Assembly (NCBI GenBank): GCA_003971905.1
Contig: RSEE01000043.1
Span: 248,001 to 312,000, forward strand
From: Moniliella sp. 'wahieum'
Lineage: Eukaryota
DNA length: 64,000 nucleotides
Reading direction: 5' to 3'
Part shown: in pieces, positions 1 to 64,000 of the stretch
How the letters are laid out: every line of letters starts with the position of its first letter
How positions within the stretch are numbered: position 1 is the first letter of the stretch
Notes under the pieces: generated by a model
What the model saw: only the letters and a program-made list of their open reading frames with translations
What the model was told of the DNA's origin: nothing
Database searches by the model: none
Translations under genes and position numbers: made by a program

Positions 1-1599
1 GCCACGTCGACCGAGGTGAGCCCCTTGGTGGGGTCTGCGACGTTGAGGGCGGCGAGTGTGGCGGCCACATCAGCCGTCCAAGGAGCGTCCATGGCGGGGG
101 GGTGGATAGGAAGAAGAGAAGATGGACCGTATGCGAGCCGACTGGTTTGGTGGTTTATTGGACGGGGGCGCCGCGTGGAGCGTCGGTGCAATTGCAGCGG
201 CCCTCTACCGCTCCAGCCCCACCGCGTCTGGCTTGGCGTTCCACGTGGCCCGAGAAGCGGCGATTAGCCCCGGCCTCCGGCACGGCGCCAGTGTGCTGCA
301 ATCGGCCCGCGGGTTCTCGGCCGCCGGCCGAAGCATCACGCATCGGGCCAGGCATCATGCATCGTGCTCTCTCTCTTGCTGCCTGTTCAAGCCAGCGCTG
401 CAAGGGGTGCCCCACTAGCGCCACGTGGCCTGCAGGGCCCGCGTGGCAAGCACACGTGACTGTGATCAAACCGTGATGGGGGGGGTGCTTCCGCCTGCTG
501 GCCGCTGCAGCAGGCCCCTGCCACCACCGCCTGCGACCCGCCTGCGCCGTGTCTGGCCATGGCCTTCCCGGTTGCTCCTGCGGCGGCCTCACGGCACAGT
601 ATGCACCACCCAGCCGTGCTTCTTCCGCGCATGGCCCTCTCGCTCCGTCCAACGCTTTCGCCGTTCGTCCCTCCCTTGCCCTGTCATGCATGATCGCTCC
701 ACACTTCGTCCTCGTCCTTCCCTGCTCATTCATATTCAAGGGCCGCCGGTGACATAAGGACGCGATGTGCACGACAATCACGTATGGGATGCGATTCTTC
801 GGCAGCAGCCTGAGAACCCGCACGACCCTGCCGACTAAGCACCTGCAGGAGCTTGCCATCCGCATAGTAAGTCCTTGTTATATAATGCGTAGACTTCATT
901 GTTAAATCATGGTGGCCTGTACGAGTACGCCACGGCCATCTCTTGGTGGAGCAACAGTGGGGGTATGCTCGTCCTCCGCGCTCGAGTGGGGAGAGAAAGC
1001 TGTGGAAGTGCGCGAGGGCTGAACTAATGACTGATTTCGGGCTTCGCTTATCTCTCGTGTGCGTTTCGTCGCGACATGCATTACGGTGATGACCGATGAA
1101 CGTGATGAACGCAGGACATCATGGCAATTGCGATCTCTCGCACTGACGCCAGCCGGAGAAGGATGGAATAACTTAGGCAGACGGCCGATGTGGAGGCAAG
1201 CAGCTATATACGCCCCTCCCCGACTCGTCATGCCGGCCCGGTCACCATGCCCATGCCCATGCATTCTTCGCCCGCTGACAACATCATGAAGTCTTAGTTA
1301 CTAGTTACCGGTTACCTCTCATAGACTGTGGTGACCGGTGACCGTCCTTTAAGATTGGGACGATATAATGGAAGACTCCACGGTGCGGCTGAGCACTGGC
1401 TGAACATCTTAGCTTTTGACGGCCGCACGTCTCTAATACCTCCCCTTAACAGTGACTACCCCTGTGCCCCACCTCCTCTGCCCCTGAAATGATTAACCTG
1501 TGGACCATGTGAACCCTGGCATAGATGAGCGCCACGAGAGAAAAGGAAGCAACGTTTGCTGCGCCTCCTCCCCACCTTTCTGTGTAGTGAAAAGTAGAG

Positions 1600-1840
1600 T
1601 ATAAAGGAGCTATACTCACTAGTCATTTCTCAGATCTCTGTCTCCCTTCTCCCTATCAGCCTCCCTGTGCTTCCCTTCTCCCCCGCCCCCCCTTTCACTT
1701 TCCTTTGGCCCGGTCGGTTGTTCATCAGTGCATTTTTCTCTTCTTTCTCCCTCTCGCAACCCGTTGTACGGTATCCTCCATCACTGTCTGATCATTTTCA
1801 CTCTTAACTTCCCCCTCCCCCCCCTTCCCCACCTCCTCAA
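1600..1840 (+). promoter_or_regulatory. Putative core promoter of the rhodopsin gene: TATAAA followed by a long CT-rich tract
   Basis: TATAAA at ~1600, then pyrimidine-rich sequence up to the ATG at 1842; typical fungal core promoter layout. Confidence 0.45.
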
Positions 1841-1841
1841 C

Positions 1842-2863
1842 ATGGTTCTCTCTTGGCTCGCCACCCGCGACTCGGTCGAAAACAACCCGGTCGCGTCCAA
1901 CATCACCGTTGACTCTCATGGTTCTGACTTTGCTTGGGCCATTTTTGCGGTTCAGACCGTGTCTTCCTCTGTCTATCGTCTCATACATTCTTCTATGTCA
2001 ACCGCGGCAACCGGACCTTTGCCTATCTTGTCGCTGCTGCCTTGGCGTGCAACGCTCTCAACTGGTTTGCCCTTGCGTCCAACCTCGGAGCTGTCCCTAT
2101 CACCGTCGAGTTCCACGCTGGTGGCTGGGCAGGCAATGGCACGGGCCACAACCTGGCTCCTACCCGGTCCATTTGGTACGTTCATAGAGCAACGCCCCCC
2201 CTCCCTGCGCTTCCCTTTGTCTGCTTGATACCGTCCTCATGAGATACTAATCTCAACGCCTGTCCAGGATTTCACGATATGTTGACTGGTTCGTCTCCAC
2301 ACCGTTCATCATCATTGCGATCCTCCTTGTGTCGCCCGTGCCGCTCTCGACAATTTTCATGACCGTGTTTTGGTCCGTCTTTGCCATCCTTTGCGGTCTG
2401 GTGGGCGCCCTAACCTACTCGCAATACAAGTGGGGTTGGTTCGTCTTTGGCGTATGCGCTCTGACGTGGGTCATGTGGGTGTTGTGCGGCCCGGCACTGC
2501 TGGCAGCGAAGAAGTCGGGCAACGATGTGTTTTGGGCGTATGTGCCCATCGTTGGTGCCTTTGGATGCTGGGCCATCCTTTACATTATCGCCTGGGCTGT
2601 TGCCGACGCGAGCAATACCATCTCACCCCAGTGAGTTTGTCTATTACGGTGTTCTGGACCTCATCGCCAAGAGCGTCTGCCTCGTTTACCACGTCTATTC
2701 AGTCTCGGGTGTTGAATATGAGCGCTTTGGTCTCTTCTCTAGCAAGGCGTCTCTGTTCGCCGCACCCGAGGCAGCCTCAGAAGTGGAAGCTACTACCACC
2801 ACCCAAAAGCTCGAGCGGACGGTTACTAGGAAGCAGGTGGAGAATCCCGCCGAAGAGGCTTGA
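1842..2863 (+). CDS. Fungal type-1 (microbial) rhodopsin / opsin-related 7TM protein (Hsp30/Yro2/CarO superfamily) retaining the retinal-binding Lys
   Basis: Stitched translation: MVLSWLATRDSVENNP..HGSDFAWAIFAV..YLVAAALACNALNWFALASNLG..PTRSIW|ISRYVDWFVSTP..GLVGAL..YKWGWFVFG..LYIIAWAVADASN..SEFVYYGVLDLIAKS. Intron 2176-2267 (GTACGT..TACTAAT..CCAG). Apparent 1-nt frameshifts near 1965 and 2630. TGA at 2861-2863. Confidence 0.9.
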
Positions 2864-3165
2864 TTGTATCTCAAAACCTCGACCTCAGTAACCGCGCCCA
2901 ACTTTCTTCTCTATTGGTTTTCTGCGGCATCGCCCCGCATACAGATTTTACACCGTATACCTGCTTGTATATATATGTTGATGATGCGGTGCGGTCGAAA
3001 CGTTCTTTCATTGACCCCACCCAAAGAGTTGATATGCGCTTCTGCTCTTCACCCTGTTCTACATTGAACAACAAGAGTTCATTGTACTATTTGGGTTCAT
3101 TGTTAGGTCTGACGTCGGATGCCTGTGATGGTTCACCTTATCCTGATCATGACCCATATACATCT

Positions 3166-3201
3166 CCTCCTCCCCTCCTCCTCCTCCTCCTCCTCCTCCT
3201 C
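3166..3201. repeat. (CCT)n microsatellite
   Basis: Run of cct/ctc triplets seen directly. Confidence 0.9.
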
Positions 3202-4371
3202 ACCCTGCACCCCAACCCCTCCCTTGACGTGCCCCGATTTACGTTCAACGCCATTTGACGGTCCACGACCCCTTTTCCTCTGTGTTTTCTTTCTTCCGCG
3301 TGAATAACATGTTACACCTTGTAATTCTGCACCTCTTCTGTCCCTCTTTTCTGACAGCCTCGAGCCAGCATCGCCAAGTACACTGGGCACGTACTGATGT
3401 GAAGAGACGGATGGATTCTGAGTACAGTGTCTCGTTACTTCATATATGTATCGCGGAGGTGGCAGGTTTTCTTCGTCTATAGTCTCTACTAAGCACCATC
3501 CTGGCACAGCAACCCAACAGCAGCCTGCAATGCTTCATCACCCACATTAGCCAAATCTATATTCTGCAGTGGAAATGAATGTTGGACGCGGTGCTAGACC
3601 TCAGGGAGAGTATGAGGCAGTATCGTACCTCAGTCTCGGCTCGGGTCGACTGTGATGGTATACTGATTCTAAACCTCCTATCACCTCCCTGCTCCCATCT
3701 TATACCGTCTTGATCCTTTAAAGCATTTTTTACTCATAGGTATTGGAGCATTGATTGGCATTGCCACCCAACATGGGCATGCTGCAGATGTCAGATCTAT
3801 ATAGGTTAGTTTTCGGGGAGTAGACAGGAACTTTTGCTATATATGAACAAAGAGGTAAAATAGGACATAGGTATGACTCACTGAGAGACCCCTTCGCATG
3901 TGGCCAAATGTGCAGTTCTCCCGTCTCTCTCCCCCACATGTCATTCTCTCCCTTAGTCACTCTTACCTCTTTCCCTTCTCTCTGTTTCGCTATAAATCGA
4001 CTTGATACATGAATCTACGCTGGCTCATCTGCTTCCCAGAGGTTGGTTGTCTGGAGCATTATGTTCGTCTTTGCTACAGCTTTTCAAGTTGGGTTTTTAT
4101 GTTGCCAATCCAATAACCATAGTAGTTTTATGTAGAGCCCCGGCCTGAACAAAAAAGCCATGTGTGCCATGGTATACGGATCCTGTGTCGCGGAACATAT
4201 ACGTCTCGGAGAGATGTTGAAAAAGTGGAGAAAAAAACAAGCCGATAGGAGAGTGGAGGTAGGGGATGAATCGAATGGTTCAGATCGGAGCAGAGAGGAG
4301 AGAGAGATGTGTGAGGGGATGAGAGAAGAGGGGAGAGAGGGAGAGAGGGGGGAGTGTGAGCAACTAGCTTC

Positions 4372-7300
4372 TTATTGTACTGTATCTTGGACACTGGAGA
4401 CCCGAGATCGATCAAGAATGTGGCGTCTTCCAGGGCGACCAACTGAACAAAGGATCGAGCGGCACGCCCCCTGACCCTCCCTGGCCCTCCTACCGGTCCT
4501 ACCCCCGGTGCACCAGGAGGCGTAACAGAGCCCAAGTACCGTAGGGGGCTCGGACCCAGCGGAGACGGGCTGGGCGATCCAAGGCCGAGCCAAGGAACGG
4601 GTGACGGTGTTGCATGGGAGTGGTGCGCGGTGGGCAGGAGAAGGGTAGGCAGACCAACTGGATCGAGGGGTTGAACCGGATATGCGGCCGGGCGGAGTAG
4701 GCGCCGCATTGACATTCCAATTGGTAGCCGTGGGTGGCATGCTGCTGATCATTCCCGACCCCGTCCGCCCCGAGATCGAGGGGGGACGAGAGGCTGTGAG
4801 CACAAGTGGGTCCATCACTCCTCGACTGGGAGTCCGATCGCCCGCATGTAGAGCGGAGCGAGTTGGCCCCCACACCGGAAGGCACACCTGTCTCCCCCCG
4901 CTGCACCGAAGGGGTCGAAGAAGAAGAGAGAAGCACGGTGCAATTGAGCTTGCCGCATCAGAGCGAGAGAAGAAGGAGGCAGGCCAAGAGGCGAGCCCAC
5001 TAGACCGGAGGAGGAAGGCGAGCCACTGCCTGTCGGTGGTGGCATTGCGGACGTCGGGGTTTGTGGGCTTGCATTGGCATTGGCAGCTGCGACGGCCGCA
5101 GCGGCTGCAGCGGCGGCTTGCACTGCCGGTGGAGGAATGCCACTTGCTCCAGAGGTCGCGCCGGCCATCGGACCAGCAGCCGGGGTAAGGCCCACATCTT
5201 GCACCAGTTGCGCTTGCGCCGGTTGTGGGTAAGGTGGTGCTGACGAACCACCTCGCGCACCCGCTCCACATATAGTTCCTTTTCCCGTGGCTCCAGTACC
5301 GCTGCATTGAGCACCTTGGACATGAACTGGGTTCCGTGTACCGGATCCAGCACCACCATCTCATACACTGGCCCAGCTGGTTGCTCGGTTTTCCCGATCG
5401 AGGTGGGCGCTTCGGAGGAGTTGAGGTGAGATGTAGCCTCTTGGCGGGATCGAAGAGGGTGGAGAGCAACAGACGAGAGGCGGCCGGATCGGTGCGTTTT
5501 GTGCAATGATACGCCCCACGGTCAAATTGGCCAGCTTGTGGGTACAGAGGGTGCGGAGATGAGGGGCAAATTGGCGCGCCAAGAGGGAGAAGCGACCGGG
5601 AAACCCGAGGTGTCTAAGAGCCAGATGAGAAGCAGCGCACCATTTCCGCTCGTGGCCAAGGGAACAGCATGAAGCACAATGGCCAGAGCAACGCGGCGCT
5701 GCTGCGCCCGCGTGACCCGCGAGTTCTCCAGACAGGCACGCACCGAACGCGCGCCAAATCGTCCCTGGGCAATTTCCATGTTTCGGGCAGTGATCGCGTC
5801 AAAAGATTCAGTCCGACACGGGGGGGCCATAGGGAAGAAGGCACTGCACTACATAGTTGCCAACTTGTCCAGCAAGAGCGGCGGGATGTGAGGCGTAAGG
5901 CTGGGGACGATTCGGTCAACCAATGTGGGGTCTTGAGAACAATCAATAATCTTTTGCGCGGCCCAGGTTCCGTTTTTGTGAACCCCCAGACTGGCCAGAC
6001 CGGGGCAAGTACATCGAGCATAGCGTTACGTGTTGAGGGGGCCATGCTCAAATAGGCGTTGGACTACAGTGTTGCCAATGTAATCCGACGCCAGCTCCAG
6101 CATCTCCGACATGAAGTTTTGGCAATCGAGTCTGCCTCCGCTTGGAGCGCTCCCTCCGCATCAAGGGCTTTGCGCACGTCACGCAAGAAGCCGGGTCAAA
6201 GTGGCGAGAGGAAGGTAAGCCAGGAGAGATGGAGCTGTCCCCAATAGAAGAGATGGAAGTGAGGTACAAGACGCCCGTGCTGGGCCCAAGGACGGACACA
6301 CTCCCTCCGGCCCTAGTTCCTCCTCCGTGCAGTCCGGGTCCAGCTCGCGCAGCATCCTTCGTTCTTCGCTTACACTCACCACGGGCACCATATCGGCTGG
6401 CAACGGGATCCCACCACGGTCCGAGAGGGTACAATGGTCGAGCTTGCGCTGGCCGCTCGTCCCATACGGGCACTGCTCCCGCCGGAATCGCTGGCATGGT
6501 AGGCGGAGCCGGGGGGCGGAAACGTTCGGGCGTGGCAGGCGGGTCTGCACCAAGGAGGGGCGAGGGGAGGAAGGTGCATGGCCGACGCCGATTCAAAGCC
6601 TGTCCCCGGAAGGAAATAGCCGTTTGTGGTGGCTGGAGCTGTGGGGGTGTTAGGGCCTGAGGGGTGAATGCCCGCCCACGAATGCGAGCGGCCTGATGCG
6701 ACGCTGTTGGGCACCACTCCACTTGAAACCCCAGCCACAGGGGGAGGTGCAGTAGACGACGAGGAAGAAGACGAAGACACCTTTCCCGATGGGCCGCCCA
6801 CTCGTCCAAACCCGATCCGCAGCGGCCGGGTTGCTTGCTGCCCAGGCCACGAGCCCAGCCGGCGTGGCGATTGATGATATCGTCGCGCGCACGGATCGCA
6901 TCGTCAATGTCAATGAAGTTGACAAAGGCATATGCCTGTTGCTTTCGGCAGAGTCGTTAGTGGGTGCTCAGCTTATCAAAAAGAGGGGAAGGACGGATTT
7001 CATACCTTGTCTGTCAACACGCGGCAAGTCTCGATCCGTCCATACGAAGCGAACGTATCGTATAGTCCTGTTGGGTGGTGGATGAAGGGACATTTCCCAC
7101 CCACAGGGAACGTGAGGGGACCATATTGGCTGTCCCGGTGTGATAGAGCGATGAGGCTTGCATTTCATACGGGGTCCGTGAGCTCTGGGGGGGGGATTGG
7201 TTGGGTCCCATCAAGCCGGCGGGATGAGTCAAGCCCGTTGGATAGGGTACCATTCCTGGGGTGGTGGGCGTAGGCGTTTGTGCGGCCGACGTAGGCACCC

Positions 7301-9088
7301 ACCACTCCTCCTCCCGATCATATCCTCCCCGCGCTGGGTTGGGGAAGGGAAATGCAAGGGTCGTATTCTTCTCGCCCAAAAGAGGGGCGCGGGGGGAAGT
7401 ACCCGCCTGAGCTGGCCCGACGGGCAAGCGAGGCATAGTACTCCGCCACCTGCGCCTGTACCAACGGCGGTGCGCATGCCAGCGTGGAACGATCCACATT
7501 TGGCCCTTGTCGGGGTGTTGGGGACGATGCACGCCGCCTCTGCCGGCCACGAAGTTAGGTCGGCTGCAGACACGGGTTTTGCCCAGGATGGACTTGATTG
7601 TTCGTAGATTCCTAGCCCCTGCAGACATCTGAGGGGGTGTGGCAGTGGTGTCGTCTAAGTTCGCGCCGGAAGAACCCACGGTCAAAGAAAGGGGTCCTTA
7701 CTCGCCGGAAACGCAGCTTGCTCACTCGGACCGAGAGGGCCAGAATGCTCAAGGCGCAGTTGATTCAACTCATCCGGGCGGGTAGGTACGCCATGCCCAC
7801 TCGACTTGTCACTCCCTACGCGCGCGCGGGCAATCTGGGCAAGAAGAGCGAATAGTGGTACTGTTGGGAGCTCGGCTGGTCGGGCCCATCCACACCCAAC
7901 TCGTTGGTTCTGAACCTGTACGGCTCATAGGAACAGACTGGGGTAGGTCTCGACCATGGTCCTGAGGAAGACGGAACTCCGCAGCACTGGCATCCAGGGC
8001 CAATTGGGAGCGGTCACCGCTGTCGCGTGGAAACATGGCGGAGGCTGTCGCGATAGCGTCGCCAAGCTAACCGAAGCACCGTGAGGAGGATGCTGTGGTG
8101 ATGATTCGGAAGAGAAATGAGGGTGCCCAGCGAAGGGAGCGAGCCCGGCGATGCTGGCGGATCCCAGGGAATGCCGCGCAGGAGCGTGAGGAGCCGGACC
8201 ACGAGCACGGAAGGCCAAGAGTGCATCCTGTAGCTCATTTCGTGTCAAGCCCGAGGGAGAACCTCCAGCGTCTTGCGGGGACGAATGCACCAATGGGATG
8301 GGTAGCCATACGGTCCCGCCTCCAGCTGTGTATCGGATGTGGCCCAGGGGGGCATGGGAGTGGCATTGGTGCCAAGTTGGGCATTTTGAAGGCCATGCGA
8401 GGTGGGGTAGCTACGGTGGGCGTCAAACGCAAGTGAGGCGGTCGCGCTCATTGGGGCCTCGTGGCAAACTGCGCCAGGGTCCAGAGGGCCAAACGTTGCG
8501 TGATTCTGCCGGTCCCCCCGCACCGTAGTTTTCGGTGACGGTGAGGAGAATGAAGGCGATGGTGAGGGACAAGCAGCTGGTGATCCAGTCGAGCCAGGCT
8601 CATCCAGGGCGAGTTGGTCCAAGGAAGCGAAGTCGATTTCGTCCATGTCGCGCCTGCGGGTGTCGGGGCTCATTGGCTGAGCATCTGAAAGAAACGGTGG
8701 GATAAGAGAGGCGTTTTTCCCACTGGACCCTGGTTCGGTTTGTGGCGCCGGACACTCATCGTCCGCATCGGCGTGGGCATAGGATTCGTATGCCGCATTG
8801 TTGAAGGCGTTGTTGCGGACGACAGCACCCGCATCCGCACGCGCACTAGTATTAACACGGGCAGTGCCGTTGTTGGGATGTGTCGGCGCGGTAGGTGAGC
8901 CGGTCGGGGGGGGCGCGGCAGAGCTACTGTCTTGAGACAGATCGGCCGGGTGGAACATGTAAGGACCGGGGTTCTGGTCTTGGGCCACAGCGCCCGTCTT
9001 ATTGTGCAGAGGGCCGGTGGTGTTCGTCGCCTGGGACGACGCGGTGCGCTTCATGGTCCGAGTAGGCGATGGCTGGGATAGAGCCATG
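4372..9088 (-). CDS. JSN1: JSN1/Puf1-Puf2-like RNA-binding protein (RRM + Pumilio repeats, low-complexity termini)
   Basis: RRM: PSRSLWVGNV..YGRIETCRVLTDK|AYAFVNF across intron 6936-7005. Pumilio repeats: LASDYIGNTVVQRLFE, EIAQGRFGARSVRACLE, LATSGNGALLLIWLLD, LCTHKLANLTV. Start MALSQPSP at 9088. Many frameshifts; 3' end approximate. Confidence 0.85.
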
Positions 9089-12000
9089 GCGGGTGTGGTT
9101 GTGCGTACGATGGGGGCAAGAATGCGTTTTGGAGGAACGGGAAGTTGGGACAGCGGCGGTAAGATATAAAAGGGCAGGGGTGAAAGAAACTGGCGCAATG
9201 CCGGGTTAATACCGGCTAAGAGTCAGTCTCGTCGATCACCACTGATGGAAGAGCGCTGCGCACGAGAGGGGCGTGTGATGCGTGTCACGCTTCGAGCGGC
9301 TCGCGACACGCTGGACGGCAGTAGGGTACTCACACGTTTGATCTCTTTTGTGAGAACGGGGAAGGGATGTGTGGGGATGGGGCAAGGCGGAGGAGAAGAT
9401 TACGCCAAGAAGGGAGGTACAAGGGGGGGGGGCCGGACAGCAGATTAGCCGGGACGGGGCGACTAGGAGGCGTCACACACACTAGACAAGGCGATGGCGA
9501 CGGCGATGGCGATGGCGAACGGCGGTGAGGCGGATAGGGGGGTACAGGGGGTTAAGAAATGCTGGAAAGTGATGTCGATGAAGAGAAGTAAGAGATGCCG
9601 GAAGCGAGAGGGAGAAGCGAAAGGCGGGGCGGATCAACCGAACGGGGGGGCAGAGGAAGGGAGAGGGAGGGGAGGAGACGGGGAGGAGACGGGGAGGAGA
9701 CGGGGAGGGAGGGAAGGGAGGGAAGGGAGGGAAAGGACGAGAGCGGAGGTGGTGGGGGGTGTGGAGGGAGGCGGCGTGAGGCGTCTAGGCTTAATGTACA
9801 AACGTTGAGGATGTCTTGGCATCCAACACCCACACCACACACACACGCCCGACATCCGATGTGGGGGGCTGTGGGCCGTGCGTGTGAGACGTTGGCTCGG
9901 GGCGCGTGTCGGATGGCGCTTGGAGGGTCGCAAAAGGCCCAGGGGGGGGCCAAGCGCAGATGTGGCAACGAGCAGGCACATCCTGTCCCAAGCCCCCATG
10001 CTCCTACAACGGGCCTAATGCGACCAAAATCAAGGAGGCTTTGGGCTGAGTATCAGCGCTGACACGCTGACGATGGACCGAAGAATCCGCTGGAGGCCCG
10101 TGTGTGTACCGTCCATTTCATATGTGTGTTTGTGTGTGCTCTCTTGTGTTGATAACGCCGGGAATAATCCCGCTGCGGCCACAAGGCACACACAGCCTCT
10201 CGTTACCTATACTCTCCAGCCCACCCACCACCACCCACCGCCCCCACCTCATCCTCGGCCCCCACTCATGCCCCGAACTTCCTGGCCGATGAGAGGGCTG
10301 CGTGATTGTTGAAGAGAGGACGCACAACACTAGCAATCTCAGCCTGTCGCGATTGTATACATGGTAGGAAACACGTGTTTTTATATTAGTTTACTTTTGG
10401 TGAGAGTTGGGGGCATGGTCGAGAGGGGCTTTTCATCCTAATTTGTCAGGGGACGTTTGGACTAGTTGGGTGGGCTATAGGCGCTGTAGATGAGCAATAT
10501 GAGCTAGGTGCGCTATAGAATAGCCAGGCGGGCTATGTGCAATCTAGAGGGCGCACAGGCGGTCAGAAGTCCTTCATATAGTCCTGCCGCGGCACCACAT
10601 CAAAACTGCAGCTGGACAACTTGTAGCCGAAGAATTTCGCTGACAACATGACGCTGCGTCTCTCAGGAAAGGGGTGCCTGGGGCATAATGCATGGGCTGC
10701 GCTTCGTCCTGCTTGGGCAGCTGCGAAAGCGTGCTGGCGTCCAAACACTGGTTCATATGGCCACAGTCCATGTGGGAGAGCAACTTCGAAGGGGCATAGC
10801 GCTAACAAGGTGATATTTATTCCAGGTGCCCTTGGTCTTAGTCCTTCTTAGTACTACTCGAGTACGCGCTAAATATGCACGACCAATACTTCCTGAGCGG
10901 TAGCCGATACCCCCGGAGACTGTTCCCCGGCAACTTCCGACCGCGTGTCCAAATGTCCAACGCCCATCGTCATGGTCATGTATGCCATGGTACCATCATG
11001 CATCACACATCAACGTCAACGTCAACGTCAACGTCAACGTGTTCAACTGAACACCCTGCCAGTTGATGCTCAGCTGTGGCCAGACCTACATACTGCACCA
11101 GTGATACATATTGCCTGTCCTCGGTTGCCCGCCCCACGCCCCAGGGTTTTCCCTGTCTGCCAGGAACCCCCCAACGGATCCTCCATCTGTATCATCGATC
11201 ATCGATCATGGCTGCCGCTGCCCGGGATCTCCAGGGTGTCTGCTTTTGCTTGCGCACAGTCAAGCTTCGTCCAGTTCAAGTTCTCAAGCTACTATACAGC
11301 CAAACCACAAGAACCCCTACTCCCCACGTAGTCAGGCAACCCGTCGGTCCCCGTCTCCGATCTCCTGAGAGCTCCTTCCTCTTCCCCCGCCCCACATCGC
11401 ACCTCTAAACTTGAAGCTTGAAGCTAGTAGCATGAAGCTTCCAGGGGCGCCGCGCCCGCAGCCCACACCAGCCAGGGGCAACGCAGCCGCGCGTTGCGTG
11501 ACCTTGCGAATATGTGCTTTGCGTACAGGAGCTTGGCTGTGGATTCTGGACGCTGTGAGGATGTTAACATGGCAAGCTTCAAGCTTCAAGGGGTGCAACC
11601 GCAGCTCCTGCGCCGTGCCGGACCCCCTTTCCCTTAAATCTCGACCGGTAATTATTAGTACTTAGTAAGTGGCAACGCTCGCAATCCTCCACGCCGGCCA
11701 CCCTCTCGAAACGCACACAGTAGCTCTCCTAATAATGTACACATTCAACGTTCACTTTCTCTTACAGGTGCACAACAACATCTTACTCACAGCTGTGAAA
11801 CGCTCGGCTTTCAGCCCACAACACCCGACCCGGTGCCCCAATTCCTCCTTGTCCCGTCCACCTGCCCAGCTCTCCCCACCTCGCCCGCGCCGATTATTTT
11901 GGACTGGGAGAATAAGCTTCATCCTAAGAGACATCCTCTTTTGCCCTTCTTTTTCTCCCACCCGCACCAGCTCGCATCGCGGCTCAACCTGAGTGCTCGC

Positions 12001-13180
12001 TCACATGTCACAGAGCCCTTCTCGCGAATCGTGCACTCATCTCGCGAATCATCATCCGTAGGCAGCATCCTTCTTCCCAGTGAATTTCGCCGTTTAATCC
12101 CTCTGCACCCTTTAGAACTATATACGAAGAGGAGAGAAGTGATATGTATCAGAGATCCCTTTCCTATAGTGTGCAGCATGTGTGTTTAGCGTTAATGATC
12201 AATCCCTCACTTTTTCCCCCTTGCAATAGATTGTGGGTTTCCCCCACGGTCCAATATCGCGTCTTGATAGTGTACTCACCAATCTGTTGAGCCACCGCGG
12301 GTGGCTCAACGTGTGTTTTGGCCCACGCAACGTCCCTTCAATCCCTCCTGAAGCTGCGTATAGGAGTTCCGTTGTTTTCTCCCTCGTTTTTTCTTATTCA
12401 ACCACAGCGCACAGAGTCCAACAGCCGAGTCCAACAGCCCTGGCGGCAGCTGGCTGCTGTTCCTTTGTACTAGTAGGCGTTTTGTTGGCTCGATTCCACC
12501 ACCACCACTGGGATGACATCATCGTCGAGGACCATATCAGGACTCTCCACTGGGTTGTTTCATCACAAATCCACACTGTAGACAACTTATCCTAGTAGAC
12601 TATCCTAAAAGTTTTGCTCCCAGCACCCACAATGTCTCCCAGCTTTCATTCTGCGAGGGCCGCGTCCCAGTCTCGGGGCTAGAAATCCAAATCCAGTCCC
12701 ATCCTCCAGGTAGCGTAGTTGTTCCCCTCTGTCTCGTGGGATCGCGTCCCGTCCCCGAGTCCGAGAGGTTTTTGATAGTATGATATGTTTGCGGTACCAT
12801 TGCCCATCAGGGGTCTGCGTATATATATATGTAGTGGCAGTGCAAACACAAAAAGCAGCATTCACATGCCAATTTACGTCCACCTGTAGGGGCTCATTCA
12901 TAGCCAGCGTCTCTCCCATGTACCGCTGCCTGACCGGCTCGCAGCTTCCGCCAGCTCGCTTTGCCCAGCTGCAGCCAGTAGGTCTAGTATGTTCGTAAAA
13001 GAACCAACACGACAAATAAGCACATAGAATTGGATTGACAGGGCAGGGTTGGGCATGGGTAGGCAGGGGGGCACCAATGAGTTCGACTGAATCCAACTGT
13101 TAGCCTTCGGTAGGTCGGTAGGAAAGTAGCAAGCCTTACACGGCACCGACCATGCCAGCGACGCAGGCACATGCCCGTAC

Positions 13181-16100
13181 CTACACCACCACCAGACCCA
13201 TCACAGTATGGACAGATCCTTCCTCACGCCCACGACCCATTTCGGTGGTGCGACGAAGTGGGAGGCGGATGAGGCGCGTGAGGCGGATGAGGTTCCGAGG
13301 ACGACGGAGGTAGCAAGGATGCAGACGAACAGGACGGCTCCACCGTTTCTCTTCCGCCGCTCCGGCACTCGCAGGACTGATTGGACTCGTGGGACTTGAT
13401 GGGCTCGTAACGATAGGTGGAGGTGGAGGTGGAGGTGCGGATGCAGGCACAGCAGACTGATCCACGTACCCCATCATTTCCCCCCCGTTTGCGCCTATGC
13501 CGCCGGCACGCACTGATTGCGGTCCTGACGCAGGAGCAGCAGACCACCCATGCCCTCCGACCGACGGCGTATCCGTGTAACTGTAGCGCGCATTTCCCGC
13601 CCCGGACACAGGAGGGTACGTCCCACTCTCCCGCCCTGACCAGACCGACATGTGAGACATACGAGAACGCGCCGGTTCCTTGTCCCAGTCTTTCGTCGCC
13701 ACCGGCCAGGCCGGAGTAGAACCCGATACAGAGCCCGATTCAGACGCTGACCTGGACGTGGACCGCGACGTAGACCTGGAAGCGGAGGGCGAGCCTGACC
13801 GCGACGGGTGGTTTGATTCAGGCCAAGAAGGGCGCACGGCATGGGATACAGGACGCGGTGGGCCAGTGCCATTCCCCTTGGCTGCACCGTACACGCGCGG
13901 CGGGGGCCGGGTCGGTGGCACAGCGTGGGAGTCGGTGGCACGGAGGGGAGCCACGCGGGCGGGCGAAGAAGGAGGAAAAGAAGTGAGCTCTGCTGGATCG
14001 CCGTGGGTGGGGACTACTACGACGGTGGTGGGTGTGGTAGTTTGTGGTAGGTGGCGCAGGAGATCGGAGAGGCGGTGCAGCAGGCTGCCCAAACAATCGT
14101 TTCCACAACTGTTTCCCTTGTGGATCGTGGGGGCCTGGGTACGGCCCATGAATTTGCGGGAGCTCGTGGCGCCCATCGAGGTCGTAGAGATTGAGACGGG
14201 TCAATGCGCGTACGCCTCGGACTTGCAGCGGGTACGGATCTTTTCCCTCGGCGGCGAGACAGATGGCTCTGGCTTCCAACGCACGCGCTCTACGAACGCG
14301 TCTGCGCGCTTCTTTTTCCAAACCACGCATCAGTTGTTCATGCACCACTTCCTTCTTCTTGGTCTTGTTCCCGCCAATCCAGATCAACAGACCGGCCAAC
14401 GCGTTGCACGATAACGAGCTGGAAATGATGGCGGCGGTCAAAGCGGTGGGACGGTGGTGGTACTCAATCCCCCACGTCACTCCACACAGACAGATTTGAA
14501 GACACGAATGCAGATCCGACAAGATGACAATCGCAATTGCCAACTTGGCACTAAACGCACGGTGCGTCTCGGTTTCGTGGTACCGATAGTAATTGTGTGC
14601 CGAACGGAATTTGCGCTGCTGGTACACCAGCTGACTTTCTTCCGATAACGACAATACCGCTGGTTCGGCATCCCCTGGCACGGCATAGGCCACACGCCCA
14701 TCTTGCCCTTCTACCATCGCCGCCGCCCCGGCCGCAAGCGCCGTCGCGGCACTCTGCACTCCAGCTGGCGTCGCACTGTGCAACGGTACCACGGTCGCCA
14801 ACCGTGCATCCCCGTCCGACGGCAGCGCAACCACTGCCTCCTCACCTTTATTATCATCCTCAGGAGAGAGGTAGGTGACCTGGGCACCGGGTACGATCTT
14901 GGGGGCCCGATACTCGGATCGTGACCGGACCAGAATGTGGGACCGGAACGCCCCACCCGAAGGGGTAGGCGTAGGGTATCCTTTGGGACTGCCCATGTCA
15001 GAGGAAGGAGAAGTGCCCGTCGTGTCGAGGGGAGGCGAGTCGTGCGTGGTGAGCAGGTGCGGGAGCTGGCCAGGAGGGGCTTGGTATTCTTCCGCGTAAT
15101 GCGGGCGGGGATGGACAATGTGCGTGGGAACGGTTTGAGGAGCAGGCTGAGGCGCAGTGTTCCCGCGGCTATGCTGGGATGTCAACGACTGGACGGTAGG
15201 TGAGTGCGGAGGGTACTGGGTCGAGTCTTGGTTTTCCATCGTCGACTTTCCCAATCCTTCGGGTAGAGAGGCGAGGCCTGTCGGATCCGCGTGAGGGGTA
15301 CGCCTGTCTACGGCCAGTGGGCCGGGTGAGGGGGAGAAAGGGGGGGCGAATGACCAGGATAGGAAAGGCGCTTGGCACTGGGCGGGGTGGAACATGCGTT
15401 TGACAACGTTGGGCTTGTGGGCTGGCGGGTTGGCGAGGTCGACAGCAATGCTGCCGAAGGAGCGAAAGCTGGTCGTTGACTCGGAGGGTGGTGAGGACCG
15501 CGACGCCCCAACTCGGCGACAGGTGACGAGGCCGGATACAGCCGACTGACAGGCGAGGTGGCCGTGCCGTGCGTCACAGCGACCGCGACTGCGGCCGCTT
15601 CCTCTTCTACCTGCAACTCCGCCTGTGCCGCAGTGCCGTGATGAACACGGTCGTGGACACCGGCCGCGTCTTGTGCTTGCTTTTGAGGGTACGATGCTGT
15701 TTGGGAGTCATGGCCGATTTGCGATCAATCTTGTTCTTTTTGGCTTTGGCGTGGGCCTTGACCTTGGCCACTTCGTCCTCCGCCGCTTGAGCTGCTTCAG
15801 CAGGGGGCAGGTGACGCCGCCGGTTCGTGTCGTACAGACGGTAAGCATAGGACCGAGGAATGTCATTATCATCCGGAAGGGGCAAGAGATTCAGCTTGAC
15901 TCTCCGTCGCAGCGCTCGGCGGGCGGAGCAAACGTGATGCGGAACATGCGATATGAATCGCGCAGGCGAGAGGGCGCCAGCAAGAAACCAGTCAGGTTGA
16001 ACAGTACACACAAAATCTTATCGATCCGCTCGATCCATACTCGTCGATGGGGCGGATTCCACCAATGCACGATCAAAATGAAGATGGCAATGCCCCAGGC

Positions 16101-17501
16101 GGCCACCAACAGACCATAAAAGACCATCAAAAATCCCAGCGCTGGGCAACGCAAGAACAGATGGAGAGGCTAGGTGAGTAAGAGGGAACAAAAGCACAGG
16201 GAGAGGGTACATACGTGTCCGCAGTACCTTCCAAAACCAATCAGACCACGGCGAAAGCGTTCTCGGGGGGTATGAGCCTCATAATCGCAGCCTCCACTGC
16301 CTCGTCTTCCTCAGCTTGCTTGGGACAAACGTGCCTTTTCTTCCAACCTTTGCGCAAGTAAGGCGGGGTCGCGGGTTGGAACTCTCCTTCCTCCCCGAGG
16401 AAGGAGACTTATCTGGGAGGGAAAATTGGAGTGTATTTCCTTGTCGATGGTCCAATTCAGGATCGGGGGAGGGCAGCATCCCACTTGGCTCGTTGGCCTC
16501 GACAGACAATGTAGGGTAGGGGACCGTCCCAAGTTGCTGGCCGGGCACAATGCCCCCTTGAACTTCGTCGTAAGATTTGCTTGTAGACAGGTGAGTAGTA
16601 GAAACAGGGTTCAGCTCCCAGGTGGCCTTGTCCAACTCCGATGGACTGCCAAAGGTGCCCCACACTCAATTGAAGAGGGTTGCTATAGCCGTGGGGCTGG
16701 GGACGGTGCCAGGAGGGTTCGGAGGTGGTGACACCCAATGGATCGGTTGGATAGGCGGCTACGCCTTCGACCATAGGGGTTAGCGCCTTGGGAGGGGGGG
16801 GTACCACCTTGGGGGAGCCTGGGGGGGCGGCCAGATTGACTCGATGGCCAAGTGAACCAAACAGCGACGCGTGGGCTGGTCGGGCGAATCGTGGCCACGG
16901 CTAAAGGATGGAAGACGGGAGCGAATACGACTGTGGGTGGAGGCGGCGGAGGCGCGGCGGGAAGGAAGGGCGGTGGGAGGGAGATGGGGGCTGCCGGAAG
17001 TCCTGGGAGAAGGTGATGTGGCGCCGGGGCGGGGAGGCGGGGGGGCGTGAGACGGGGACAAAGGATCAATGTGTTCTTCGCTGTCGTCGTGGTGCCCCGG
17101 GGGACAAGGTCGGACCAGGAGGGGATGGGAGGCGGATGAAAAGGAGGAGCAAAAAGGACGCCCTGGATGTTGCTCCAAGTGTTCATCGCCGCATAGGCGG
17201 GGTCCACCACGTCCCACACGTCGGCCTCCTGCGCACGCTGGGCCTCGGCATCGGCTGCAGCCTCGGCGCGGATGTGATTGGAGGCAAGGGCGCGGTCGCG
17301 GATGCCGCGCATGGCCGCGAGGCCGAGGCGGGACGAGTAGCTGGGCGAGACGGCAGCGGGAGTAGTAGCATCGGCGGGAAGAGGGGAATGATCGATGGAG
17401 GGGGCGGACTTGGCGCGGGGGCGGGGGCGGGGCACAGCGAGGGTGTCCGCCGGCGGTGGCTGCGGGGGGGGCTCGACGGGGGGAGGCGATGCGCCCGGCA
17501 T
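13181..17501 (-). CDS. DUF2985-family fungal integral membrane protein
   Basis: Motifs: DVWDVVDPAYAAMNTWSNIQ; FLMVFYGLLVAAWG..WIERIDKILCVLFNLTGFLLAPSRLRDSY; HNYYRYHETETHRAF..DLHSCLQICLCG..GGNKTKK. Intron 16142-16214 (GTATGT..CCAG). Ends approximate. Confidence 0.75.
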
Positions 17502-18294
17502 GGCGGGCGAAAGCGCAAGGGATGGTGGTGGCAGGCTGAGCGCAGCGGCTATGGAATGGGCGTGTGGTGTGAGGAAGGACGGAATGCGGATTGATATTGA
17601 TGATGGATGGATGATGCGTGCGCTTAGGCTGCTCTGTAGGCTGGATGTCGATGATTGGTGATTGAATATTGGGGGTTGCTTAAATGAGTGCGCTGAGTAC
17701 CCAGATCACTCAGACGGAGTGCTGTCGGGCCCAGCAGCGGCTTAGGCCCGGGTGGCTGGGTTATTAATTAGCAGGCGCCAGGCACGTCAGCCGACTGGCT
17801 GCCCCCGTGCCGCGTGCCCAGCGTTCACGTCTCAGATAGGCTCGCAGCAGGCCAGTCGCCTTGGCACCCCGCACCAGCCCAGCGACACCCAAAGCTGAGG
17901 CGCCGGCGCGCACTGCCCCCGTGCGGGCCTGCCGTGCGCTCTGAGTGCAGCCACCGGCCCACTTTCGACCCGTGTGGCCCCGTGCGTCGCCTGCACCCGC
18001 CTGCACTGGCCTGCACTGCGTCGTGAGTGCAGGCGGGGCACGGCGCCAGTGGGCCCATGGCTGCTGCCCACTGCATCCACCGGCCGCGTGCCTCGCAGGG
18101 CCTCAGCGCCAGCAGCGCCTGCTGCGGCCTGCGAGCGCTGCGTCCGCACCTGCTCGCATGCCAGCCTCTGACCGGTGCTCCCAGTTTCACTTTCTGCCTT
18201 GGCATTCCCATCTGCCACCAGCCCTCCCAGTCCAACCCAAGCTCACCCACCCTCCACGCCAGCTATTCTATCCATTTTGCCCCCTCCGTCTGCC

Positions 18295-19701
18295 TTAGGC
18301 CGACCCCGCCATCCCCGCCACCTGCGGCACCGCCGGCGTCCACGTATGGCCTGCCTCGCGCACGCGCCAGAGCGCAAGGCGCTGGATCTGCTCCACCTCC
18401 TTCGGCCCTGACGCCACCCCCGGATCCAACACCGCACGCACAATCGCTGCCCCCACCGTGTCCACATGCAGCGGATCTTGCGTCAGCAGGCCCGCCACGC
18501 TCGTCGCAATCGCCTTGGCCTGCGACGAAGCACTGTCCGTGCCGCTCTGCCCAAAGTGCGCCAACACCGACGCCGGAGTAGGCAGCCCCACGATGCAAGC
18601 TGCCGGTGCACGTGCACGCTTGCGTCCAATATGGCGGCCGGGAGGGTGGTCAGGGGTCGGTTGTGCGGGTGGTACATCAGTCCTGAGGTAATTGGCAAGC
18701 GCAACGTTAGTTATCCTGCATTGCATACCCGTTGTCGTGCTCGCCCGCCTTACACCCCCAACAGAGAAACGTGAAAGAGGCAACAGAGAGGGGCGAGAGT
18801 AAAACGAGAAAACAAAAGTCCACGCCAACGTACTGGTCGCATGTAGATTCCACGCATGATAGGAGCTTGGCCGGCACCGGGTTGGCAAAACTGTGTAATC
18901 CCTGCTTCGGCTGCCCGTTTGGACGCAATGTACTCTGCTGAGATCAGCGGCCGGAACAGATCGCGGCAGAGAGGTAGACAAAGGAGGCAGAGGGGGTATG
19001 ACCCTTGGGTGCTACCCCTTGCCTCGCTTGCAGTTCCGACGAGAAGAGGCGGCAGCATTGAGGGCTGGAAACCGGGAAGGAAAGGTAAGGTGGAAACCGA
19101 TCCGCACGTCAGTTTAAAAAATGACAACGAATAAGAGAGGCAGCGCGGTGGAGGGGGAGGGGAATGGAAGAAAATAGGACAGGAGGGAAAAGAGGGAACG
19201 CACCTGCTTGCGTGTTCATCTGCGCGTAACTAAACTTGGGGTCCACCGCACCAGAAGAAGAGTCGCCGGTCGAAGTCCATCCCGCGTGAGACCAGAAAGG
19301 ATGTCACACACTCCACCCCGCTGGGACGAGCAGTAGAGGAAGAAGCTACAGTGCGAGGCTTGTAATCCGCTTCGAGCAAAATGCCCACCGTATGCACCAC
19401 GGCATCGGCTTGGGAAAAGAGTTGTCACCCGCTCGTTTTGCGGCGTGGAACGCCAGGCTTGACCCGGCGTCGGCAGAGCCAGGACATCGCCTTGCTCCCA
19501 TCGCATGCAGCTGGACGCCGTCCAGGCTGGAAGGTGACCACCTGGGTTGCGCCACGCTCGGCCCGAGGGGCTGAGCGACGTCACTTGGATCGCAGGTTCC
19601 GCCCCTGGGGGCGTAACGCGCGCCGAGGCGGCGACCAGCGCCTTGCATACGGCAGACCCGACGAACCCGTTGCCACCCACGACAGCCACACGGAACACCA
19701 T
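18295..19701 (-). CDS. COQ11: NAD(P)-binding atypical SDR, COQ11/NDUFA9-like (ubiquinone biosynthesis)
   Basis: Rossmann start MVFRVAVVGGNGFVGSAVCKAL; VVHTVGILLEADYK; SYAQMN; YIASKRAAE (YxxxK); MRP|GLMYHPHNRPLTT; PLHVDTVGAAIV. At least two introns. Confidence 0.8.
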
Positions 19702-19953
19702 GGTTTCTGGAGCGGTAAGAAAAGAGAGGCAGAAAACAGAAGAGGGAAGGTGGAAGGCGGGAGATGACAGATGGAAGAGGGAAGATGGGAAAGGCTAGGT
19801 AGAATGCCGAATGGGATGATTCACCACTGCGCTTGCCGAATGCGATGATCATCAACCTCTAGCTTCACGCGTGATGGGGTGCCGGAAGGTACAACTTCGT
19901 CCAATTGCCCAATCATGACCATCACATACAGGGTCTTCGTTCCAAGTCATCAG

Positions 19954-20042
19954 GGGTTCGTGGTGTAGTGGTATCATGCCTCTTTAGGGTTGCGGAAGCT
20001 AACTCATAGAGGTGGTCCTCGGTTCGATCCCGGGCGGACCCC
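19954..20042 (+). tRNA. tRNA-Pro(AGG) with 17-nt intron
   Basis: Acceptor stem GGGTTCG/CGGACCC; anticodon stem CCTCT/AGAGG; anticodon AGG at 19986-19988; intron 19990-20006; T-loop TTCGATC; TTTTT Pol III terminator at 20043-20047. Confidence 0.92.
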
Positions 20043-20641
20043 TTTTTGCTTCGAACGCCTCACACTGTCCTGAGTCCTGTGTACTGCGTGCGTACTGTCT
20101 ACTAACTTTGTACCGTGTGTACTGACTGGGTCCTGGGTGTATTACACTCTTATAGAACCAATCCCTGCCCGAGCCAGCTACAACCTACTTACAACGTAAG
20201 ACCTACGACCCGACGCGTTACTGCGTACCATTCTTCGTCCCCATCACAACGCGATTATTCGTAACGCGCTAACATCCCGAGGAACCCAACCAACACAAGT
20301 GACTAGGGTGGCCGGCCCTCGGACGCCCCGACGACCACAAGACGAGACCAGTTGGCATACCGCCAACCACAGCACAAAAGAGCAGCACGGCGATAGCGCA
20401 TAGGAGTGGACCTGAACCCGACCTACAATCAAACGAGGAGGCACGGCACATCGTAGTACGGTTGCTGGTACCGCTACCCGTGGTTCTCTTTGTCGCGAGT
20501 ACCGGCATAGATGGATGGGTGGGGTAGACACTAGGGGGTTCATATACATAAGAGCGCGGAGCTTCAAGCTTCCAGCAAGGTTCACACGTTCACGCTTCAA
20601 GCTTCAAAGGGCCCAACCAAAGATCAGGCAAGAGGGTAGGC

Positions 20642-20740
20642 AAGAACAGTCACAGAACAGTTCAGAACAGAACAGAACAGATCAGATCAGATCGGACCAG
20701 AACAGAAAAGAACAGATCAGAACAGAACAGAGCAGAGGAC
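20642..20740. repeat. (CAGAA/CAGAT)n pentamer microsatellite
   Basis: cagaacagaacagaacagatcagatcagatc.. seen directly. Confidence 0.8.
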
Positions 20741-21116
20741 AAGAAAAGAGAGAACAGTAGGAGAGAGAAAAAAGAACAGGACACAGAAGGGCAGCAAGGC
20801 AGAGCAGGGAAAGGAATCAAGAGGTGGTAGACGGGGGGGTGGGGTGGGGGGGGGGCAAATGAGTGTGGTGGACCCCAAAGGTTCGAGATCGGACAGGCAA
20901 AGGCCGAGGCAAGAGACAAAAATGAGAGTAAAATACGGGATACGGGATCCCGGTCGGGGTCGGGGTCGGGACTGAGTGGTGAGGGAAAAAAAGTAGGTTT
21001 GGGGAGGGGAGGGGAGGGGGGACAGTACTCGGGTTCCTCGTCACAGCACGGGGGCCTTGACGGTGGGAAAACAACGAGCAGCAGAGGTATACAAGAACAA
21101 GTGGCCTGGGGGCACG

Positions 21117-24100
21117 TTACCATGCCGAAGGGTTGCGCCACTGCACAGCCGGAGCAGGAATGCCCCGACCGCGCGAAGGGTTGACCACCGACAGTTCTGA
21201 TGACGTCGACATGACTGACCGAGCGGTCCGACCAGCGCGAGAGTGACGGGAAGTGTCCCCTTCCCCCCCGCTGCCGGGCGATCCGCTCACCGGTGCCGCA
21301 AGGTACGAGCGCGACAAGGGCGTGTCGGGGTTAACCTTGGGCGTGCGCGAGGTACGCGACCCGCCCGAACGGACCGAATGCGCCGCGCGCTGCGGAGCAT
21401 CCAACGAACCCCGCGGCGTACGGTGGACGTGAGATGAAGGTGACGGAAGAGGATGTTCCTGGCGCCAGACGTTGTACTGTTCCGCCGGATTGGTTGCTGC
21501 CTCGGCCGCTCGTTCGGGGTAAACTGTTCATCCAACGCGGTCCGTTGGGCCTTGACAGCGGCCAGACGGTGACGCGCCAACGAAGCTTGACTCGCTTGCC
21601 ACGCCTGCAACTCGGCAGCGGCCTGTTCGGCCGCTACCTTTTCCGCTGCTTTGCGCTGTTGACGATGCAGTTTGGCCGCTTCGGCGCGTTCCCGCTTCTC
21701 CTGCGCACGAACTTCCTTCTCGTGTCGCTGGGCTTCCTTCTGGGCGGCCTTTCGTGCTTCTTCCGCCTGCTTGGCATCCGCAGCGGTTTGAGCCCGCTGC
21801 GCTTCGGCCGAATCCGACAGCGCGGTCCGGTGCGTCGACGCGGCTTGCGCCGCTGCTTCGGCCCGTTTCTTTTCCTCCTTTTCCCGTTTCCGCTCCTCGC
21901 GGTCGGCCAAGCGCCGGAGGAGGCGAGACGGTGCTTGGCTGCCTTCTCGGGCTTGGCCGCATCCGCTGCTGCGACGGCAGCAGCACCCGCGGCAACAGCA
22001 GCTCCTGCATCACATCCATTTGTCAGTCAGTGCACACGCGAATCAAAACAAAATGAAAAGGGACTAGACGTACCCGAACCAGGTGTGCCCGGCGCATCCG
22101 TAGGCTCAAACGAGGAAAGGTCCTCACGAAGGCGCGACGTGTGCGCAGGAGCAGACGAGGTACCGTGACCAGCGTCGGAAGCGAACGTTTCCTCGCCATG
22201 GTCAGCCGCGTCGTCCGAATCTGCCTCCTCGGCCGACAGGCCTCGGTCAATCAGGGCGTCGGCCCCAGCAGGGGCGCCTGCCTCTTCCGAAGGCGTCTCG
22301 AGTGCTTCGGGCGCCTCGATTTCATCTTCAACTTCCTTAGCAGTAGGGCGGGGAGCAGCCTCCTCATCCACTGAACCCTCCGAAGCTGGAACGGGAGCGG
22401 CCGGCTCCACCGCTTTCACCCCGGGTTCCGTCTCGTGGACGACATCCTTCACCGCAGGCTCCGCCACCGTCACAACCTCTGGTTCGGCCACCTTCACTGC
22501 GGGCTCATGTTCAACAGCTTCGCCTTGCGCCGTGCCTTCTTCCTCGGTAGTCTTCTTGGCAGATGGATCCGTGGCGGTCCCAACAACTCCCTCTTCCGCA
22601 ACGGTTTCTTCCGGAACGTCGTCCGCAGCAGTAGAAGACAAAACAAGGGAGGGGTGGAAGGTGAAACAGGTGCAGTAACCGCCTTCTCGGCACCCGCAGA
22701 CTCTGGCTTCGTTTCGGTGACGGCGCGAGCGATCGCCAAATCTCCCGCTCCAGCAGGAGGGACTTTGGTGTAGACGCAGCGGCTGCAATTGGAACGGCAG
22801 CAGCCACAGGAGCGGCCGCAGCGGCCGTAGGCGAAGGTTTCTTGGAACGCCGGAACCAGGAGAAGCGGGACGACTTTTCCTTCGGCTCTTTCGTGGCCTT
22901 CAAGGAAGCCTTACCGGCCTGAGCTTTGGTCTCTGCCTCCTTCTCGCGCAGAAGGAGCAGTAGGCGAGACAATGGGTGCCTCCTTTGTAGCAGGGCTCTT
23001 ACTCTGTTCGATAGTAGTTGCCGCCGGCTGCTTCACATCGTCTTTGCCCGGTTTCTCAGCTGAGCCTGCCGCATGAACCACGGCGAAAGCACCGGTGGCA
23101 GCCACCACAGGAGCAAGTAGCTTCTTGGGCTGAGGATCGGTCGTATCCGCAAATGCACCAGAAGACGTTACAGCGGGAGCGAAATGGCCGCCATCCACGT
23201 CCTTAGAGGGGTCTCGGTAGGCTCTGATTCGAGTGCAGCCTTGCTGTCAGACTCAGTTGTGACGGGTTCAGAGATCTGTTCTTTGGGTGCTTCAGCACGG
23301 GCTCAGCTGTGGGCTCGACGGCCGAACCAGGAGCCGTTCGGTGATAGATGAGTAGCCAGCTCGGCGGTAGGCTCGACAGTAGGCTCAACAGCAGACTCGA
23401 CAGCGGGCTCGGCAGGCTCAACAGCAGACTCGACAGGCTCGGCAGCAGGCTCGGCAGCAGGCTCGATAGGCTCGGCAGCAGACTCAACAGCAGGCTCCGC
23501 AGTAGAATCCATAGCGGGCTCAGCAACAGTTTCGGTTGCAGGCACAACAGAAGGCGTGTCTTGCGCTGGCTCCGACGTGTCGGTAGGGTGATCCACCGTT
23601 TCCTCCAACGTGGACGGGATGCCAGACACGGTGGGGGTCTTGGGTTCAGTCACCGAGGACGAGGTAAGGGAAGAACGGTCGGGATTTAGCGACGTGCCTG
23701 CCGTGGCCAAGGCAAGTGTACCGCCCACACCTGCTACGCCACGGTAAATGCTCGAGGTCGAGGTTGTTCCTCCCAGATCAGGCCGAGCGGGCGATGCGGT
23801 GGAAACGTCCGTTTTGGACTCAACCATCGATCGAGGTGGAGAAGAGGGATCAGCGGGGACTGGTGTACCGCTTTCACGCTTCGCCTTCAACGCAGCCTCA
23901 TCCAGACCGACCAGGGGCTTGGTTTCCGGAGTAACAGATTTGGGCTGGTCATCAGGTTGGGTCTGCGTGGTACTGGGCTTCTCCTTAAGAGGCTCTGCCA
24001 CTTTGATCGACTTGATCCATCCGATGGCCGCCGGCGTCCCGTCCGTTTTCAGTTCGGGTTTCTGTGCCGGAACGGCAGCAGTCTCGGCCTCGATTGGGGT

Positions 24101-27035
24101 GGCCTCTTGGATGGGACAGCTTCGTCAATGTGCGCGGGCTCCTTGGTATGAACAGGCTCCTCAGCCGTAGCAGCCACCGGTGGGGCAGGGACAGCTTCTG
24201 TTTCGGTCTCAGTTTCGGCAGGTTGAGGTTGCTCACTAGGCGCGTCGACGACAGGAGCGACCTCGTTGGTGTCGACAGGACCTTCCTCCTCAGGCACAGC
24301 CACCGCATCCTTGGCTTTCTCCTGCATTTGCGCTTCAGGAGCGGTGGCGGATTCAGCAGGTGCAGTCTCTGGCTCAGCCGTAGTAGCTTTGGGCTCAACA
24401 GGGAAAGCCTCCGCATCAACAGGTGCCTCCGAAGCTGCCTCTTTGACGGGCGCAATCTCCTCCACGGGGAGTGCCTCCTTCACGGGAGGCGCCTCCTCCT
24501 TAACAGGAGTTTTCTCTTCCTGGACCGGAGCAGTTACCTCCTCGGCAGGAGCAGTTACCTCCTCGGCAGGAGCAGTCTCCTCCTTGACAGGAGCAGTCAC
24601 CCCCTCAGCAGGAGCAGTCTCCTCCTTGACAGGAGCAGTCACCTCCTCAGCAGGAGCAGTCTCCTCCTTGACAGGAGCAGTCACCCCTCAGCAGGAGCAG
24701 TCTCCTCTTGACAGGAGCAGTCACCTCCTCAGCAGGAGCAGTCTCCTCCTGACAGGAGCAATCTCCTCCTGGATCGGAGCAGCCTTCTCCTCAACCAGGA
24801 GAGTCTTCTTGACAGGAACAGTCTCCTCCTCAACGGGAGAGTCTCCTTGATAGGAGCAGCTTCCTCAGAGACCGGAAGGGCCTTCTCCGTGACAGGAGCA
24901 GCCTCCTCCTTGACCGGAGCAGCCTCCTCCGTGACGGGAGCAGCCTCCTCCGCGACGGGAGCCACCTCTTCAGAACTGGGGGCTTGTGCACGCGACCCAG
25001 CCGCTGCATCGTCGGTAGACGCGCTCTCGATCGCCTTGGGGCCAGGCGACGACTCTGTACCTGTACCCGTTTGAAGGATGGACCTCCTCCTCCTGCTTGG
25101 TCCCAACTTCTTCCTCCACCTTCTCGATGTCGTTGGACTTTGCAAGAGCAGGCGCAGGTTCGTCTGGGGTGTTGGGGGATGCCTTCTTCTGGGAGGTGGT
25201 CAGGTCCGTCTGAGTAGGTACCGTCAGTTTCGCTTTTCTTACTTGGGGGTAAGAGGAAGGGGAAGGAGAGAAAAAAGGGAGGAGAGAAGGGACGGAGGAG
25301 GGGCAGGGAGAAGCATACGAACCTCAGGATCTGTCTTCGTGTTCGTCTCAGTCGCAGCCTCCGTCTTAGTCTCAGGCTGAACCTCGGCGGCAGGGACGTC
25401 CGTACCCTTTTCGGTGCTTGTCGCGGCTGCGGGCTGAGCCTGATCGTCGTCCTTACCTGCAAGAGGAGAGACGTCCTTTGTTGTTTCCCCCTCCTTACTT
25501 GCTGTCTTAGCCGAAGCGCCGCCGCCACAGCCGCCACGCCGCTGCAGCACCAGTAGTAGCAGCACCAGCAGCAGCGCCAGAAGCAGTACCAGCAGCAGCG
25601 CCAGAAGCAGTACTAGCAGCAGATGCCGCCTTAGCGCCCGCGCCCGTAGTGGTTTGGTGGCAGTGGCAGCTGCTGCTTTGGAAGTGGAGGGAGAAGGACT
25701 TTTCTTGCTCCTAAACAAGCCCTTGAAAAAACCAGGCTTGTCTTTCTTGCCGTGCTCGTTTTTGCCTTTGGCTTTAAGCTCTTGCTCCTCTTGGCTTTGA
25801 GCTCTTGCTCCTTCTTGGCTTTAAGCTCTTGCTCTTCTTGGCTTTGAGCTCCTGCTCCTTCTTGGCTTTGAGCTCTTGCTCGCGCTTGATAGCTGCTTGC
25901 TTAGCTTGTAATGCTGCTCCTTCTTGGCCTTCTCTGCAAGTTTGGCCTTCTCCTTTTCAGCCTTCTTTCAGCTTTCTTCTCGGCGCGCGTAGGGGCCTTG
26001 GAGGCGCCTTGCCAGGAGTTTCTTTCTTTCCTGTCGCTGCTGGAACAGCAACGGCTGCTGCGGCTGCGGCTGCGGTTGTGCTGCGGTTGTGGCCGCGGCT
26101 GTAGATGGGGTAGGGGCTGGGGCTGTACCGACCGCGCTGGATTGAACTTGCTCCCCCTCCTCCTTCTTGGGGTGGACAGTGTCCTCCTTAGATTCGTGAG
26201 AGGCAGGAACATCGTCGATGGCACGGGTTGCAGGCGCAGCAGAGGTAGTAGCACCTGTCTTGTTACCCTCGGGTTCAAGAACCTCCGCCGCCTCCTTCTT
26301 GTCCACCTCAGGAGGAGAGCGACAGCGATCTTGTCTTTTTAACGCAGTGGTGTCGCCTTTTGCTCACCCTCAGGCGTAGCGTCTGCTTCGACGGCCGGGG
26401 TAGGACCGCGGTGTCGGTAACAGCCGGGGAAGGGGCTTGACTTACGTTGGCAGGTACAGGTTTGCGCGCCACCGAGTCGCGCGACCCCTGTGCACTAGAA
26501 GACTTGGTCTCCAGTGGCTCGGTCGGGCTGCTGGGCCCGACGGCAGAGGTACCACTGCCCCCGCGGATGCGCCCAACATGGCCGATGCAAGGCCCACGTC
26601 GGCGCTGCCAAATACGGGGGCAACAGAAGTGGAAGTGGAGGTGGTAGGCTGGGAGGGGACGGGACGGTGGCGTTGGTGTTGGTGTCGGAGGTCGGGGGAC
26701 GGGTGCAGAAGGAGAGGGAGCGGGGGCTTCCTCCTCGAGGTCGTCCACGTCGGTCGAGACGAGGCCAGAAGCAGCTTCCTGGCCCGTGGCCTGGTCGACA
26801 AGGACGATGCGGAAGGTGTGCTCGTCGACGCGGGTGGCGGTGTAGAAAGGGTTTGGTCTTGCGTGCGGCGAGTGCGGGGCGCCTCAGCAGCATTGATGGG
26901 CTCGGGGGCGTTGGCAGTGTCGAACGGGTGAAGGCCTGGATGGCCTGGGTGGCGCTGGCCTCGTCGGCCACGGGCACGACGGCGCGGTGGCCGTCGATGA
27001 GCAGCTCCTTTGTGGCGGGGCGGGGAGGGAGCCAT
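21117..27035 (-). CDS. Very large low-complexity Ala/Glu/Pro/Lys-rich protein with internal tandem repeats and coiled-coil segments (function unknown)
   Basis: Chain of compositionally continuous minus-strand ORFs (TAPVKEE/TAPAEEV, AEPAVES and KEQELKA repeats; EERKREKEEKK coiled coil). GT-AG introns at 25210-25322 and 22005-22073. Boundaries approximate. Confidence 0.65.
23360..23530 (-). repeat. Coding tandem repeat (AEP/VES units)
   Basis: Repeated ggctc..cagcag units; translates AEPAVESAAEPIEPAAEP.. Confidence 0.8.
24460..24965 (-). repeat. Coding 21-bp tandem repeat array (7-aa units TAPVKEE / TAPAEEV / AAPVTEE)
   Basis: Unit acaggagcagtc(t/a)cctcct.. repeated at 21-nt period. Confidence 0.9.
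25770..25882 (-). repeat. Coding KEQELKA(K) repeat
   Basis: ggcttt(a/g)agctcttgctc.. repeated five times. Confidence 0.8.
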
Positions 27036-28209
27036 GCGGAGGGGGGAGGTGGTGGGGGAGCGCGGGGGGGCGTGGCGGGCGCATGTAGGGTCGGGCTGCT
27101 GGGGCGATCGCCAGGCGCGCTGGACAGCCGAACTTTGGATCGGCCACCCGAGCGCAGCCCAGCGGCGCTGACGTCACACTGCGCTCTCCTGCGGCCCCCG
27201 CGGCGGCCCCCGTGCAGCGCCCGTCAGCGGCAGTCGCATGTCACACCGTCACCTCGCGGCCATATCCCACGCCATCCCATCACCTCCCCGCGTCCGCCCG
27301 CGTCTGCCGCGGGGCGTGTGCTGGTCGAACCGATTGTCATAGTCACACCACGCGTCGCCCGGCCTGCCCGCGCTGGAAAGAGGCGGGCGAGCAGCCAGAC
27401 AGAGGATCGCCCTCGTGCGATTGGTGCGGCCGCACCCAGCCAGTGGGGCGCACAGCCTCGCAGCTTTGCCCGGGCCGGTCGATCTTGCAAGAGCCTGCCG
27501 GGTCGGGGGCTGTCAGACTCAGGCCTCAGGCTCAGGTCCTGGGCTGCCTCTGTTGCCCAGTTGGGGGTGGATGGGGACTGGGTGCTGGCGCTGCTGGATG
27601 TTGGAAATTGGATGTTGGATGTTGGACCGACACACACGCCCCCTGCCGCCGCCAGCCTTGAGCACAGCCATCGGCCACCCGCATCACCAGAGCATCCCCC
27701 CGCTGTGCCGCGCCCAGCACCTTTCAAAATGCAATGTTCAAGCGAACTCTAGTTGAACGTTCAACGGTCGCACTTTCAACTTTCACGTGCCACATGCATC
27801 CCTCACGATGATCGACTGGATTAGCTCGACAAAACTGCGTCTCCTGTAAGGAAGTGCCGGCTGCTCCCCATCTCCCACCCCGCACGTTTTTTTTTCTGCC
27901 TTCGACATAGCTTCACCATGCTGCGGAATGACCGTAACGCTGCCACTTGTATGGAGACCAAAGAGTATGCAACACCCTCCATGGCATTAGTGACGTGCCT
28001 GAAGCCTTCGGGGCTCAGCTCAGCGACGGGAAGTAGCAGCGGGGGACAAGACACTGCCGGAAGAGCTGGGACTGACTGGGACTTGGCTCCCGATGTGGCT
28101 CATGACGAGCGCCGACTCGACTTTTTACTAGTAGTACTTGACCGTAAGAGCGCTGAGACGAGGGCGGATAACGAGAGAGGCAGAACAGGGAAGATGAGGA
28201 TGTCTGCAT

Positions 28210-28365
28210 CGCTCCCATGTCCAATTTCTGTACCGAGCGTCTCGCTCTTTCCCTGTTTTTCCACTTCACACATTAGTCCTCTGCTCTTGCTTCTTCCCCA
28301 CAAACGATTGCTACACCCCTGGCCTAGTCCGATGCTGGTCTCCTCGCCTTAGCCCGACTGTGACA
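28210..28365 (+). mobile_element. Solo/remnant LTR related to the LTR at 45046-45248
   Basis: Shared blocks with 45088-45248: tcgctcccat.tccaatt, ccgagcgtctcgctctt, gtcctctgctcttg.ttcttcccca, ctcgccttagcc(c)gactgt..ca. Ends in CA. Confidence 0.7.
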
Positions 28366-28418
28366 GGGACGTGTGGCTTTTTGCAGCCGCCTACTTCATG
28401 CATCATGCCCACATTCAC

Positions 28419-28490
28419 CTCTCCGATACCCAGCGCATCAATCACCGTAGCTTCCCTCTCCGATATCCAGCACATCGAATCGCCGTAGCT
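28419..28490. repeat. Imperfect ~37-bp tandem duplication
   Basis: ctctccgatacccagcgcatcaatcaccgtagct / ctctccgatatccagcacatcgaatcgccgtagct. Confidence 0.8.
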
Positions 28491-28988
28491 ACGGGGGGCT
28501 GGGGGAGGGAGGGAGAGGGGCGTACCTGAATAAGGGCTACATTCTCATCATGATGATGTACCGCCCTTCGTCTTTTGTCGCTGCCTTTTTCGACACACGA
28601 TATAGGAGAGATAAATATCCTCAGCTATTTAGGGTTGCTGTTGTGGGGCTATCGGCCCATTGAGACAGGATGCGAGACGCCCCTCCCGGTTAAATGAGTG
28701 CTTACGTACAGCGTGTCTGCCCTGTCGCCCGCATCCACACATGCTAATCCAGACCCACCAACCAACCTCTCCTGCCTGCTCCCCTCGTCGTCGCCACCGT
28801 CCCACCACCACCACCCTCATCGCTGCCACGGCCTCTGTTGATCCCACTCAGATCATGGCCCAGCGAGCCCCCAACTGCTCGCCAGCGCTGTGTGGTTCCC
28901 TCCCTCCCCCTCCCCTGGCTACTCGCCTACTGCGCCTACCGCCGCTACCACTCGCTCCACTCGCCCCCCTCCTGCCTCGCACACCATA

Positions 28989-30614
28989 ATGCAGAAGCGC
29001 ACTCGTAAGTCGAGCTCAACCGTCAGCTACAGAGGGAATTCCCCCGACCCTCCACCATCCATGGTCGCATGCAAGCCCGTCGTCATCCTCCGGACATCGG
29101 GTGCGCAGCAAAAAACCCAGGCTTGCTCGGAAACCGACGCGTTCCCCGCACCCCGCCCCTCTGATCAGTCCACCCCAACCCAGCCCCAACCCCAACCCCT
29201 TCCCTGTCTTCTTCCAACCACAGACCACCCACGTTCCGTCTCGTATCCGCTCCACACCGCCCCCTTTCTGTCCGAGAACAAATCCGCCCCGGAGCCACCA
29301 CACCCCTCCAATGTCGTGGTAGAACCTCGGTCTGACCCCGCACCCGCCGCTTCCACTGGGGCCCCCGTATCTCCTCGCCTCCGTTTGCACACGGACCAAC
29401 TTCCTTCTCGTACCCAGCGTGGATCGGTAGCACGCACTCCAGCGGTTGTCGCCCCCGGGATGCCGAGGCAAGCGCGCATACTTCCTTTGGCCACCCAATC
29501 TTCTCAGCTCAAAGACGGTTCCGGTTCCCTCGACCTCACAACGCGGGTAGGAGGTGAGAGGAATGGTAGCCTCGTACCCGTCATGGATCGGGCGTGGATG
29601 CATCTGGGACCAATGGGGTCAAGGGGTCAATGTGACTAATGCGGCAGGTGGGCTTATCAAAAAACGCACTCCCAAAAACAAAGGTCTCCTTCCCCTTCGC
29701 CAGGGCTGGGCGCCCATGGCGGCCTATATAATTATGGCAACACGTGCTACCTCAATCGGTATTGCAAGTGCTAGTACACAGCACCCTTGATTGCACTATG
29801 CCGCGCTGCGCCCTCGATCGAAGGATACAGTCCTTCCCAAGCCTTGGGCGAGTTGGCTGTGTCCATTTGGGCTGGCGGTCCTAATCCCGTGTTGCCCCGT
29901 TCGTTTTATGATCACTTGCCGCCACCCCTCAGTCAGGGGAGACAGGAGGATGCGCATGAATGTCTTCGTCTTTTGGTGGAGGGCATGAGCACGGTCTCCT
30001 CCGATAGAGCCGACGAGGATCCCCATTCGCCTTCCCATCTACCATCCCCCACTCTTCCAGGGCCGCTTCCGGTCAGAGTGACCTGCTCTCATGCAACGAA
30101 TCGTCGGATACGTTTGATGTGTTTGCCGATCTGAGCGTGGACATTGCATTGGGTTGGATCACCAGTGTAAACGATGCCTTGTCCCTATTACTCGGCCTGA
30201 TGTTCTTGCCCGGGGCACGAGTACGTCTGTCCTTCCTGCCACCGGCAATCGGCAGCCACCAAGCAATTTACCATCCACGAAGCTCCCCGGGAGTGCTCAC
30301 CATCCATCTCAACGATTCGATTGGTGGGAACTAAACTCGTTCGTCCCATGTCTTCCCCCGCAGTTGGACCTAAGTCCCTACAGTCCTCGGGAACAGGCGC
30401 ATACGAGTTGTATGCAATTGTGCACCACTTTGGATTGGGTGCCCACAAGGACATTATGTCGCTTCATCCGCGAGATGGAAGAGGCGGGTCGACGGCCTCG
30501 CTGGGTACGCTTCGACGACGAGACCGTGCGTGCTCATTCCTCAACACTGCCGATCCCTCGGCGTATCTGCTCTTCTACCTCCGCCGTCCTGATGGTTGTC
30601 CAACCGCGCATTAG
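28989..30614 (+). CDS. Ubiquitin-specific protease (USP/C19 family, USP36/Ubp10-like), no intron seen
   Basis: Cys box GLYNYGNTCYLN(S)VLQVL (Cys codon 29745); QEDAHECL; FADLSVDI; PGVLTIHL(K)RFDW; His box YELYAIVHHFG..GHYV (~30449); WVRFDDETV; AYLLFY. Several frameshifts; start uncertain. Confidence 0.85.
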
Positions 30615-30666
30615 GAACGATCAAGGCAGGACCCACGGCCTGGCTGTGCCTCTCCCTTATAGGTCA

Positions 30667-31629
30667 TCACCCAACCGCCACGCCTGTACATACGTCTTGG
30701 TGAAACAGAGTAGGTGCCGTGCCCCGCGCGCAGCGTAGACAACATACGCTCACCTTCCTCGGACCAGGAGGGTGAGGTAGGAAGACGAAAGCGATAAAGC
30801 GGAATATGATGCGGGGGACCAGCTTTCGTTCCCCTGCCTCATGACCAACCTTTCCGACTCCGGAGCTCGCAGCGGTGGAGGCGCGAGGAGCTTGGATGCG
30901 CTCATTTGCATCGCCACCTCTTCGACGACAGACCCATTCCCCACCTCGCCACGGAGAGGCCCACCCACCACTTCCATGCCCCGCACAAAGCAACAGGGCC
31001 ACCCATCCCTACCAAACCAGCGAACATTGCCGCCTTGTAGATCCACGGGTCGGAGCAGATTTGGTGTTGGTATGCTCCCCCTGGTTCCCGCATGGGTCGA
31101 TCGGTCCTTGTCATCTTGTGAGGGGTTGTAGGCGGGGGCGGGCAGTGTGAGCGGGGGAGGACAGGGGAGGGGACAAGGGAGGAAACCCGCTTATCTTTTC
31201 TTCTTCCACTTTGCCGAATCGAGAGGAGTGGAAGAGAAGCGTAAAGACGCCGGCCTGGTGCGGCGGGAAGAGCATGCTGTCCACCTGTTCCACCCAACTC
31301 CCGGTCGCGAAGGAAGTCTCAGCCCACGTGGGGGGGCTGGGAGAGGGGAGACCCTAAGAAAGTGGGCCGGACAATCAGAGGAAAACGAAGAAATGAGAGA
31401 CCGCACGACTCTTCTGACCCCGTTTCTTCCTCTTCGCGCATCTCCGCAGGGGAGGACGAAGCTGATGTCGTCGACGGCGGCGAAGGCAGGGCCAAGCTGT
31501 TGTCCCGCCGCCAGGCCGGGGAGGGCACCACGTAGAAGCTCTCGTGGGCGAGACTGGCGGAACCTGCGTCGGACGAAGGCGAGGGGGCTGCAGACCCGGC
31601 GCTTCTTGTCGCTGTGAAGAGACGGACAT
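30667..31629 (-). CDS. Possible small hypothetical protein
   Basis: ATG at 31629 after a CA/CT-rich leader; coding-like minus-strand segments (WAETSFATGSWVEQVDSMLFPP..). No recognisable family. Confidence 0.25.
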
Positions 31630-32067
31630 GAGGCGGGTGGAGGGGTGGAGGATGAGTATGTGTGGGTATGCGTGTGCCGACTGGTTTTTGTGGGCCGGTG
31701 GGCGTCGGGCGGGCAAGGTGAGGGGTGGGCTAGGGTTGCCGTACCGCGCCACTCTCGTCTGGTGTCATTTAACTCACCCCGCAAGCCGCAGCACACCCTT
31801 CATCTTGCCTTCAATGGCCACCCAGACTGAACTGAGGAGTGCTCGCTGAGTGCTCACTGAGTAGTCACTGAGTATGAAGTCTTAGAGCATTGCCGCAGGT
31901 TCCTACCGATCCTCGGCGGTCTCTCAACGCTCCAAACTTCCTATGGTGCTGCGCGCGCGTAGCCCAGCCGCCCGATTGGCTTCTGCACCTTGACTAGAAT
32001 TAAATAGATTGATACGCAAAAAGAAACTGCATGCGACCTTGCTCTTCCCCGTTCAAGGACGGCGGCG

Positions 32068-33317
32068 TTAAAGGTTGTCCACAAAAGAGACGCCCTTGGT
32101 GATGTTGCCAGCGAGGTCGGTCACAGCGTGCTGGATCAGACCGTTCTCGTACTCCGACACTGGTCCTAGTGGGTGAATTTTCTCCACCCCGTTTGGGCCA
32201 AGCGTGATGGGCACACTAAAGAACGGGATCTGGGATCCAACGACCTCCTGCACCGCCTTGCCCCCCGCTGGCTCGGATGCTAGATCGACAAACGAGTATT
32301 CCACCGACGTCGGCTTGCCCGCCGCTGCATCAAGCACTGCCAACGCAAAGCGCGCACCAGCATAGGCCATCGCCAAGGTCGCGCTGCCACTGCCATTCTT
32401 GGCCTTGACCACCTCGTCACCACCAAATTGGATCCGATTCGTCAAAGCCTCAATTTTGGCTTGGTCGACCGACTGCAGATGGGGGATCAGTTGATCGGTC
32501 AGTTGCCAGCACCAACATAGCTCAACAAAATCAGACACAACGCACGCAGACTCGGTGTTGTCTGGCTCAAAAGAGGGACAATGGTCAGGCCCGAGTGGCC
32601 TCCAACGACAGGGACCTTGTAGGTCGATGCAGCATGCGGGGCGCCCGCGGCCTCCGAGACAAAGGTACTAGCTCGTACGAGATCCAGAGTGGTCACGCCA
32701 AACAGACGCTTTGGATCGTAGACCCCCCTTTTCTTGAGCACCTCGGCAAACACGGGTACGGTCGAGTTGACTGGGTTGGAAATGACCAGCACAAAGGCCC
32801 TCGGCGCCGCCTCGGCAACACCCTCGGCAATGCCAGCGCAGATTTTCGCATTGACAGTGAACAGGTCGTCCCGAGTCATACCGGGCTTGCGCGGTACACC
32901 GGCAGGGATGACAACAAGGTCCGCCCGTCAACGCAGCTTTGAGACCATCGTTCTCAGGCAGGTAGCCCTGCACCGTCGAGCCCGTGTCAATGTGGGCCAG
33001 GTCCGCTGCAACACCGGGCGCGTTGACCACATCGTACAACGCTAGCTCGGAAATGGCAGGCGAGCTCTTCAATAACAGAGAAAGCGGCTAGCCTGGATGA
33101 GTGGAACGGGTCAGGACACTAGCATGGAGACTCACTCACGAGGTGCGTGGGTAGGGGGGGGGGGGGGGGGGGGGTGGGGGTCGTACCAATACCTCCAGCG
33201 GCACCGCTGCGGACGAAAACGGGCAGAAGAACGGCGGTGGAGAGGAGGTTAGCTAGCGGGACGCGGGGACATGCACGTGGAAGGGGCAAGAACCCACATG
33301 ACGACAGCCTTGACCAT
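32068..33317 (-). CDS. MDH: NAD-dependent malate dehydrogenase with no mitochondrial presequence (cytosolic/peroxisomal type)
   Basis: [110 protein letters not shown]. Two 20-nt exons (33298-33317, 33187-33206). TAA at 32068. Confidence 0.95.
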
Positions 33318-35072
33318 GGCGGAGGGGTGGAGGATCAGAGGGGCAGATGGTGCTGAAGAGGAGGAATGAAGCTGGGACAAGCCAGAAGCGGCTAGCCCCC
33401 CCACCGGAACCGACCGGCTCGGCCCGACTGAGAGGGACGCACAACCCTACTGGCCCCCTTACTGAGGCACGGAGTGCGCTCTAGCGGCCAGCAGTGGGGT
33501 GGGCCGCACCCTGCCACTGTGCGGGAAAGAGCAGGAGGCGACTGTCCACACGCGGGCGGAAGGCGATCGTCGGAAGACCGCACGGGCTCAGCTCAGCGCT
33601 GACTCAGCGCTGAGACTCAGCGGCACAAGCCTTCGCTTCTGCGGCACGACGCGTGACGTGACGCCCCGCGAGATGGACTGCCATCGCGACTGCGTTGACC
33701 CAGTCTTTGGAGGATGGTGACACGCGCGAGGAGGTGGCCGTGGCAGGCCTTTGGAGGAACAGGATGATTGCGTGGACATTTGGAGTAGTACCGGGACCAC
33801 CTGCAGGGCAAGGTACACACCAACGAAAGAGAAAACGAGGGTCGCACACATCCCAGCGAAATGAGGGGAGTGGCGGGAAGAGTTATTGGTCTGCGCACCC
33901 AAAATCCAACTGACCATTAGTATCTTCGTACTCGTTTATTCTCATCGGCGCCATCGACAATCCCTGGTTCTCTATTGGTTAAACCCATTAACCGAGGTAT
34001 ATGTCCAATGCGTTTGGTACTCGATGGCAGTGCAAGCTGTCCCTGTAGCGCATCACGGTCAAAGCCCTGTTGCTTGAGCCAGTTGCCCACCCAGGCTCCT
34101 TGAACCCCCGCTGTTTTGGGGCGATGCCCCAATCACGCCATCCTGCATGATACATCACCCCGGTACCCTCGATTATATAACTTTTCATCTCAGAGCATCC
34201 TGTACCTCTCCTTAGAACCACCACCTCCATTCTCTCCTTCAGCACCCGCGGCGATGGACCATGTAGGACCCGAATATCCCCATGAAATGACGTTGCCCCG
34301 CTCATTGCCCCTCAGCTGAGGCTCAGCGCCCTCAGCTCAGCGCATCGCGGGCCGCAAGAAGCTGGTGTTCTGGTGATAGATCCAACCGCGGGCATATTGT
34401 CCACCCGAATCAGCTCCTTGACTTTGAGCAGCTCATCAGCGACCCAAGGATGCTGCGGGGCATGTAGAACGCTTGCATGCGGGACCATAAACCCAACGCA
34501 GCAATGACACGCCACAAAAACCCAGGGCGTTCTCATCATGCCACGTGATTAATGATTGTACAACACGAAAGTGTATTGTAGGGCCAAGACCACATTAGAT
34601 CAGTCGGGGCGGCAGCGGCCTCCCGCCACTGCCTCCGGAGCCACTTCAGTAAACGTTCAGCAGGCGGATGAGCACCAAGCGCCTCCTCATCGACCTCATC
34701 AATTAATTTCCTCTGGTGTGGGTGAAGCCATTTGGGTCCAGGAGGATTCGGGTGGCGGAATGCGTGTTGGGCAATTAGAAACGTGCAGGCGGAATTGGAT
34801 AATCAGAGCTACGGTGCGTGTATATCCCTGCGCGAGCAAGCAAACGCTCACATTGCAACTCGTAGGCCCAAGGACTTCAGCCTTCGACCACTCACTCATA
34901 CCTGGGATGACACGTAACGCGTAACGCGTCCCGGCGTCAACCTTGCCAACGACTGTTTTGGTATGCCTCCGCAATCTGTTGAGTCAAGAACCCATCAGTC
35001 AGAGAGTGAAAGGATTGCGCTCGGATCAAACGAAAACGGGATGACTTCGTTTCAAAGAAGAAGGAAAAAATA

Positions 35073-35165
35073 CGACAATGACAGGATTCGAACCTGTGCA
35101 GGCAGAGCCTAATTGATGGTTAGTAACGTTCTAATCAATCCCCTTAACCGCTCGGGCACATTGCC
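35073..35165 (-). tRNA. tRNA-Ser(AGA) with 11-nt intron
   Basis: Reverse complement GGCAATGTGCCCGAGCGGTTAAGGGG ATTGA TT AGA A [CGTTACTAACC] A TCAAT, long variable arm, GGTTCGAATCC, CATTGTCG; oligo-T downstream. Confidence 0.95.
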
Positions 35166-35624
35166 ATTGTTGCAAGGAATCCGCTTTAGATATCTTATCA
35201 ACATCAATGGAAAAGCGAAGTTGAATATCCAAAAGCATCGTTCCTAAAGGCCTACAGGGAAGGAGTAAAAACAGAGACATGGAAACCCGCAAAAAGACGG
35301 GAAATGAGCTTGACTCGTGAGACCAGCCAAACGATGAGAGATCATCGATCATGTGCCATCGATGGGCCCGGACTAGGGCCCAACCCACGGTTTTGGTGTG
35401 TTTTCTTTCCCTTGTGGAGAGAGGACAGACCACCCTCACAGCTGCGATTGTAACGGGGTTGCTGGCTTCCCCAGCGGAGACCTTCCCTGCCCATCGGAGA
35501 CAAGACTCACGGAGGACTAAACACGTTTCAGATCCAAAGTCCAAGGAACACTGGCGTGAACGTCGTGAGTAGTGCTTTGCTGTTCGTCGGGTAGAGCCAG
35601 GAAGCGGCCGCGAGGAGGTTGCAC

Positions 35625-36030
35625 ACGTTACGAGCTTGACGAGAAAGCTGGGAATTCGGAACGGTGGTTCTTCTAGAGTGGAGTTAGCCTAGAAGAAGGG
35701 TGATTTGTAAAGAGATTGGTGGACGGCTTGGGCTTTTGGGCCATCACAATTAGATCTAAGAATAGGCAGGTTTTATATAGAAGAGAAGGGGGACAAAAGA
35801 AAGACCGACAGATCTATAGCTAAAAGTGCATGTGAGGGACACGAGGCAAGAGACGAGGCAACAGAGTCAAGGGCCAAGCTGACCCGAGACGAGATACGGG
35901 CCGAGAAACCGAATCGAAACCTTGCGTAGCGTTTTGGACTTTTAATAGATGAAGGCGAGTGGAGAAGAGGGGATTGTTGTGGGTTTTGTAGATCGGCCAA
36001 TGGGGGGCACCGTCTCGCCGTGGCCACGTT
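35625..36030 (-). mobile_element. Possible LTR remnant
   Basis: Minus strand: CT-rich tract, TATATAAAA, ending AAGCTCGTAAC. The same 12-mer (cgttacgagctt) recurs at ~45263 beside the other LTR. Confidence 0.35.
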
Positions 36031-36859
36031 GCGTATGTACCGGAAAGAGCAAGACTAGTGTGCCTATATAGTACATTGTCCTGGAAAAGGTTGGCAGGAA
36101 GGGCAGCAATGCAGGCAACAACTACAAAAGGGGTTGGGAGAGGTTCTTTGTCACTGGAAGAATGCTACTCTCGTAGGATCACCACGGGATCCTTACAATG
36201 AAGAATGGTTACGGTCGACGGCAATGGGGGATTCCCCACAGAAGGCTGAAAGACCAAAATGTGAGCGGCCCTCTTGCACGACCGGGGTCGGGTTGCACCT
36301 GTTGCGGCGGTAGCGGGTGTGCGACGCCATCTGGAGCGTGCTGAAAGCGCGTTGTCTCCGAAACTAGACGAGAAGTGGCCTGTCTCTGCCCCAGCAGTTC
36401 CCCCTGATTTCATCTGGCTCCGATAGCGGTTCAAACGGCGATGTCAATATATCTCTCAGACCAAGTAAAGACAAAAGTAAAGATGTGGAGAAAACCCGCC
36501 CAATAAAAGGCGTGAGGCCTCTGTTGACGGCAAACCGTGAGCCTCGGCAGATCTGATCCAATCCAAGGTCTGATGCTTTCCAATCCTAATAGAGCTTGCC
36601 CCCGCCCCAACCTAGTCCCTGTCACAGAAGAACGTGAGCGGGTAAGGCCAGCGGAGCCTATACGCGCTCCCTTCCTTCTTCGTTTTCATAACCCCAACAC
36701 CCCAGTTTTGGTTATTGGATCTGATCTGATCTTCTATGAGCTGAGATGTCCAGCGTGTGACCACCAGCGGGATCCACCAGTCTTCCGTATCCGGGCGATA
36801 ACAATTGCCCCTCGCCCACAAGTGAATTGGTAACCATCGCCTGGTTACGGAATTGTCAG

Positions 36860-37760
36860 TAACCCCGTTTGCGACGACCATCGTCGTCCCATGTCCGTTT
36901 ACCTTACCTTGCTAGGTTGCCAGTGCGACAACGCCCCCCCTGTTTTCTCCTGGCTCCCGTTCTTCCTCTTTTCTATGCACTGTTTCCCTATTATTAGTCC
37001 CGATCTGTAAAAGCAATGGTTCGTGGTTTTCCCCCGCGGTATATTCCTCTCCTGTCCTCGCCAATTGTTGATCAATCCAGTACAACAGGCATCTCCTCCT
37101 CTTAGTTATTGCCTCCCGCTCTTTGCCCTCGTCATCCAGCTCCCGTCTCCAACTCTCCGTCCTTCAGTTAATCCAGTTCACATGTGCCCTCCTCGGGTCT
37201 GCCACGTCGAAGTCCAGCTAAGTTCAGCCGCTTGTGATCCCGTTTTCAGCCACATGACCTCTCCAGTTCCAGTCCAGCTCCACAGTCTGTCAGTGTTATG
37301 TTCCCCCGCTGCCAGTTCCCGTCTCTGAGCCCGAAGGCTTCAAACACCCTGTTCCTCCCAAACCAGTGCTATACGCAGCCTTTCGGCACCTACAGCCACC
37401 TCTGCTATAATACGCCAAGAGGCCACTCCCAGTCCCTACTACTATATACGGGCCCCCCCGCTCGGACCCAAAGCGCGAACTACCATGGGTCTACCTTAGG
37501 ACCGCCAACGCATTGTACTGTACCCCTTAACCCTCCCCCCCATTCCCCCGGGCAGGCACCCTGGCGGTGTCCACTCGGAGGAACAATCTCGATCGTGCAG
37601 CTGCTGTACCAAGTTCGGTGCCAAAAAAACGGCCATCCTCTCGATACCACGTTGTATCTATATGGCAACACCAGTCGGCCCAGTTGCCTTGATATTTATA
37701 CAATCTTCTGTTCTTCCCCGCGTTTCTTCCCTTTTTGGGGGATGGAACGGGTTATTATGC
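36860..37760 (+). mobile_element. Degenerate second copy of the internal region of the Ty3/gypsy-like element at 43600-44300
   Basis: Colinear shared blocks with 43850-44230: atccagtaca..caggca.ctcctc, cccg(a/g)aggcttca.acac, cc(a/g)gtgc.a.acgcagcctt, aactacc.tg.gtc.acct, ccctggcgg. Confidence 0.6.
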
Positions 37761-37932
37761 ACACAGACAACTGGGGAGAAAGGCGGTAAACTCATAGTAA
37801 GATTCACTGCATAGCTCCCACAAGAGCTAATATGCCCCCATTCGCATAGGAAGGGAAAATATAAGAACAATGCTGCTGCAGTGCCGCTGGTCGCATGTCA
37901 CCAGTGTATAGTACGCAATTCATCCACACAAC

Positions 37933-38350
37933 ACTTCTCAAGAGTGAAATGATCATCGAGGCCAAACACTCTTGCATCCATTGACATGCGCAGGACCAGG
38001 TACGATCTTGGTGCGGAATTTGGCCACCATGATGGACTGTGGGTGGGACAATGCTCGTACTGAATGGTTCCGGCCTCCGCCCATTTGCGCATTGCCTTGA
38101 GCTCAACGTCGTAGTTCTTGCTGCGACCATGCTTCTCAGTTGCCGTCAAGTAAGCCAGAGCACAGACTGATTGTCTACTAGTTGATATTCATGCTCTTTT
38201 GATTCTTCTCAAAGTCCTTTGCGATCTTGAGCACATGGGTTGCCTCACGAGGGCCTTCTATGGCAGCATTGAGCTCAGCCTCGGTAGTGAACAGGGCCAG
38301 CTTGATCTGCTTGCGATTTGCCCACCACACAGCAGCGCCAGCCAACACAG
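37933..38350 (-). mobile_element. Ty1/copia retrotransposon remnant: RNase H domain, PPT and start of 3' LTR
   Basis: Minus strand VLAGAAVWWANRKQIKLALFTTEAELNAA..VDNQSVL..HGRSKNYDVELKAMRKWAEAGTIQYEHCPT matches the copia RNase H pattern (ISWxSKKQ..ALSTTEAEY..DNQSA..HxRTKHID). Followed by TTGAGAAG-TGTTG at 37933. In-frame stops present. Confidence 0.85.
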
Positions 38351-38452
38351 CGGATCACGAAAAGATCATATATGTTTAAGATATAAAATACCTTCAAAAA
38401 TGTCAGAGGAGTAATTTGCCGTGGGTGAGGCAATTCTGTCAGCGCGCTGCAG

Positions 38453-38560
38453 GTCAGTTACATCGTCGATGTCACCACCCTGAACGTCAGATATGTCCTC
38501 GATGTCATCCCCTTGAACGTCAGATACGTCGCCGACGTCACCCATTTAAACGTCAGAAAC
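38453..38560. repeat. 33-bp tandem repeat, three copies plus a partial
   Basis: gtcag recurs at 38453, 38486, 38519 and 38552; unit ~gtcagata(c/t)gtc..cga(t/c)gtca.cc..tgaac. Confidence 0.85.
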
Positions 38561-40102
38561 GCGTTGACGCGCCCCTGGGCGACGTATCTGACGAATCTGA
38601 TCCTCCTATGCTAGCTTTTCCTGGGTTACTATTGGTACACGGGTCACACTCCAGGCGGTACAAATTTCAGGGGTACCTAACGGAAGATGCGTGTCCGCAA
38701 TGCCCTAGAAATTCTCCCATGCACTCGTCCAGCTCAGTAGATAGCTTGCGGGGCGATGAGTGAAAAAAGTCAGATGACCTGCTGGGCGACAACGGGGTAG
38801 CGACGTACTTATGATCGAACAAAGAGACAGTGATGGCACTGAAAATGCCACTGCAGCGGTTACTGTTATTCAGACTCCCGTTGAGCAAGACGGCGCACAT
38901 CGCGGAGGGGTCAGGGAAGCTCTGATGTGTAAGACACGTCCTATTTCCCTCTGGAAGTCAATGTTGTTCGGTGCGTAGCAACAGAAGCGCTTTTTGATGA
39001 GAACGGGGGCAGTAAGTTTATTATGGCCATATTGCGATGAGAGCAACGCGTGAAGAGGCTGGGCCAGTACGTACCAGCTTGGCGGCGGTGAGCTCTTGGT
39101 GAGAGAGGCTGCGAAAGTAGACTGGAAACTTATGGCACACCAAATCAGCCTGAAAGGCTGCAATTGCGCGCCTTCCGTTGCCTCGCGAAGTCGGGGATAA
39201 GGAGGAAGGATAACAAAGTGTTGAGAATCTTTGTGCAGATTTTAGTCCGTAAGCAACCTAATGGCCGATCAGGCTATAGCCAGCAACCCTTAGAACGGTG
39301 TTCCTATACTGAAGAGATGAGCTTGTCTCGCGGGTTTCACAGAATTGACATGTGTTTCAAGAGATGGCTGCGACATATCAACAGGCTCTGGGTCTGGACG
39401 CCAGAGAATTTGCTGGTAATAGTAGTTAAGAAGTAGCGTTGAATCGTGATTTTGTTTGCTCCAGTGGGGTGACCGATCATTCAGGTTATAGCTCTGTCAC
39501 AGCCATAATAATTCGTCATGGCGGTGCAGAGTAGTAGTAATAAAGGAACAGACCTGTGAGAATAAATACACAATAGTACGGGAGACGCTGATCGGATATA
39601 TTGACTGTGCCTGATTCCGTCGTATGTCACTGAGGGCCCATCGCCGCTGTACCAGGGAGCTATGATGAGAGACCAACAGACGGAGAGCAGAAGAGATCAC
39701 TAAAAGGGAGTTAAACACACCAATGAATCAAAGGGGAAAACAATGCATGGAACACTTCATCAAACAGTGGACGAAACATGGCTAAGAAGAGAATATAGGC
39801 CAGATGTTATTTTCGTGGGAAGTGTGGGCCGAACAAGAGCAACATGGCTATCAGACATCATGCTCCGACAATTCGTTCATGGTGACTATCCAATGGTCGT
39901 TAGTGAGCTATCTTAATATTGGACAAATCATTGCGTTTTTGATTGGATTGGATTCGCGACTGCCTGTCTATTAATAATACCCATCACTGAACTCACGCAT
40001 ACCTTTTTCTGCATTCGCGACCAAGATCAGGTGTACGGACTGGTGGTAATTTGGGCAGCGCACCACAGCAAGCAGTGATTGCATTCCTCCGTTCTCGTCG
40101 TC

Positions 40103-40681
40103 ATGTCGGCCTTCCCTTCACAAGGCTCGTCTCCCGACGGCACACCTCGCACTACCACCACCGACCAGGGTGACAAAACGAAGTCGAATGTAGGCCTGCT
40201 CCATCTAGACCCTTTGAACGCGGATGGTGCCGCCTCCTCTCCCGTTACGGAGCAAGGCACACGCCCTCTTTCGGCCTCCACCAGGCGCAAGCGCATCTAT
40301 ATTTTCTCAGCGGTTGTCGCCACCGTCATTGTGCTGGCCATCGCGCTGGGTGTAGGTCTGGGGTTGGACTGAGTCACTACATACACAAAGATTCGGATGA
40401 ACAACATCGCCCTGGCTCCAGCCCCAAACGTTCTCTGCCTCCTTCTCCGGTGGGAACCACGTTTTTGCGATTCACCCCGTGCCCTAACGTTCACCCAGGC
40501 CACTGTGCCCCTCATGCACTCCTCCCTGTGGGCCGACCCAGAAGGCACAGCACCCAGCAACGCAACGATGGCTGTCGTGGTCCGACATGGGATTGGGCGT
40601 AACTTTGATGCCGCCTTTGCCGCATTGGCCCCCATTCTTGACCTTGGCACGACGGTGCTCGTCTCGCCCAACTTTTACTAA
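40103..40681 (+). pseudogene. 5' fragment of a type II membrane-anchored, probable alpha/beta-hydrolase-like gene
   Basis: RRKRIYIFSAVVATVIVLAIALGVGLGL signal-anchor, then AVVVRHGIGRNFD..TVLVSPNF. Sequence switches abruptly to AT-rich non-coding DNA after ~40700. Confidence 0.5.
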
Positions 40682-42399
40682 CCTACCGACGTGCCTCGGT
40701 TGCACAAGAATGTCTGTAGACCGTTACCTTTATCCATCTTCTCGTCAAACGTCGTATAGTTTTGACCTATGGCAAACTCAGTAGATTTGGGCGACAACCA
40801 AAGAACAATTGTCAGCATGCACCGATCAGGCACAGATCGAATGAACTCGAAAAAAACACAGATATTCACGAAGATGCTCGGCTAGTAATTCATTGTTTAA
40901 GTTCTACTATTACTTGCAAAAACACTGGGCATCAAGCGCATATATTTCTTTGCATACTATGAGTGATACTGATTCTTACCAATTCGCTCCACTATCAATT
41001 GGTAGATGGAATCGTATTTCCGGCACTGCTTGAGAGAGGCTACCATTATATGCCGTGTATTTCAACAGAATATAGATATTGAGCAACATTTTTGAATTCA
41101 TGGCTTATGCAAACAGGAGCAACATGATTCCAGTTATGCGACTATTCAGGATAGGAATAGAAGACGAATTATTTTTTTCCAGGGATGATTCATCGGTTTG
41201 GCATCCAATGACATGCATGTGCGTCTAACGGTCGCGCACGATAGGTGCCAACAGTACATTCTATCCGTCACGCCGGATACGGTATCTGCCACCAGAAGTA
41301 ATGGGTTCTCAGGTCGCTGGTGATGGGCATCAGCCTGCACAATTCAGTAGAAAAGATGCGGTGTATCGTTACTACAGTTCTGAGAGGTCGTTTAGGCTGG
41401 TGTGACTACGGATGCCAGCATGTCCATAATCAAGCGATCACTTTACGCCTATTTATAGAAGTAGTCGAACCTTAGCTAGGACTGTCTTTAGGAAGAACTA
41501 CGGAGAAAATAGAAATGGATAGTACCCAAAAACCACGAGAATTTTACATGCTGGTACGTGCTTGAACAACTTGTCAAGGTTACAACAAATTGACTTTTGG
41601 GTGCACTGAAGTGCCGGGCAGTGTAGGAAAAGGAATCGCGGAAATAACAGGAGGCATTTCTCCCTCACGTTTCTTAGCTCAAACGTGAAGGCAGAGTGCC
41701 CCAGCTCCTGTCAAATCAGCCTTGCCCCTACATGAATTGGAGAACGTATGATTGAATTTGAGGCTGAAACCACGTCCTGCTTGTCCGATGGCGCGATATG
41801 TGTAACAACACGCGTCCTGTATCAGTGAGGTGTGGATGTCAAGGGGATCGGCAAACCAATCCATCGTTCTATCCTCATTCACTCTGTCTACTGGGCCAGA
41901 TGCATTTTGCGTGGTAAAAACAAGTGAAGAGCTGCAGTGAAGTTTTTGGATGCTGTTGCTAGGAGGCATTGTTGGCTCAGCGAACAGTTAAGCGACGTGT
42001 CTGAAACCGTTCGGACTCTGAAGAGGGACGGTGTGGACAACTGTATGCTGTCCTGACCAGTGAGATGAGTGCGGGAGTAGAGCCTGAAATCTGGACTGCC
42101 AGAGTGGATGAGGCTGCGTGGCGAAGATGTTCGATCCTGTTTTTTTCGTCTGTCATCCGGTGCAAATCCCAACTCTCGTGACCAGGTCCCTCCCCCGCGC
42201 GTCATCTCCTCCTTCGAGATTTACGCGGGCATCGCACTCACCCTTATCGGGACGCATCATGGATTGACCGCTTCATGGTCCTGCTGTAGGGGGAGAGGAC
42301 CTTACTTGGGTGGAGCAGTTCGATTCGGAGGTGAATCTTCCTATGGAGACGCACACCGCTCCGGTCTTAGTCTTGGTTTGCGTTTCGTGCGACCCTCAT

Positions 42400-45248
42400 G
42401 AAAAATAGTGAGGCGAGCGCAACCCGGCGCAAAAGGATTTTGAGGAGGTTTCATCGTTACCGGAAGACGGGATCTGCGGCGGACTATTCCGCTAAATTCA
42501 CAGTCCTGCTGTGCATTGCTGGAACCTCAACGTGTCGGCTCTGAGAACGCTACTGGAACTTCCGATTATTAAGGCTTGAAGCCGTAGGTGCATGACGCAA
42601 TCTTCGCCTCCCGCGGCGAGTCGGTTCACTTTGGGCGGATCAGTTTCGAAGAACTGTGCACAACAGCGGCCATTGACATCGATCAATCCCACTAGCGGGG
42701 TGCGTACGGTACGGCTGGTTCCCCGGCATCGGGCGGCAAACATTGGTTTCAGCCTTCACCTCCTGAGGCCAAGCCCATCAGGATCTCACAGTCGACCACC
42801 CCGCCGCGGAAGCCGAACGCCACGTTAGGCTTGCTTCTGCTACGGCTCCCGTAACCACCTCACTGCCGGGTGCCCCACCTCGTAGTCTCCTTCTGTGGCC
42901 TCCACACGGCCCCGCCATGACTGATCCTATCTGACGCGGTCGTGGGGTTTTGCCTTACCTCCCCTCGGTCGTTTACAGTACTCGAGTTCACTTGCATCCT
43001 CTGGCCCTTCGTCTCCCGTCTCCGTCCCTCCAAATTCCGGTTACCGCCTTGGCCACAAAGGCTCTCTGTTGGTGCAAACATCGTTCTCATGGACCACTGC
43101 ACCCCGTTCTCCTCTGTTAATTTGACCCCGTTTCCCTCCACGTTTCCTCCCAGCAAGCCGTCCACTCCCCTCCTCCCTTTCGCGCTCCCCCCCACACCCC
43201 ATCTCACGGTACGCAACAACCTTTCCCATAACTCCCTCCCGGCAGCCTCTGACCGGAGGAGTCTCTACTACGTGCCTCCCCGATCTGGACCGCCTATTGG
43301 CTTTCTCTCACCAAGGCAGTTTGAGCTCGAGATGTAGTCAGGGAGCCTGAACTCATTGTAAGCGTCTAGTCGACAGTGGGTGTCACGGGCTGCGGCGGAC
43401 ACGAGATGGTCCGACCAAAGCTAAGGCCCGCCTGCTCCGCACATGCCCACAGTAGAGCGTGCTCCGCAGGCCAACCAAGTGTGATGATGGTTGGCTAAAT
43501 TAAGTATCGTGGCCGAAGGGCCATGCTCCGCTCGGCAATAGTCGCCCCCCGCCCAAGTCCAAGCCGGCTGGCTTAAATAGGCCACCGAGCTTCCAGTGCC
43601 GTGGCGACGTCTGCCGCCCCGTCCCCGCCCCCGTTTCCGTTTCCTTTCTCGGTCGCGCCTGCGGCGACCAACCCCGCTTTTGACATGTCTTCCTTTCTAC
43701 ACCCCCTCTTGTATCCGTTTCCCTTTTGATCCTGCCTGTACCCCTGGTTGATGGGGATCTTTTCCCCTACCTTCTCGTCCTTCTCCGACGTCATTCTCGT
43801 CTCAACCCCCTCGTCTACTCCTCTCGCCTATCCTGTCCGACTCCCACCCGTTTTCCAGCCAATTGATCCAGTACAGGCAGCTCCTCTTGTTAGCGTTCCT
43901 CCAGCCATTCGTCAGTCCAGTCGCGCGAGCCCTCCTTTGATCGCGTCGATTCCCAGTGTCAGTTGAGGCAGTGTTTGTCCCCCTCTGCCTCCTCCCGTCC
44001 CTAAGTCCCGGAGGCTTCAGACACGTTACTACGGCCCAAGCCGGTGCAGACGCAGCCTTGCCACACGTGCAGCCACCCCACCAAAGGCCTCTCCTCGTCC
44101 CTAGCTGCGCTCGGATACACCAACCAGCCTAAGCCCGAAACTACCGTGAGTCGACCTACCGTCGCCTAAGGGATTGTACCCCCAAAAACCCCAGGGCGGG
44201 GGCCCCCTGGCGGCGCCGGGGCTCGTCTCGTCCGTCGCCGTTGTTGGCGGTTCCGAGATGTTCCCGACGAATCACACTCGCGTATCTGGAGCACATCTGC
44301 CAGGCGGTCCCTCCCAGCTACCCCATTCCTTCCGTAGCGCCTTCTCCAAGTTAAACGGCCGTGGAGGTGCGGCGTCATTATGTCAAAAGTGTTGAGACTC
44401 CAGTCCAAGTACTTACAGATCATGAGGCCATTACTACGTTTCGCCGTCCTCGCCTGTTGAACCGCCGCCAGGGACGATGATGCTAGATTTTCCCCCCTAT
44501 CGCCTTGCTACTATTGTGGTCAACGGCGGTCCCCTTCTACGTCCAGCCTGACTTGGTCGGCCAGGGCGGGTATTTGTCCAGCCAGCGATCTTCTGACGGC
44601 CTTGACTATCGTTACTACATCGGGCCCTTTCGAATTGTCCGTTGTTGGCAGCGCCGCATATCAGATCCGCTTTCCCATTGCGGACTTTCTACACCTTCAT
44701 GGCGAGTTCCATGTGTCCCGCTTGCGTGCCTACACCCCGGGTGACGTGGTCCCTGCCCGTTGTGGCTGGAGTCCCCCCCCCATCCTCTCCCCGAATATGG
44801 TGACGATAATTGCTATTCATCACGATGTCGACACGTCCTCGACTCTCGCCGCAAGGACCGTGGAGGCCACATTCGGCACTTTTTATTTCTTCACTTTCGT
44901 GGCTATTCCCCATCCACGAACGGGAGTGGTATACCGCCACGAACATGTCTCTCATTATCCCGAACCGGTGTTTCGTTTCCAAGTGTCGCTCATGCCGTCG
45001 TCGACTCTCGCCATCTCTCGCCTCCGCCGACGACCGGGATCAAGGTGTGAACGGGGTCAAGGACATATATACTGTTTGCCTATCTCCTCGCTCCCATTTC
45101 CAATTCCTTCGTCCGAGCGTCTCGCTCTTCGCCTGCTCTTCCTCTTGGCACCACATATGTCCTCTGCTCTTGTTTCTTCCCCACGACGATTGGAACGCTT
45201 TTTAACTTAGTCTCACCTCTGGGTCTCTCGCCTTAGCCGACTGTTGCA
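42400..45248 (+). mobile_element. Degenerate, internally deleted Ty3/gypsy (chromovirus-like) LTR retrotransposon with 3' LTR
   Basis: Decayed Gag zinc knuckle CFCYGSRNHLTAGC at 42832-42873 (second Cys to Tyr). Integrase C-terminal GPF motif LDYRYYIGPFRIV / VGSAAYQIRFP..LHGEFHVSRLRAY at ~44600-44733. LTR TGTGAAC..TGTTGCA at 45046-45248. No RT motif recognised; 5' boundary approximate. Confidence 0.8.
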
Positions 45249-45339
45249 ACAGCTATCTCGCCCGTTACGAGCTTAGAAAACCAACACAGTTTTCATGGCA
45301 ACAGATACATAAAGTCTCTTTCTCGATCTGTGACGTAAT

Positions 45340-45435
45340 GGCAATGTGCCCGAGCGGTTAAGGGATTGATTAGAACAGTTGTGTCTAACCATCAATTAGG
45401 CTCTGCCTGCACAGGTTCGAATCCTGTCATTGTCG
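45340..45435 (+). tRNA. tRNA-Ser(AGA) with 15-nt intron
   Basis: Exons identical to the 35073-35165 copy except one fewer G in the GGGG run; anticodon AGA at 45372-45374; intron 45376-45390; TTTTT just downstream. Confidence 0.93.
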
Positions 45436-46346
45436 TTCATTTTTGCCGAGCAGATCGTCTCACCCCATCGTTGTGGCGATACTGGATGGGTACGGACCTG
45501 TTCCGACGCCCACAATGCAGTTGAAAGCGCGTGTCGATCCCAGTGAGGATCCCCGGGGGCATTAACGTGTCTTTTACCGGCATTTACGATCGTATATGTT
45601 TGGGCGCGTTATTAGCCCTCCTGACAACAGGCGCGACCCGCCATCGCGAATGATCAACGTTTACAACCTCTGGTTGCTGTTGAGAGCCAGCCTCCGTCGG
45701 GTTGACTTGGCCGCCTCCAAAGCCGCTAACGTTCGCTCGGTCGTGAGGAATACGTGTTATTGGTGGTCCTCGTTAGCATTATCGAGCAGGAACTAGTGGA
45801 CTGGTCAAGAAAAAATACAGAAAGAATGACACACTGTATCCATCTGTGTCCATCTTTGTATCCAACATCTCTGAATCCAACTCGTCGATCTGAGATATAG
45901 TTCGGTTGCAATGCCATAATCCCCACTGTGACGTGTGGGTTCATCTCGTACGAGTGAACCGGGAGATGGGGTCGCTGTGGGGTAGAGTAGTAGGGCGGCG
46001 AGAGCGCAGGAATGTCACCGCTACGTTCAAGAGCACGCTCACGTAATTGCCCAACGACAGATGGATAGACCAGCTACACATAAAATCTTTCGGGGAAGAC
46101 GCAGAGGGAATCATCTTCAAAGCAAGTATCAAAAGCCAAAGAGCGAACATATGCGCAAGTCAAGGAGAGAGGAGATGGGGTACTGAGGCTTGGCCATCAG
46201 CCAAGCGCAGGATGAGCGAAGGAGTGAGACGGGTATCAGGAATGACCTTCGCCAATGGAGGTCCAAAGTGCAGTGCGACCGAATTCCAGTCCGGCGCTGT
46301 CGAGGCCGCAACCCAAAGGGGAAGAGGAGTAGGAAGAGCAAGAACT

Positions 46347-48171
46347 CTTACACAGGTACCCGGCCACTAACGACTCGTGCCCTCGTGATCGGGGCCAATG
46401 TCATGGCTGGGATACGTTTTGGAGTTCCAGTCCTGTCGGTCTTGCCCTCTAATTTGAGTTGGCGTTTTTGCTGTCGCACTTTTCTTTTTGCGTGCCTCTA
46501 CGCCCGGCTCAGGTGGGAGCGCACAATGACCATTTTGAGTCCTCGGTCAAAGTTGTAGAGACACCGGAGGGCCATACCCACCGTGGTGACCAGCAAAGCC
46601 AGCGCCAAAAGCAAAAAACGGTAAGGGACTTGAAGCTATGCGATGAGGGCAACTCTTCGTGTCAGTAGTCTGTCGCCGTTCATGGGAACCAGCATTCTCT
46701 GGCAGTATGGACAAGGAGGACAGGGACGTACGTATAGCGGTAAATGTCTTTCGACTGATCCGAACTGTTGTGCAGCGTCCAGATTCGTACCAGCTTAAAG
46801 ACAAAGTACGCCATCCCGACCAGCAACCCAACAACCAAATGTACATAATCGGCTTGTTCTCTGCCCGCACCGCCCATTGCGCAACCAGCACCGCGACCAA
46901 GGACAAGGGTGTGGCTACGATGGTGATAATGCGCTCGACATTATGGCCCTCGTCCAGGACAACAATGATCAGTTGAACGCAAAACGTAAAAAAGATGAAC
47001 AGGTCAAACTCTGTGGTGGGGGGGGGGAGAGGTCAGCTGTGGAGAAATGGGAAGGGAGAGGCAGAGAGGGCCGTACTAAGGAGCCACCATAACGTGTAGT
47101 GGAGAAAGCGTTTTGCGCAGGTCGACCGAAGCACTGACGATCGGTACATGCGTCCGCCAAATTCTTTGCGGAGAAAGAAGCTGAGCACAAGGAAGACTGC
47201 CAAACGATAGGCCCAACACAGCGGCCGTCAAACTGGTGTAGACATGGGCCGGGATGCCCATCGTCGATGGGCTGGCCCTGGACGCCACGAGAGAGAACCT
47301 TGCTGATTTCGGCAGTCTGGATGCCGGCATAGACCAGCATGCAGGCATTAAAGATGAGGATCCCCAGATCATGATGAGGTTCTTGTTGACACATGCGTCA
47401 ATGCTGAGGACGACATTGTACACATGAGCAATGGCAAAGGCGGCGAGAAAGGTGGGGAGGGTAGCGGTGATGTTCCGGTAGGCGTCTTGGCTTCTACGAT
47501 GGCGGAAACGGCGATAGAGGATGGCCTCAATGGTGATTGGCTGCGGCCTCGAGGATAGCCATGGCAATCCAAGCGCGTGAGATGTAGGACGATTCGAGGA
47601 GGAGCGGGACCCAGTAGAAACAAGAGAGGACAAAGTGCCGTAGGCGCGAGGGCAGGCTACGGTTCCGCTTTTGCTCCTCGATCTGGCGCAATTCATCGGC
47701 GGTCAGGTTCTGCGGAGCAAAGTCACGCTCGGTGTCATCGTAGTCGTCGTCTTCGGATACGGTGTTGTGGGTGGGGGCGTGGAAGGAGAGTGAACCGAGG
47801 GAGCCGGTGGAGGTATGGGTGGCGTAGGCCTCAACGATCGAGGCATTGTCGTCCTCGCGCGCGCGCAAGTTGGAGGGGGGAGGAACAAAACGGTAGCTGC
47901 CCTCGAGAAGGCTGCTGGAGGCGTCCAAGGCGCTGGCGCTGGCGCTGGCAGGCTTGAGCAGCGAGTCGGCCACGCTGCCGGTCGAGGCGAGTGGGAGCTG
48001 CTTGGCATCGAAGCGGTCGCTCTGCAGGTCGTACACAAGGTCGTCCTGCTCGCTTTCGTGGGCGGGGTGGTAGGAGGGGAAGGAGGCGGCGGAGGCCATG
48101 TCGGGCGACCGGCCTGCGCGCGGCGGGGAGGGCGGCAGCGGCGGCGGCGGCGGCGGCGGCGGCGACGGCAT
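46347..48171 (-). CDS. UPF0658-like Golgi multi-pass membrane protein
   Basis: LPTFLAAFAIAHVYNVVLSIDACVNKNLIMI..FNACMLVYAGIQ; WAVRAENKPIM; YFVFKLVRIW; FKSLTVF; CLYNFDRGLK. Introns present; ends approximate. Confidence 0.75.
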
Positions 48172-48608
48172 GGACGCTGGATGCACACACACAGCAGACC
48201 TCCGCAGGGGCGGCAGTGGAGGCGGCGGGCGAGGCGCACTGCGGGGCGTGGCGCCGCCTGTCAGGGATGCGGTGAGCCTCACCCTTGTGCGGCCACGAGT
48301 GTGCTCCAGTGCCCTCGGCGCACTGCGTCGCACGGCGCTGCACTGGCGGAGGCGGAGCGACAGGCGGAGCCACAGCGACGATCATCCGTCGCGCATCACC
48401 CACCATCCGTCCACAGCCCGCAGCAGCCCTCCAGCGTGGCATACCATGCACCCCATTCCGCGTCTCCGTTCCGCCGGCCACGTGGCCGCGCCGCACCGGC
48501 CAGGTGCTAGGGTTAGGCTTGTTTAACATGTAACACTCCGTCCCGTCCTTCGCCTCTCCGCCACCTCCCCATCCTCACGCTCCCCTGCGCCAGCTGAGGA
48601 CCGCCGCC

Positions 48609-49963
48609 ATGGACGTGCTGTGCGTCCTTACCCCCCTATCTCTTGCCGCCCGCGCTGATGACCCCCTCCCCTCGCGCCAGGAACCAGATCCCCCCCGTTA
48701 CGCGCGCCATGCTCGGCATGGTGGCTCTCGTCACCCTGACGCCCCTGCTCAAGCTGTCTGACATCCGCACGTGGTACTTCGACTGGTTCCGCGTGCGCTA
48801 CGGATGGGAGCTGTGGCGCCCTTGACTGCCTTCTTCTATGCCGGCAGCGACATCAACATGCTTATGAACGCATTTTTACTCTACAACAACAGCAGGGACC
48901 TGGAAAATGGCCGCTTTTTCCGCCGCCGCTCCAGCCAGTATGCCTGGTGCCTGCTCGTCAATGCGGCTGCTATTGTGGTCTTGGCTGCCCCGCTCCGCGC
49001 CCTTTCCTCTTTGGCCCGCTGATGAGCCTTCTGATGGTACGTTGACACGCACGCTCATTCTCTCTGGCAGGGACTAACCTGCGCCCCTCCCGCCCCCGCA
49101 GTACCTGTGGTCGCGCGACAATTCTACCGGGCAAGTCAATTTTTGGCTTCCTCACCTTACCCGCGAAGTATCTTGCTCAAGCCCACCTGTTTCTCGACCT
49201 GATTACCACCGGCCTCGGTGGGGCGGTCACCAGTGCCACTGGCATTCTTGCCGGCCACGCATGGTTGCTCCTCGAAGAGTTTGCTTCCAATGACGATCCC
49301 CGCGCTCGCCGCTCCAGCCTCACTGCGCTCGGCCTCCTTCTTGCCCGCGCCCTCACCCAGCCACCTCGGTTGCTGCAGCGTATCCTACCTGACAGCACCG
49401 ATCCCACCACGGGTACTCCCACACCCACGGGCGGTCCAGGGCGGCGGACCCAGTACGGTGCCGCGTACGCGCCCGTGATGGGGCATGGGGACAAGGTGGG
49501 CATTCGCTCGCTTCGGCCTCGGCTGGTTCCCAAGGCAGCAGTTTTGTCCCTTCTTTCCTTCGTGGCTGGGGTGGTGGGAGCGGGGGGGCTACGACGCCTA
49601 CTCCATCCCGCGATGCGCTCTTGGCGGCGACCGAGCGACGATTGCGTGCCCAAGCGGGCAAAAAGCATTGTGGGTCGCAACCAAAGCTCGCCGCTGCAGC
49701 CGCCCGAGGGGCAGGTATGACCACGCCACCGCCACAGAGGGTGCGCGTACGACGGCCACTTCCACCCCTCGCACCACCTCCGGGGGCATTCACACTCTCC
49801 GCCCTTCCAACCGGACGATCCCAGCCTGCCAATGCCAATCGTCGGGCGGTTCGGTCGCGGAGCAACGGAGAGGCATGCACGCCAGCCTCGGACTCCCGCA
49901 CGAGGGAGAGAAGCAAGAGCTGCCGATCCTTGGCCTGGCCAAGGACAGCGTCTGGGCGAGTAA
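48609..49963 (+). CDS. Derlin (Der1/Dfm1 rhomboid pseudoprotease, ERAD) with C-terminal SHP box
   Basis: QIPPVTR..WELWRP(L)TAFFY..LYNNSRDLE..YAWCL..YLWSR..PAKYL..GILAGHAW; ends WPGQGQRLGE* (TAA 49961-49963). Introns near 48620-48680 and 49037-49102. Confidence 0.88.
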
Positions 49964-50203
49964 CTAAATATATTCACTAGCTCCCTCTCCCTCCCTCTTG
50001 CCTGTCACGAACGATCTGCGTCTGTCTTCACGAAAAATGGTAAGATGGAATGGGAATGAAATCGGCCAGTGCCGCTAGCAAGGTAGGTAGGTTGGGGTTG
50101 GCAAGGGATGAGGCAGGTTCAACGTTCAGAGTTCATAGTTCAGACCGGCGGTGCACCTGCACTCGACCCGCGCCACATGCAATCTGGAACGCAATGCTTC
50201 ACT

Positions 50204-52599
50204 TCACCTCTTGAACTTTTCAGTGGATCCGTCTTTCGGGTGGGCGCAGGACGTCCGTGTCGCGACCGCGACCGCGACCGCGCCCACGCGCCGCACCGCC
50301 GCGAGGATGATTAAACTTGGGGACAAAGCCATCGAGCGTTTGCGTGGGTCGCTGGCCGAAGCGGAAAGGGAAGGGCCGAAGACGAGGAGGGGGCAAACGC
50401 CTTGATGCGAGGCATGAGGTAATCGGGCACATGCTCAAATGGTGTTGCCAGCCAACGCACGTCGTGTGCGCTCATGTCAGCCGTTTGAGCTTGGAGATAC
50501 TCCAACTCTTGCGGATTGTCGTCCCAGTACGAAGCCAGTTTCTCATTGTGCAGCATCTCCCACTTGAGCTCCTGTACGCGCGCCTCCTTGATCGCAGAAG
50601 CGTTGATGGACTTGAGGGCATCAGCGGTACGGTACTTGAACCCCTCGATTTGCGCAGGGTCGTACTCCCATTCAGGAATCTTGGCAGGGGAGCGTTGTTG
50701 TGGTTGGTGGGTTGTTCCGATGTTTGTGGTTGAGATTGGGGGTGGGGGAGCGTAGGGTCCTGAGCCTCTGCCTCTGTATGCGCCGCCGCATACGCCCGCT
50801 GGATGGTACGCCACACACGCGCATCGGACCGGGCCGTGGGGGATGCCACTGTCCTCGCCACCCGGGGCGAGAGGAAGTCTGACTTGCCCACCACGCGCGG
50901 GGAACGACAAAGCTCAGTGCGGTACCGGTGTTGCCCGCGCGGGCAGTGCGACCGATCCGATGATGTAGGCGGTAAGCGAGGTGGGCAGGTCAAAGTTGAT
51001 AACGCAGGCGACCGCGAGGAAATCAACACCGCGAGCGACACTGTACTCGGCTTTGGCCGCTTGATGGTCGGCCACGCGTTCTTCGCGCGTTTTGCGAGCC
51101 TTTTTTCTTTTTCCCTTCGCCTCAGCCGAGGCAGAGGCCAACTTTCGCTTCTTCCCCCGCGTCCTCCTCTTCATCGTCTTCACCGTCGTCACCGTTTTCG
51201 CTCCCCTCCTCGGCCTCTTGCTCTGCCTCGCTCTCCTCCTCTTCGTCCTCATCGTCCTCCTCCTCATCCTCCAAAGCATCTTGTTGGTCGGTAGCGATCA
51301 TGACACCCAACGCGCCCTTGTTGAACGCCTCAACCTTCTTGGCACGTGAGGTGAAGGGCAATTCATGGTTGAGCACCGCGGTGCGCGTAATGCCAAACTG
51401 CTCCAAGAACAATTTCAACCGGTACCCGCGATCGATCGAGTTGACAAAGATGAGCACCTTGCCCCGCACCAAGCGCAGTTTCAAAATCACGTAGAGCAAC
51501 AGGAACTTTTCGGCTTCGGACACGTGGACGCTATACTGGAGCAACTGGGGCCCCTCAGGCCCGTCGTGCGAACCACCACCAAGAAGGCTGTCCTTGATGT
51601 CCAGTTGGATGGGCGTGCGGAGCAAGAGCGATCGCAATCGCTCCACGTCGGGGGTGAGGGTGGCAGAGATGAGGAAGCGTTGGACGCCACCTTTGGCCTC
51701 GGCGGCGGCCCACCAGGACGAGGCGAGCACGTGCGAAACAAACCCGCCCGAGCTAGCGTCATCCGGGGAGGAAGGGAGTAAGTTGTGGCCATAGGACAAC
51801 ATCAAATCTGCCTCGTCAATCACCAACGTTTCCAGCTGCGTCAGGTCCAAGCCGCCACGAGGGGTGTGAGACGAAGAGGACGGGGTGACAAAGTGCATCA
51901 GCCGCGCCGGCGTCGCAACAATCACATCGGGTTGACCTTCCGCCAACACCATCCGAAGCACCTTGGCCGAAATGTCCTTGGCAATGCTGAGCACTTCCAG
52001 GGGGGCCTCGCCCACGCCTGGGTCATCGACGACCGACTTGAGGTCGTGGTGTGGGTGGCGGCTACGCGGGTCCGTCTGACCGCCATGGGTCGACATGGAG
52101 CCCGGAACGTTGGAGAAGGCGGCTGCCGAGCGCCCGCCACAGGCGACGGCCAACGTGTTGAGTTGGGATGTGACTTGCTCGGCCAGTTCCCGGGTAGGAA
52201 CAAGGATCAAGGCGCGGGTCACCTTGCTCTGCCCCGGAGCGGCAGCCTTGGCATCGAGGATTTTTTGCATGACGGGCAGGCCGTAGGCGAGCGTCTTGCC
52301 ACTGCCCGTAGGGGCACGGACAAGAACGTCGCGCAAGCCAAAGGACGCAGCGGGGGCGGAGGCATCGGTCGTGTCGGTGGGTGCAGCAGTTGCGCCGAGA
52401 GCGACGGGGATGAGGGCGTTCTGGACGGGGGTAGGGTAGGCAAAGCCGAGTGCAGACAGGCCGCGGAGCAGCGCGCGTCCAGGATGGAGCCCATGGCCGC
52501 AAAGGTGGGCCGGGTGGAGCGGTGCTTGTGCTTTGCGTGTGCGACGGGCGCCTGCGCCAGCGGCGCCATGGCGGGATCCGAGGCGGCAGCGGCAGCCAT
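50204..52599 (-). CDS. DBP9: ATP-dependent DEAD-box RNA helicase DBP9 (DDX56), 60S biogenesis
   Basis: Q motif PTPVQ; APTGSGKT; PTRELAEQ; DEADLMLSYGH; SAT; EKFLLLYVILKLRLVRGKVLIFVNSIDRGYRLKLFLEQFGI; EYSVARGVDF; IKEARVQELK; HVPDYLMP; DPLK. Confidence 0.95.
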
Positions 52600-53626
52600 C
52601 GGGAGGGAAATGGGGTGGTGGGGGTGGTGGGGGTGGTGAAGGCAGTCGAGTGAGCCTCTCCGCCGAGGCCCGTCGTTTGCTTCCCAAGGCGGCCGGCAAA
52701 AATATTATGGCTGAGCTAAGCCATCGGTGCAACCGCGGCACGAGGGTCTTGTAGCAGAGTAGTGATCATCGATCATCGGTCCTCGATCAGATTATATTCT
52801 TTTTTCTGTCTGGCGCGTGTAGTCGGGGCAAAGGGAGCAGGCCAAGGTTGCTGCCCTCCATCGTTCACCAAGGAAGGGGCGAAAAATACACTCGGATACC
52901 CATCTGGTAGGAAAGGAAGGTTCAAGGAGTGGCGTGCCCGTAGGAGGGCTTGAGATGAAACGAGCAATGGATACTTTTCATCCTCAAGGGCCTCAAGCTT
53001 CACAAGCCGCCGAGTCGGCGTCCCTCAAGCTTCATCCTTCATCAGTCTGAAGGATGTCATCGTGTCATAATCCAGTTACTATATATATGGGGGCAGCTGT
53101 CCGTTCTTTGTGCCATTCATTCCCTGGCTCAGTCCCCAATCGCTCACCAGTCCCCCCGTCCACAATCAGGTGCAGAGGTACTAATATGGACGCTTTCCAC
53201 CCTGAGGCTGCGAGTGGAGACCAAGAGGAAATCGTGCAGGGGTAGAACGCTGAAGCGAGAGTGGTCCAAACCCCCATCAATTAATAGTGAAGAGCACATC
53301 AAGTGCCTACTGGTTGGCTTTGTCTCCCTCAGCCGCCCGACACCCACCCTTGACGCATGCGATCGGATATGTAGCACATGTGAAATGAGATGGACAAAAC
53401 CCAAAGATCTATACAACCCTTCGCCCCGAGCCAACTCCAGACTGAAAAAAGAGGGCCCACTCGGTGTGTGCATTCAATTCCGATACGACGAAACGTGGGT
53501 CGGATACCGTGCAAGGGTACGTAGGGTGGATAGATGTAAGAGAAGTAGCCCCGGCGAACACTCTCCACGTTCAACAGCGTCAAGTCACAACTTCAAGCTT
53601 CAAACTTCAAGCTCAAAGACGGCGGA

Positions 53627-56600
53627 TTAAAGTGGGGGGTTGTTGAGGTCCTGTCGCGATCCCGATGCCGATCCCGATGCCGACGGAGTCGCACTTTTCC
53701 GTGGTAGCTCTCGCTGCAAAGGCAACGACAAGGGCAACGACAGCGGCAAGGGCAAAGGCAAAGGCAAGGGTGGCCTAGAAGAGGGAGGAGCAGGAGGGAC
53801 CCCCGTCGCGAGCGAAGAGGTAGGTGGGGTGGTGGCTAAAGTTGCAGTTGCAGTGGAAGGTGAGGCTGAGGCTGAGGTTGAAGCTGAGGTTGACCTGCGT
53901 GCCACCCTGGGCTCGACAACCAACGAGCGGCGGTAGAGGCGATCGTCATGGGCGGGTTTGCCACTCTGCGGCGCCAAGCGAAGCGAGGTGGTCAACCATG
54001 CTTGTACCTCGGTCTGGGCTTGCAACGCATACACCTTGACACACGGTGGGACCAACCGATCTAGGATCTTGACCGCATTCGCGTACCGAGCCCAGTTGAT
54101 CAGCCGTGTGGTGCTCGGAGCGGGCTCAGTGGTGCGTGACTGGGGGTGAGGGTTAGGATGAGGGTAGGGGCGCAACAATGGTCCCGAACCCCGAGCATGA
54201 CGGAAAGGTGCGTTGCCCTCGAGGGCAAATGTGAGGTCGGTGAGGGCGAGGCCGACATAGGGCAAGTACGGAGTGCCGGCAGCGATGGCCTGGTCCAGTC
54301 GAGCGCGGTAGGCAGCGTAGTTACGAGCTGGGTCGACCAGTGCCGCATGGTCCGCAGCCTTGGCGGCCCATTTGGGCGGCAAGGCTGTCCAAGTCTGCTT
54401 CAAGCGACGCACCGCCGCGCTATCCAGTCCGCCTTGCAGAGCGAAAAAGACGTGCCAGTTGTTGAGCCGCAAACAGCGCTGCGGTCACAAGAGCCAAGAG
54501 GGAAAAGGGAAGGAGTGTCAGTCGTGCGTCGTCTGGGATGGAAGAAGAAAACGGAGGAAAAGGCGAAGGGAGGGGAGGAAGGGGGGGGGGGAGAAGGGCG
54601 TACGTCGGCTATTTTGATAAAATGTCGCAACACAGCCAGTCGTTCCCGTGCCGAGTTGGGAGAGAGGATGGAATGGGCGACCCAACCGACGATCCGATTG
54701 CTCAGGGTGGACAAGGCAGCGAGACCGGTGGGCCCCCAGTCGGCCAAAAGGGAGGAATAGGAAGACGAAGAAGGAGGAGAAGAAAATAAAGGAGAAGGAG
54801 AATGGCAAGAGCCAGAATCAGAAGAAGACGATGAAGAGCAAGGTAAGGAAGTAGAAGAGGAAGAGCCTTGGCATGGCGGACCTGGCCGCCACCACCCTCG
54901 TCCGCAGCGGCCGGACCAAGCGTTCGTTCAGTTGACGAGCACCGGGTCGGAGTCCGGCCCAAGGTGAGAAACTCGTCGGGCGTTATGGTCGCGTACAACC
55001 GACTGGCCAGGACGGTCAACTGTCGTGCCGTCTCAGCAGCCTTGACATCCACCACGTTCCATGCGCCTCGCCAGGCCCGACTCACGTCCCACACCTCCCA
55101 CCCAGCGGGGTGGAGAGGTAAGAACCGCTCGGGATCCACGGGCGCGTATAGAGCTTCTCGATGCCGGCCGTAGCGCCAGCCGAATCCCCAGCGCCAAAGC
55201 GGCAGGATCGCGTCGGATCGTTCGTTGAACCAGCACATGGCCTGGGAGCGGGGCAACCAACTGCATAGCCACCCGATCGGACCCGGTGGATCGCCGTGCC
55301 ACGAGCGTGGCTAGCTCGTCGTCATTGGTGTCCCGCGCCAAGAGGCTCAGGAGGGTGAGAGCCGGTCGGTCGTGCAAGGGGGACCAGTAGATGTCCGAGA
55401 GCCACAGGCGAGCAAAGTGGAGGAGATGCGCACGGCGCGTGTGGCCCTTGGCGCCGGGAGGGCAGGAGGTAAAGCGCTGGTACAAGGTTTGGGCCAGAAT
55501 TTCGGGTGTAGAGAAGAGGCATAGTACGAGCAAACGTATGTGCCATTGTGGGTGGCGGATCGCCCTGGTCGGGGGTGAGAAGGGCAACCAAGGCAGGCAA
55601 GGTGCCGCCTAAGAGCAAGCCATCGGCGTTGCGGACCACGTCCGTTGTTCCTCCGGCTTCCCCGCCAGTAGGGGGAGACTGGAGTTGAGCGGAAGAGTTG
55701 GCTCGAGAGCGCAGGGGCGGGCTGGTAGGTCCTTCAGATGTCCCGAGCAACCCCGACGACGAAGTTCGTTTTCCGGCAAATACAGTGTCGTTACTTGCGT
55801 TGCGCAGGGAAAAGAACAGAGACGAAGCCGAAGAGGAACCCGGGCTAGGAGGGAGCGAAGGCCGTGGTAACAAGGTGCGGTCCCTCGTCCCAGGCGATGA
55901 GAAGGGAAGGACAGGGTCCAACGGGTCGAGGGATGAGTGGATCAGATCACCCGTCGAGGACGCCTCGCCGCACACGTGGGATCGAGGCAGGGCAGAGAGG
56001 CTGCCGGTGCGGTGCGACGTGCGCGGAGGGGGGGCCGCAAGGGAAGCCAGACTGGCCGAGGAACGGAGCATAGTAAAGCTGGCTACTTTGCGAGTAAACG
56101 CCGAGAAGCGCGATCGCGAGTCGGATGATACGGAGGTTGGGGTGGTGGTCTTTCGTAGCAGGGTGCTGTCAGCGCGAGCATCTTCCGAGGCCCCCAAATC
56201 GGTACCTGGCAGAGACCTTACCGGCTCGTCGGGCGCCGGCCCAAGACTCAGGCGCTCTACCCCGAATGCGGTGCGTTGGTTAGGAGGGAGTGGTAGGCAG
56301 CTGGAGGGGGAGAGAAGCATCGTAGGTCGCGAGAGCCAAGGCCGCACCGATCAGCTCCTCTCCTGCCCGTGCCAGAGCAGATCCGGCAGCCAAGGCGGGC
56401 GCAGCGGCGATTGCCGCCTTCTCTGCTTCGGACCGGGGGGGCGTGTCGTCCTCCTCCTGTTCTTCCTTCTTCTTCTCCTCCTCGTTCTCACCCAAGGGCG
56501 GAGAAGGAGAGGTGACAGCACGCACGGATGCAAGAAAGTGGGAAGAAGCCAAATAAAACTCATCGCGTGCCGAAGTGAGACGAGCCAAAGCGTCAGGAGC

Positions 56601-58126
56601 AGATGAAGAAAGAGATGGCGATGCCGAAGTGAGCAACGCTTGTACGATGCTAGCAAGGGTGCGCTTTGCTTATGGGTGGCCAAGGTGGCATCCATTACCC
56701 TGACGATCGTTCCGGAAGCGCGTTGGGCCCAAGGGGTGGGGCCCGTGTGTTCAGCCGCACTGGAGGAATGGAGTAGGACAGCCGTACGAAAATTGGTCAA
56801 GGCAGTGCCAAGTTCGTCCCGCACGTACGCCAGCTGGCCGGACACGAGCGCCCCAGCCCGACTCGGCGCGCCCCGAGCCAACGGAATGGAATCTTGTGTA
56901 CGGGCGGGAGACGACGAAGAAGAGAGAAGGAGGAAGGGAGGCGCAACTGTGTCTGGGTCGGATCCGGAGGGCGGTAGGGAGGCTGGGAACGCGATGGAGA
57001 CTCCGATTGGGATGCCGACCGTCCGGCCTGGGCAACCGAGTCGGAACCAAAACTTCGTGCAGCGTGAAGGGTAGGGCCTCTGCCTTTGCGGGCGCCTACG
57101 GCGCGCAGGTCGCCCAAGCTGCGCATCATGGGTTGCCGGCGCGACGCCGCGATGAGCGGTGCAGCATCGACAAGCGCTACCATCGCCGCAGTCACAGCGC
57201 GCAATTGGGCCAGGAGCGGCGCGCAGGGTCGTGTGGAAGGCGGGGCGAGTCTGGGGTGGGCATATCTGATCCTTCATCTGTACCAACCGAAAGGAACGAA
57301 GACGCGCAGGGTCACCAGCAAGACGATCGGAGAGGAAGAGGAGTTGCTGGAGAGCATGGAGGACTTGGGTGCGATGTAGGGCGACGTCTTGGTTGGCCTG
57401 AACGAGGCGGTCGGTACGGTGGAGACAGCCAAGTGCATCCAGCGTATCTTTGGCCTCGGCCACGACCGCGGCGGTGGCAGGGAGGAAGGAGGCAGGGTGA
57501 GCATTGCTGTCCAAGGCGGATTCCAGCTGGTAGCTAGCCTGGACCAAGGCAGGCGGCAAACGGGACCGATCTGGAGTACTAGGTTCCAAGGGCGATCTGG
57601 AGCCCTGCAGGTCCGGCAGGTCCTGTTGCCTCTCCTCCTCCTCTTCCTCCTCCTCCTTATCCCCCCCGCTCCCGGGGGGTGGGTAGACGGGACGCTTCGT
57701 CTGCAGCGGGGATAGGGGTGACGTAGTTGGAGGGGAACCAGCCACGCTGGCCGTTTGCCATCCCATCCCACCAGCCGCTGGTGTGGCAGTGGAAGACAAC
57801 AAGAGGTTCCCCAGCGGTGAGGGGGATGCAGTTGGGCTGGTGGGGGTGCCAGTCATGGAGGGCGACAACGTCGAGGACGGAGAAAGGCTGGGCGGTGGAA
57901 GGAGAGAGGGTGGAGGTGGGGGTATATGTGTCTTCGTGGGGGGCGAGGACATCAATAGGCAGGTCGAGGGAGCGAGAGAGGGGTGATGGGAAGGGAGGTG
58001 CAGGCCGGTGGTGAGAGGGTCCAAGGCGGGACCAAGGGCGAGGGGGGGAGGGCGAGGGCGGGGACTGGGGCTAGGGCTGGGGTTGGGGCTGCTCTGGGCG
58101 CTGTTGGCGGCAGTGGGGTGCAGCAT
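53627..58126 (-). CDS. CDC25-type Ras guanine-nucleotide exchange factor (REM + RasGEF domains)
   Basis: REM: LLGGTLPALVALLT, FSTPEILAQTLYQRF. Catalytic: ETARQLT, RLAVLRHFIKIAD|RCLRLNNWH, AVRRLKQTW, NYAAYR, PYLPYVGLALTDLTFALEGN, LINW. Intron 54479-54603. Confidence 0.9.
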
Positions 58127-61009
58127 TATGCGGAAGGGTGAAGGTTGAAGGCAAAGGGGCGGTGTTGCCCAAGGAAAGAGTGCGCGTGGACGTGGAGGAA
58201 AAGGAGGTGGTGGTGCCAAGAGCAGAGGGGATGCTCCATCGGGGCCAACGCGTGGTGCGAGTGGCAGGGACTGAGTACGCGGACTGTGGGTTAGTGTGAG
58301 GTGCAAGGACTGGGTCTGTATATGAGTTGGCAGGTGTGAGTTGCGAGGCACTAACTGTGACATGTGTGACCGTGTGGCCCAGGCCGCTCAGACAGAGACT
58401 CGCACTTGCAAACAAACACGCCAGACTGCTAGGATGCGCGATGCGGGTGGATGGGTGCGCAGGCGTACGTACTTCTGAGTGCGTGGGTTGCCAGATCCAG
58501 CCAGTGGCGGCCGTGGCGCCCTGAGCGCCTGAGCACGTCGAGAGGGCAGGTCACGGTGATCGGTGAGTACTCAGACTGAGTACTGTGAGTGAGCGGTATT
58601 GCGGGCCAGTGAGTATGAGTGGCTGAGGGGCAGCAAGAAGAGCTTAGAATGGCAGGCCAAACGCCGATGAATGGTGCGGTGGTGCCAACGCGCCAACAGC
58701 GAGCGATGTAGCCCGGATGTATCTCTCTGGGCGTTGGGGGCGTATCGAGTAGCGAGTCTGACAGATCTGATCGATGATCTCAGATCCAAGGGTTGCCTAT
58801 GCCAAGTTCCATGGAGCGTGACGGTGACGAGTGTCTAGGCGAGTGGGCGACCGGTGAGCGAACGAGTGTGGGGACGGGGCAACATGTGGGGCACGGGGAT
58901 AGGCTTCTCCCTCTCTTGAAGAAGGGAGAGGGCATTGGCCTACTACGCCTACGCCCTTTAAGCGCCCCCAAGCCAAGTGCATGTGGGCCATAACACCTTA
59001 CAGCTAAGGCTTCGCGCTTAGCTTAAGAAAGCGCCTCGGCAGCCTCGGCTAGGTCCGACGGACGTGCACTAAACCAGCAGCCATCTTTGAAAACGTTGAA
59101 CGTCGAACTGGTGGATTGGCGCAACCGATCCTTCTTGCAACCCTGTGCTCCCAGGCTTTAGGCCTTGGGCTAAGGCCGCAGGTGGCCACCTCAGACCACC
59201 AGCCACAGCCTGCCACAACCAACACCCCTCTTCTGTCCGTACTACGTATATATACGCGCCCCATCGGAACATATGCAGGATGCGTGAGATCTCAGAGTTC
59301 TCTCAGATGTGCATATTGCATGCCCGCTTTGTATACGAACACCTGGCACGTGATGCATGACGTGCATGACGCAGGAAGCGAGCTGGTAGGTGGAAGAACG
59401 ACGACGCGGACGAGGCTGGAGCTGCTACAGGTGCTGCTAGCTGCCAGCGAGCGAGTTCCCCCAATAAGCAGTTGTCACATCTCAGATCTCTCGGAAATCA
59501 CATCCTCCGATCTCAGACGATGCACGATGTTACATCGCCCGCAGTGAAGCTTGAAGCTTGAAGCTTGAAGCGGTGAAGCGGTGCCGGTGAAGTAGTACCC
59601 AGTACGTAGTCGGTACCCGTACTCGATAGAGTGTATTCTGTTGCATCACACATGTCACACGTCACAGGTACTCGGCAACTCAGTACTACACCAGTACTCA
59701 GTGTGCTCAGACCCCCTCAGCCGCTCAGCGCCTCAGCGCCTCAGCCTCGGCTGGTCATTGTTTTTCTTGGGCTTCCTTGCCACATGTCCCTGCGGTCTGC
59801 TGTTCCAGCTGTCCTGCTGCCCAGCTGTTCTGGGTCCAGTTGTCCCTACGCCCCTCCTTCGCCCTCATCGGCCGAACCTGGTGTGGGGTTCGTTTCAATG
59901 TTATTTTCCAGGCGCCAGGCTTCCATTCAGCCAGTGTAGGCCAGTGCTCCCACTCTTTCTCTCTATTGTAGTCCATGTCAGAGATTGGTCGATCGGGATC
60001 CCTCTCGTTGAGCGTTGAACGTTGAACGTTGAACGTTGAACATTAATTGAAGTGATTCAATATTCAACTCAGTCTGAGCGCTGAGGCTCCGCGCTCGCGC
60101 TCATTCCTCTCATTCACGTTTCACCTCTCTCCTCACGGCCTCCCGCGCCTCCCGCGTGGGGTGCGGCCTCTGGCATGTGGCCCACAAGGCCGGAATACGG
60201 GCCGAGAGAGAGCATGCCCCTCTCCCGCGCGGGAACAGGCCACAGGAGACCAGTACAGACCGGTAGAGCAGGCCATGATAAAGTCTGGACGGCGACGCGA
60301 TCCGAAATACCCCCCATCCACCGTCCAGCGCCAGTCCCCAGTCCCTGATTCCCGATCCCCCAAGTACCAACTACCAACTACCAAAAGTAGTAGGCATATT
60401 AAGTACGGAATCCAAACTCCAACGTATATATAGTTAGCCACCAGTATGCGCACCATGGAATATAGACCCCCAAACTGGGCCGAGTGCGCAGTGTGTATGT
60501 GGACTGGGTGTGAGAACTGTGAGTATACTGAGATGGGGTCGAGGCCAACTGCCAGTAGGTTGTGAAATAAAACAATAGGTATGCTCGCGCGGTATATACT
60601 CCGGTACTCGCGCGTCTCATCGGATCTATGTAGACGGCGTAAGAGCCTTATATAAGGACGGAACACGTAACGCGTGGGGCCTAAAGCATAAGACCGGCCT
60701 AAGAGGCCTAATTAAGGGTCAAAGCTCAAAGACCGACGATATAGGCAACGTGGCACGTTGCACGGCGCATATGTGTCCGAGAGGGCGGAAGAGGAATGCC
60801 GATGAGCTCCTTTGAGCGCGAGCGCGTGTGAGGAGGAATAAGCGCGTGAGGAATGGTAATGAGCGCGTGTGAGGAATATAAGTACTAAGTATTGAAGAAG
60901 AGTTGTGGGGTGTGTTCAACGTTCAGCTGAACGTTCACACGCGCACGAGTCACTTGGCAAGATGATGGATCGATGTGTGGTTGCCGTGCACTCTCGCCTC
61001 TGGGAGAGC

Positions 61010-61080
61010 TAAGCAAAGCAAAGCAAAGCAAACAAAACAAAGCAAAACAAAGCAAAACAAAGCAAAACAAAGCAAAAGCA
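61010..61080. repeat. (AAAGC/AAAAC)n microsatellite
   Basis: aagcaaagcaaagc..aaaacaaagcaaaacaaagc seen directly. Confidence 0.9.
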
Positions 61081-61840
61081 GTCTACCCTCTCATTCATAA
61101 GAAAAGAGGTCATATATACCTTCTATATGCCTCAGTGCTACCCCCCCCCCGCCGCCATCCACCCCGCTTGCTTCAGCTTCTTCACAAGATGAGTGGGGTT
61201 TCAACGGGCACACCTTGACGCGTGCCGCTTCCACCTCAATTCCCAACGTTCGATTAGCACCCTTCCACCCTGTGCCAGGCCAATTACAGGAACTTGTTCC
61301 TCAGCTTTCACCGCCCGCATCACTCATTTCTTTGTAACTCTCATTTCATCGTTTGATTAGTCTCTTTTGTTCCAGTTCAATGTGCTTGGAACCTGCGTCC
61401 GTTGGTTTTTTGCCCCCCCCAGATCGTCCGATCGCTTATAGTCTAGCTCATCCACCCATCTACCCGTCGCCCTAGACGGGCGCGGGGGCGGGCTCGAATC
61501 CCACTCATCAGGAAAACGCCATATATGGGGGGGGCAAGCGACTAAGGTAGGAGAAGAAGTCCTGGGGGATGGAACCCAGCGAGGGCGCTCGTAAGGTGCA
61601 CCAATAAATAGATGCTGGACAGCATAAATCTCTAGATTGCATCTCTATCATTGACAGGGCTTAAGGACAGGGCTTAAGGCTGGGAAAAGGGAAACGCTAC
61701 GTCTACCGAACCGTTCATCTTGCGGGGGTTGCTTGGAAGCGCCACCAAGGCTAAGGAGCCAGGGGGGTCGCCACAGGATATCAGGACCCTCAGGTTCTTG
61801 CCATCCGATCCCGTACCCTAGGTAGCGCGTGTGGACCAGC

Positions 61841-61944
61841 GTGGAATGGTGAACCGGGGGAACGGTGGCGATGGCGGACCGGGGGAACGGTGGCAATGGT
61901 GGACAGGGGGAACGGTGGCGATGGTGGACCGTGGGAACAGTGGC
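61841..61944. repeat. 25-bp G-rich minisatellite, about four copies
   Basis: gggggaacggtggc(g/a)atgg(c/t)ggac(c/a) units start at 61856, 61881, 61906 and 61931. Confidence 0.9.
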
Positions 61945-64000
61945 TAAGATGGCGATGCAGCAGCTGACCGGGCCGGAGGCCCGGTGGTCCTCCTCGTAAC
62001 ACATAACCACCGTGCCGTTATTGTTAGCGTTGTACTCCCAACCCTGACCTCTGATACACGTGTAGAAAAATGGGGTTTTGTCTCTTGCTGTCTCTTGCGC
62101 CCGCCTGCACTGGAGGCGGCGGGGCGTCTGTGTGGCATCGCCTGTCCTGCTGTGTAGTCCAGAACGTACCAGGAGACGGCAACGTATATCAGTGACTAAT
62201 GAGGCCCTGCAGACACCCTTCTGTTCGACCAAAGTGGGTCTTCGCCTTACTTTTTTTGTTGCTGGGCCACATACGAGGCATTGCTTTTATACCTGTTACA
62301 ATGACACTACCATGTGATCGATCAAGATGAGATGTCACTTTGTTGTCGCTGTTGAAGCGGCGTTGTCATATCAACTGTTGGGCCTATAGAAAAGGACCGC
62401 AACAGAGTGGTAGAAAGCGTACTATAGGACAGCATAACGTGTATAAACTGCAGTGGACAGGAGATGAGCTCGTTCTACTTTTCTTGGCGGGCGCTGGTGC
62501 GTCCATTTCATATGGGGGTCTGCTACGTGAGGCCTGAGGTTGTTGCCTTCGTCAAACATACGGGTCCTCGATCCAAAGTCAATCTCGAGTGTTGTGGACC
62601 GCCTTTGTGCTGCATGTATGGACATCTATTTCTCGTCCCGTTTCAGATCCCTCTCATCTGTGGGATCATGTTTCTTCCGAAAGTTCCGACCCGTTCTGGT
62701 GGCGGCGCGTCATCGAACATCATATTTGATCTTTGCTTCCACCTGTGGGACACCGATGGAACTCGGAATCCGCCCCATCATCGTCTTGGGCATGAGTAAT
62801 CTCAACTGCTCGCTGGTGCCAACCTCCTCGAGGTTACCTTAATTAGGCCTGAAGGAGACCCATGGCCCTCGTTGGCGGTGACGCTCAGAAACGTTTTGTC
62901 ATTTTCTCATCTCGCTGGGTCAGGCTATAGGGTGGGTATTCTGTCGGCGCGACCTATGTTCTCCCCCCTTCCCTCGCAGCTCGACGGCAGGAGGTGACCA
63001 GGCTATTAGGCTTATTGCTCATCCTTTTCAGTTTGTCGTTGCTGGACTTATTGCGATTCTGTGTTGGTACGAGCTGGTGGCTAAGGGATACGGCATAAAA
63101 TCGGGAACCAACCTGCTTCTTGTCAGCAACATTAACGAGAAGATCGCCTGAGAAGCCCATTCAGTCCTATCAGACCCCACCACGGTCAACACCATTCTCT
63201 GAGAGGAGCTTCACAACCCGAGGCCGAGCTGATTAGTTTCGGACCATAATAATCAGAGACGTAGTGAGATGCGAGAAATGTGAGATATTTGAAAGGGGGG
63301 AGGGGGGCGGAGAGAGCAAAGGTAGGAGGGTCTTTCCACACCGATGGTGCTTTCGTATAGCTTGGGGTTTGCTTGTAAAGTGTAGTTATCGTACGGTTAA
63401 CCTCATGCTGTTTTGCATGGTGATGGCGGCTGCGAGTGGCACCGTTACGGGGATCGCTACGGGCTGGCTCGCCTAAACAACCCATCTAGTAGTCAGTTGC
63501 GCCTAAACGGAGCATGTTTCGTTCTTGGATCTGGAGACATCCATCCCAATCTGGGCGTCTCGTTTTCGTGTGAGGTTCCTCCCTGTTCCCTTTTACATTC
63601 TTTCTGAGGGCGAAGAACCCCTAACCCTCTCCCTATTATTACTTTGGCATTTTTCGTGTTTGGCTATTCCTCTGTTCCTATAGGAAACATTTCCCTACTT
63701 GATCTGTGCTTCGTTTGAGACCCATTCTCGCCTTTATTCCTTTCTGTTACTATACGTTAAATTGATTGTTGTTTCCTTCTTAACGTTCCTGTCTGTATGG
63801 CCTTTCTTCTATGTCTCCCCCTCGCGGGTCATTTTGTAACAACATCTCCTTCCGAATCCATCCTTGATCAGACTTACCAGACAACACCCGCGTTTATATT
63901 TCCTACAGCTCACCAGAAGTCCCACCGCCCAGCTCCAGGGACCATCTCATGGTCTTCCCGAATCCTGCACTCCAAGCATACTTTGCCGTCGATTTCATCT

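Follow-up and report, generated by a model that had tools for sequence, protein, structure and literature searches.

A fungal opsin gene of Moniliella sp. 'wahieum' with the Schiff-base lysine, no carboxylate at the proton-donor position and an altered helix F

The DNA analysed here (the window) is a stretch of 64,000 nt from contig RSEE01000043.1 of Moniliella sp. 'wahieum', and the subject of this work is an opsin gene located on its plus strand at positions 1842–2863. The start codon, the stop codon and the strand of the gene were confirmed as given in the initial annotation. Its suggestion that the locus be polished only hinted at what was found, i.e., not one open frame but a coding sequence divided by a 92-nt intron and interrupted by two frame breaks, at 1956–1960 and at 2629 (Table 1). 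A protein search with this gene returned solely ORF fragments from Logan contigs (P0006 to P0012). Two of these orthologue fragments, P0011 and P0012, begin with MVLSWL and MSFAWL, respectively, and are continuous past position 1955, and the second segment of exon 1 is 82% identical to P0011 and 65% to P0012. The ORF fragments also span the same intron donor (…SIW/YV…) and acceptor, and the C-terminal EEA (ESA or NEA) and the tail before it are common to the window and P0006–P0009.

Table 1. Position of the opsin gene segments, the opsin helices (residues in BR numbering) and the two control genes in the 64,000-nt window.
Feature	Positions	Strand	Description
Opsin exon 1, first frame segment	1842–1955	+	ATG to Gln codon 1953–1955, MVLSWL...GSDFAWAIFAVQ; N-terminus and start of helix A; by translation
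Opsin frame break 1	1956–1960	+	Five bases (ACCGT) where two codons are expected, i.e., one base missing
Opsin exon 1, second frame segment	1961–2175	+	VFLCLSSHTFFYVNRGNRTFAYLVAAALACNALNWFALASNLG…TRSIW; rest of helix A, helix B (FAYLVAAALACNALNWFALAS), B–C loop, to TG of the split Trp codon; by translation and alignment
Opsin intron	2176–2267	+	92 nt, phase 2; GTACGT donor, TACTAAT branch-like site, CAG acceptor; splits Trp codon
Opsin exon 2, first frame segment	2268–2628	+	ISRYVDWFVSTPFIIIA…CWAILYIIAWAVADASNTISP; helices C to F; by translation and Pfam PF01036 (8.6e-11)
Opsin frame break 2	2629	+	Lone C after CCC codon where relatives have one codon, i.e., two bases missing or one extra
Opsin exon 2, last frame segment	2630–2863	+	SEFVYYGVLDLIAK…EEA; helix G, conserved tail VEYERFGLFSSKASLFAAPEA, stop TGA 2861–2863; by translation
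Helix C	2275–2319	+	RYVDWFVSTPFIIIA
Helix C, key codons	R82 2275–2277, D85 2284–2286, S89 2296–2298, A96 2317–2319	+	Also W86 and T90
Helix D	S115 2374–2376, A118 2383–2385	+	Also W114 and V116
Helix E	W138 2437–2439, G142 2449–2451	+	Also F141 and A145
Helix F	W181 2569–2571, A182 2572–2574, Y185 2581–2583, I186 2584–2586, W189 2593–2595	+	CWAILYIIAW; Asp at W189+4
Helix G	E204 2633–2635, D212 2657–2659, K216 2669–2671	+	EFVYYGVLDLIAK; also A215
Malate dehydrogenase (control gene)	about 33.3–32.07 kb	-	Frame change between residues aligning to 1smk 77 and 78
Der1-like gene (control)	break about 48819–48823		Frame change inside ELWRP/LTAFFYAG; Pfam DER1 positions 1–45 and 45–101 abut in different frames

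At the first break the frame of 1842 gives way to that of 1937, and between the Gln codon and the last base of TTCTTC (1993) the window has 38 nt versus 13 codons in both P0011 and P0012. At the second, one frame of the window gives ISPQ and a stop and the following one PSEFVYY, where the five fragments P0006–P0010 are all continuous (ISPD[SGA]E). A short intron at either place was rejected, since five bases or one base leave no room for it, and so was the GTGAGT at 2631–2636 as an intron donor, as it lies within the conserved SEF codons. Downstream of the breaks the frame is open for 71 and 77 codons and ends at the C-terminal EEA of the orthologues. The same type of break was found in the exons of two other genes of the window. 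In the malate dehydrogenase a single base (32922) replaces a codon, between Gly and Asp, that is present in every aligned MDH, and in the Der1-like gene the break sits in the most conserved motif. Both genes are otherwise undegraded, and runs of three or four identical bases are touched by three of the four breaks in the three genes. Because of these two control genes, we have taken the opsin breaks to be indels of the assembly and not decay; they are probably errors of the consensus, and the gene is most likely intact in the organism. We consider it quite improbable that both frameshifts are genuine and that this is a real, recently inactivated pseudogene. Such a view would be favored by the presence of two frame-disrupting lesions within 930 coding bases, together with an unbroken DEAD-box ORF of 547 codons (1641 nt) in the same window. 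However, it has to face the like lesions in the two undegraded control genes, the lack of more stops past the breaks and the intact start, splice signals and C-terminus. In addition, the window opsin is 79–80% identical to P0006, with a tip branch of 0.12, and so as close to it as the members of the clade are to one another. With roughly one frame-breaking indel per kilobase of checkable coding sequence, polishing should precede any motif call in this genome.

The exon-2 piece alone matched the Pfam family Bac_rhodopsin (PF01036) with 42.2 bits (gathering cut-off 24.6, E = 8.6e-11), and the match of the orthologue had E = 7.5e-58, both far beyond what chance would give. This match, together with the alignment, bears out the identification of the gene as a fungal type-1 opsin homologue that keeps the Schiff-base Lys and lacks a carboxylate at position 96 of bacteriorhodopsin (BR). 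The best solved relatives of P0006 were the proton pumps CsR, ARI and LR (E = 5e-16 to 5e-14). The ESM Atlas gave top scores of 0.87–0.89, too low to be useful, and these were with Bac_rhodopsin clusters only. The AF2 model of P0006, covering helices C to G and made from a 50-row alignment, had a mean pLDDT of 83 (about 91–98 across the five helices) and could be superposed on 6gyh, 7bmh, 5ax0 and BR at 1.3–2.5 Å over 142–157 columns, the range being 1.3–2.7 Å when CsR, LR, ARI, BR, SRII and xenorhodopsin were compared. Helix F is a single continuous helix in this model. Helices C–G of the orthologue, as modeled, have the rhodopsin fold, and we infer helices A and B from hydropathy and the alignment to full-length relatives.

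Residues were numbered through the HMMER alignment of P0006 to Leptosphaeria rhodopsin (LR, 7bmh), which is gapless in helices C, F and G. In the LR structure paper, LR D139, D150 and D266 are equated with BR D85, D96 and D212, so that at either end of the alignment LR = BR + 54. Helix C of the window opsin aligns without gaps, its D, S and A facing LR D139, T143 and D150, respectively. The Schiff-base Lys is found in DLIAK, four residues past D212, and aligns via P0006 with the Lys of 6gyh, 5awz, 7bmh and 3am6. The Asp at W189+4 is at a position whose aspartate in LR has been equated with BR E194 (PMC6467936). The counterion complex R82/D85/D212 is complete, and the whole extracellular or Schiff-base half is canonical (R82, D85, W86, S89, T90, Y185, W189, the Asp at the E194-equivalent, E204, D212 and K216). 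The cytoplasmic half is hydrophobic throughout, with Ala in place of the carboxylate proton donor at BR-96 and Val at what we take to be the T46 position, which would turn the D96/T46 pair into A/V (by ungapped alignment to the full-length P0013 and BR helix-B numbering). On the same numbering, the position that presumably corresponds to BR-Y57 is Trp in the window and also in P0020. The retinal pocket keeps W86, Y185 and W189 and is remodeled at the ionone-ring side, where M118 and W182 are both replaced by Ala, the Trp having moved to 181, and P186 by Ile. Translation and the LR-anchored alignment agree with the initial annotation at D85, S89, A96, S115, A118, I186, E204, D212 and K216, and also in the helix-F Trp being one residue out of register. 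The Gly that it had placed at 141 in helix E corresponds instead to 142, position 141 being Phe in the LR-anchored numbering.

An exhaustive HMMER search with P0006 retrieved 550 proteins at E ≤ 1e-3, 163 at ≤ 1e-10 and 6 at ≤ 1e-30. The nearest named clusters were those of Acaromyces ingoldii (DTE, Lys), Sporobolomyces salmonicolor (DTL, Lys), Melanopsichium 'related to YRO2' (DTS, Lys), Abortiporus 'heat shock protein 30' (no Lys), Phenoliferia and Rhodosporidiobolus poonsookiae (DSM, Lys). The best 150 of the 550 matches plus relatives fetched earlier (153 rows) were used for the family counts. The 97 of them with all key columns filled were put in a quick tree of 101 rows, together with three partial orthologues and the window opsin, its parts joined and X set at the break. 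There the window clade had an SH-aLRT of 100, inside a 45-row group (97). In a more careful 53-row tree, whose bootstrap was not fully settled, the window opsin and P0006–P0009 formed a clade with 100/100 and a sister without support. P0014 (DTT, Lys), which appeared as sister in the quick tree (SH-aLRT 92), was discarded as such, as this relation was not recovered at bootstrap ≥80 in the careful tree. All six named members in the half of the tree that contains the clade are Basidiomycota, and the three named ones in the other half (Meristemomyces, Geopyxis and Trichomonascus 'Hsp30') are Ascomycota. The stem of the clade is 1.08 changes per column long versus 0.05–0.30 for the tips (careful tree), and short tips past a long stem would fit renewed purifying selection. 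In keeping with the initial annotation, the opsin falls within no characterized clade in either tree. On sequence grounds, it belongs to a new, small and fast-diverged lineage without a characterized member, within the basidiomycete group of opsins and opsin-related proteins (ORPs).

How unusual the residue pattern is can be assessed from the best-150-match set. Columns 85 and 216 were both filled in 104 of the 153 rows, of which 59 have Lys at 216. D or E is found at 85 in 56 of these 59, while D is there in just 7 of the 45 Lys-less rows. Among the 56 rows of this set with Lys and D/E85, position 96 is D in 22, E in 14, A in 7, T in 4, L in 3, N in 2, and S, M, F and Q in one each. This way, 20 of the 56 representatives have no carboxylate at 96, seven of them having Ala. 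On the 101-row tree no fewer than 10 changes of the carboxylate at 96 were counted across the 56 scored Lys rows, and the presence of Lys changed state at least 14 times. Given the 20 donor-less rows and the minimum of 10 changes, loss of the donor is, in these alignments, recurrent and common in uncharacterized fungal opsins. The D-S-A motif highlighted in the initial annotation is less exceptional than was assumed there. A literature search for 'DSA motif' did not find it paired with rhodopsin, and a search for opsins of red yeasts found nothing.

What marks this clade, judging from the aligned residues, is the loss of both W182 and P186 with Lys kept and M118 replaced, a combination rarer than donor loss. 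In the best-150-match set, 87 Lys rows have a residue at 186, and P186 is present in 73 and W182 in 68. In the clade both are replaced in the five members, as M118 is too, and K216 is present in all five. D85 is found in the two sequences that cover helix C, the only ones from which this helix is known in the clade. Nine of about 15 pocket-side positions (114, 115, 116, 118, 141, 145, 182, 186 and 215) vary within the clade, including A215F beside the Lys in P0006, a variation suggestive of relaxed constraint at the chromophore site. Y185, W189, E204 and D212 are retained in nearly all Lys-less ORPs and are therefore uninformative about retinal binding; only Lys together with D85 discriminates. 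The clade also has in common with P0023 and other Lys-less relatives a cytoplasmic tail with the motif D-Y-x-x-[LF]-x-[LF]-x-S-[GS]-K; the 'heat shock protein 30' of Abortiporus falls in the cluster of P0023.

Fungal rhodopsins have been divided into NR-like, LR-like and auxiliary ORP-like (or CarO-like) ones, the last keeping both carboxylates, having Trp or Glu at BR-116 and pumping (PMC4295100 and PMC6467936). BR-116 is also used as a classifier in a 2026 preprint, which reports NTQ and DTQ fungal clades. The CarO-like CarO, UmOps1 and PhaeoRD2 are, like the window opsin, Lys-bearing fungal rhodopsins with likeness to ORPs. However, as far as these sources describe them, they have carboxylates at 85 and 96, fast photocycles, measured pump currents and Trp or Glu at BR-G116. 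In the window this position is Val by ungapped count, with Trp at 114 (and Glu at 115 in P0007–P0009), so that a register change of one or two residues is possible. The nearest solved structures, LR/Mac (7bmh) and the algal CsR (6gyh) and ARI (5awz), are close in sequence and fold and ungapped through helices C, F and G, but they have DTD triads and canonical M118, W182 and P186 and are proven pumps. The ORPs (Hsp30, Yro2, Mrh1 and the basidiomycete 'heat shock protein 30') share with the window opsin the superfamily, the tree, Y185, W189, E204 and D212 and, in basidiomycetes, the tail motif. Nevertheless, they are devoid of the Lys and mostly of D85. The window opsin has both, and the Lys is found also in its four orthologues, so that it is not an ORP, in line with the initial annotation.

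The closest parallel in the literature is a donor-less fungal opsin, UmOps3 of Ustilago maydis (UMAG_04125). According to PMC6467936, its D96 position (residue 129) is Ser, its expression is confined to in planta conditions, and no photocurrent was obtained from it in HEK cells. We have found one mention but no further follow-up of UmOps3 in the literature after 2019. The Melanopsichium protein P0020 is probably its orthologue, because it has Ser at residue 129, the number given for UmOps3. Both resemble the window opsin in being basidiomycete opsins with Lys, D85 and no carboxylate at 96, and P0020 does so too in the Trp at the presumed BR-Y57 position, in the tail motif and in the half of the tree where it belongs. 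On the other hand, P0020 keeps T89, M118, W182 and P186; its identity to P0006 is 37%, and within the same 43- to 45-row tree group no sister relation was recovered.

The reading we prefer, tentatively and with slightly less than an even chance of being right, is that of a retinal-binding, slow, non- or weakly electrogenic pigment, sensor-like or regulatory, which UmOps3 also appears to be. With K216 in the five clade members, D85 in the two that cover helix C, and Lys and D85 traveling together family-wide, the Schiff-base chemistry has probably been kept. A retinal Schiff base with the D85/D212 counterion would still be formed, and its light-driven deprotonation would not be followed by fast reprotonation from the cytoplasm. 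P186 and W182 take part in the conformational switch of pumps, and a helix F without W182 and the kink or hinge of Pro-186 would alter the pump-type movement of this helix. A long-lived photoproduct and a slow cycle moving little or no net charge would follow from the slow reprotonation and the missing Pro kink, so that this would not be a pump of the BR, LR or CarO type. The step from the missing donor to the slow-cycling sensory rhodopsin proposed in the initial annotation is unsafe, since bacterial DTG and DTS rhodopsins have been described as proton pumps without a cytoplasmic donor residue (PMC8927995). The absence of the donor alone thus does not exclude pumping, and this counts against our preferred reading as do the nine variable pocket-side positions. 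What the slow-cycling reading has gained is the non-electrogenic precedent of UmOps3.

The main rival is a light-independent membrane protein with a role of the Hsp30/Yro2/Mrh1 type, its pocket lost part-way from rhodopsin to ORP, with the Lys retained only because the loss of the pocket is recent or because the Lys has another purpose. We regard this as unlikely, although it deserves serious attention. The replacement of W182, P186 and M118, the variable pocket side with Phe215 in P0006, the repeated loss of Lys in the family, the tail shared with P0023 and the very long stem, which fits a change of function, all speak for it. However, R82, W86, S89 and T90 are intact, and the Lys of all members and the D85 of both informative ones are set against a D that only 7 of 45 Lys-less rows of the best-150-match set have kept. 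Besides, the entry of PDB 1q5i records a crystallized P186A mutant of BR, so that the folding of BR is not necessarily prevented by losing P186 alone. The initial annotation had also proposed an intermediate between rhodopsins and ORPs; the residue pattern fits this, but the tree leaves the clade with an unsupported sister and so does not show it. An outward light-driven proton pump without the cytoplasmic carboxylate, for which the bacterial DTG/DTS rhodopsins are the precedent, is decidedly improbable. Its acceptor and release side would be complete (R82, D85, D212, the Asp at the E194-equivalent and E204), yet helix F is without P186 and W182, no evident route for water-mediated uptake is seen around V46/A96, and the sole donor-less fungal relative tested, UmOps3, was not electrogenic (PMC6467936).

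The bacterial DTG/DTS rhodopsins are, moreover, distant from the window opsin in sequence, and the same is true of the xenorhodopsins, also bacterial. Xenorhodopsins have Pro at BR-212 and no carboxylate at the donor position. An inward proton pump of this kind, or a protein like Anabaena sensory rhodopsin, might be suggested by the likeness of D-S-A to the triads that the initial annotation gives for them, and by the presence of 7zmy among the solved relatives (E = 7e-8). We have rejected it as exceedingly improbable on D212 and on relatedness, in agreement with the initial annotation: position 212 is Asp and not Pro, the E-value of CsR is 5e-16, the nearest sequences and structures are basidiomycete opsins and eukaryotic pumps, and both the intron of the gene and its orthologues are fungal. 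There is also the rather improbable case of a new functional type of rhodopsin, in which helix F would be re-registered and the ionone pocket enlarged (M118A). It would still bind retinal or another polyene aldehyde and signal via the conserved cytoplasmic tail V[DE]YERFGLFSSKAS instead of transporting ions. The other polyene aldehyde would, in that case, be one from carotenoid-rich basidiomycete yeasts. Among 307 further ORF translations of the window (108, 79 and 120, the last set pre-filtered by codon-position GC), where short exons are missed, Pfam found no carotenoid or retinal gene; the matches were to MDH, DEAD-box, RasGEF, SH3, DUF2985, DER1 and, weakly, UCH.

Overall, the observation in the initial annotation is essentially right and its interpretation, read from residues, is plausible, with the claims depending on a polished sequence. 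To our knowledge, studies of fungal rhodopsins have covered just a handful, nearly all of them DTD or DTE pumps, and we know of no function for UmOps3, the one donor-less example among them. A lineage in which the Schiff-base and counterion side is intact, the cytoplasmic half hydrophobic and helix F rebuilt would be a natural test of which residues are needed for retinal binding and pumping in a eukaryotic rhodopsin. It also bears on the origin of the Lys-less opsin-related proteins, in a family where the Lys has changed at least 14 times among 101 sequences.

Frame breaks were seen in two conserved genes of the window, those for malate dehydrogenase and a Der1-like protein, which serve here as controls for the opsin gene. 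The malate dehydrogenase gene is interrupted by one frame break within an exon (32922), where a lone base stands in place of the residue expected between the Gly and the Asp of a 12-residue motif. In the Der1-like gene the frame switches within the conserved motif ELWRP|LTAFFYAG, and one base appears to be absent beside a CCC run. The unbroken ORF of a divergent DEAD-box helicase served as the corresponding negative control. Base runs in the window include one G run of 21 and one C run of 10.

Features identified in the window outside the opsin gene
Feature	Position	Strand	Remarks
DUF2985 match	15894-16169	-	Pfam, shorter ORF
Weak UCH match	29775-30131	+	Pfam, shorter ORF
Malate dehydrogenase gene	32071-33330	-	at least 3 introns
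Der1-like (ERAD) gene	48598-49290	+	frame break about 48819-48823
Divergent DEAD-box helicase	51125-52765	-	single unbroken ORF, 547 codons
Cdc25-like gene	53630-58550	-	RasGEF and SH3 domains

The RasGEF domain of the Cdc25-like gene was split over two ORF pieces (54403-54927 and 53630-54484), with about 120 nt between them. Its SH3 domain (57714-57866) is overlapped by an ORF of 678 codons (56354-58387), but the frames differ. Between 3500 and 32000 (about 28 kb) no Pfam match at E ≤ 1e-3 was obtained among roughly 100 ORFs of at least 127 aa, the unmatched ones including ORFs of 629, 417 and 413 aa, and the shorter ORFs of this region matched only DUF2985 and, weakly, UCH. Many of the long ORFs may be spurious at 58% G+C, and real genes may be split there by introns or indels.

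Next to the opsin gene, about 200 nt of pyrimidine-rich (CT) sequence (1640-1841) lie immediately 5' of the ATG, and a (CCT)n microsatellite (3165-3200) lies about 300 nt 3' of the stop. Among the relatives, the nearest canonical one, P0014 (DTT at bacteriorhodopsin positions 85/89/96, with the retinal-binding Lys), has been deposited as a protein with a 190-residue low-complexity tail immediately past …LDVLAKP, which suggests that its gene model has a mistake in frame or in an intron. In the relatives P0013-P0030, including the Lys-less P0023, the cytoplasmic tail past helix G carries a motif approximated by [LV]-D-[YL]-x-x-[LF]-x-[LF]-x-S-[GS]-K-[YFVA]-[ST]. Within the basidiomycete group this motif occurs in members with and without the Lys, and therefore predates the loss of retinal binding.

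Follow-up and report, generated by a model that had tools for sequence, protein, structure and literature searches.

A gene-free interval between two divergent tRNA-Ser(AGA) genes of Moniliella sp. 'wahieum' and its apparent retroelement remains

Two tRNA-Ser(AGA) genes that point away from each other enclose about 10.2 kb of DNA that is lower in GC than its flanks, contains no convincing gene, and holds one gypsy-like 3' end together with an LTR-like unit (Table 1). The reading that we prefer, with a probability of about one half, is that this interval is an old gene-free stretch, consisting mostly of unrecognisable DNA, in which eroded retroelement remains lie between tRNA genes that are independent of each other. 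The interval belongs to a window of 64,000 nucleotides (contig RSEE01000043.1, positions 248,001 to 312,000), which is the whole stretch of DNA analysed here and in which a sequence-only reading had described a retroelement island. Far less retroelement content is evident than that reading stated: retroelement ancestry is supported by tools for about 0.5 kb of the 10.2 kb (an integrase remnant and the LTR-like unit, F1). We infer that most of the remaining sequence is also derived from retroelements, as we do the reason for its location here; this remainder could be ordinary non-coding or lineage-specific DNA.

Table 1. Positions of the features discussed, counted from the first nucleotide of the window
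Feature	Position	Strand	Evidence or remark
tRNA-Ser(AGA), 11-nt intron (left)	35073..35165	-	RF00005 46.3 bits, ARAGORN, alignment, sequence
Interval between the tRNA genes	35166..45339		10,174 bp, GC 0.53, no convincing gene
tRNA-Ser(AGA), 15-nt intron (right)	45340..45435	+	RF00005 42.0 bits, alignment, sequence; no ARAGORN call
Candidate Ty3/gypsy integrase C-terminal GPY/F-SH3 remnant	44623..44745	+	Pfam below cutoff, P0001 match, tblastn
LTR-like unit F1	45069..45250	+	blastn, alignment, nhmmer; TGT...ACA ends
F1, only other copy in the window	28201-28365	+	blastn, nhmmer
Dispersed repeat F2, copy 1	43951..44088	+	Strong; no coding signal
Dispersed repeat F2, copy 2	37276..37410	+	Strong
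F2, further copy	27979-28073	-	Strong
F2, weak match	12695-12771	+	
F2, weak match	41990-42030	-	
Possible Ty1/copia-type RNase H trace	38149..38324	-	Two reading frames, by eye only
33-nt tandem repeat, about 3.7 copies	38437..38561		Adjoins the copia-like trace

The two tRNA-Ser(AGA) genes

Both genes score above the gathering score of 29 of the Rfam model RF00005, and a permissive Rfam scan of 33-48 kb returned the same two tRNA genes only, which confirms that they stand at the two ends of the interval and point apart, as the sequence-only reading had it. ARAGORN called the left gene and missed the right one. The anticodon AGA and the long variable arm of class II can be read from the sequence of both; the left gene encodes a canonical class-II cloverleaf and contains a B box, and T runs follow both genes, T6 at the left one and T5 at the right one. 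Alignment agrees with the earlier description of near-identical exons and different introns: the exons are identical bar one G, which is absent from the GGGG run of the right copy, in the D-stem/position-26 region. The right copy may be impaired by this missing D-arm/position-26 nucleotide. The exons have probably stayed near-identical because selection for a tRNA-Ser(AGA) acts, or until recently acted, on both genes.

The flanks of the two genes are unrelated, pairwise alignment having revealed 3 nt in common on the 5' side and one T-run in common on the 3' side. The similarity stops at the ends of the genes, and a recent inverted duplication of the tRNA locus was rejected for this reason. 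It had also been proposed that the two genes were once an adjacent head-to-head pair, a proposal that is unsupported because they have no flanking sequence in common. They may rather have been placed independently of each other. No island and no copy of F1 or F2 adjoins the third tRNA gene of the window, a tRNA-Pro (19953-20043).

Gene content and base composition of the interval

From 31800 to 44460, there is no ORF of at least 200 aa, which is the largest such gap in the window and bears out the claim that the interval is without intact genes; the closest gene with Pfam support stops at about 33.1 kb. A Pfam search of all six read-through frames of the interval (with stops as X) at E<=0.05 yielded 0 families and hence none for RT, protease, integrase core, RNase H, or gag. 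With the threshold loosened to an E of 2, a set of 63 ORFs, picked from the 154 ORFs of at least 45 aa in the interval, yielded no retroelement family except SH3_Tf2-1. The motif [YF]xDD occurs once in the window, outside the interval, and no protein-level paralogy was found inside the interval. A zinc-knuckle-like string at 42832-42873(+) was attributed to chance: it answers to a loosened pattern only, which occurs 5 times in the window, and it has no Pfam match. A truncated host gene, which had also been claimed, was not found; the best candidate, the frame at 40079-40780(+), is without a relative, with no match in Pfam and none in the word-indexed protein search ('near' lengths only).

One rival explanation is that, bar one small retroelement fragment, the interval consists of ordinary non-coding or lineage-specific DNA that may include intron-rich orphan genes, and that the two tRNA genes came to be neighbours by chance or by way of an old local duplication. 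The lack of Pfam families in six frames, of internal paralogy at the protein level, and of homologues of the tested ORFs is consistent with this, as is the finding that long ORFs without a Pfam match are common elsewhere in the window (38 of the 40 scanned there that have at least 200 aa). Moreover, the interval contains 24 ORFs of at least 100 aa, compared with a median of 11 in mononucleotide shuffles (5-95% range 6-16), an excess that could be due to unrecognised coding sequence or merely to compositional patchiness. However, the third-position GC of the interval ORFs is unlike the pattern of supported genes, the GC of the interval is below that of the gene-bearing flanks, and the interval contains a gypsy integrase remnant together with LTR and dispersed F2 pieces, as well as a copia-like RNase H trace that is seen by eye. 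An origin of the interval as ordinary DNA appears unlikely.

The GC of the interval is 0.53, as against 0.60 at 15-35 kb and 0.61 at 45.5-59 kb. The sequence-only reading was therefore right about the lower GC of the DNA between the tRNA genes but not about its limits, since the trough is not bounded by these genes: GC falls under 0.55 at 34.5-42.5 kb and at 45.0-47.0 kb, and 42.5-44.5 kb is at the level of the flanks (0.59-0.60). RIP is indicated by a TpA/ApT ratio above about 0.89 and a (CpA+TpG)/(ApC+GpT) ratio below about 1.03; the values for the interval, 0.75 and 1.14, are both near those of the flanks, and its CpG o/e is 0.88 versus 0.86 and 0.93 in the flanks. These dinucleotide ratios reveal no RIP signature and no CpG depletion in the interval, and RIP and CpG deamination were discarded on this basis as causes of the lower GC. 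The surrounding genome is GC-rich and fungus-like.

Apparent retroelement remains in the interval

The putative integrase remnant, which has modest support, sits inside a 249-aa open frame (44461-45207). The Pfam family SH3_Tf2-1 matches it with 18 bits, where the cutoff is 30, and with an E of 0.0033 that is not significant alone among 144 ORFs. The remnant has 45% identity over 42 residues with P0001, in which Pfam recognises SH3_Tf2-1 and Chromo domains; the E of 9e-12 for this pair is inflated, since P0001 contains the matched 42-residue unit five times in tandem, and tblastn with the P0001 unit over the window found the remnant at E 1.6e-4. Among representatives of 1.84 billion proteins, only P0002 reached E 0.001 besides P0001, and it was rejected as a spurious homologue, being an immunoglobulin-repeat protein. 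The 249-aa ORF had no usable match in the ESM Atlas and none in the word-indexed search ('longer') or among PDB sequences, and the gypsy remnant itself showed no chromodomain. By eye, the stretch that precedes the GPF motif runs on in a different frame, so that a frameshift is implied at this motif.

Two gypsy-like copies had been described, and a second was not found. A possible second integrase tail near the left tRNA gene, suggested by a 'GPY' motif at 35888-35902(-), was discarded: its frame is just 24 aa, BLASTP of the neighbouring, out-of-frame ORF against P0001 gave nothing, and tblastn with the P0001 unit over the window gave nothing at this site.

About 300 nt past the integrase remnant begins F1, directly preceded by a purine-rich stretch. 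This unit of ~180 bp has the same orientation as the right tRNA gene and ends 89 nt upstream of it, in agreement with the earlier placement of a 3' LTR some 90 nt from that gene. In blastn, the two copies of F1 match at 83% over 107 nt (E 3e-20); the similarity between them stops exactly at 45250, and the TGT...ACA ends were set from this paralogue boundary. No tRNA gene lies within 6 kb of the 28.2-kb copy, and the sequences flanking this copy match at 3 of 4 positions only. As for the LTR pieces reported from the interval, one F1 unit is present, a second was not found there by nhmmer and a repeat search, and the interval has no LTR pair and no direct repeat of at least 40 nt. The two LTRs and target-site duplication by which a Ty3/gypsy element is recognised were not found in the interval, where F1 is single. 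The repeat F2 has five matches in the window (three strong and two weak), of which three (two strong and one weak) are within the interval, which makes up 16% of the window.

The interval appears to hold what erosion has left of the 3' end of one or more Ty3/gypsy-type elements, with the C-terminus of an integrase, a purine-rich tract, and an LTR of ~180 bp, along with a few short dispersed repeats and perhaps a copia trace. The copia RNase H of the sequence-only reading can be recognised by eye, and it received no support from Pfam, from the word-indexed protein search ('longer'), or from PDB sequences, among which its 58-aa ORF had chance-level matches only. Pfam is not known to have a dedicated model for copia RNase H.

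Retroelements may have landed in, or may only have been tolerated in, gene-free space beside Pol III genes, after which ordinary drift, and not RIP or CpG deamination, would have truncated and altered them until profile searches no longer recognised them. The erosion is shown by the 0 Pfam families in six frames, the frameshift at the GPF motif, and the absence of an LTR pair. If the interval is only a retroelement fossil bed next to tRNA genes, it would be nothing new, retroelement debris in this position being textbook knowledge in yeasts and amoebae. The interval is like the Ty/solo-LTR clusters of Saccharomyces and the DGLT-A/H3R elements of Dictyostelium in having broken LTR remains, here with one LTR end, 5' of a Pol III gene while the rest of the genome is compact; DGLT-A elements are mostly truncated, according to a passage in PMC5006619. 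In Saccharomyces and Dictyostelium, however, dozens of copies lie at a constant distance and targeting has been demonstrated by experiment, whereas the interval offers one junction, at 89 nt, and the other LTR copy is away from a tRNA gene.

Possible Pol III-directed insertion and a possible regional centromere

Another explanation for the location of these remains is that the Pol III machinery (TFIIIB/TFIIIC or a Pol III subunit) actively guided LTR elements into the upstream DNA of both tRNA genes, with repeated insertion parting a once-adjacent divergent pair by 10 kb. The 5' sides of both genes face the interval, and F1 is co-oriented with the right gene and ends close upstream of it. However, this evidence amounts to one junction, the other F1 copy lies far from tRNA genes, tblastn and other searches detected nothing of retroelement type beside the left tRNA gene, the tRNA-Pro gene has no such neighbour, and the unrelated tRNA flanks do not indicate a former adjacent pair. 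Ty1-like elements have a wider spacing from tRNA genes. The LTR elements that insert upstream are described in part of PMC5006619 as sitting about 13-25 bp from the tRNA gene, and 89 nt fits none of these. Ty3/gypsy elements that target tRNA genes do exist, for example Ty3, DGLT-A, and Tj1 of Schizosaccharomyces japonicus (passages in PMC5911963 and PMC5006619). The sole supported element here is of the Ty3/gypsy type, and its nearest database match, P0001, carries a chromodomain, a domain that goes with heterochromatin targeting in other organisms, as a passage in PMC5911963 has it. No basidiomycete example of LTR families aimed at tRNA genes was found in the literature searched. The window's own evidence does not favour strict Pol III targeting, and steered insertion at both genes seems rather unlikely; it would be of modest importance if the LTR families of this genome proved to be aimed at tRNA genes.

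In a further explanation, the interval, or a wider block of 33-47 kb, is a short regional centromere or heterochromatin of a basidiomycete in which most transposons have been lost, and the tRNA genes at its edges could be chromatin barriers. The inverted tRNA repeats of 93-96 nt might also mediate inversion of the interval, as the sequence-only reading suggested. The interval lies in the largest stretch of the window that is free of long ORFs, and its lower GC and its truncated gypsy, possibly copia, remnants, the only ones inside, are in keeping with this. The size and content are like those of the centromeres of RNAi-deficient basidiomycetes, namely the ones of Cryptococcus deuterogattii (~14 kb) and the predicted ones of Ustilago maydis (~12 kb), which the relevant sections of PMC5866544 describe as ORF-free and containing only truncated Ty3/gypsy (possibly Ty1/copia) remnants. 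Those centromeres are defined by CENP-A/CENP-C binding, synteny, and a single locus per chromosome, and the same sections of PMC5866544 make no mention of flanking tRNA genes. In S. japonicus, tRNA genes cluster with gypsy elements at the centromeres, and the present arrangement is like its Tj1/centromeric tRNA clusters in that a Ty3/gypsy element occurs with tRNA genes in a gene-free block (passages in PMC5911963); Tj1, however, is intact and multi-copy, with tRNA targeting shown experimentally, and here there is just an eroded integrase tail with an LTR. As weak evidence for a basidiomycete setting, the Atlas cluster closest to a helicase from the flank is made up mainly of basidiomycete proteins.

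Against this explanation, no centromere-specific sequence was found, the drop in GC is modest and patchy, no CpG depletion hints at methylation, gene-poor DNA of lower GC is also present elsewhere in the window, and the prior for a centromere in a random 64-kb window is only a few percent. A centromere or heterochromatin here is consequently rather unlikely. Less likely still is the specific form in which the 33-47 kb block would be the short regional centromere of the chromosome and the inverted tRNA-Ser(AGA) genes would be Pol III-dependent barriers at the edges of its core, as in fission yeast but in a high-GC basidiomycete. A tRNA-bounded centromere, if true, would give access to the centromere boundaries of this lineage at the level of sequence and be of modest importance.

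Other gene-poor stretches of lower GC in the window measure 3-4 kb. A Pfam search of 110 ORFs from other low-GC stretches and from the flanks detected no retroelement domain; its sole finds were a malate/lactate dehydrogenase gene, at about 32-33 kb, and a rhodopsin-like gene.

Gene content and composition between the tRNA genes

The interval between the two tRNA-Ser(AGA) genes (35166-45339) is most likely, with a probability of about one half, an old retroelement graveyard. The evidence supports a gene-free block that holds the eroded 3' end of at least one gypsy-type element, abutting the DNA upstream of the right tRNA gene, together with a handful of scattered repeat scraps and a large share of DNA with no recognisable origin. 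Debris of retroelements next to tRNA genes is an already known kind of sequence, and so are ORF-free, remnant-bearing blocks of basidiomycetes.

The sequence-only reading had found no intact genes between the tRNAs, and stop-free frames of at least 200 aa are indeed absent from 31800-44460, a longer gap of this kind than any other in the window. The truncated host gene that it proposed was not found: the best candidate frame, 40079-40780(+), had no relative among the near lengths searched and no Pfam support. Frames of at least 100 aa number 24 in the interval versus a median of 11 in mononucleotide shuffles, an excess that is attributed to strand-biased pyrimidine-rich patches (compare the skews) and that leaves room for unrecognised coding remnants.

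The lower GC claimed for the interval was confirmed as an average (0.53 versus 0.60 in the left flank and 0.61 in the right), but the trough is not bounded by the tRNAs: values under 0.55 occur at about 34.5-42.5 kb and again at 45.0-47.0 kb, with 42.5-44.5 kb at the flank level. The RIP indices (0.75 and 1.14) and the CpG observed/expected ratio (0.88) are in line with those of the flanks; RIP and methylation-driven deamination do not account for the lower GC.

Rfam places the two divergent tRNA genes at the ends of the interval, which is faced by their 5' sides; a permissive Rfam scan of 33-48 kb revealed no further tRNA. In a same-sense alignment, the exons differ only at the junction of the D-stem and position 26 (GGGG on the left, GGG on the right), and the introns are of 11 and 15 nt, respectively, as described earlier. 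The likeness ends 3 nt upstream of the gene and, downstream, at the T-run. This limitation to the gene ends makes near-identity the expectation for two members of one isoacceptor family, so that neither a recent inverted duplication nor the once-adjacent pair previously envisaged is indicated. The right gene may be impaired, given its missing nucleotide, its lower Rfam score, and its omission by ARAGORN, which called only the left gene and an intron-bearing tRNA-Pro(AGG) at 19953-20043(+). The latter scores below the Rfam gathering threshold and lies in ordinary gene-dense DNA.

Features in and around the interval
Feature	Position	Strand	Support
tRNA-Ser(AGA), left	35073-35165	-	Rfam, 46.3 bits; ARAGORN
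tRNA-Ser(AGA), right	45340-45435	+	Rfam, 42.0 bits; no ARAGORN call
F1 (LTR-like unit, ~180 bp), beside right tRNA	45069-45250	+	blast match, alignment, nhmmer
F1, second copy	28201-28365	+	alignment, nhmmer
F2 (short dispersed repeat)	43951-44088	+	nhmmer
F2	37276-37410	+	nhmmer
F2	27979-28073	-	nhmmer
F2, weak match	12695-12771	+	nhmmer
F2, weak match	41990-42030	-	nhmmer
Candidate copia-type RNase H trace	38149-38324	-	by eye in minus-strand frames
Malate/lactate dehydrogenase gene, nearest Pfam-supported on left	32071-33087	-	Pfam

Retroelement remnants

It is on retroelement content that the sequence-only reading is weakest. The interval, translated in all six frames with stops read as X, gave no Pfam family at E<=0.05. 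When 144 of the 154 interval frames of at least 45 aa were scanned, the sole retroelement-related match was SH3_Tf2-1 (18 bits against a cutoff of 30, E 0.0033) in the 249-aa frame 44461-45207(+), where it covers residues 55-91; 63 of the scanned frames, taken to E 2, yielded no further retroelement families. When the 249-aa frame was used as query in an exhaustive phmmer search of 1.84 billion representatives, two proteins came up. One, an immunoglobulin-repeat protein, is spurious; the other consists of five tandem copies of a unit with SH3_Tf2-1 and Chromo, and its E-value of 9e-12 sums five copies of one match (42 residues, 45% identical). With one such unit, tblastn found only 44623-44745(+) in the window (E 1.6e-4), all else being at chance level. 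This stretch is accepted as a probably genuine, though eroded, Ty3/gypsy integrase tail. By eye, the sequence upstream of its GPF motif runs on in a different frame, so that a frameshift is implied. Of the two gypsy-like copies described, the second was not found.

F1 starts about 300 nt downstream of the integrase remnant, and 89 nt separate its end from the right tRNA, in agreement with the LTR end reported at about 90 nt. Over 107 nt it matches 28209-28310 at 83% identity, and both the alignment and an nhmmer profile lengthen the paired stretches to 45070-45249 and 28206-28365. In both copies, the likeness starts at TGT and stops at ACA, and a purine-rich stretch lies on the 5' side. The order of integrase tail, polypurine-like tract, and LTR corresponds to the 3' anatomy of a retrotransposon. 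Because nhmmer found no second F1 in the interval, there is no LTR pair or target-site duplication to check. The palindrome TGTTGCAACA (45241-45250) forms the end of F1, and the related TTGTTGCAA lies at 35167-35175, 2-10 nt from where the left tRNA begins, a likeness that is probably due to chance.

F2, about 110-135 nt long, carries no coding signal. Its inverted copy lies about 130 nt from the second F1, in a short gap between two long ORFs with no tRNA near, and the two are probably another retroelement 3'-end scrap. The proposed copia RNase H gained no support from Pfam, word-indexed protein, or PDB sequence searches; its by-eye resemblance to the copia-type RNase H consensus makes it no more than a lead. 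A 33-nt tandem repeat (38437-38561; ~3.7 copies, 73-80% identity) adjoins it.

Targeting and centromere-like alternatives

LTR elements might be actively directed by Pol III to tRNA genes. The window argues mildly against a strict rule of this kind: one of the two F1 copies has no tRNA within 6 kb, no element is detectable beside the left tRNA, and the tRNA-Pro has neither F1 nor F2 beside it. Passages of PMC5006619 and PMC5911963 place upstream-inserting LTR elements about 13-25 bp from tRNAs and the non-LTR TRE5 at ~50 bp, and send the chromodomain-bearing Skipper-1 to centromeric heterochromatin. The 89 nt found here is unlike what those passages describe for any of the three. Ty1-like spacing from tRNA genes is wider.

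That the block is instead a short regional centromere-like region is improbable, given a low prior and the absence from the block of any centromere-specific sequence feature. It does resemble, in size and content, the ORF-free centromeres of two RNAi-deficient basidiomycetes, C. deuterogattii (~14 kb) and U. maydis (predicted, ~12 kb), whose contents, as described in a passage of PMC5866544, are limited to truncated remnants of gypsy and copia; in S. japonicus, according to a passage of PMC5911963, centromeric tRNA genes are clustered with gypsy elements. A helicase in the flank, whose nearest Atlas cluster is mainly basidiomycete, weakly favours the comparison.

Elsewhere in the window, the malate/lactate dehydrogenase gene has a run of ~27 G (33154-33180) immediately upstream; 24474-24962, with internal direct repeats (~70-72% identity over 200-330 nt) amid long ORFs, is probably a repetitive coding segment; and ORF 2251-2631(+), with a bacteriorhodopsin-like domain (PF01036, E 1e-11), presumably belongs, as an exon, to a fungal opsin gene.
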